32,000 bases of DNA from an uncultured Chloroflexia bacterium (lineage in GTDB: Bacteria > Chloroflexota > Ktedonobacteria > Ktedonobacterales > JADMIN01), in the NCBI GenBank assembly GCA_963718915.1, contig CAVRAI010000004.1, positions 870,001 through 902,000 on the forward strand, read 5' to 3'. Under the pieces are notes generated by a model. It was not told the DNA's origin. It was given only the letters and a program-made list of their open reading frames with translations, and did not search any database. This document shows positions 1-32,000 of the stretch, piece after piece; the stretch's first letter is position 1; each line of letters begins with the position of its first letter. The translations under genes and the position numbers were made by a program.

Positions 1-306
1 ACCACACAGCCGGAGTTCAGTTTCTGGTTCAACGACGTTGGCTGGGGCGTTGAGAATTACGGAACCGATCCGACGATTGAGGTTGAGTACCTTCCGCAAG
101 CTTACGTGGCTGGTGAAGACCCACAACTGGAGCGAGCAATTGCCGAGGCCGTCAAACTGGTTGAAGTGCGGCCCCAGTCTACTCCCATTCCAGGGCCGCG
201 GCCGGAACGTGGCTTCTCGCCGAATGGCCACATCCCGCAAGGAGATATGGTCGAAGCCCCCATCCAGACATCTACGACCGGGACGGCGGCCTCGGACAAC
301 GCATGA
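1..306 (+). CDS. C-terminal fragment of a tricorn-protease-like (S41-type) peptidase, 5' truncated by the window edge
   Basis: Frame 1 is open from base 1 to TGA at 304-306. The translation TTQPEFSFWFNDVGWGVENYGTDPTIEVEYLPQAYVAGEDPQLERAIAEAVKLV matches my recollection of the conserved C-terminal end of tricorn protease homologues. The assignment is from memory and no search was run. Confidence 0.55.
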   Translation, partial: TTQPEFSFWFNDVGWGVENYGTDPTIEVEYLPQAYVAGEDPQLERAIAEAVKLVEVRPQSTPIPGPRPERGFSPNGHIPQGDMVEAPIQTSTTGTAASDNA

Positions 307-341
307 GTATGCGATGATGTACTGGCCTGATGGCGCTGGCG

Positions 342-1886
342 CTACCAGTCATCATCAGGTGGCTCATCTGGATAACCACCGCGGGGCGCTTTATGCGTCC
401 CGCCGGAGCCGCGCCCGCGCTCACCACCAGATTCGCGGCTCCACGGATCACGCGGTGGATACCCTCCGCCGCGTGATCCGCCGCCATAGCTTTGATCTGT
501 GCCGCGTGGTTGCCCTGGCTGATTGTAGGAACTCTCTGGATCGCCCCATGGGTCTTGTGGGGGATAGTTACCACTCGCGCCCGAGCCATAGCCGCCAAAG
601 GGCGCGTCAGCATAGCCGTCTGGCGCGTGCCACTGACCCGTCATAGGTCGTGGGCGCCATTCAGGATCAGGCTCATCGGACTGGGGCCAGCCACTGGCGT
701 CATTTCCGTAGCCGGGTTGCGGCGCATTGCCACTCTCATGATAGGTGGAGAAGCCTTGTGTCGGCGCGTCCCAGCCGGGGTTTCCCACATTGCCTGCGCC
801 TCCATAGCCATTGTCCTGATACATATCACCATACATATTGCCTGGCGGGCCATACCCAGGACCGCTGCCTCCATAATATCCAGCGGCGGAACCAGCTTCG
901 CCCTCAGGATTTCTCCGATTGCGCACCATGAAGAAGAGCACGCTTCCTGTCACCAGCAAAGCCAACAAAATCGCAGCGGCCACCACGACGATGACGATTG
1001 CTGTTGAATCACCGTTCTGGTGAGGCGTAGGCGTTACGACGACGGCGGTGGGGGTTACGGCAGGTGTAGGCGTAAGGGCAGCATCTACATGAAGTGTAGC
1101 CGTCACATCCAGCGCTGGACGCACACCCTGGGGAGCGCTCGTGAAGGCTCGCAAGGTTACATCGCCCAGGTCCGTTGGACGTGGCTGATAGGACAGGTCG
1201 AATCCACCGCTTGCATTGGGTGCGAGAGTCGTCAGTTCGTGGGTAACTTCCTGGGAATTAGTCACGCTCAGAGTCACACTGCCGGAGCCTAAGAAATTTG
1301 CTCCGCTGACGGCGACTAGCGAGCCAGCGTTGGTTGTCGTAGGGTTGAGTGTGAGCGTTGGCGACAGTACGGTGAGCAATTGATACCCAACACTCGCGAC
1401 ACCCGCGGGGCTGGACGCGCAGATGGAATATGGACTGCCTGTGGCGGTCAGGGCGTTTGGCCAGGTGAAGGTAAAGATGATGCTGCCATCGGATTGGGGG
1501 CGCACGTGATTCAATGTCTGCACCCAGGAGTTGGTGTTGACGCAGGCTACCCCTGGTGCGGCCATCCCCACCAGCACATCGGAAGTAGCCCAGTTAGATC
1601 CGATGACCGTAATATGCGCACTCATCGGACCTTGCCCAGATAAAGGCACTGACAGCGACAGTGTTGGGGGGCCGACCTGCGCCGTTGGACTTGGAGTCAC
1701 ATCGAGGTGAGTGATAGGAGCGCTATAGGCAGTGAACGCGTTGTCCTGCCGCGAAACTCCTACCAACTGGACGGTCATTGCCAGTATAAGCGCCAGAAAT
1801 CCGGCGAGCAGTACGAGCCACCATCCCTTGCGCGAGTGAGTGTTAAAGGCCTTCCGCCTGCTACTTCGGGCGTCGACTTGAGACAT
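342..1886 (-). CDS. Two-TM membrane protein with Ig/IPT-like extracytoplasmic region and a long Gly/Tyr/Pro-rich low-complexity cytoplasmic tail
   Basis: A 527-aa ORF spans 342-1925 with a TTG start. ATG at 1886 (MSQVDARSSRRK...) is the more likely start. TM1 is WWLVLLAGFLALILAMTVQLVGV. The middle is beta-rich and Thr/Ser/Val-rich (LTLNPTTTNAGSLVAVSGANFLGSGSVTLSV). TM2 is AIVIVVVAAAILLALLVTGSVLFFMV. About 190 aa of GYYGGSGPGYGPPGNMYGDMYQDNGYGG...-type sequence follow. Confidence 0.7.
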   Translation of the reverse strand: MSQVDARSSRRKAFNTHSRKGWWLVLLAGFLALILAMTVQLVGVSRQDNAFTAYSAPITHLDVTPSPTAQVGPPTLSLSVPLSGQGPMSAHITVIGSNWATSDVLVGMAAPGVACVNTNSWVQTLNHVRPQSDGSIIFTFTWPNALTATGSPYSICASSPAGVASVGYQLLTVLSPTLTLNPTTTNAGSLVAVSGANFLGSGSVTLSVTNSQEVTHELTTLAPNASGGFDLSYQPRPTDLGDVTLRAFTSAPQGVRPALDVTATLHVDAALTPTPAVTPTAVVVTPTPHQNGDSTAIVIVVVAAAILLALLVTGSVLFFMVRNRRNPEGEAGSAAGYYGGSGPGYGPPGNMYGDMYQDNGYGGAGNVGNPGWDAPTQGFSTYHESGNAPQPGYGNDASGWPQSDEPDPEWRPRPMTGQWHAPDGYADAPFGGYGSGASGNYPPQDPWGDPESSYNQPGQPRGTDQSYGGGSRGGGYPPRDPWSRESGGERGRGSGGTHKAPRGGYPDEPPDDDW

Positions 1887-2097
1887 CCATCTACAACTAT
1901 CCTCACACGGAAACCTCTCCACCAAATTTCCAACATACAGATATACATATCATACGCCCGTCACCTGAAGCCTACTCACACGCCTCAGGTAGTGCGAGCG
2001 CCGACCTCTCGCCGAATAGACGTTCGCCCAAACAGATACAGCGTCGGCGATACGGAACACCTCTCAGATACCATGATTCGCTGAACCAGTGTATCCG

Positions 2098-3561
2098 CTA
2101 CATCGAGAAGAGTGTCCCAGTTTGCGCCATCCGCAGCAGTAGAATTGCTAAGCCCAACAGGAGGGTCAGAATAATTGCTGCCACGATCCAGCCTCGCGAA
2201 TTCGACTGACGCGGCAATTCCCGCGCAACCGGCGAAGCGCCCGCCCGCCGCGCCTGCTTGATGGCAGGACTGGAAATGCCAAATGCGGAGGGCCGAAGCG
2301 TTGACAGCTGCTGCGTAGGATCCATGGTCGTATCTGCTCGAATGTTCGAGACTTCACCAGCGCGATAGGTCAGCGGAGGTCCCGACTCTTGCGCGGCAGG
2401 AAATGAGAGCGGATGTGGACCAGAGGCGCCACGCGACGTTCCGCTGATGTGACTCGGAAACACCTGGCGCCCAACCTCACCCTGCGATTCCGACAAGCTC
2501 ATATATGGAGCGGGAATTGTAGCGCGCAGGCTCGTTAGTAACGGATCTGGTTGGGGCGCGGGACCTGCTGTTATGTCTGATGGTCTGCGTCCTAATGCGT
2601 TCGTTTGCGATCCCTTCGTATACGCAGAGCCTCCCGATCGCGGCGGTGTCATCGGCGCCTGCGATGGAGACGGCGCAATCGGAGGCAGACTGGCATATGG
2701 CAACGGTGAAATGGGGTTCGCGAATGGCAGTGGTGACGAGTCGCCAGCGACAAGCGCCGCCATCAGCGCCGCACCCATCTCGCTCGCGGTTGTGAAGCGA
2801 TCTTCTGGTCGCTTGGCCAGCGCCTGCAGGATAACCATTTCAAGCGCCGGGGTGACTTCTGGATTCAGTCGTCGTGGCGATTCAGGAAGGCGATAGAGAT
2901 GCGCCTCCATCACGGCGTTCGATGACGAGCCGGTAAACGGCAGCCGCCCGGTCATGAACAGGTAGAGCACAACACCCAGGCCATAGAGATCGGATCGTGC
3001 CTCGGTGCGGCCTTCGATCTGCTCTGGCGCCATATATTCGGGCGTACCGGCATCCGGATGATTGCGTGCCGCAGCTGGTTGCGCGCCGCTATCGAGAATC
3101 TTGGCCAGACCAAAATCCGAAAGCATGAGGCGACCATCGGAGTGAATGAGAATATTTGCAGGCTTGACATCACGATGAACGAGGTGGCGTTTATGAGCAT
3201 ACGCGAGCGCGTCAGTCAGCTGTGAGCCATAGGTAACCACCTCGCTCATCGACAGCGGCGCGCGTGATAGTTGATCTTGCAGGCTGCCACCACTGACATA
3301 GGGCATCACCAAGTAGAGCACGCCGTTCTCTTCGCCAAAGTCGAAGAGCTGCACGATATTTGGGTGATCGAGCGCTGCGGCCACACGAGCCTCTCGTAGA
3401 AAACGCTCGCGGAAGCCAGACCTGTCGGCCAGACGGCGATCCAGTACCTTGACCGCAACATCGCGGCCAAGGCGAACATCGCGCGCCAGGTAGACCTGTG
3501 CCATACCCCCTTCGCCGAGACGCTGTACAAGCTGGTATGCCCCCAGCTTCCACTCTCGCAT
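2098..3561 (-). CDS. Hanks-type Ser/Thr protein kinase, C-terminally membrane anchored
   Basis: Kinase subdomain motifs are present: GEGGMAQVY, VAVKVL, HRDVKPANIL, DFGLAKI, GTPEYMAPEQ. A Pro/Ser-rich linker and a single C-terminal TM (WIVAAIILTLLLGLAILLL) follow, with only about 11 aa beyond it. The ORF extends to a TTG at 3639. ATG at 3561 (MREWKLGAYQLV) with GGAAGGG upstream is the preferred start. Confidence 0.9.
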   Translation of the reverse strand: MREWKLGAYQLVQRLGEGGMAQVYLARDVRLGRDVAVKVLDRRLADRSGFRERFLREARVAAALDHPNIVQLFDFGEENGVLYLVMPYVSGGSLQDQLSRAPLSMSEVVTYGSQLTDALAYAHKRHLVHRDVKPANILIHSDGRLMLSDFGLAKILDSGAQPAAARNHPDAGTPEYMAPEQIEGRTEARSDLYGLGVVLYLFMTGRLPFTGSSSNAVMEAHLYRLPESPRRLNPEVTPALEMVILQALAKRPEDRFTTASEMGAALMAALVAGDSSPLPFANPISPLPYASLPPIAPSPSQAPMTPPRSGGSAYTKGSQTNALGRRPSDITAGPAPQPDPLLTSLRATIPAPYMSLSESQGEVGRQVFPSHISGTSRGASGPHPLSFPAAQESGPPLTYRAGEVSNIRADTTMDPTQQLSTLRPSAFGISSPAIKQARRAGASPVARELPRQSNSRGWIVAAIILTLLLGLAILLLRMAQTGTLFSM

Positions 3562-3761
3562 GCTCCTGGTCCCTTCCTGGTTCACGTTTCCTTCGGATTC
3601 TCCGCCATTAACCCCTTGAGACCCACCGCCGCTGCCCAACCTCGACAGCTTGCGCCCAGCAGGTCTCTCGCATTATACAGCCTTGTGATACTGCGGCTCA
3701 TAATTATGACGCTACAGTACCACCTGCCTTACAGTAGGGTACAGACGGAATGGGAGCATGG

Positions 3762-5717
3762 TCATGTCTGCGAGGTGGTTTTGTCAGCTTCTGGTTCCCC
3801 TGTCGATTCAGTTGCGGGTTCCGTTGGAGGTTCAGTAGTGGGTTCGCCTTCCGCTTCCGAATCACTCTCGGTCGCCTGGGGGTGAGGGCGCGAGCGGGGG
3901 AATGCGATACGCAGAGGCAAAATACGCTCGCGACGCTGCTCCGCTTCGAGGTTATGCGCCCGTGCTTTGAGCAGATCATTGAGGGACAGCATACCGATGA
4001 CCTTGTTGGAATTATCCCGCTCGACGACAGGAAACTGCGTCAAGCCAGTGGATGCCATACGATAGACTGCGACGCGCAGCGGTTCATCTGGATAGGCCAC
4101 AACGGGGTCGCTGTTCATAATGTCTGCCAGTCGCAAGTTTGCTAGGTCGGCGGTCTTGTCTTCGACCGCATGTTGCATATCGCTGCGCGCGACTACGCCC
4201 ACCAGCAGCCCGTCCTCATCGGTGATCGGGAAGAGATATTGGCCGCGAGGGCGATCTCCATCCTGGATGCGTTTCTCCAGATCGCGCACTAATGTATCGG
4301 ATGAGAATGCGACGACGTTAGTCTGCGCTACCTCTCGTACGAACAGAATCTCCAGGGGATCGACCGCATACTCGCGGCTCAGATGGTAGCCGCGGCGAGC
4401 GACTTTCTCGGTCAGGATCGAGCGCTTCAACGTCAGTACGGTGAAGCCGTGGGCGATCACGCAGGCGACCAGCAACGGGAGAAGCGCGTTGATGTCGTGC
4501 GTCAGCTCCAGCGTAAAAATGACCCCGGTAAATGGCGAACGCATTGTGCCACCCAGAATCGCGGCCATTGCGATCAACTCCCAGAAGCCAGCGCCCTCGA
4601 AGGGCAAAACGAGCGCGAGCAGACCTCCAAGCGCGCCACCCATCATCAACAATGGCGCCAGGACGCCGCCAGAGGTGCCTGAACCGAGCGAGACTGACCA
4701 GATGATGGACTTCACAATCAACACGCCCAGGATGGTTCCCATGGCTACATGTCCCTGAAGCAGCACATTGATGGTGGAATAGCCGACGCCGAGCGCCTGC
4801 GGGAAGATGAGTCCACCCAGGCCAATCACAACCCCACCAATAGCGGGCCACCACATCCAGTGGATTGGCAGCAGCCGGAATGCGTCTTCGGCGGCATAGA
4901 CAGCCAGCGTCAACAGAGCGGATAGCGCTCCCGCCAGCACCCCGACGAGAACACAGCCCAACAGGCCGCCGACGCCGATGAACGCGACGTGCGCGGGCGT
5001 CGGGAAGAGCGGTCCGGCGCCGATGAGATAGTAGCGGGCGGCGTCAGCTGTCACGGCAGCCAGAGCCACTGGAATGAGACTGCGTGGCTTCCATTCGAAG
5101 AGCAGCAATTCAACCGCGAGCAATGTGGATGCTATCGGCGCGGAGAATGTCGCCGCCATACCAGCGGCGGCGCCTGCAACGAGAAGTGTTTTGCGCTCGG
5201 CGCTGGTGAGCCGAAGACATTGCGCGACCAGCGAACCAAACGCGCCGCCCGTCATGATGATTGGCCCTTCGGCGCCGAACGGTCCACCTGAGCCGATAGA
5301 GATTGCTGATGAGAGTGGCTTGAGTAGGGCGACGCGCGGCTGGATCCGGCTGCCATTGATCAGAATAGCCTCAATCGCTTCGGGAATGCCATGGCCGCGG
5401 ATGCGCTCCGAGCCGTAGCGTGCCATCAGGCCAATGACGAGCGCGCCGAGTACCGGCACGAGAACGACGAAGACGCCAAGATGATTGCCCGCTGGCGAGA
5501 CCAGGGTGGTATCCCAGCGCTGAAAGAAAAAGAGGTTGGTGAAGAGGCCAATGAGCCTGAGCAGCACCAGCGCCACGACCGCTCCCAGGAGGCCGATCAC
5601 AATCGCCAGAGCGGACAGCATAATAACCCGCGGCGTTGTCGTAAAGTCGCCGAGCCGCTGCTCGTGCGTCTCTGTCTTCGTGGAGCGTCCAGAAAGTCGT
5701 AAGAATAAAGAGTTCAT
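3762..5717 (-). CDS. ClC-family chloride channel/transporter with C-terminal CBS domain pair and acidic tail
   Basis: The 651-aa ORF has an AGGAGG RBS before ATG 5717 and many TM helices. ClC selectivity-filter-like motifs GSGGPFGAEGP and GSGTSGGVLAP are present. The C-terminal half has two CBS-like repeats (VREVAQTNVVAF..., LADIMNSDPVVAYPDEPL...). The gene ends in a Glu/Thr/Pro-rich tail. Confidence 0.9.
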   Translation of the reverse strand: MNSLFLRLSGRSTKTETHEQRLGDFTTTPRVIMLSALAIVIGLLGAVVALVLLRLIGLFTNLFFFQRWDTTLVSPAGNHLGVFVVLVPVLGALVIGLMARYGSERIRGHGIPEAIEAILINGSRIQPRVALLKPLSSAISIGSGGPFGAEGPIIMTGGAFGSLVAQCLRLTSAERKTLLVAGAAAGMAATFSAPIASTLLAVELLLFEWKPRSLIPVALAAVTADAARYYLIGAGPLFPTPAHVAFIGVGGLLGCVLVGVLAGALSALLTLAVYAAEDAFRLLPIHWMWWPAIGGVVIGLGGLIFPQALGVGYSTINVLLQGHVAMGTILGVLIVKSIIWSVSLGSGTSGGVLAPLLMMGGALGGLLALVLPFEGAGFWELIAMAAILGGTMRSPFTGVIFTLELTHDINALLPLLVACVIAHGFTVLTLKRSILTEKVARRGYHLSREYAVDPLEILFVREVAQTNVVAFSSDTLVRDLEKRIQDGDRPRGQYLFPITDEDGLLVGVVARSDMQHAVEDKTADLANLRLADIMNSDPVVAYPDEPLRVAVYRMASTGLTQFPVVERDNSNKVIGMLSLNDLLKARAHNLEAEQRRERILPLRIAFPRSRPHPQATESDSEAEGEPTTEPPTEPATESTGEPEADKTTSQT

Positions 5718-6171
5718 TGCGCGCCTCCTGGCTGCCGTACCAAATTGCGCATCACGAGGTTGCGCGATGAGGGAAAGAGTGCTGATGGCAAGGTGTATGT
5801 GGCGCCAGGCTCGTTGCTTGTGGCGACAGTGATGAAGCGGCAGCGTGCCGAAGGAGAAACAGACCCGATGATAGCTCTGAGAGCACCCAGCGCCGAAAAA
5901 GTAGCAACCTGCTGAGAATCTTCACTTCGCGTGCTCCGACCAATTGATGTGGCAGTGAATTCTCTCAGCGAACAGACGCGCAGCATACAGCCTCCAAAAG
6001 TAATCTCTTTTCAGTAATAGTCGTCGCGAGTTTTGGCACATCCGATTTCCGCGCCATCTGCGCCGTACTCCTTAGTATATCTCATTGCGATATTGTGTCA
6101 CATCTAACATTCCAAAATCGCGAACAACGAACTGCTGCCTACAGACTAACGCCGCATCATTTCCGGCGCCG

Positions 6172-6200
6172 TTGCCGCTGACGGATTGGCATGCTAAAAT
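6172..6200 (+). promoter_or_regulatory. Candidate sigma70-type promoter (extended -10) upstream of the hydrolase gene
   Basis: TTGCCG (6172-6177), a 17-nt spacer ending in TGc, then TAAAAT (6195-6200). This would give a leader of about 125 nt before ATG 6332. The call rests on sequence pattern only. Confidence 0.35.
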
Positions 6201-6331
6201 GTGCCGAACAATGCACAATGAACCAAAGAACCAATGCATGCACTGCAGTGTGCGACCAGACAGTGTGGCTGTCTCATGGCTGATCGGCGGTATCGTGATA
6301 GGCGTGCATCTTAACTCCAAAGGGGCAGCGA

Positions 6332-7249
6332 ATGGCAGGATCGGTGACATACCAGTCAGAACGTGTTGGTGACTGGGGGGTGGCTACTGCCGTCGATGGC
6401 GGACGATACGAGACTGGCACGATGAAGATGACAGACGGTGTCACGATCTTTTATCGCGCGTGGCTGCACCCCGATGCACAGCGTCCGGTGTTGCTGCTCA
6501 TGCACGGTATCGGAGCGCATAGTGGTTGGTTCATCGACATGGGGAATTGCCTCAACGAGCAAGGGCTGACCGTCTATATCATGGACCATCGTGGGTTCGG
6601 GCGCTCTGGTGGTCTGCGTGGCCACGTCGCTGAGGCTCAGACGCCAGTCCGCGACGCCGAAGCTGTGGTGGCGGAGCTTCGCCATCGACATCCAGAGGCT
6701 CCGGTGAGTATTCTCGGCCATAGCCTCGCAGCGATTTATGCTCTTCACATGGCTTCCGACGATTCTACCGCGACACAGCACCGACTCGCTGGCATGATTC
6801 TGGTGAACCCAGGGATTGCCGCGACCTGGAAAGTGCCCATGGGGCGTCAGGTGGCTATGGCCGTGGGTGGGCTGAGCGGCTCGACACGGCAATGGAGCCT
6901 TGCGCCCGGACACGAGATCATGACAACCAATGCCGAGGCAAAGCGTATGCTTGATGCGGATACGTACTGGCAGCGTACGCAGAGCGCTGCGTTTATCTAT
7001 CAGGTATTGTTACGCCTACGGAGTTCGGCGATGAAACGCGCGCCAAGCATACGCACACCCGCCCTCGTCATCCAGTGCGAAGGTGACCTATCGGTCGTGC
7101 CTGCCGCCTCGCGACGCTGTTACGATATATTGGGCAGCGCGGACAAGACGTGGAAAACGTACCCGAACTTTAGTCACGATTTCGAATTCGAGCCGCATCG
7201 CGCGGTGCTGGACGCTGATATCGCAGCCTGGGTAATGGGCCATCGCTGA
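6332..7249 (+). CDS. Alpha/beta-fold hydrolase (lysophospholipase / monoacylglycerol-lipase-like)
   Basis: An oxyanion-region HG motif (LLLMHGIGAHSGWF), a nucleophile elbow GHSLA, and a C-terminal His region (NFSHDFEFEP) are present. The size of 305 aa is typical. An alternative start lies at 6422. Confidence 0.8.
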   Translation: MAGSVTYQSERVGDWGVATAVDGGRYETGTMKMTDGVTIFYRAWLHPDAQRPVLLLMHGIGAHSGWFIDMGNCLNEQGLTVYIMDHRGFGRSGGLRGHVAEAQTPVRDAEAVVAELRHRHPEAPVSILGHSLAAIYALHMASDDSTATQHRLAGMILVNPGIAATWKVPMGRQVAMAVGGLSGSTRQWSLAPGHEIMTTNAEAKRMLDADTYWQRTQSAAFIYQVLLRLRSSAMKRAPSIRTPALVIQCEGDLSVVPAASRRCYDILGSADKTWKTYPNFSHDFEFEPHRAVLDADIAAWVMGHR

Positions 7250-7328
7250 GCGGCGACAGCCTGCTGATGGTCTGTCGCGTTCATCTGGCGGTAGTATCAG
7301 TCGAGACGAAATAGTCAAGAACGGTCGC

Positions 7329-8918
7329 ATGCGTCAGGATGGCGCTGTGCGAGAGAGAAATAGCGAGTTCATGCTAGAACTGCTGATAACACTTGCGCGG
7401 ATTTTCCGCGACAACGATAAAGATCTCTATATGGTCGGCGGCACAGTACGCGATTTGCTGCTGCGTCGCCCGACGTCGCCAGATATTGATCTGACCACGA
7501 ACGCTCGACCAGATGAGATCAAACGGCTCATTGCCCATACACATCCCGACGCGGTTGTGACGGTTGGCGAGCAGTTTGGCACGGTGCGCGTGCACTATCG
7601 CCGCGCCACTGCGGTCGCGTCAGAAGATACAGTGGTTCGGCAGGAAATAAGTCCAGTGCCCGCCGCATTAGTAGCGGAGGCGAGCGGTGACGTTGACATA
7701 GTCGAAATCACCACCTATCGTAGCGACCAGTATACTGATGGGTCGCGTAAGCCAGAAGTCACTTTTGGCGACTCACTTGAAGGCGATCTGCTGCGACGAG
7801 ATTTCACCATCAACGCCATGGCGCGTGATCCGCTCTCTGGGGAGATTGTTGATCCCTTTGGTGGCAGGGAAGACCTTGAACATCGTCTGATTCGCGCTGT
7901 CGGCAATGATCCGGCCAGTCGCTTCGAGGAGGATCCGTTGCGATTGCTCCGCGCGGCACGTTTCGCGGCACAGCTCGGCTGTGAGATCGAGCCGCTCACG
8001 GCAAACGCGATCAAACTCCAGGCGCCAACGCTGGCCCGCATCAGTCGCGAACGTATTCGCGATGAATTTACCAAGCTGCTGGTGACACAAAATCCGGCGC
8101 GTGGCCTGCGGCTGCTTGTTGATTTTGGACTGATGCCATGGATTGTGCCTGAAGTGCTGGAACTTTGTGGGGTAAGCCAGAAGCCCGCGCACTCGAAGGA
8201 TGTCTATGATCATGTGTTGCGTGTGGTCGAGCGGACACCCCCGCGGCCAGCCACCCGCTGGGCTGGGTTGCTACATGATATCGCGAAGCCGCGTACACGT
8301 TCGGTGGAGGATGGGAAAGTCCACTTCTTCGGGCATGAAGACGTTGGCGCAGTGATGGCGCGTGAAATCATGCATCGACTCAAGTTCGACCGCCCCTTTA
8401 TCGAATACGTCAGCCGATTAGTAAAGCTGCATATGCGCGCCAACGCCTACCTGCCTGAATGGACCGATGGCGCGGTGCGGCGGTTGATGCTGGATGCGGG
8501 CGATGGGTTGCCCGATCTGCTTGAACTTTCACGTGCCGATATTACCAGCTATCGTCAGGATAAAGTCTCGCGGGCGGAGTCGCGCGTCAGCGAACTCGAG
8601 TCGCGGTGCCAGCGATTGCGCGAGCAGGCAGAGCGCGTGCCCATCCGCAGTCCATTGGACGGCAACGACCTGATGAGCATTTTTGGGCGCGAGCCGGGGC
8701 CGTGGCTGCGACCGCTCAAGGAATATCTCCTTGGTCTCGTGATCGATGGCCAGCTAGCTTCAGATGATCGCGACGAGGCGACAAGGCTCGCGACTGTTTT
8801 CCTGGCGGAACAGGAGCAACTCCCATCGGAGCGTGCGGGAGAAGGAGCGAGCAGCGGACAACCTGGCCAAATGGCGGCTTCAATACGCACCGGGGAGACC
8901 AGTGAAGGAACACGGTGA
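7329..8918 (+). CDS. cca: CCA-adding tRNA nucleotidyltransferase / poly(A) polymerase family protein with HD domain
   Basis: Head-domain motifs are YMVGGTVRDLLL, DIDLTT and RRDFTINAMA. HD-domain motifs are LLHDIAKP and FFGHEDVGA. An alternative start lies at 7371 (MLELLITLARIF). Confidence 0.8.
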   Translation: MRQDGAVRERNSEFMLELLITLARIFRDNDKDLYMVGGTVRDLLLRRPTSPDIDLTTNARPDEIKRLIAHTHPDAVVTVGEQFGTVRVHYRRATAVASEDTVVRQEISPVPAALVAEASGDVDIVEITTYRSDQYTDGSRKPEVTFGDSLEGDLLRRDFTINAMARDPLSGEIVDPFGGREDLEHRLIRAVGNDPASRFEEDPLRLLRAARFAAQLGCEIEPLTANAIKLQAPTLARISRERIRDEFTKLLVTQNPARGLRLLVDFGLMPWIVPEVLELCGVSQKPAHSKDVYDHVLRVVERTPPRPATRWAGLLHDIAKPRTRSVEDGKVHFFGHEDVGAVMAREIMHRLKFDRPFIEYVSRLVKLHMRANAYLPEWTDGAVRRLMLDAGDGLPDLLELSRADITSYRQDKVSRAESRVSELESRCQRLREQAERVPIRSPLDGNDLMSIFGREPGPWLRPLKEYLLGLVIDGQLASDDRDEATRLATVFLAEQEQLPSERAGEGASSGQPGQMAASIRTGETSEGTR

Positions 8919-9280
8919 GCGACATGCATGCTGCGAGCGCCATCTCGTTCGCAGCCGGACCGCAGAGAATGCGCATACGCTGAAGGCGTCGGGCCTGGTA
9001 TGGTATGCTACAGGGCGAATAACATTGCACAGCTTGAGAGGATCATCCCGGCGATGGGCGTAAATCAGGCCCTACATCGCGCGTCGAAGCATCAGGGTCG
9101 GTTCGTCGAACCCGGATCACTTCAGACAAAGGCAGAGGTATGCTGGAACAGCTGCCCATCGCATGGCAGGGCAAAACGCGAAGACCAGTACCCGCGAATC
9201 AGCGCGGCGCTCTGCGTCTTGTTGCTCAATTGGCGGCGCCATTGGCCAGTGTCGTCTCCAAGTGGGAGAGTGACGACGTG

Positions 9281-9871
9281 ATGAGCCAGAGCGAGGGGCA
9301 GTCAGCGGTTGCGCATGAGGATAAAGAAGCGCTGCTCACCGCTGTATACCATGAGTATAGTGGGCAAATTCACAGCTATGCGTCACGCTTGCTGAGCAAC
9401 ACCGAAGATGCCGACGACATCACGCAGGAAGTCTTCATTCGCGCGCATGGGCACCTCGCCGAACTCCGCGATCCGGGTCGCCTCAAGTCATGGCTCTACC
9501 GTATAGCGACAAACCTGTGTATGGATCAGCTTCGCCGACGCTCGCGCACGCGACGGATTTTTGGTATCGCAGTGCCGCTCGGGCCTGATTCGGACGACAA
9601 TGAACATACGACGATGCGCGAGGTGGCCAATCCTGGGAGTACGGCGCCAATCGATCAGGTGGCCGAACGCGACCACATCGCTGGCGCGCTGCGTGAGATG
9701 CCACCCAAGTATGCGGTATGTCTGATGCTGCATAGCTCCCAGGGGCTTTCGTATCGCGAGATAGCCGATATTCTGGGGATTACACCTGGAGCCGCCGCCG
9801 TGCGTCTGACACGAGCGCGCGACCTGTTTAGCCGCCATTACAACGCACTACGAGGCGAGGGTTCGCTATGA
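9281..9871 (+). CDS. ECF (group 4) sigma-70 family RNA polymerase sigma factor
   Basis: Region 2 is DADDITQEVFIRAHGHLAELRDPGRLKSWLYRIATNLCMDQLRRR. Region 4 HTH is LSYREIADILGITPGAAAVRLTRARDLF. The track ORF starts at 9140, but ATG 9281 preceded by GGGAGAG gives a typical protein of about 196 aa. Confidence 0.85.
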   Translation: MSQSEGQSAVAHEDKEALLTAVYHEYSGQIHSYASRLLSNTEDADDITQEVFIRAHGHLAELRDPGRLKSWLYRIATNLCMDQLRRRSRTRRIFGIAVPLGPDSDDNEHTTMREVANPGSTAPIDQVAERDHIAGALREMPPKYAVCLMLHSSQGLSYREIADILGITPGAAAVRLTRARDLFSRHYNALRGEGSL

Positions 9872-11514
9872 GTGCAGAGACAACAATGCGTTGTGAAGAT
9901 GTAGCGCCGTACCTGTCCGCATTCACTGACGGTGAATTGCCAGAGCCATTGCGCTCCGAGGTTGCCGAGCACGTCGGTACCTGTGAGGCCTGTTCCGCTA
10001 CCCTCGTTCGCTACGGTGAAATCGATACCCTACTGGCTGGCATGCCGCGTAGCACACCGCCTCCCGAGGCGCTCGACGAAATTCTGACGGTGGTTGCCGC
10101 AGAAGGCGAGCAGTTAGATCGTCGGCAAGCAATGCGGTCGACGTGGGGACTGACCACTTTCAAGCGCAAGTTGGTTGAGCTCGATATGCCAGCGAGCGAC
10201 AAGCCGCCTTTGCAAATCAGGCCGACGAACCGTTCGCGGTGGGTCTCGATTGCGATTCCTGCGATCGCAGCGATGCTGCTGGTGAGTGTGGCGCTGGTAA
10301 CGTTCCGCTGGCTGCCGAATACGAGCCAGATCAATCCTCCGGTCCAGCAGCCGACGGCCACCCCTGCGCCCGGCAATATCACATTGGCGGAAACAAATGC
10401 GACCGTCATGGCGATACAGACGCAACTGGCGTTCAAGCCTATCTTGCCAACCTATCTCCCTGATGGCGCAACGCTCTATGCTATTGCCATAGGTCCGCAG
10501 CGCGACTCCGAGATCAGCGAGCATTATCTTGATATCTACTGGAATATCAATGGTCCAGGCGGCGCGGTCAACACGATTCACTTGCACGAAGCGTCAAGCA
10601 AACTGGGCCTGGCTGGCTATTCAATTGCATCAATTACCTCGCAGGTGGCGTGGCAGATCGGGAACGCACCGTGGCAACAGATACTTGTAAACGCTACGCC
10701 GAAAAACTTGGCGGTAGCGCAGCTTCGCGCGGGAGTAGCCATCGCGCTCGATGTCTCGACACCATCCACTGGTCCGCAGGCAGCGGCGGGACAGACCATG
10801 CTGCGTCTCATGAGCCTCTCCATGGATTCACGCTATGTGGTCATGCCAACTGCGCCGGATGAGACCACCGCGCGCATTTTGCCGATACCATATCAAGATA
10901 TGGTTGCGCACTACACTGTAGTGGCACTCAATGGCAATGGCGCGATTGCATGGCGCGAAGATGCATACGTGGCGCCATGCGCCTCTACGGCGGATCCATG
11001 TCAGGTGCGCGAAGCGTATTCGCTTGGGGCTAACGGCGCTTTACTCTACACAGATATCTCCAGTGGCCAGCGTTTGCTGCACCTCGACGACGCGCAGCAA
11101 ACCTATACCTGGCAGCCGGTGTTTCCGGCGGATCAGGGCGCGAACCTGAACGGAACGGCGCTGCCAACACTGTTCTATAACGCCAATACCTACCTCACTA
11201 CCGGCATACTCTGGTATTTGAATGAAACCAACTACAGTGGGCAAAGGGTCTACGATCTGCTCTGGACGAGCGCGCCCACGCGCACCCATGTCTACGTCAG
11301 CACCGCAACACATCAGGTGGTGGCAATGGCAGTGGAGAAGAACGCGAAAATCCAGACGGGTGGGCCGATTGCCGGAACCGGTTCGCTGAGTTGCACGCGC
11401 TATACGATGATCGAATATCTCACCTCTAATGCTTCGACGGATGCGTTGCTTGCTCAGAATATTCCCGCTAGTTATGTACAAAGTCAGGAGACGGCGCTCA
11501 ATTTGACCTGCTGA
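9868..11514 (+). CDS. Anti-sigma factor (zf-HC2 type) with one TM and a large extracytoplasmic domain
   Basis: The start overlaps the sigma-factor stop (ATGA at 9868-9871). The N-terminus CEDVAPYLSAFTDGELPEPLRSEVAEHVGTCEAC carries the H-x3-C-x2-C zinc motif. The TM is WVSIAIPAIAAMLLVSVALVTF, followed by about 400 aa that I cannot assign to a domain. Confidence 0.8.
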   Translation: MSAETTMRCEDVAPYLSAFTDGELPEPLRSEVAEHVGTCEACSATLVRYGEIDTLLAGMPRSTPPPEALDEILTVVAAEGEQLDRRQAMRSTWGLTTFKRKLVELDMPASDKPPLQIRPTNRSRWVSIAIPAIAAMLLVSVALVTFRWLPNTSQINPPVQQPTATPAPGNITLAETNATVMAIQTQLAFKPILPTYLPDGATLYAIAIGPQRDSEISEHYLDIYWNINGPGGAVNTIHLHEASSKLGLAGYSIASITSQVAWQIGNAPWQQILVNATPKNLAVAQLRAGVAIALDVSTPSTGPQAAAGQTMLRLMSLSMDSRYVVMPTAPDETTARILPIPYQDMVAHYTVVALNGNGAIAWREDAYVAPCASTADPCQVREAYSLGANGALLYTDISSGQRLLHLDDAQQTYTWQPVFPADQGANLNGTALPTLFYNANTYLTTGILWYLNETNYSGQRVYDLLWTSAPTRTHVYVSTATHQVVAMAVEKNAKIQTGGPIAGTGSLSCTRYTMIEYLTSNASTDALLAQNIPASYVQSQETALNLTC

Positions 11515-11599
11515 TCGTTCTCTCGTTGAGTCTGCACTGCCTTGACTTGTCGATTTATAATGTAAATGCACGACTTTCAATGTAGCTTGTTAAGAGGAA

Positions 11600-12187
11600 A
11601 TGCAGGTGAGCGTCTTGGTGTCATCGGATTTGATTACTACTTATCCTGACCGGCAGTTTCGAACCGGTGAAGGATCGACTGGTACAGGTTGGCTGCCTGA
11701 CACTGTCTATAGTCAGGCGCTCGATGCGCTCGTCATTGCATGCGTTGATGTGATGCCGTTCTATCGTGGACGCATGCTCATCGGTCGTCGCAGATGGCAG
11801 CCGCAGGCAGATTGGTGGATATTCGGCGGCCGCATGCGCAAAGGTGAGCTTTACCAACAGGCTGCGGAGCGCAATATCATGCGCGAGCTATTTTCTTCCA
11901 GTGACAATCATATTATCGAGCTGGACCGCTTTCGGACGGTAGGGATATACAACCTCATTTGGGATCAACGGGCGCAAGAGCCCTCAAATGCGGGATGCCA
12001 GCACATCAGTGTGGCAATGATGATACGGCTGACACGCCAGGAGGCTAGCAGCATCAGACCCAATGAAGAATTCAGTGAGACGCAATGGGTCCATCCTCAT
12101 GACATATTCGCCAGAGCGGATCTCCATCATCCGTGCTTGGTGCAAATGACAAGGGATGCCCTTCGCATCCTTACCTCCAGCAGGTGA
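11600..12187 (+). CDS. Nudix-fold hydrolase-like protein (GDP-mannose mannosyl hydrolase-like, degenerate Nudix box)
   Basis: LPDTVYSQALDALVIACVDVMPFYRGRMLIGRRRWQPQADWWIFGGRMRKGELYQQAAERNIMRELF parallels the Gmm/WcaH-type Nudix layout. G-x5-E-x7 is present, while R-E is replaced by R-N. The start is ambiguous (ATG 11600 or GTG 11606). A TATAAT hexamer lies at 11556-11561. Confidence 0.55.
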   Translation: MQVSVLVSSDLITTYPDRQFRTGEGSTGTGWLPDTVYSQALDALVIACVDVMPFYRGRMLIGRRRWQPQADWWIFGGRMRKGELYQQAAERNIMRELFSSSDNHIIELDRFRTVGIYNLIWDQRAQEPSNAGCQHISVAMMIRLTRQEASSIRPNEEFSETQWVHPHDIFARADLHHPCLVQMTRDALRILTSSR

Positions 12188-12240
12188 AGCACAATTTATA
12201 TGGGTCGTTTGCCCTGTGTAGCTCCGCCTAGACAGCACCT

Positions 12241-15200
12241 TTACTCGTCAATTGCGCCAAGCGCCATGAGTGTTATCTTCTGCGCGTCATTCAGCCCGGT
12301 GATTCCGCGAATATTCATGCCCTCATACAGGCGCGCACTGCGTAATGAATGCGCAAGCTTCTTGTTATTGACATCCCAGACTTTGCAGGCGCCGTCATCA
12401 CTCCCGCTTGCGAGCAGAGTGCCAGTTGGGTTAAAAGCTACTACCCACACAGAGTCTTGATGACCAGTGAGGGTTGCGAGATTCTGGCCGGTGTAACTGT
12501 TCCAGATGCGAACGGTATGGTCGTGGCTGCCGCTTGCAAGCCGGAGTTGGTCGGGGCTAAAAGCGAGAGCCCAGGTCGGCTTTGTATGTCCATTCAAGAG
12601 GTGCGAACATGCGCCAGTCGCAGTGTCCCAAAGGCGGATCGTCCCATCCTCGCTGCTGCTAGCGAGCAGGGCGCCATCCTGGCGAAAAGCTATCGCCCAG
12701 ACAGGATGTGTATGACCACGCAGCACATGAAGACACTCTCCCGTTTCTGCACTCCAGATACCCACGGTAGTGTCTTCACTGCCAGTGGCGAACAAACTGC
12801 CATCTGGACTGAACGCAATAGACCAGATGCGGTGCAGGTGTCCTTTCAGGATATGTACGACTTCGGCAGATTGCACATCCCATAGGCGCGCTGTGCTATC
12901 GTCGCTGCCGCTGCCAACCAGTAATCCCGTTGGACTGAAAGCAACAGCACGTATGCGGTTGGTATGGCCCTCCAGAACCCTGGCAAGCGGTGTTTCAACA
13001 TCCCACAAGCGCACCGTATTATCATCGCTCCCAGTGACAATGAGCGATCCATTTGGGCTAACCGCGACCGACTTGACACGATTGGAATGACCAGATAACA
13101 GGCGAAGCTTTCTGCCAGATGGCAGTGTCCAGGCGCAACTCGTGTTGTCATCGCTTCCACTGACGATGAAATTATCGTTGGGGCTGTATGCCAGGGCGCG
13201 GATGTACGTTCTGTGCCCAGATAGGACAGCCTCGATGGTTCCACTGACAGGATTCCAGAGGCGCACAGATCGATCCGCTGTTGCAAGCTGGTTCCCCCCT
13301 GGACTAAACGAGACGGCCCTGATGCCATTGTTATAACCTTGTAACGTCGTCATCCTATTGCCAGATGCGGTGTCCCACAGCCGCACTGTCTGGTCATGGC
13401 TTCCACTGGCCAGGACTGCTCCATCTCGATGGTAGCGGACGGAATTTACCCAGTTACCGTGACCTTGCAATACTCTGGTCGTCTCGCATGTCGTCATGCT
13501 CCATATTCGGATATGACTATCGGCGCTAGCGCTGGCAAGGAATGCTCCGTCAGGCGAAAAAGTCAGCGAGCAGATCCAGCCACTATGGCCTTGTAGCGTC
13601 TTGATGTGTTTCCCACTCGCCGTGTCCCATAGGAATATATGTGTATCATCACCACCGCTGGCGATGACGCAACCATCTGGACTGACTGCCAGCGACCACA
13701 CCGGGCGATTGTGGCCTACTAGCGGAGGCAATTTTTCTGCGCGATCTGCGACATCCCACACACGAACCGTAGAGTCATCACTACAACTCACCAACGTCTT
13801 CCCATCAGGTGTAAAGGCAACCTCTCGCACAGGATGTGTGTGGCCCTCAATGAAGCCAATCAGTTCACCTGACCCGATATCCCAGAGGCCAATGCGATTG
13901 TCTTCCCCCGCGCTTGCCAGCACTTTCCCATCTGGGCTGAAGGCAACAGATCGTATGCGTTTCGTGTGACCGCGGAGGATATAGAGATGTCTGCCGGACG
14001 AGGTGTCCCAGAGTCGTATCGTACAGTCGCTGCTGCCACTGGCAAGTAAACGGCAATCCGGGCTGTAGTCCAACCCCCACACCCAATCGGTATGCCCAGT
14101 ATACGTTGCCAGTGGCATACCATCACTGGCTCGCCAGAGTCGAATTTCCCCGGTTCCAGTTCCGGCAGCAATCACTGCGGTCTCGAATGGGTCGTTGCTG
14201 AAAGCCACCGAGAGAACATTGCCGAACATATCTGTGAACACCGATTGTTCAAAAGACGCATCGGCAAAGTTCACGTCAACCAGGCTTGATTCGCGGAGGT
14301 ATGCCTGCCGAATAGAGAGAAGCGAGAAGTCACGACCGCTGAGATCTATGCCCAGGTGGATCATGAGGTTGAGAATGTTGCCGGCGGCATATCCCGGCAA
14401 TGTCATAGGCTGCTGCTGAAGTTGCTTGGTCAGTCCCCCAAGATTCCGCTCGCAGGCGGTCAAGCCTATACTACCCTTCAGAGTCTGAAGAATGGGATCG
14501 AGAAACACACGGCGATGAACGTCACGAATATAGTCCTTTGCCAACGCGAGCATCACGGCATGGCTGTTCAGCAATCCTATGCGCTCATCAGTAATCTCGG
14601 CGGCAATCTGTTCGATGAGTCGTGCAGACATATACTCGATCAACACTGGTTGCAACGTAAATGCCTCGCCTACGCGCTGCAGTGGCAGAGCTTGCTGCAG
14701 GGTCTGCAGCGTTGAAGGAAGCTCCTGTCTTGATTTCGGTGAGATGAGAACTCCTTTTAGCTCATCGAGCGAGACGGGTTCGCGCATTATGGCAAGCCAG
14801 TATAAAATCTCCTTCTGCAAATCAGAGAATCGCTGAAAGTACCATCGAAGTAGTTTGTCCAGGTCTTTAAACAACCTGTTTTCGTTTCTTAGGAACGCCG
14901 AAATATTCCCCCCGTACGCAGCCAGAATATGGCGTGCCGCCAGGTCGAGCGCTAATGGGCTTCCTTCATACTGCTGTGTAAGCTGCTTCCAGTCTTCCTC
15001 TTCGCCCTTGAATGAGTCATCAATGCGCTCAAAGATTGCTTTACATCCGGCGACATCTATGCCACTGAGCAGTTGGGTACGTAACGGGCCAGATTTCGTC
15101 TCCATCTGTGCGATTTCTTCGGGTTTCTCTCGACTTGTCAGCAACAAACAACTCTGGTGTGGTAGCCCAGCAAATTGACGCAAAAGTTTCCCATAATCTT

Positions 15201-16014
15201 CATAGCCTGCCTGGTATCGTCCGATATCCGTCCCACCACGCATGATGGTTTCGAGGTTGTCGAGAATGATGAGGCACTTGCGCTGATGCAGGTATGAGAA
15301 CAACACTTCCAGGAGTTCATCTACTGACTCGGGAAGGTCAACCTCTTGCTGATCGGAGACGAAGACAATGAGTTGTCGCAAGATATCATCGAGGGTGGGA
15401 GCGCCAATGAGTGTCCGCCAGATGACGTAATCGAAGCGCTGAGACAGTTGCTGTCCAGACACTGCATCCTGGCTGCCTCTTGCGAAGGTAACGGTAAGAT
15501 TTGTTTTTCCAATCCCGCGCATCCCGATTGTTGCCACCACACGACAACGGTCGTCGACAATCAGTTGTTTCAGCGCTGCCAGTTCTTCTCCACGGCTGAA
15601 GAGCAGTGACGCCGTTGGCGCACCGCCCCAATCGTGGTGCTTGATCTCCGCATGATCGGTATCCGCCTCATCTGCTATGCCAAACTCAGGGGCTCCGGTG
15701 ACTGCTCCGCCAGTCAGCTTGCGCTTTTTTCCACCAGATTTAAGCGCCCTCCATGCCATTTCAACCTGATCACGTTCCTCATCGGAAAGTAGGAGTGCAT
15801 CAATCAGTCTGCTTATTGTATCGTAGCGCGGCGCTTTGTTCACGCCGCGCTCGAGATCGCTAATGGTGGTCTCCGCGACATTCGACGCGAGGGCCAAATC
15901 CTTCTGCTTCAGCCCTATCCGCGTTCGGCGCGTGCGAATTAATTCGCCGAGTGTCAGATCAAGAGTGGACGCGCCTTGATGTCCAGGTGGTGTTCCATGG
16001 TGATTGATGGGCAT
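12241..16014 (-). CDS. STAND NTPase: XRE-type HTH + NB-ARC/AP-ATPase + pentapeptide repeats + about 15 WD40 repeats
   Basis: The HTH is LGELIRTRRTRIGLKQKDLALASNVAETTISDLERG. The P-loop is VVATIGMRGIGKTNL (about 15500-15530) and Walker B is CLIILDNLE. The NB-ARC-type signature HQSCLLLTSREKP is present. Seven pentads run RDFSL LSIRQ AYLRE SSLVD VNFAD ASFEQ SVFTD. About 15 units of GH..V.SVAFSPDG..LASGS.D.T.RLWD follow, then the tail LYEGMNIRGITGLNDAQKITLMALGA. Confidence 0.9.
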   Translation of the reverse strand: MPINHHGTPPGHQGASTLDLTLGELIRTRRTRIGLKQKDLALASNVAETTISDLERGVNKAPRYDTISRLIDALLLSDEERDQVEMAWRALKSGGKKRKLTGGAVTGAPEFGIADEADTDHAEIKHHDWGGAPTASLLFSRGEELAALKQLIVDDRCRVVATIGMRGIGKTNLTVTFARGSQDAVSGQQLSQRFDYVIWRTLIGAPTLDDILRQLIVFVSDQQEVDLPESVDELLEVLFSYLHQRKCLIILDNLETIMRGGTDIGRYQAGYEDYGKLLRQFAGLPHQSCLLLTSREKPEEIAQMETKSGPLRTQLLSGIDVAGCKAIFERIDDSFKGEEEDWKQLTQQYEGSPLALDLAARHILAAYGGNISAFLRNENRLFKDLDKLLRWYFQRFSDLQKEILYWLAIMREPVSLDELKGVLISPKSRQELPSTLQTLQQALPLQRVGEAFTLQPVLIEYMSARLIEQIAAEITDERIGLLNSHAVMLALAKDYIRDVHRRVFLDPILQTLKGSIGLTACERNLGGLTKQLQQQPMTLPGYAAGNILNLMIHLGIDLSGRDFSLLSIRQAYLRESSLVDVNFADASFEQSVFTDMFGNVLSVAFSNDPFETAVIAAGTGTGEIRLWRASDGMPLATYTGHTDWVWGLDYSPDCRLLASGSSDCTIRLWDTSSGRHLYILRGHTKRIRSVAFSPDGKVLASAGEDNRIGLWDIGSGELIGFIEGHTHPVREVAFTPDGKTLVSCSDDSTVRVWDVADRAEKLPPLVGHNRPVWSLAVSPDGCVIASGGDDTHIFLWDTASGKHIKTLQGHSGWICSLTFSPDGAFLASASADSHIRIWSMTTCETTRVLQGHGNWVNSVRYHRDGAVLASGSHDQTVRLWDTASGNRMTTLQGYNNGIRAVSFSPGGNQLATADRSVRLWNPVSGTIEAVLSGHRTYIRALAYSPNDNFIVSGSDDNTSCAWTLPSGRKLRLLSGHSNRVKSVAVSPNGSLIVTGSDDNTVRLWDVETPLARVLEGHTNRIRAVAFSPTGLLVGSGSDDSTARLWDVQSAEVVHILKGHLHRIWSIAFSPDGSLFATGSEDTTVGIWSAETGECLHVLRGHTHPVWAIAFRQDGALLASSSEDGTIRLWDTATGACSHLLNGHTKPTWALAFSPDQLRLASGSHDHTVRIWNSYTGQNLATLTGHQDSVWVVAFNPTGTLLASGSDDGACKVWDVNNKKLAHSLRSARLYEGMNIRGITGLNDAQKITLMALGAIDE
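12340..14230 (-). repeat. Tandem coding repeats of about 126 nt (WD40 blades) inside the STAND gene
   Basis: Reading the protein gives about 15 consecutive WD40 units. They also generate the run of long antisense ORFs on the plus strand in the ORF track. Confidence 0.85.
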
Positions 16015-16612
16015 CGCGACCCCCGATTTTCATGGTCTGGATGAGAGGAATATTACCAATAGTAGCACACACGCTCCCTAACTATTAGCGTTATCCTGCA
16101 CTCCAAAGTGATTATATCAGTCATCGGCTTCAAGTCACGGGGCGTAAAAATGGCAGTGTCTGGGGGAAAGTGTAATTTTTTCGACTTGCTTGGATTGCCA
16201 AAGTTGGAAGTAAACCGGCTTTATCCCCAGGATTATTTTCAATGCTGACAGTACACTTCTCTTGTCAGTTTGAGCGTCCTGTCTCGCAGGACGAGGCGCG
16301 CAGTCGTGCTGTGTGTCTCATCAATGGCCACCGTTGCCATGTTTAACAGAGGCAGGTCGCTCAGTTACGCACGGTTCCAGTTTTTTAGAGTAGTTGGAGG
16401 TACCAATGGTATTCAACCGCGATCCCCCTTTCCCTCCGCTGCGCACTGTGCCCGCTTCGCGCATAGGGAAAGAGCAACGAAGGTCTAAGGTGTTCGAAGT
16501 CTCACCTGCGTAACCTTAGACCCCGCTCGAAAAAGCATCTCAAAACAGCCAGCCCGGTTGGACTGGTATAGCCGATCACGCTCGCCAGAGCTATGAATTG
16601 GAGACACTTTCA

Positions 16613-16840
16613 ATGACCAGTGTACACGCCTCAGCCACCATCGTGCAACAGATGCGAAAGGTTATCGTCGGCGCCTTGATTACCTTTTGTTTGCTTGGAG
16701 CGCTACTGTGGATCAATTCCACGAATACCTTCCAGGTTGCAAGCGAACATCCGTCGAATCAACTGACGCCAGTCCAGGTTGCCCCTTTGTTGGACTCAAC
16801 CCCGAATGCGAAGTGCGGTGGTATTGTAGCGCCGTGCTGA
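16613..16840 (+). CDS. Small (75 aa) single-TM protein, unassigned
   Basis: ATG 16613 lies 9 nt after GGAG (the track ORF starts at TTG 16598). The N-terminus is MTSVHASATIVQQMRK, followed by the TM VIVGALITFCLLGALLW, and the protein ends ...NAKCGGIVAPC. Support is only the ORF, the RBS and the TM logic. Confidence 0.4.
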   Translation: MTSVHASATIVQQMRKVIVGALITFCLLGALLWINSTNTFQVASEHPSNQLTPVQVAPLLDSTPNAKCGGIVAPC

Positions 16841-17014
16841 GCCAGGGCGCCCTGTAACTGCGCTCGTTAGATGTGTCAATACTTCCGAGTCAATTGAGCC
16901 AAATGGCTTCTGGCTTGGAAGTATTGAATTTTGTGTGCTTCTGAACCATACTTACCTTGTTTTTACCTTGTCTCCGCTGAGGCTCTCTCTCGTGCTACCA
17001 TATTTTGGAGCAAT

Positions 17015-18175
17015 ATGCCTTTGGAGGTCTTCCCAATGTTCGATTGCTCTCTTGATTATCCAGATCAACTCTGGTGGCACGACGAAGATAACTATAATCC
17101 TAACGTGGGTATTCTCCTCTATCAGGCCGATATTGAGATCAGAAAGCGCGATCATAGCGCCGAGGCATATCGGCATGCAATGAGGATTATTAAAGGCTGG
17201 CGCGATGAGAAGATGTCGCTTCGCCAGCGCATGCGCATCTATTATTTGATCGCTCGTGCTGATGATGCTATCGGAATGACTAGCAAGGGGATAGAATCGG
17301 TTGATCAAGCGCTATCCCTTGCCTTTGAACTAAAAAGCCACTTCGATGTGAGCAAGTTGCTGTATCATCGCGCCAGGATGAACCGCTCAGAATTATTCCT
17401 TGCCCGTGCCGCCGAAGACGCTCGCGACTGCATGATGATCATTGATGAGCACGCATATCACCTCGTTGTTGAAAACGTCTCCTCTGCTCGGCTGCAACTT
17501 CTTCCGCAGCTTGCCACGTACGAATTCTACTTGAGCGATTTCAAGGCGGCGAAGGCGCACATCTCTGCGGCGCGGAAACTTATTGCGCGCACGCCAGATG
17601 CAAGTCTGCCAGCAGCGGCTACGGCGTGGGTCCAGGTGAATATGGATATTCTCAAACGCCGTCCTGGACTGGCGCTAGCCCCATCACTCCAGATTTCCGA
17701 GATTTACGCGCTCAAGGGCAATCCACTTTCATACGAGCGCGCGGAAATTCTTGCTGCACAGGCAGCATTGGCGTTTGCGGAATCCCTGCCTGTGGGCACG
17801 TATCGCGATTTGGCCATCGAGATGGCGCTTCCACATATCGCTAACGCGGAGCATCTGGCCGAGACATTACATGACCGTCCTGGTCAAGCTCTCTGCCAAC
17901 TTGAGCGAGCGCACTTTGATCGCCTGGCCAACCGCAATAGCGGAAGAAAAAGTATGATTCTGGGTGTGATACAGTTCGCGGATGACATCGACGATGTCGC
18001 CGTTTTGGCCCAGGCACACGTCATGCTTGGCGATGAATTCACTGCCTTAGGTGAATTTGAACTGGCAAATGGGTGTTACCGAGCCACGCTAGATCTGTTG
18101 CGCGACACCGAGATACCGGCACTGGGAATACCGGCACGTCGTGTGCTGGACGAACAGGATGAATTCCAGTTATGA
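17015..18175 (+). CDS. Hypothetical all-helical (TPR-like?) repeat protein
   Basis: The ORF spans 16931-18175. ATG 17015 with GGAG 5 nt upstream is the preferred start. The sequence is rich in amphipathic helical stretches (AEAYRHAMRIIKGW, RMRIYYLIARADDAIG, FELANGCYRATLDLL). I recognise no catalytic motif. Confidence 0.6.
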   Translation: MPLEVFPMFDCSLDYPDQLWWHDEDNYNPNVGILLYQADIEIRKRDHSAEAYRHAMRIIKGWRDEKMSLRQRMRIYYLIARADDAIGMTSKGIESVDQALSLAFELKSHFDVSKLLYHRARMNRSELFLARAAEDARDCMMIIDEHAYHLVVENVSSARLQLLPQLATYEFYLSDFKAAKAHISAARKLIARTPDASLPAAATAWVQVNMDILKRRPGLALAPSLQISEIYALKGNPLSYERAEILAAQAALAFAESLPVGTYRDLAIEMALPHIANAEHLAETLHDRPGQALCQLERAHFDRLANRNSGRKSMILGVIQFADDIDDVAVLAQAHVMLGDEFTALGEFELANGCYRATLDLLRDTEIPALGIPARRVLDEQDEFQL

Positions 18176-18208
18176 GGCCCTTGTCTTCTTCAGAAGGGCG
18201 CGCGCTTT

Positions 18209-20593
18209 ATGTCTGATTCAACATTTGTACCGAGGCGCGAATGGCGACACATTTCAACCAGGGGGCGCTTTACGGTGGAGGCGGTAGCCGATGACATCCT
18301 GCGTGTCGCGTTTACGCCCGCGAACGCACAGCCACACCGTAGCTGGTCGCTTGCCCCTTCTGCAATGGCTCTGCCTGACGCGGACGTTACGATAGATGAC
18401 CAGGGAGATCACGCCAGTCTGCGCACGAATGCGCTTCAAGTGGCATTGACCGTGCCAGATGGAGAAGAGTCGCTGCAACTGGTCATCAGTCGACAGGATG
18501 GCAGTGTTGTGCTGGCGCGCGCCATAATCGGCCTGGTCTCCACCGGGCGTCCCGTCTGGACCGCGGCGCTCGCGGAAGGCGAAGTGATTTATGGCGGTGG
18601 CGAGCGCACTGGCCCGTTGAATAAGCGTGGCCGGAGTATGACCTTTTGGACCACTGACCCACTCCCCAATCATGGCGATCAGACCGGTGCGATGCATCAG
18701 TCTGTTCCGTTTCTTATTGGCCTGGTGGACGGCAAAGCCTATGGTGTCTTTTTCGATGTCAATGAGCGTGCCGAGGCCGATATTGGCAAGGCTCAAATTG
18801 ATGTCCTGACCTACGCGCCAGAATCCGCCGAACTGGTAGCCTATGTTGTCGCTGGCCCTACACTGGGTGATGTGCTGCGGCAATACACCTCACTCACTGG
18901 ACGGATGCCGTTGCTGCCGCGCTGGGCGTTCGGCAATCAGCAGTCGCGGTGGAGCTATATGTCTGCCGACGAAGTGCTCTCAATCGCCAGTGAATTCCGC
19001 GAGCAGGGGATCCCGTGTGACGCCATCTATCTCGACATTGACTACATGGACGGATACCGCGTCTTTACCTGGAATCCCGATCGTTTCTCTAATCCCGCTG
19101 GCCTGATTGAGACCTTACGCGAGCGGCACCTGCGTCTCGTGACGATCATTGATCCCGGCGTCAAAGTCGATGCTGAGTATGCGGTCTACCAGGTAGGTGA
19201 ATCCGAGGGTTACTTTGCGCGTGCGGCAGACGGCGCGCTTTTCCAGGGGTGGGTCTGGCCCGGGCTGAGCTGCTGGGGTGACTTTGCCCAGCCTGAGGTG
19301 CGATCATGGTGGGGCGATCAGCACCGCGGCTTCGTCGATGCGGGTGTGGCGGGAATCTGGATCGATATGAACGAACCCGCGCAGGCGGGAATCTTTGCGC
19401 CACCCAGCGTCACGATTTCCCACGGCGAGACGTTGCCGGACGATGTGATGCACGGCACGCCAGATGATCCCATCACCCATGCACGATTCCACAACGCCTA
19501 TGGACTGGCGATGGCGCAGGCCACTTTTGAGGGCTTGCGGCGATTGCGGCCCGACGAGCGGCCATTTGTGTTGACGCGCGCCGCCACTGCAGGCTCACAG
19601 CGTTACGCGATTGTCTGGAACGGCGATTCGACCAGCAGTTGGGATAATCTGCGTTTGGCGATTCCGCTCAACCTCGGCGTCGGGCTGTCCGGCTTCCCGA
19701 TGACCGGAGGCGATGTTGGTGGATTCTGGCAAAACACTACCGCAGAGTTGTTAGTGCGCTGGACGCAATTGGGAGCACTGCTGCCATTCTGTCGCAATCA
19801 TAGCGCGATGGGCACCGCGCGACAGGAGCCCTGGGCATTTGGCGAGCCATATACGCGCATGTGCCGCGAAGCCATCGAGCGGCGATACCAGCTTCTGCCG
19901 TATCTGCTCGCGCTGGCTCACGAGGCCGCGTTGACTGGCGCTCCGATGGTGCGTCCGCTCTCATGGATCACTCCGACCCATGCCGAAAGTCTTGCCTGTG
20001 ACGATGAGTTTTTGCTGGGCGATGGGCTGCTGGTCGCGCCCGTGCTGGACGAAGGCGCAACATCGCGCGAGGTGTTGTTGCCACCGGGCGAGTGGTTCGC
20101 ATGGGAGAGCAGTGCGTTGCATGCTGGCGACCAGCGACTCTCGGCGCCCGTCACGCTTGATACTTTGCCTCTCTATGTGCGCGCGGGAACGATTCTGCCG
20201 CTGGCAGCGGTCGCGCAATCCACCGATGGCATGACTGAGCAACCGTTGACGCTTCATGTGTATCTTTCGGCGAACAGCCCGACAGCGGTGGCGGAAATGT
20301 GGCTGGATGACGATCATCCATTGGCCGAGGAGCGCGGTACATTCGGAATCTGGCGGGCGCGGGCAACCTGGCAGGAGGACGATCTGACCGTGCGGCTGGA
20401 GCGCGTCAGTGGGCGGCTTGCATGGCCTTACCCTGGTTGTTCCATTGCGCTACATTTGCCTGATGGATGGACCGCCACATCGCTCGATAGTACGGTTGAC
20501 TGCAAGGCGATACATTCACCGCGCGCTATCGTGTCGCGCACGAGTGAACTGTTAAGGGTGGCGCTCGGTCGTTCGTGTATCTTCGCCCTGTAG
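18209..20593 (+). CDS. Glycoside hydrolase family 31 alpha-glucosidase
   Basis: The GH31 nucleophile region GIWIDMNEP is present, together with VWNGDSTSSW, the acid/base region GGDVGGF and FCRNHS. The size is 794 aa. Confidence 0.9.
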   Translation: MSDSTFVPRREWRHISTRGRFTVEAVADDILRVAFTPANAQPHRSWSLAPSAMALPDADVTIDDQGDHASLRTNALQVALTVPDGEESLQLVISRQDGSVVLARAIIGLVSTGRPVWTAALAEGEVIYGGGERTGPLNKRGRSMTFWTTDPLPNHGDQTGAMHQSVPFLIGLVDGKAYGVFFDVNERAEADIGKAQIDVLTYAPESAELVAYVVAGPTLGDVLRQYTSLTGRMPLLPRWAFGNQQSRWSYMSADEVLSIASEFREQGIPCDAIYLDIDYMDGYRVFTWNPDRFSNPAGLIETLRERHLRLVTIIDPGVKVDAEYAVYQVGESEGYFARAADGALFQGWVWPGLSCWGDFAQPEVRSWWGDQHRGFVDAGVAGIWIDMNEPAQAGIFAPPSVTISHGETLPDDVMHGTPDDPITHARFHNAYGLAMAQATFEGLRRLRPDERPFVLTRAATAGSQRYAIVWNGDSTSSWDNLRLAIPLNLGVGLSGFPMTGGDVGGFWQNTTAELLVRWTQLGALLPFCRNHSAMGTARQEPWAFGEPYTRMCREAIERRYQLLPYLLALAHEAALTGAPMVRPLSWITPTHAESLACDDEFLLGDGLLVAPVLDEGATSREVLLPPGEWFAWESSALHAGDQRLSAPVTLDTLPLYVRAGTILPLAAVAQSTDGMTEQPLTLHVYLSANSPTAVAEMWLDDDHPLAEERGTFGIWRARATWQEDDLTVRLERVSGRLAWPYPGCSIALHLPDGWTATSLDSTVDCKAIHSPRAIVSRTSELLRVALGRSCIFAL

Positions 20594-21779
20594 CCAGAGC
20601 GAGACGTGCGCTGGATGCATCGTCGTCTCAACGGTTTCCAGCAGGCTGCTGGTGAGGTGTGTCAGCTCGACCTCGCTCCGTAGCGATGCGCCGAACTTGT
20701 CGAGCAGTTTGCGCGCATCATAGCGGCTGCGATAAAAGCGCCGGTCGATGAACCGCTGCATGCGTTGGCGTAGCGGTTGGAAAAGTGCGGCAACGAGCAG
20801 CGTTGTGATGACAATCAAGATGGGCGACTGCTGCTCATGCTGGCCGGTCAGCGCATTGATGAGCGCTTGCGCCCCGACAACGCCGACGAAGTAAACACCC
20901 ACCAGTACAGCGGTCAGTGAGCCATAGACCAGCGTCCGATTGATGAGTACGTCGATGTCGAAGAGACGATAGCGCAGAATCGAGATACCCGTAGCGCCCG
21001 CGATGGCGACAAGCGGAACATAAAAGACATAGCTGCTCACGTTGCCATTGAGGGCAAAGATGACGACGACGAGAAACAGGATGAAGATAATGCAGAGAAT
21101 GGCCGCATAGCCGAGCCACTTTATCTGCTGGCGCTCCATACCGCTCGCACGCCTGGCTCGGACAATGAGTGAGACGCCACAGCATATCGATGCCACGAAC
21201 AGCAAAACCGTCAGCAACGTCGAAATGTTGTCGCTCACCGTGCTGTCGATGAGCTGGATCGGATTCTTTAGAACTGGGGAGAGTTGTGTCTCATTCGCGA
21301 TGTGGCCAAAGAGCATGTCAAGAGTGACCCCTGCCAGCAAAATGGTCGTGATAACGAAGAGTGGTCGCCAGCGCGGAGATGGCAGGTGGCCAGTCGGGAA
21401 CAGTAGCAGCACGTAGGTGAAAATGAGGAGGAATCCCAGAGATTGCGCGGCGGTCCCAATCACGCCGAGTAAATTGGCCGCTGGCAGCGTCCCGGGTTGT
21501 GTGATTAACCCATGCGTGGCGTATGCGAGCGAGAAACTACTCAAGGCCCAGATGAGCGCCGACGCGCAGAATAAGGTTCCAATGCGCGTTCTCTGGCCGA
21601 CGCACAGCGATCATCACACCTACCAGGGCAAAACCAGCCAGCGCCAGCGACTGAAACACAATGCCTGGAATCGCTGCTGGCGAGGTATCAAGCACGGTGA
21701 GGACGTCGCCGGCAATCGAGAGCGCCACGACGAAAATCAGTGCGAATACCGCGAACACGCGAACAAGCCGAATCTTCAC
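20552..21779 (-). pseudogene. Polytopic (about 10 TM) membrane protein, paralogue 1, interrupted by one extra base (or an assembly indel)
   Basis: The track ORFs 21537-21779 (80 aa, GTG start) and 20552-21544 (330 aa) lie in adjacent frames. Removing one base near 21585-21588 (GAG AAC g CGC ATT) gives ...IAVRRPEN-RIGTLFCASALIWALSSFSLAY. This aligns with paralogue 2 ...ISRRPDNTVGWIFCAIGLGTATTSFSASF. The C-terminus is RYRLFDIDVLINRTLVYG...RFYRSRYDARK...MHPAHVSLWL. Confidence 0.65.
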
Positions 21780-23030
21780 GATGATCGTTCCCTTTCGGCT
21801 GCACGCAGCCAGAGCGAGACATGCGCAGGGTGCATTGTCTGCTCTACGGTCTCCAGCAAGTGATCGGTCAGGTGGTCCAACTCGATCTGACTCCGCAGCG
21901 ATGCGCCGAACTTGTCGAGCGTCTTCTTCGCGTCATAGCGCGAGCGATAGAACCGCCGATCGATGAACTGCTGGAAGCGGCGGCGCAACGGCTGAAAGAG
22001 CGCGGCGATCAGCAGGGTCGTGACAACAATCAGCACCGGCGATTGCGACCCCTGTATGCCAGACAGCGCGCGGCCAGAGAGCACGTTGACCAACGATTGC
22101 ACGCCGACCACGCCGAGGAAATAGACGCCTGCCAGCACAGCCGTCAGCAAGCCATAGACCAGCGTTCGGTTGATGATGACGTCGATATCGAAGAGGCGAT
22201 AGCGCAAGACGCCAATGCCAGCACCGATGGGGAGCATCACGATACCCAGCGCGAAGGTGACATTGCTGAGCGCGTTCTCATTCGGGATGATGATGATGGA
22301 TGGGACCAGAATGGCAACCATCGCCGCTACACCCAGTGCGAACCACTTTATCTGCTGGCGCTGGATGTCTCGCGACTTCACATAGCGTGTGATAATCGCC
22401 GCTACAGAAGCGAGTGCGCAGAAAATGAACAGTAGTCCGCCAGCGTTGGTGACCGCATTGAGCACTGGGCCTGCTCCGTCGATGCCGAGCGGGTTCCAGA
22501 TGCGATTAGGTGGACCGGACTGTCCCGGAGTCGATTCCTGATAGCCAGGTGTGATTATGGCGGTGAGCACAGACAGCGCAATCAAGACAACATCGAGCCA
22601 GAAGACAAATCGCCAGCGCGGTGATGGTAGACGCCCTGTCGGGAAAGAGGAAGAGCAGCAGTGTACCCATTCCCAGGTTTATTGGCCAGACAGTATTACC
22701 CAGTATTTCAACTAGTCCCACGATGAGCTGGGTATCTGTGTGATTCGCGAGGGCATGCTGCACGAAAGACGCGCTGAACGAGGTGGTTGCCGTGCCGAGG
22801 CCAATGGCGCAGAAGATCCATCCGACCGTGTTATCCGGCCTACGCGAGATGATGAGCGCTCCCATGGTGGGAAATGCAAAGAACGCCGCGACCATCGAAA
22901 ATGTTCCCAGGAACGCATTATTCTCGTTGCTTCCCGGCGTCTGAGTGAACAGGACGATGGCCGCGACAATCACGATCAAATCAAGCAGCCAGAGAATCCA
23001 TCCGAGGTGTCGCACAATGCGATGGGACAT
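21776..23030 (-). pseudogene. Polytopic (about 10 TM) membrane protein, paralogue 2, interrupted by one extra base (or an assembly indel)
   Basis: The track ORFs 22506-23030 (174 aa, GGGAG RBS) and 21776-22585 (269 aa) lie in adjacent frames. Reading CTC TTT C CCG ACA GGG CGT near 22640-22643 gives LFPTGRLPSPRWRFVFWLDVVLIALSVLTAIITPGY. This matches paralogue 1 LFPTGHLPSPRWRPLFVITTILLAG. The stop overlaps the paralogue 1 start (GTGA). Confidence 0.65.
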
Positions 23031-24594
23031 TACAGTTCTCCCGCTGCTGTTCGCGCCCTTCCGGCTGGGGTAACAGTGGTAACCTCGCTGACGTCAGTAA
23101 CTGGCGCTTACGTCTGGCAGTATCAGGAGACGAAGAACCGTTCCCAACGCCAAGCAGTCCCAGCGCCGACTGCGCCGCAAAGTAGCCGCACAGTCCATGC
23201 ACGCCACCACCTGGTGGTGTGGATGAAGAGCAGATGTACAGACCGCTCACTGGCGTCGAGTACGGATCAACACGCACCGTGGGACGAGTAAATAGCTGGC
23301 GTAGATCCTGCACCCCACCGTTGATGTCGCCGCCGACGTAGTTGGCATTGTAGGCCTCGAGCTCCGTGGTATTGAACGAGTGACGCGCGAGGATGCGGTC
23401 GCGGAAGCCAGGGGCGAAGCGCTCGATCTGCGCTTCGATACGCGCGGTCATATCCACTGTGCAGCCATGGGGCACGTGGCAGTATGCCCAGGCGGTATGC
23501 TTGCCGCTTGGCGCCCGCGTCTCGTCGAAGAGGCTTTGCTGAGCCAGCAGCACGAATGGCAACTCAGGCAGCACACCTCGCCACACGCTCCGCTCGCCCG
23601 ACGCGATCTCCTCTGGAGTCCCGCCAACGTGAACCGTGCCCGCACGCAAACACTCCACAGCCCGCCAGGGGATTGGCCCATCGAGGGCGAAGTCCACCTT
23701 GAAGACACCTGGCCCATAGCGGTAGCGTTGCAACTGGCGGCGATAGCTTGCGGGCAGTGTGTCGCCAGCGAGCGCGAGCAGCTGGCGTGGCGTCACATCA
23801 CAGAGAATGGCGCGCGCCTGGGGCAATTCGGCGAGCGAGCGAATTTCGGTGTTCGTTACGATCTCGCCGCCGAGGTCGCGCAGGTATGCCGCAAGGGCAT
23901 CCACGATGCGCTGTGAGCCACCTTTGGGCATCGGCCAGCCAACCGCGTGACCCAGCCCTCCCAGCACCAAACCCGCGGCCGCAGTCAATGGTTGCTCCAT
24001 GGGCATCATCGAGTGGGCCGACATGCCCATGAACATCGCGCGAGCATAGTTCCCTTTGAAGACGCGCTCGGCAAGGCCACGCGCCGACTGCACCGCATTG
24101 AAGCCGAACTGTGCCATTGCGACTGACGTGATCGGGTGAGCCGCCTGCCAGAGCGGACGGAGCGGCGCAAGAATACCCTCGGCAAGGGAGTCCCAGCGGC
24201 GCGCAAGTGGTGCGAATAGCCGCCGCCAGGCGTCAGCATCGGGGCCAAGCGTTGCGCCCGTTGCCTCAAACGAGCGTTCCAGCAAGGCAGCGCCGCCATC
24301 TGGCAGCGGGTGCGCCAGCGGCGCGTCGGGGTGGATCCACTCGACGCCATACTGCTCGAGTGGCAGTGTGCGGAAGAACGGCGAACCGACCGCCAGCGGA
24401 TGAATTGCCGAGCAAACATCGTGGATATAGCCGGGCAGGGTCAGCTCTTTCGACCGACAGCCACCGCCGATGATGTCACTGGCCTCGAAGACGGCGACCG
24501 AATGCCCGGCGCGGGCGAGCGTAATAGCCGCCGCCAGCCCGTTCGGCCCAGCGCCAACCACCACAGCATCATACATTGACGAATGAGACGACAT
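22981..24594 (-). CDS. FAD/NAD(P)-binding oxidoreductase of the phytoene-desaturase-related (CrtI-like, COG1233-type) family
   Basis: The N-terminal Rossmann motif is YDAVVVGAGPNGLAAAITLARAGHSVAVFEA. The C-terminal region ...YICSSSTPPGGGVHGLCGYFAAQSAL is typical of this family. A non-conserved-looking tail of about 60 aa overlaps the next gene start by 50 nt. Confidence 0.85.
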   Translation of the reverse strand: MSSHSSMYDAVVVGAGPNGLAAAITLARAGHSVAVFEASDIIGGGCRSKELTLPGYIHDVCSAIHPLAVGSPFFRTLPLEQYGVEWIHPDAPLAHPLPDGGAALLERSFEATGATLGPDADAWRRLFAPLARRWDSLAEGILAPLRPLWQAAHPITSVAMAQFGFNAVQSARGLAERVFKGNYARAMFMGMSAHSMMPMEQPLTAAAGLVLGGLGHAVGWPMPKGGSQRIVDALAAYLRDLGGEIVTNTEIRSLAELPQARAILCDVTPRQLLALAGDTLPASYRRQLQRYRYGPGVFKVDFALDGPIPWRAVECLRAGTVHVGGTPEEIASGERSVWRGVLPELPFVLLAQQSLFDETRAPSGKHTAWAYCHVPHGCTVDMTARIEAQIERFAPGFRDRILARHSFNTTELEAYNANYVGGDINGGVQDLRQLFTRPTVRVDPYSTPVSGLYICSSSTPPGGGVHGLCGYFAAQSALGLLGVGNGSSSPDTARRKRQLLTSARLPLLPQPEGREQQRENCNVPSHCATPRMDSLAA

Positions 24595-24636
24595 GGAGTA
24601 TCCAGCTTCCTCGTTTTTCTTCGATGATGGGTTGGC

Positions 24637-25398
24637 TCACCTGGTCTGTGCTTTGCGCTTGCGACCCCGACCGAACCAGCGGGCAGGGGTGTTCAGCGCC
24701 GTCCGCACAGCGGCGTTCTGCCAGATATTGCGGGCGTTTGACCACTGTCGGCGGCGGTCAACACAGACCATCTGTAACGTCACCGGGCCATCAGCGTTGA
24801 AGTAAGCCGCTACACCGTGGAGCGTATGTCGCCAGAACTTGTCTTCCTGCTTATGGCCACCCATCGCCAGCCCTAGCTCGTAAATGGGATCATTTGCCCG
24901 CATCAGTACCTGAGCCTGAACGATTGGGCAGTTCCCTTCCATGAAGGACGAGAAGGTAATCCAGCCGGCAAACATGTGGCCTTCTGGCGTCATGAGTGTG
25001 AATGACTCATCATCCGCATACAGCACCAGCACACCAGTTGAGAGGGGCATCCCGCCTGTCTTGATATTGAGCAGCGCGACCTCTCCCGGAGCGATACCGG
25101 TGATCGGGCCGTAGAAGTGATTCCCTTTCGGCCAGAATGCGGCAAAATGGTCCTTCCACGTCTGAATAACCTCAGTCGGTGTCACCATGGCGCTTTCCAA
25201 CCGGATGCGATAGGTCTTCTGCCACATCTTGCCGAAGCCCTGTAGCGGGCTAACCACCCGCCGACCTTCGACATTCAGGTTGATAGCGTGGTCTGGAGCC
25301 TCGGAGACGCGCAAATCTGTTCCCCGCTGTGCCCAATTGGCGGCGTCACGCGGTTGCCCTCCGGTCGCACCCGGTGTTGGTGTCGCTGGATTATCCAC
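24637..25398 (-). CDS. Unassigned soluble protein X (253 aa), paralogue of 25481-26230
   Basis: The gene has a GTG start. It shares long identical blocks with its neighbour (HAINLNVEGRRVVSPLQGFG, LYADDESFT.MTPEG). No TM, signal peptide or catalytic motif that I recognise is present. The C-terminus is basic (GRGRKRKAQTR). Confidence 0.75.
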   Translation of the reverse strand: MDNPATPTPGATGGQPRDAANWAQRGTDLRVSEAPDHAINLNVEGRRVVSPLQGFGKMWQKTYRIRLESAMVTPTEVIQTWKDHFAAFWPKGNHFYGPITGIAPGEVALLNIKTGGMPLSTGVLVLYADDESFTLMTPEGHMFAGWITFSSFMEGNCPIVQAQVLMRANDPIYELGLAMGGHKQEDKFWRHTLHGVAAYFNADGPVTLQMVCVDRRRQWSNARNIWQNAAVRTALNTPARWFGRGRKRKAQTR

Positions 25399-25480
25399 TG
25401 GTGTTCTCTTTCAACTCTGCACTTGCATATGAACTACTTTTCGATACGGCACGCGCTAGGAGACTTTGTCCGTCTTTCCG

Positions 25481-26230
25481 CTACGCGCGCCGTCCGATGG
25501 CTCGTACCGGACGGAGACAAGCGTAAAAAAACGAACGGATGGTGGCATTTTTCCAGACATTGCCCGTACGACCCCATTGGAAGCGCGGATCCAGACAGGT
25601 CCGCTCAATCACTGCGTCAGTCTGCACGTTATAGTTCGCCGCCAGATGGGTTAGCACATACGACCAGATACGCTCCTGCTGTCGTGCGCCGAACATGCGG
25701 AACCCAACCTCGAAGATCGGGTCGTTTGAACGTCCCTGGGTTTGTACCTGTGCGACCGTGAAGTTATCGTCTGCGAACGCGCTACATGTAATCCACCCTG
25801 CCTCGGGGCAACCCTCAGGAGTCATGAACGTGAATGACTCGTCATCGGCATAGAGGATGAGCAGACCTGAATGCACCGGTAAGCCCTGGGCTGAGGCATT
25901 CAACAACACGACTTCGCCTGGCGTGACGCCAGAGCGTGGAGCATAGAAGCGGTTTTCTCGCGGCTGCAACTCGCCGAAATGGTCTTTCCAGAAGCGCACC
26001 AACTCCAGGGGCGAGACGATGTCACCAGGCACGCGCACCTTGTAGGTCTTCTGCCATAGCGGTCCAAAGCCCTGTAATGGGCTGACGACACGGCGGCCTT
26101 CAACATTGAGATTGATCGCATGCTCTGGGGTATCAGTGACGTGCAGATCGGTGCCTCGCTGAGCCCAATAAGCCATGTCACGTGGCTGCGCTTGGGGCGT
26201 TCCCGTTGTTTGTGGCTCTAGATTGTCCAT
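25481..26230 (-). CDS. Unassigned soluble protein X' (249 aa), paralogue of 24637-25398
   Basis: ATG 26230 has GAGGGG 9 nt upstream. By eye about half the residues are identical to X. It has the same length and the same conserved blocks. Confidence 0.75.
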   Translation of the reverse strand: MDNLEPQTTGTPQAQPRDMAYWAQRGTDLHVTDTPEHAINLNVEGRRVVSPLQGFGPLWQKTYKVRVPGDIVSPLELVRFWKDHFGELQPRENRFYAPRSGVTPGEVVLLNASAQGLPVHSGLLILYADDESFTFMTPEGCPEAGWITCSAFADDNFTVAQVQTQGRSNDPIFEVGFRMFGARQQERIWSYVLTHLAANYNVQTDAVIERTCLDPRFQWGRTGNVWKNATIRSFFYACLRPVRAIGRRA

Positions 26231-26277
26231 CGCTAATTCCCCTCGCTCTTCCGCTGTCGCCCATCTTTCTGGGGCAG

Positions 26278-26646
26278 TCAGGAAGCGCCTGACGCCGCGT
26301 TGACCGCCTCGGCCTCTGTCTCGAAGATGCTGATAGCCTCGTTCAGTCGTGTCAGCTCGAAGATATGCTTGTAATGGTCACTCAAGCCGTAAGCAAACAT
26401 GTGCTGCCGGTGCCGGTTCATGCGGATCAAGAGCGTGACCAGCAGGCCGATGCCGCTACTGTTCATGTACTCCAGCCCGGTGAAATTCAGGATGATCGTC
26501 TTGGTCGTATTGGTGCTGGCGGCTGTGTAGGCGTTTGTCAGTACAGTTTCGGCAAATGCCGTGACTTCGCCCTCGATGTCAATGATGCTCACTGTTGGAT
26601 TCACGTAGCGGACATGCACAGTCACGCTCGGGTCCTGTGTCGCCAT
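26278..26646 (-). CDS. STAS-domain protein (anti-sigma-factor antagonist, SpoIIAA/RsbV-like), copy 2
   Basis: The 122-aa protein contains IILNFTGLEYMNSSGIGLLVTLL, with the phosphorylatable Ser position conserved. ATG lies 2 nt after the stop of copy 1, and GGAGGGG lies inside the end of copy 1. Confidence 0.85.
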   Translation of the reverse strand: MATQDPSVTVHVRYVNPTVSIIDIEGEVTAFAETVLTNAYTAASTNTTKTIILNFTGLEYMNSSGIGLLVTLLIRMNRHRQHMFAYGLSDHYKHIFELTRLNEAISIFETEAEAVNAASGAS

Positions 26647-26648
26647 GC

Positions 26649-27020
26649 TTATTTCCCCTCCGTCGCAATGGCCGGGTCGGCGAGAGCGCTCGCTTCGTCC
26701 GGAAACACACTCATGAAATCAGCGAGTCGCGTGATGTTGAAGATTTCGACGTAATGCTCACTCAAGCCGCACGAATACAGATGGACGTGGGATTTGCGCG
26801 CCTTCGCCAGCAGTGTGACGATCAGGGCGATGCCGGTGCTGTTGATATAGTCTACGTTGGCGAAATTGAGCAGAATGACCTCAGGCTGTTCCGTCTCTGC
26901 CTCGGCGTAGGCGGTGTTGAGCGTCTCTTCCGCGAATCCATTGATCTCGCCATGCAGATCAATCACAGCAACTCGCGGCTTTTTGTGACGCACATACGCC
27001 TCAAGCGCTCTGGTTGGCAT
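26649..27020 (-). CDS. STAS-domain protein (anti-sigma-factor antagonist, SpoIIAA/RsbV-like), copy 1
   Basis: The 123-aa protein contains ILLNFANVDYINSTGIALIVTLL. A strong GGAGGAGG RBS precedes it. The start overlaps the end of the upstream phosphatase/kinase gene by 20 nt. Confidence 0.85.
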   Translation of the reverse strand: MPTRALEAYVRHKKPRVAVIDLHGEINGFAEETLNTAYAEAETEQPEVILLNFANVDYINSTGIALIVTLLAKARKSHVHLYSCGLSEHYVEIFNITRLADFMSVFPDEASALADPAIATEGK

Positions 27021-28638
27021 CGTCTTCCTCCTCCCGGGACATAATCAATTCAACGGTGTGATGGCGCTCATCGCTGGTAACACGCAGTTCATCCACCAGA
27101 TTGCGAATCAGGAACAGCCCCCATCCGCGCGGTGTCTGCTCCTCAGCCAGTTTCGCCTCCAGGTCGGGCGTCTGTGACTGCGTGGGCACGGGCTGGCCGC
27201 CTCCGGAATCGCGTATGCGGACGGCCACCTGGCGTGCGGAAGACAGCACTGTCACCTCCACAGGCACATCCTCCTGGTATTGATTGCCGTGCTCCATGGC
27301 GTTCATCGTCGCCTCGGCAACGGCTGTCTTGAGGCGCTCAATGCGCTTCTCTGGCAGCCCAAGCTCGCGTATCGTAGCCTCGACATGACGCATCGCATCG
27401 CGTTCGTTGCCGGGAGCGCTTGGGATGGGCCAGGTATCGAGCACGCGCCACCCTTCGTCTACCGTGTGGTTAGCGTCAGCACGATCGTTCATATGGCCAT
27501 CTCCTGTATGCTGAAGTGTGACCAGCGTTACGTCGTCTTCCTGCTCCCAGCCAATCCCGGTGAAGGCGCGCAATTCGTTGAGCAGGTATTCAATCAATGC
27601 ACCGGTATCGCCATATTGCCCGACGAGCGACATTAATCGAGGGAAGCTGAACATATCCCGCTCGGGATTGTGCGCCTCGACCAGACCGTCACTATAGAGC
27701 AGCAACGTGTCACCCGCAGCCACATGCATCTCCTTCTCTTCGTAATGCATATCTGGCATCAAGCCGAGCGGCATGCCGGTAGCGCGCAGTTCTGACGCGG
27801 CTCCGTTGTGCGAAACGTAAGGCAGGTCGTGTCCCGCGTTCGCATATTGCAGGCGCCCGGTGGCGGGATCGAGAATCGCGTAGAGGCATGTCACGAACAT
27901 CTTGGGAGGAATATCGGGGCAGAGCAGGTTGTTGGCGCGCTCTAACACTTCGCCCGGAGAGTCGCCGTGCTGTGCGGCGGTGCGCAGCATGCTACGAGTA
28001 GTCGCCATCACCAGCGCGGCGGGAACGCCTTTGTCGGTGACATCGCCAATGACCAGCCCCAGACGGCCATCGTCGAACTGAAGGAAGTCATAAAAGTCGC
28101 CGCCGACGGCGCGGGCCGGTTGATAGTATGCGCCGAATTGCCAGCCTTCGAGTTGCGGCAATTCCTGAGGCAGTAGTGTCTGCTGGATGATACGGGCGAT
28201 GCGCAATTCCTGCTCGGTACGCTCGCGGGTGCGGGCCTCGGCCTGTTGTTCGCGTACCAGTTGCGCGACCCGCACGGCTGGCGCGGCTTGCGTCGCCAGG
28301 GTATTGAGCAGCCCACGGTCATCGGGCGAGTAGTCCTGCTCGCTGAGCCGCGGGCCAAGGTTGAGCAGGCCGACCAGCTCGCCCTGACTGACGAGCGGAA
28401 TCGCCAGCGTAACACCTGCCGAGCGTAAAGCTTGCAGTGCGGGCGAATCGAGATGTAGTTTTTCCACCTCAACCGCTCCAGGCGCACTCAGAAAGTAGGC
28501 CACGATGGGGTCATCGGGCGCAATGTCTATCGGCGGCGCTACCTGCCTCAGACGCTCCGCTGGTTTGCGGCTTTCCACAGTCTCGCTCGTTTTGCGAACC
28601 GGCCAGATTCGTTTCATGCTTTGCAGCAGTGTTGCCAT
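27001..28638 (-). CDS. Fusion protein: GAF-like N-terminus + PP2C/SpoIIE-type phosphatase + RsbW/SpoIIAB-like GHKL (HATPase) kinase domain
   Basis: The GAF-like region is LAIPLVSQGELVGLLNLGPR. SpoIIE/PP2C motifs are IARIIQQTLLP, ARAVGGDFYDF, GDVTDKGVPAALVMA and LLLYSDGLVEA. The C-terminal GHKL N-box is EATMNAMEHGN, G1 is RIRDSGGG and G2 is RGWGLFLIRNL. The track ORF runs to 28755, but ATG 28638 preceded by GGGAGG is the preferred start. Confidence 0.9.
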   Translation of the reverse strand: MATLLQSMKRIWPVRKTSETVESRKPAERLRQVAPPIDIAPDDPIVAYFLSAPGAVEVEKLHLDSPALQALRSAGVTLAIPLVSQGELVGLLNLGPRLSEQDYSPDDRGLLNTLATQAAPAVRVAQLVREQQAEARTRERTEQELRIARIIQQTLLPQELPQLEGWQFGAYYQPARAVGGDFYDFLQFDDGRLGLVIGDVTDKGVPAALVMATTRSMLRTAAQHGDSPGEVLERANNLLCPDIPPKMFVTCLYAILDPATGRLQYANAGHDLPYVSHNGAASELRATGMPLGLMPDMHYEEKEMHVAAGDTLLLYSDGLVEAHNPERDMFSFPRLMSLVGQYGDTGALIEYLLNELRAFTGIGWEQEDDVTLVTLQHTGDGHMNDRADANHTVDEGWRVLDTWPIPSAPGNERDAMRHVEATIRELGLPEKRIERLKTAVAEATMNAMEHGNQYQEDVPVEVTVLSSARQVAVRIRDSGGGQPVPTQSQTPDLEAKLAEEQTPRGWGLFLIRNLVDELRVTSDERHHTVELIMSREEEDDANQSA

Positions 28639-29302
28639 TCTATCAGCCTCCCTCACGAGGTTCCCCAGCCATGCCTTACGCCCAGAGCATACGCGACCGC
28701 CGTTCCCAAACGTTACAGGAATCGTTACGGAATGTGTGTAATACGTGTCCCGCAAAGATATCGTGAAGTATCCCGCATTGTACTATGTTGTGTAACGATT
28801 GAAACACAAGACTGGACGCACGCGACTGTTCGTGGTACACTGAGTCACACACGCAAAGATGCGGCACTCTCCAGAGTTAGTTGCTGAGAGGGAGGCCAGA
28901 TATGCGACCGGTCGTCCGGGTTCGAGCAGATCACACAAGCGTCTCTCTGCGTGTGCGGGAGAATGAAACGTACAAGGCGCCAGGGGAATAGACCTCTGGC
29001 GCCTTCGCTATTGCTGGGACCAATAGTGATAAGCCATCCAACAAAAGTTCGCATTTGTGGACCACGGTCCGATTCGTAGAGCAAAACAGTATACAGATGC
29101 GTAGTGTGTGAACCACCGGGCGTCGTGGCCTGGAGGAGCCATCAGACGGCCAACAGTCAAGCGCTATGTAACCGGAATCCACCAGCAACGAGATCGGTGT
29201 GAGTTTTTTTGCCTGATTCAGTGAACCGCAGGGATGTTCCAGCACTGGTAGTCTGGTAGCGAGCCAGTGTCAGGCGAAGGCACACGAAAGAGGGTAGAGC
29301 CT

Positions 29303-29590
29303 ATGCACTCCAGTATGATTGGAAAGATTGCAAAAGCAAAGCAGTATGCTCAGGAACCCGAACGCATGCAGTTTACTGCTTTTGAGGCGACCTTCCAGGG
29401 TGAAAACGATATCCATACCGTGTCGTTCAAAGAGGGCGCGTGGCACTGCACCTGCCGCTTCTTTGCCGATTGGGGCACATGCTGCCATACTATGGCTGGC
29501 GAGCGCATTCTTGGCGTCTCGATTCCAGCCGAACATCGTCAAGGCGAGCCGCTCAGCCTTAACTACGCTGGCACCCATAAGGGCCTATAA
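29303..29590 (+). CDS. Small SWIM-type zinc-finger protein (95 aa)
   Basis: A CxCx8CxH pattern is present in AWHCTCRFFADWGTCCHTMAG. ATG 29303 has GAGGG 9 nt upstream (the track ORF starts at GTG 29267). Confidence 0.7.
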   Translation: MHSSMIGKIAKAKQYAQEPERMQFTAFEATFQGENDIHTVSFKEGAWHCTCRFFADWGTCCHTMAGERILGVSIPAEHRQGEPLSLNYAGTHKGL

Positions 29591-29621
29591 CCTCGTCAAG
29601 AGTAGCAATACAGACCAGTTC

Positions 29622-29649
29622 AAGCCGCCCCACAATTCAGGGGCGGCTT
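29622..29649. terminator. Perfect 10-bp GC-rich hairpin between convergent genes (likely bidirectional terminator)
   Basis: AAGCCGCCCC (29622-29631), an 8-nt loop, then GGGGCGGCTT (29640-29649). It lies 32 nt after the SWIM gene stop and about 120 nt after the stop of the minus-strand gene. There is no strong U-tract on either side. Confidence 0.55.
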
Positions 29650-29770
29650 CGTCATAATAAGAGGGCGCGCGGTCAGCGCGATAGTGGCGCTGAACTGGAG
29701 GATCGCCTCAGGGGCGCATGCAGGTAAAGTTGTCGCCGCGAATAAATCGTCGGTCGCTCTGCTCGAATCC

Positions 29771-30262
29771 TTAGCCCAAAACGAAGTGCAGCACGATGAT
29801 GACAGCAAACATCAACGCCGCAAGGATCCCTGTCAGACGAAGGTCATGCAGAACATAGCGATAGTGTTCGGCTGTGACCATGTTGGCCTCGCGAATCCTG
29901 CGCATTTCCTTAGCACGCGCGACACGACGTTCCTGCTCGCGCGTAGCGTATGTGCCTTGGGACGTGGCTGCGGGCTTTGCGCCAGGTTTCGCGTTTGTGG
30001 TAGCGGGCCGAGTAGCGGTCGCTGTTCGTGCGGCGCTTTTGGGAGCTGACGACGATGCGCGAGGCGTGGATGCAGTGGATGATGACGGCTTGGAGGCGGA
30101 GGAGGTGACAGCGCTGGCGCCAGATGTAACGGCGGTATCGGGCGTGTCCGCAGTAGCTTCAACGCCAGACGCTCGCACCAGCGCTACATTCTGAGACCTT
30201 GCCGCTGCCTGCGGCCGACGGGCCGCCTGTGTTTTATGCGCGGCCGTAGACTTCTTTGGCAT
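29771..30262 (-). CDS. Ala/Ser/Thr/Pro-rich protein with conserved basic helix and C-terminal TM anchor, unassigned
   Basis: The 163-aa protein starts MPKKSTAAHKTQAARRP. A low-complexity region is followed by REQERRVARAKEMRRIREANMVTAEHYRYVLHDLRLTGILAALMFAVIIVLHFVLG. I preferred it over the overlapping plus-strand ORFs because of the ordered C-terminal segment and the upstream purine-rich RBS. Confidence 0.6.
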   Translation of the reverse strand: MPKKSTAAHKTQAARRPQAAARSQNVALVRASGVEATADTPDTAVTSGASAVTSSASKPSSSTASTPRASSSAPKSAARTATATRPATTNAKPGAKPAATSQGTYATREQERRVARAKEMRRIREANMVTAEHYRYVLHDLRLTGILAALMFAVIIVLHFVLG

Positions 30263-30531
30263 TCCCTGTACCCCTCTGTATGGCTGTCATCCCTTAGTTA
30301 TTCGCCTGTGGCGCCTGCCGCGATTCCCTCGCAGTCTCGCACACACACATTCTAAGTCAGTATAACCCAGACATCCAGGCCACGCAAGCAGTACCGCCCT
30401 CATGTCATGCCTGCATTCCCAGGCATCATGGTACACTTACGACTGTGCAACTTGCACGTCTGTTCGAGACGGCGTATGGACACGGACAAGCGACGACCAG
30501 TCTGAGACAAACGCGAAAGGACGAACCGGCA

Positions 30532-31041
30532 ATGGGGCTGACACACTTCGACGAATCGGGGCGCGCGCGTATGGTTGATGTCAGCGCGAAGGCCGATACT
30601 GCGCGGGAGGCCACCGCTGCTGGGGTCGTACGCATGCGGTCGGAGACACTCGCGCAGATTCGCCAGGGATCTATCGCGAAGGGTGACGTACTGGCGGTGG
30701 CACAGGTGGCTGGGGTCATGGCAGCCAAGCAGACTCCGCAGATGATTCCAATGTGCCATACCTTGCTGCTGACTGGCGTTGATCTTACATTTGCGCTGGA
30801 AGATGGCGATGCAGGCGAGGGGCGTGTATCCATATCGGCGACGGTGCGCACGGTCGGCAAAACGGGCGCGGAGATGGAGGCTCTAGCGGCGGTGAGTGTC
30901 GCCGCACTGACGATCTACGACATGTGCAAGGCGATAGATCGCGCGATGGTGGTTGATACGGTGCGCCTGATGCACAAGAGTGGTGGCAAGAGCGGCGATT
31001 ACGTGCGTGAAGATGAAGGTGCGGGTTCAGGCCAGCCATAA
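30532..31041 (+). CDS. moaC: Cyclic pyranopterin monophosphate synthase MoaC (molybdenum cofactor biosynthesis)
   Basis: [29 protein letters not shown]...[36 protein letters not shown] is the canonical MoaC core. ATG 30532 (MGLTHFD) is preferred over the track start at 30445. Confidence 0.9.
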
Positions 31042-31440
31042 GCCGAATTCTGTTCCGCGGACGCCTTACGGCAGCCACGGCGACAATCATCTCTCTAGGA
31101 CGACGGTTACCCATCGCCTCAAGCAGCCAACCCGGAGGTAAACGGGCGAGCCACCCGCGAGCAACCGACCTGAGCCGATTGCTGCTCCTCCTGCACGGCC
31201 TTGCTCCAGATGGGGTTTACCTCAGCCGACCAGTCACCTGGCCGCTGGTGAGCTCTTACCTCGCCATTTCACCCTTACCTTGGCAGGAAGCAAGTTCCCG
31301 CCCGGCGGTATGTTTCTGTGGCACTTTCCCTGGGGTTGCCCCCGCTGGCCGTTAGCCAGCATCCTGCTCTGTGGAGTTCGGACTTTCCTCGGCCAGCGCA
31401 TGGATGGCCGCGATTGTCTGTCTGCCCTGAACCCGCGCAC
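31017..31440 (-). ncRNA. rnpB: RNase P RNA, bacterial type A
   Basis: The minus strand reads GUGCGCGGGUUCAGG...CCGAGGAAAGUCCGAACUCCACAGAGCAGGAUGCUGGCUAACGGCCAGCGGGGGCAACCCCAGGGAAAGUGCCACAGAAACAUACCGCC...CAAGGUAAGGGUGAAAUGGCGAGGUAAGAGCUCACC...GGUAAACCCCAUCUGGAGCAAGGCC...GGUUGGCUGCUUGAGG...ACAGAAUUCGGCUUAUGGCUGGCCUGAACCCGC. This is block-for-block collinear with E. coli M1 RNA. The 11-bp P1 pairs GCGGGUUCAGG (31436-31426) with CCUGAACCCGC (31031-21). The ends are approximate to within 5 nt. Confidence 0.9.
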
Positions 31441-31446
31441 TCCACC

Positions 31447-31455
31447 AGTATAACA
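31447..31455 (-). promoter_or_regulatory. Candidate extended -10 promoter element for rnpB
   Basis: The minus strand reads TGtTATACT, with the -10 ending at 31447. The seventh base downstream is the G at 31440 that begins the P1 helix. I found no convincing -35. Confidence 0.4.
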
Positions 31456-31611
31456 CAGTCCACATGTTTGCTCGTCCGACTGTGCCGTCGTTGCGCTCAT
31501 GCGTGCTATAATCATTGATGGCCCACGGGGATGCAGCAATTACCGCTGCCCCCCGGAGCAGCTGTTTTGCATCCAGATTACGCACGTATGTGGGCATTTT
31601 ACGGAGGATAC

Positions 31612-32000
31612 ATGCCTTACGCTGTCACATTAATTCCGGGTGACGGAACCGGACCAGAGATAACCGAAGCGACCCGTCGCGTGCTTGAGGCAACGGGCGT
31701 TGCGTTCGAATGGCACGTTCATGAGGCCGGCCTCGCTGTCCTGGAAAAGTCTGGTACTGTCTTGCCAGAAGAGGTCATCGCGTCGATTCGCGAGACAAAG
31801 GTGGGCCTGAAAGGGCCGATTACCACACCAGTCGGCAAGGGATTTCGCAGCGCCAACGTAGCCCTGCGCAAGAGTCTCGATCTCTATGCGAACCTGCGAC
31901 CAGCCAAGACCTTTGCAGGCCTACGCTCACGATACGAACATGTCGATCTCATCATCTGCCGCGAAAACACCGAGGATCTCTATGCGGGTATCGAGTTTCA
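31612..32000 (+). CDS. Isocitrate/isopropylmalate dehydrogenase family protein (NAD-IDH-like), 3' truncated by the window edge
   Basis: GGAGG at 31603-31607 is followed by ATG 31612. The translation is [40 protein letters not shown]...[35 protein letters not shown]...[15 protein letters not shown]. It is absent from the ORF track because it runs off the window. Confidence 0.85.

Follow-up and report, generated by a model that had tools for sequence, protein, structure and literature searches.

What does a partner-switching phosphatase and kinase control when no sigma factor is encoded beside it? The question is raised by eight minus-strand genes in the window (the whole 32,000-nucleotide stretch of DNA analyzed here). 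The original prediction described this cluster as a sigma-less partner-switching system, and that description held: a PP2C phosphatase, an RsbW-like kinase, and STAS proteins with a conserved serine make up a module of the partner-switching type, and no sigma gene was found in the cluster or in its conserved neighborhood. Among the window ORFs scanned, the only sigma gene (9140–9871) encodes an ECF factor with, as had been noted, its own anti-sigma factor, a zf-HC2 protein whose gene (9868–11514) is translationally coupled to it. No sigma family was found among the recurrent neighbor families of the surveyed loci. A distantly encoded sigma factor could nevertheless be a partner of the kinase domain.

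In order of genes, the cluster encodes a signaling enzyme, two STAS proteins (STAS_a and STAS_b), X′, X, a flavoenzyme, and membrane proteins 2 and 1. The gene positions and the first five junctions of the predicted layout were reproduced when the stretch from enzyme to flavoenzyme was recomputed from the ORFs (a 20-nt overlap, a 2-nt gap, and gaps of 47, 82, and 42 nt). However, both membrane genes proved to be broken rather than intact ORFs, and the 50-nt and 4-nt overlaps claimed for them exist only when the frameshifts are read through. Pfam and NCBIfam profiles upheld the predicted domains, namely a PP2C-kinase fusion, two STAS proteins, an FAD oxidoreductase, and X and X′ as unmatched proteins. 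The paralog pairs of the window are likewise real, with identities of 42% (STAS/STAS), 51% (X′/X), and 57% (membrane pair, C-terminal 231 residues). Within the cluster, promoter and terminator signals did not rise above the shuffled background.

The signaling enzyme (ORF 27001–28755, minus strand) consists of an N-terminal basic segment, an incomplete GAF domain, a helical linker, a PP2C/SpoIIE domain (Pfam, E = 1.8e-55), and an RsbW-like HATPase_c_2 domain (E = 6.8e-25). Partial matches to the anti-sigma F/RsbW and SiaA/RssB phosphatase models were obtained in NCBIfam. The sequence contains the phosphatase motifs GGDFYD, GDVTDKG, NAGH, and DDVT and the kinase motifs E..NA..H (N-box), DSGGG, and GWG; across 60 orthologs, seven of eight catalytic patterns were present in 56–60 proteins and the [YF][ST]DG pattern in 43. 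Judged by these motifs, the PP2C phosphatase and the RsbW-type serine kinase are both intact, and they follow a GAF sensor domain in a single polypeptide. Its true start is most likely the ATG at 28638 (MATLLQ...) rather than the TTG at 28755, because the N-terminus beginning there is common to most orthologs.

Conservation was surveyed in 80 genome loci, which hold the closest relatives of X, so that one branch is over-represented. Upstream counts were made on the 65 X loci with at least 3.5 kb of upstream sequence, where PP2C was found in 61, HATPase in 62, at least one STAS gene in 63, and two STAS genes in 56; downstream counts were made on 66 loci with enough sequence. The core order (GAF-PP2C-RsbW-like kinase, STAS_a, STAS_b, X, CrtI-like flavoenzyme) is kept across Chloroflexota and Actinomycetota, and the core proteins of the two phyla share 54–67% identity. 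The gene arrangement is far beyond chance, because most of the 80 loci show the same order.

STAS_a (26649–27020, minus strand) is a single-domain protein of the anti-sigma-antagonist type (Pfam STAS, E = 1.6e-13; NCBIfam ant_ant_sig, 54.9 against a cutoff of 53.45), and STAS_b (26278–26646, minus strand) is a second STAS protein (Pfam STAS, E = 2.5e-13). Both keep the predicted serine in the loop (INSTG in STAS_a, MNSSG in STAS_b), and this serine is conserved across orthologs. The two proteins represent distinct orthologous groups, that of STAS_b with a conserved MNS[SG]G loop; in all 66 loci compared, STAS_a comes first and STAS_b second, and the pair is present whatever the copy number of X or the membrane genes. 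Of the three pairs, only that of the STAS proteins is ancient. The original observation that everything downstream of the enzyme comes in twos thus does not describe the family: 74 of 80 loci have one X gene, and membrane genes range from zero to six copies, both varying independently of the STAS pair.

X (24637–25398, minus strand) belongs to a large uncharacterized family; more than 7,700 clusters at 90% identity match it, as do 1,310 representatives at 50% identity. No sequence match to X was found in Pfam, NCBIfam, or PDB, nor any to X′ in Pfam or NCBIfam. In an AF2 model of X of moderate quality (mean pLDDT 59.5), in which the conserved N-terminal 56 residues were unmodeled, the core (residues 57–212) matched Bet v 1/PR-10/PYL/AHSA1 structures with a Foldseek probability of 1.0; X is thus predicted to adopt the START/Bet v 1 (SRPBCC) fold. 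X′ (25481–26230, minus strand) is a lineage-specific, diverged copy, with a median identity of 47% to X orthologs elsewhere as compared to 62–65% for X; a second copy occurs in 6 of the 80 loci. Tandem X-X fusion proteins exist (P0121, P0122), which suggests that X′ and X form a heterodimer instead of two channels.

The flavoenzyme (22981–24594, minus strand) is an FAD-dependent oxidoreductase of the CrtI/amine-oxidase superfamily. It matched Amino_oxidase, NAD_binding_8, and DAO in Pfam; matches to the NCBIfam models CrtO and crtI_fam fell far under their cutoffs, and the best PDB match was a phytoene dehydrogenase (4dgk, E = 9e-8). Its gene directly follows X in 55 of the 66 split loci with enough downstream sequence. 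It also does so in all 39 fused loci, and the two genes form an obligate pair.

The fused loci bear on the partner of X. Among the 150 top cluster representatives listed, about fifty join a STAS_b-like domain to X, and in most cases this N-terminal domain scored better against STAS_b than against STAS_a; at least six of the 150 are Pyr_redox_2-STAS-X fusions. With a STAS gene adjoining X in 63 of 65 loci, the fusions show that X is tied to STAS, and X is probably the partner of STAS_b, working with the flavoenzyme. The neighborhood expected of X family genes was thus borne out in part: STAS accompanies X in nearly every locus with room for it, but PP2C and kinase genes are missing from the large fused branch, where no PP2C, HATPase, free STAS, or membrane gene was found near STAS-X in any of 17 loci. 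In the fusions the phosphoserine column holds Ser in 13 of 49 sequences and Gly in 23. Fused loci lack the kinase and phosphatase, and mostly the serine as well; it is therefore mostly in loci with a dedicated kinase and phosphatase that the serine persists.

Membrane protein 2 (21776–23030, minus strand; ORF pieces 22506–23030 and 21776–22585) is polytopic, with about 9–10 hydrophobic segments, a PrsK-like membrane region (NCBIfam TIGR02916, positions 210–349), and a conserved cytoplasmic tail ending ...MHPAHVSLWLR. The same tail is found in its paralog, membrane protein 1 (20552–21779, minus strand; pieces 21537–21779 and 20552–21544). Each gene carries a 1-nt frameshift. In membrane protein 1 there is one extra base relative to locus L001 near 21584–21585, and deletion of one base there yields a protein of 408 aa with 90% identity over its full length to memB of L001; a one-base deletion near 22637–22647 in membrane protein 2 yields a 417-aa protein 77% identical to memA of that locus. 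Both sensor genes are thus frameshifted in this genome, which means either a defective input or two sequence errors. Elsewhere the paralogs number zero to six per locus in the 80 genome loci and about ten in the metagenome locus L109; none was found within 10 kb in 35 of the 80.

In these otherwise divergent proteins conservation is highest in the tail, and nearly all of the 105 membrane proteins listed from the 80 loci end 3–35 residues past ...HVSLWL. Among the listed full-length enzymes of the split type, a few have a different N-terminal domain; the others begin about 45 residues ahead of the DIAP[DN]DP motif, without the first GAF helix and strand. The proposed tie between membrane proteins and enzyme is strengthened by rare natural fusions of a related membrane domain to GAF-PP2C-kinase; one 962-aa protein (P0271, locus L065) corresponds colinearly to a membrane protein and then the enzyme, and on it the Pfam GAF match covers positions 2–130 as compared to 57–132 on the window enzyme. 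When real tails were joined in silico to the enzyme N-terminus, the GAF match was extended to 1/2/6–132 with a gain of 4–8 bits in four of four real pairs; with shuffled or reversed tails this was seen in none of four. The score gains on tail joining were modest. The NCBIfam PrsK model is matched at 126–350 by the membrane proteins and at 409–470 by the enzyme. The GAF domain thus appears to be split, its first helix and strand ending the membrane proteins and its remainder beginning the enzyme. The argument rests on sequence profiles, because the AF2 model of the GAF region in the natural fusion reached a pLDDT of only 42.

With slightly better than even confidence, we propose a partner-switching system that targets a protein pair, X and the flavoenzyme, instead of a sigma factor, with a membrane-linked phosphatase/kinase switching two STAS proteins. 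The polytopic membrane proteins would be the input, their cytoplasmic tail supplying the helix and strand that the enzyme's GAF domain lacks at its start; a variable set of sensors could then dock on one enzyme and bias phosphatase against kinase through the helical linker from GAF to PP2C. Regulation through a coiled-coil linker is known in GAF-PPM phosphatases (PMC12143880). Unphosphorylated STAS_b would bind X and switch the activity of X and the flavoenzyme on a hydrophobic or redox-active ligand; the kinase domain would phosphorylate STAS_b (and STAS_a) and break this contact, and the PP2C domain would reverse it. STAS_a may be the kinase's own RsbV-like partner or a competitor. We infer that X and the flavoenzyme form the output, gated by STAS phosphorylation. 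An AfsR/SARP-like regulator (SARP/BTAD-AAA-TPR), present in 39 of 80 loci and absent from this window, might itself be the output, or an additional one.

The direction of signaling could also be reversed, with X as the input: ligand-bound X would bind and inhibit PP2C, or present its STAS to PP2C, as in plant PYR/PYL/RCAR receptors, with the flavoenzyme making or destroying the ligand and the output (the SARP regulator, or STAS on another target) elsewhere. PYL1-ABI1 and RCAR3-PP2C complexes are among the Foldseek matches to X, X shares an operon with PP2C, a STAS-X fusion would tether X to the PP2C substrate, and the SARP regulator is a frequent neighbor. We nevertheless consider this unlikely; fused STAS-X and the flavoenzyme occur without PP2C nearby, so X has a role independent of this phosphatase, and the PYL matches are no better than those to generic Bet v 1 proteins (TM about 0.55–0.6). 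Still less probable is a canonical anti-sigma system, in which the RsbW-like domain sequesters a remote sigma factor and X and the flavoenzyme are co-transcribed members of the regulon. It would account for the partial matches to anti-sigma F and RsbW models, and mycobacterial systems provide known cases of a remote sigma partner (PMC7693655), but the recurrent neighbors in the surveyed loci include no sigma family, the sole sigma factor of the window has its own anti-sigma factor, and the STAS-X fusions indicate that STAS has X as its partner.

The originally inferred two-channel arrangement, in which two STAS, two X, and two membrane proteins form parallel lines through one enzyme, draws on the presence of all three pairs in this window and on the doubling of X in its closest relatives (L001, L002, L005). 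It is contradicted by the variation in copy number (a single X in most loci, zero to about ten membrane genes, a STAS pair kept regardless), as well as by the tandem X-X fusions with the heterodimer that they suggest, and we regard it as very improbable. The membrane genes might instead be unrelated neighbors or dead genes beside a short GAF domain that is self-sufficient and receives no complementation in trans. Both are frameshifted here, many loci have none within 10 kb, and the structural model of the fused GAF is poor; however, natural membrane-enzyme fusions exist, only real tails complete the GAF profile, the tail is the best-conserved part of the paralogs, and the genes recur beside the enzyme in two phyla. 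We consider this reading of the membrane genes unlikely, and we retain them as the putative input to a switch acting on X and the flavoenzyme.

Components of this system resemble several known ones. The Bacillus modules RsbU/RsbV/RsbW and SpoIIE/SpoIIAA/SpoIIAB share with it PP2C, an HATPase_c_2-type GHKL serine kinase, and the STAS serine in a D/N-S-x-G loop; here, in contrast, phosphatase and kinase form one polypeptide, the cluster and its conserved neighborhood lack a sigma factor, two STAS orthologs are fixed, and the obligate members include a START-fold protein and a flavoenzyme. In Vibrio fischeri (review PMC8256260), SypE likewise combines an RsbW-like kinase and PP2C in one chain controlling a STAS protein, SypA, which when unphosphorylated acts on a target other than a sigma factor, but its order is kinase-receiver-PP2C and it is receiver-driven, whereas the present enzyme has the order GAF-PP2C-kinase and comes with membrane partners, two STAS proteins, and X as candidate target. 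Mycobacterium tuberculosis Rv1364c has the order sensor-PP2C-anti-sigma kinase in one chain; this protein, mentioned in PMC12143880, differs in its PAS sensor, fused STAS, and SigF network, and it lacks X, flavoenzyme, and membrane partners. STAS phosphorylation regulates something other than a dedicated sigma factor in sigma-independent partner switches that act on enzymes, namely Anabaena HenR/STAS, which controls a glycosyltransferase (PMC13555669), Chlamydia RsbV1/RsbV2, and Bordetella BtrUVW, some with two STAS proteins; their partners are different, and by the abstracts and review text none has an SRPBCC protein, a CrtI-like flavoenzyme, or a split GAF.

PrsK-type and HisKA_7TM-type sensor kinases (membrane domain-GAF-kinase) offer a likeness for the input, the membrane proteins matching the PrsK membrane region and GAF start and the enzyme the GAF end; here the break between the two polypeptides falls within the GAF domain, the membrane part occurs in zero to about ten copies, and the output is PP2C and a serine kinase instead of a histidine kinase. 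The plant PYR/PYL/RCAR-PP2C abscisic-acid module also pairs a START/Bet v 1-fold protein with PP2C, and PYL-PP2C complexes appear among the fold matches of X. There is no sequence relationship, and X also occurs without a PP2C neighbor; we take the resemblance as a lead for mechanism. The original prediction could not match the arrangement to a described system, and our literature search for a published description of the cluster likewise found none. The region is one conserved, operon-like signaling module; the cluster is real, is shared by many soil bacteria, and seems not to have been described before.

The cluster begins with a minus-strand gene (27001-28755) whose 584-codon ORF encodes a partial GAF domain, a SpoIIE/PP2C phosphatase domain and a HATPase_c_2 kinase domain (Pfam, NCBIfam); comparison of the N-termini of orthologues placed its most likely start at the ATG at 28638 (MATLLQ...). 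On the same strand follow two STAS proteins, STAS_a and STAS_b (122-123 aa, with the loops INSTG and MNSSG, respectively), then X' and X (249 and 253 aa, 51% identical to each other and without a match in Pfam or NCBIfam), a 537-aa flavoprotein of the amine-oxidase/CrtI superfamily, and two membrane genes. Membrane gene 2 (22506-23030 and 21776-22585, minus strand) and membrane gene 1 (21537-21779 and 20552-21544, minus strand) were each split by a frameshift, near 22637-22647 and near 21584-21585, respectively. Dropping one base at each site yielded a 417-aa membrane protein 2 and a 408-aa membrane protein 1, with end-to-end identities of 77% and 90%, respectively, to their orthologues in L001, the closest genome found (a Ktedonobacterales MAG with 84-88% DNA identity), where both membrane genes are intact. 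The window carries one extra base in each membrane-sensor gene, and the remaining six cluster genes are intact. These frameshifts are either real, making the genes pseudogenes and leaving the system without its input, or two assembly errors. Programmed +1 frameshifting was rejected, as the sites are unlike known slippery sites and the L001 ORFs are plain and intact. The first five junction figures of the original prediction were reproduced exactly; the last two hold only if the two frameshifts are ignored. Internal promoters or terminators, which could have split the cluster into separate units, did not emerge, as no promoter- or terminator-like signal within the cluster rose above the shuffled background.

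Elsewhere in the window, a scan with Rfam returned only a bacterial class A RNase P RNA (31024-31429, minus strand; 272 bits), whose span shares 18 nt with the end of the MoaC ORF (30445-31041). A Hanks-type Ser/Thr protein kinase is encoded at 2098-3639 (minus strand; Pkinase E 2.5e-54). The stretch 11469-18266, including genes for a 1,257-aa WD40-repeat protein (12241-16014) and a 414-aa protein without a Pfam match (16931-18175), has no counterpart in L001 or L002, two otherwise syntenic loci, and represents an insertion or deletion difference.

A genome scan with X retrieved 80 loci from Ktedonobacteria, other Chloroflexota, Thermoleophilia, Rubrobacteria, Kribbella and Pseudonocardiales; ORFs were called in all 80 and searched with the window proteins. 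In 65 loci the sequence extended 3.5 kb or more upstream of X; the PP2C domain was found there in 61, the kinase domain in 62, at least one STAS gene in 63 and two STAS genes in 56. Downstream, the flavoenzyme came directly after X in 55 of the 66 loci with room. The order enzyme, STAS_a, STAS_b, X, flavoenzyme was fixed, and the two STAS proteins formed distinct orthologous groups, a preceding b in 66/66 loci. Between Chloroflexota and Actinomycetota, identities were 54-67% for the core proteins and 41-44% for the membrane proteins. The paralogue pairs from which a two-channel system had been proposed did not recur: X was single in 74/80 loci, X' being a diverged extra copy limited to a few lineages, and the membrane paralogues within 10 kb numbered from 0 to 6 per genome locus, placed upstream, downstream or both. 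Because the copy numbers of X and of the membrane genes vary, the appearance of everything in twos is a local coincidence, except for the constant STAS pair. The largest membrane array seen, about ten paralogues, lies in a metagenome locus (L109 1-19951), five on each side of an enzyme-STAS-STAS-X-X-flavoenzyme core.

Several other neighbours were observed. Ktedonobacter-type loci (L022, L024 and L029, at 6931-7293; also L011, L025, L038 and L049) have one or two extra STAS genes, oppositely oriented and immediately upstream of the enzyme gene. In one Ktedonobacterales sub-lineage (L018, L021, L032, L034, L037, L053 and L067), genes for phosphatase-like proteins (dual-specificity/tyrosine; for example L021 3882-4439), CrcB and BacA lie upstream of the membrane genes, probably reflecting synteny by descent. 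An AfsR/SARP-like regulator (about 1,000 aa; BTAD, AAA_16 and TPR) is absent from the window and was located beside the cluster in 39/80 genome loci, in both phyla, and in three metagenome loci (examples are L011 186-3185, L022 3939-6920, L029 3939-6920 and L006 12309-15443); it could regulate the operon, or serve as a transcriptional output of the system.

Partner switching is a textbook means of controlling sigma factors. Sigma-independent partner switches are also established and include SypE/SypA (PMC8256260), BtrUVW and a Chlamydia system with two STAS proteins; an Anabaena phosphatase/STAS pair controls a glycosyltransferase (PMC13555669); and a PP2C domain and an RsbW-like kinase share a single chain in SypE (PMC8256260) and Rv1364c (PMC12143880). 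The window enzyme is also a single chain but differs from SypE, in which a receiver domain lies between the kinase and the PP2C domain: its order is GAF-PP2C-kinase and it has no Response_reg match in Pfam.

The PP2C domain of the window enzyme matched Pfam SpoIIE across positions 1-191 of the 192-position model (E 1.8e-55), and its kinase domain matched HATPase_c_2 at full length with E 6.8e-25, as the RsbW/SpoIIAB type. Of the eight catalytic patterns searched across both domains, seven occurred in 56-60 of 60 orthologues (the PP2C domain had four of its five in 59-60, and the kinase N-box, G1 and G2 motifs were seen in 56-58), and the eighth, the PP2C pattern [YF][ST]DG, in 43/60. NCBIfam equivalog cutoffs were not reached, which assigns the kinase domain to the domain family of RsbW and not to RsbW orthologues. 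The two STAS proteins scored 54.9 and 56.2 against the NCBIfam ant_ant_sig cutoff of 53.45. By motif search, INS[TS]G was found in 52/68 STAS_a sequences and [ML]NS[SG]G in 72/72 STAS_b sequences, so that every STAS_b loop carries the phospho-acceptor serine, as do the 52 STAS_a loops readable by this search. The cluster thus has a PP2C phosphatase, an RsbW-type kinase and STAS proteins with the acceptor serine, and these enzymes would phosphorylate and dephosphorylate the STAS proteins.

A cognate sigma factor, the usual target, is encoded neither in the cluster nor, as a family, among the recurrent neighbours of the surveyed loci, and the sole sigma gene among the scanned window ORFs, an ECF sigma (9140-9871), is coupled to a zf-HC2 anti-sigma gene (9868-11514); the comparative evidence supports the sigma-less reading of the original prediction. 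A sigma factor encoded at a distance may still be the partner of the kinase domain. A stressosome was rejected, since no RsbR/RsbS/RsbT-type arrangement was present, as was an anti-phage defence system, for which PADLOC returned nothing except a generic desaturase match for the flavoenzyme. The proposal that the membrane proteins serve as input and X as output is supported by the comparative evidence on each, as follows.

The X family is very large: it was matched by more than 7,700 90%-identity clusters, none of which has a Pfam domain or a name other than "hypothetical", and by 1,310 representatives at 50% identity. X itself had no match among Pfam, NCBIfam or PDB sequences, and one of 15 members gave a marginal DUF1990 match (E 0.062); in sequence terms X belongs to no described family, and we found no description of the family in the literature. 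An AF2 model of X built from a 15-sequence alignment had a mean pLDDT of 59.5, with core residues 57-212 mostly at 60-93. When this model was compared with the PDB using Foldseek, 55 matches were obtained at E<=1e-3, those listed all being Bet v 1-like (probability 1.0; TM 0.55-0.66 on target). The helix-grip matches included Bet v 1/PR-10, AHSA1-like bacterial proteins, polyketide cyclases, and PYL abscisic-acid receptors with PP2C. We predict, from a model of moderate overall confidence, that X has the SRPBCC helix-grip fold, in which an antiparallel sheet wraps a long C-terminal helix.

Approximately 50 of the 150 best X-cluster representatives were single STAS-X proteins of 340-400 aa with the STAS domain N-terminal; these fused STAS domains usually scored higher against STAS_b than against STAS_a. 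At least six of the 150 were Pyr_redox_2-STAS-X proteins of 850-900 aa, and two were X-X tandems. A metagenome scan with the fused form yielded 49 fused loci. The flavoenzyme followed STAS-X in all 39 with room, and none of the 17 with at least 4 kb upstream encoded a PP2C domain, kinase domain, free STAS or membrane paralogue there. The expectation that X occurs with STAS and PP2C neighbours thus stood for the loci with separate STAS_b and X genes, but not, as regards PP2C, for the fused loci. What the fused loci keep, STAS-X and the flavoenzyme, is the minimal unit. The phospho-acceptor column of the fused proteins was Gly 23 times, Ser 13, Asn 5, Ile 4 and Asp 2; the serine has mostly been retained in loci that also encode a dedicated kinase and phosphatase. 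The view that, in systems of the window's type, phosphorylation would control the contact of the detached STAS_b with X finds its strongest argument in this correspondence, which together with the minimal unit also argues that the switched target is X with the flavoenzyme, not a sigma factor. We found no account in the literature of a partner switch with an SRPBCC protein and a CrtI-like flavoenzyme.

The triple fusions (P0147, P0178, P0182 and P0241 among database proteins; L092 484-3144 and L125 8423-11092 among loci) carry a Pyr_redox_2 domain of the class I disulfide-reductase type and are followed by a CrtI-like flavoenzyme gene. A separate gene of the Pyr_redox_2 disulfide-reductase type was observed in six loci with unfused STAS_b and X (e.g. 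L065 7857-9311).

By sequence, the flavoenzyme is a member of the CrtI/phytoene desaturase superfamily; its scores fall below the family cutoffs that would mark a carotenoid desaturase (crtI_fam 62.4 against 238; CrtO 118.9 against 1000, both NCBIfam), and its best solved relative, phytoene dehydrogenase 4dgk, aligned over the C-terminal part only (E 9e-8). Near the 49 fused loci we located genes for PNPOx-like flavin-binding proteins (9), heliorhodopsin (5; Pfam E 5.5e-93), DNA photolyase (3) and the UV endonuclease UvdE (3). On these small counts, unadjusted for any background rate, the X-flavoenzyme pair may operate in a setting of light, UV or redox. In a published survey (PMC8612252), the flanks of some heliorhodopsin genes are noted to hold carotenoid genes ("phytoene desaturase, amino oxidase" among them), as well as photolyase and UvdE genes. 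Coordinates of light, UV or redox genes near fused loci include L087 3155-3916, L102 1-601, L090 7511-8410 and L092 5188-5655.

Each membrane protein is polytopic and has about 9-10 hydrophobic segments; conservation is highest in the cytoplasmic tail (...LFQPLRRRxQxxIDRRFYRxxYDAxxTLxxFxxxLRxExxLxxLxxxLxxxVxxTMxPxHVSLWLR). Of the 105 listed from the 80 genome loci, almost all stop 3-35 residues past this motif. The enzyme, in turn, appears to begin inside a domain: Pfam GAF matched the window enzyme over model positions 57-132 of 133 only, and a helix lies between its GAF and PP2C domains; in GAF-PPM phosphatases, regulation passes through a coiled-coil linker (PMC12143880). The listed full-length enzymes of loci with separate STAS_b and X genes have a short amphipathic, basic start about 45 residues before DIAP[DN]DP and lack the first GAF helix and strand; a few orthologues have a different N-terminal domain. 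A word-indexed search with a 962-aa fusion returned 35 proteins, of which three (P0271, identical to L065 4792-7680, P0272 and P0273) were true fusions of a related membrane domain and tail to GAF-PP2C(-kinase). All three are colinear with a membrane protein followed by an enzyme, without overlap, and the GAF match of P0271 spans Pfam model positions 2-130. A fourth candidate, P0274 (1,410 aa), joins two membrane paralogues, a garbled stretch and GAF-PP2C-kinase, and was rejected as a natural fusion, being probably a frameshift read-through by gene calling. The NCBIfam PrsK model was likewise divided, matching the membrane proteins at positions 126-350 and the enzyme at 409-470.

We joined real tails in silico to enzyme N-termini, using two window pairs, a Kribbella locus (L041) and a Chloroflexia locus (L027). 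In 4/4 real pairs the GAF match then reached from model position 1, 2 or 6 to 132 and gained 4-8 bits, rising from about 30 to 34-38 in the window, from 34.3 to 38.4 in L041 and from 35.0 to 41.4 in L027; control tails, three shuffled and one reversed, produced no change. For the GAF part of P0271 (a 267-aa fragment with a shallow, six-row alignment), the AF2 model reached a pLDDT of 42, too low to use. The tails, the fusions and the profile matches together indicate that the gene boundary cuts the GAF domain after its first strand, and we infer that the two GAF parts may reassemble in trans. No account was found in the literature of a GAF domain split between a membrane-protein array and a phosphatase/kinase.

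The mechanism of the system is plausible and testable, and unproven. The boldest reading, which is tentative and which we consider possible and somewhat doubtful, has two linked parts. In the first, the GAF domain of the enzyme would be deliberately incomplete and would be completed in trans by the tail helix and strand of any one membrane sensor; the truncated polytopic sensors, which vary in number from 0 to about ten, would be a plug-in system working by split-domain complementation. In the second, STAS, X (as a START-like protein) and the flavoenzyme would form an undescribed device for handling a ligand or redox chemistry, possibly tied to light or UV, from which the STAS protein would have been detached in Chloroflexota and Actinomycetota and put under phosphorylation control.

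On the evidence of the fusions and of the serine loss, X and the flavoenzyme provide a concrete candidate target for a STAS switch that has no sigma factor. The family of X, which is very large at over 7,700 90%-identity clusters and is not modelled in Pfam, also gains a predicted fold and a genomic context. The split GAF domain, if real, would couple a single enzyme to many sensors in an unusual way, and could become a design principle for building modular signalling systems.
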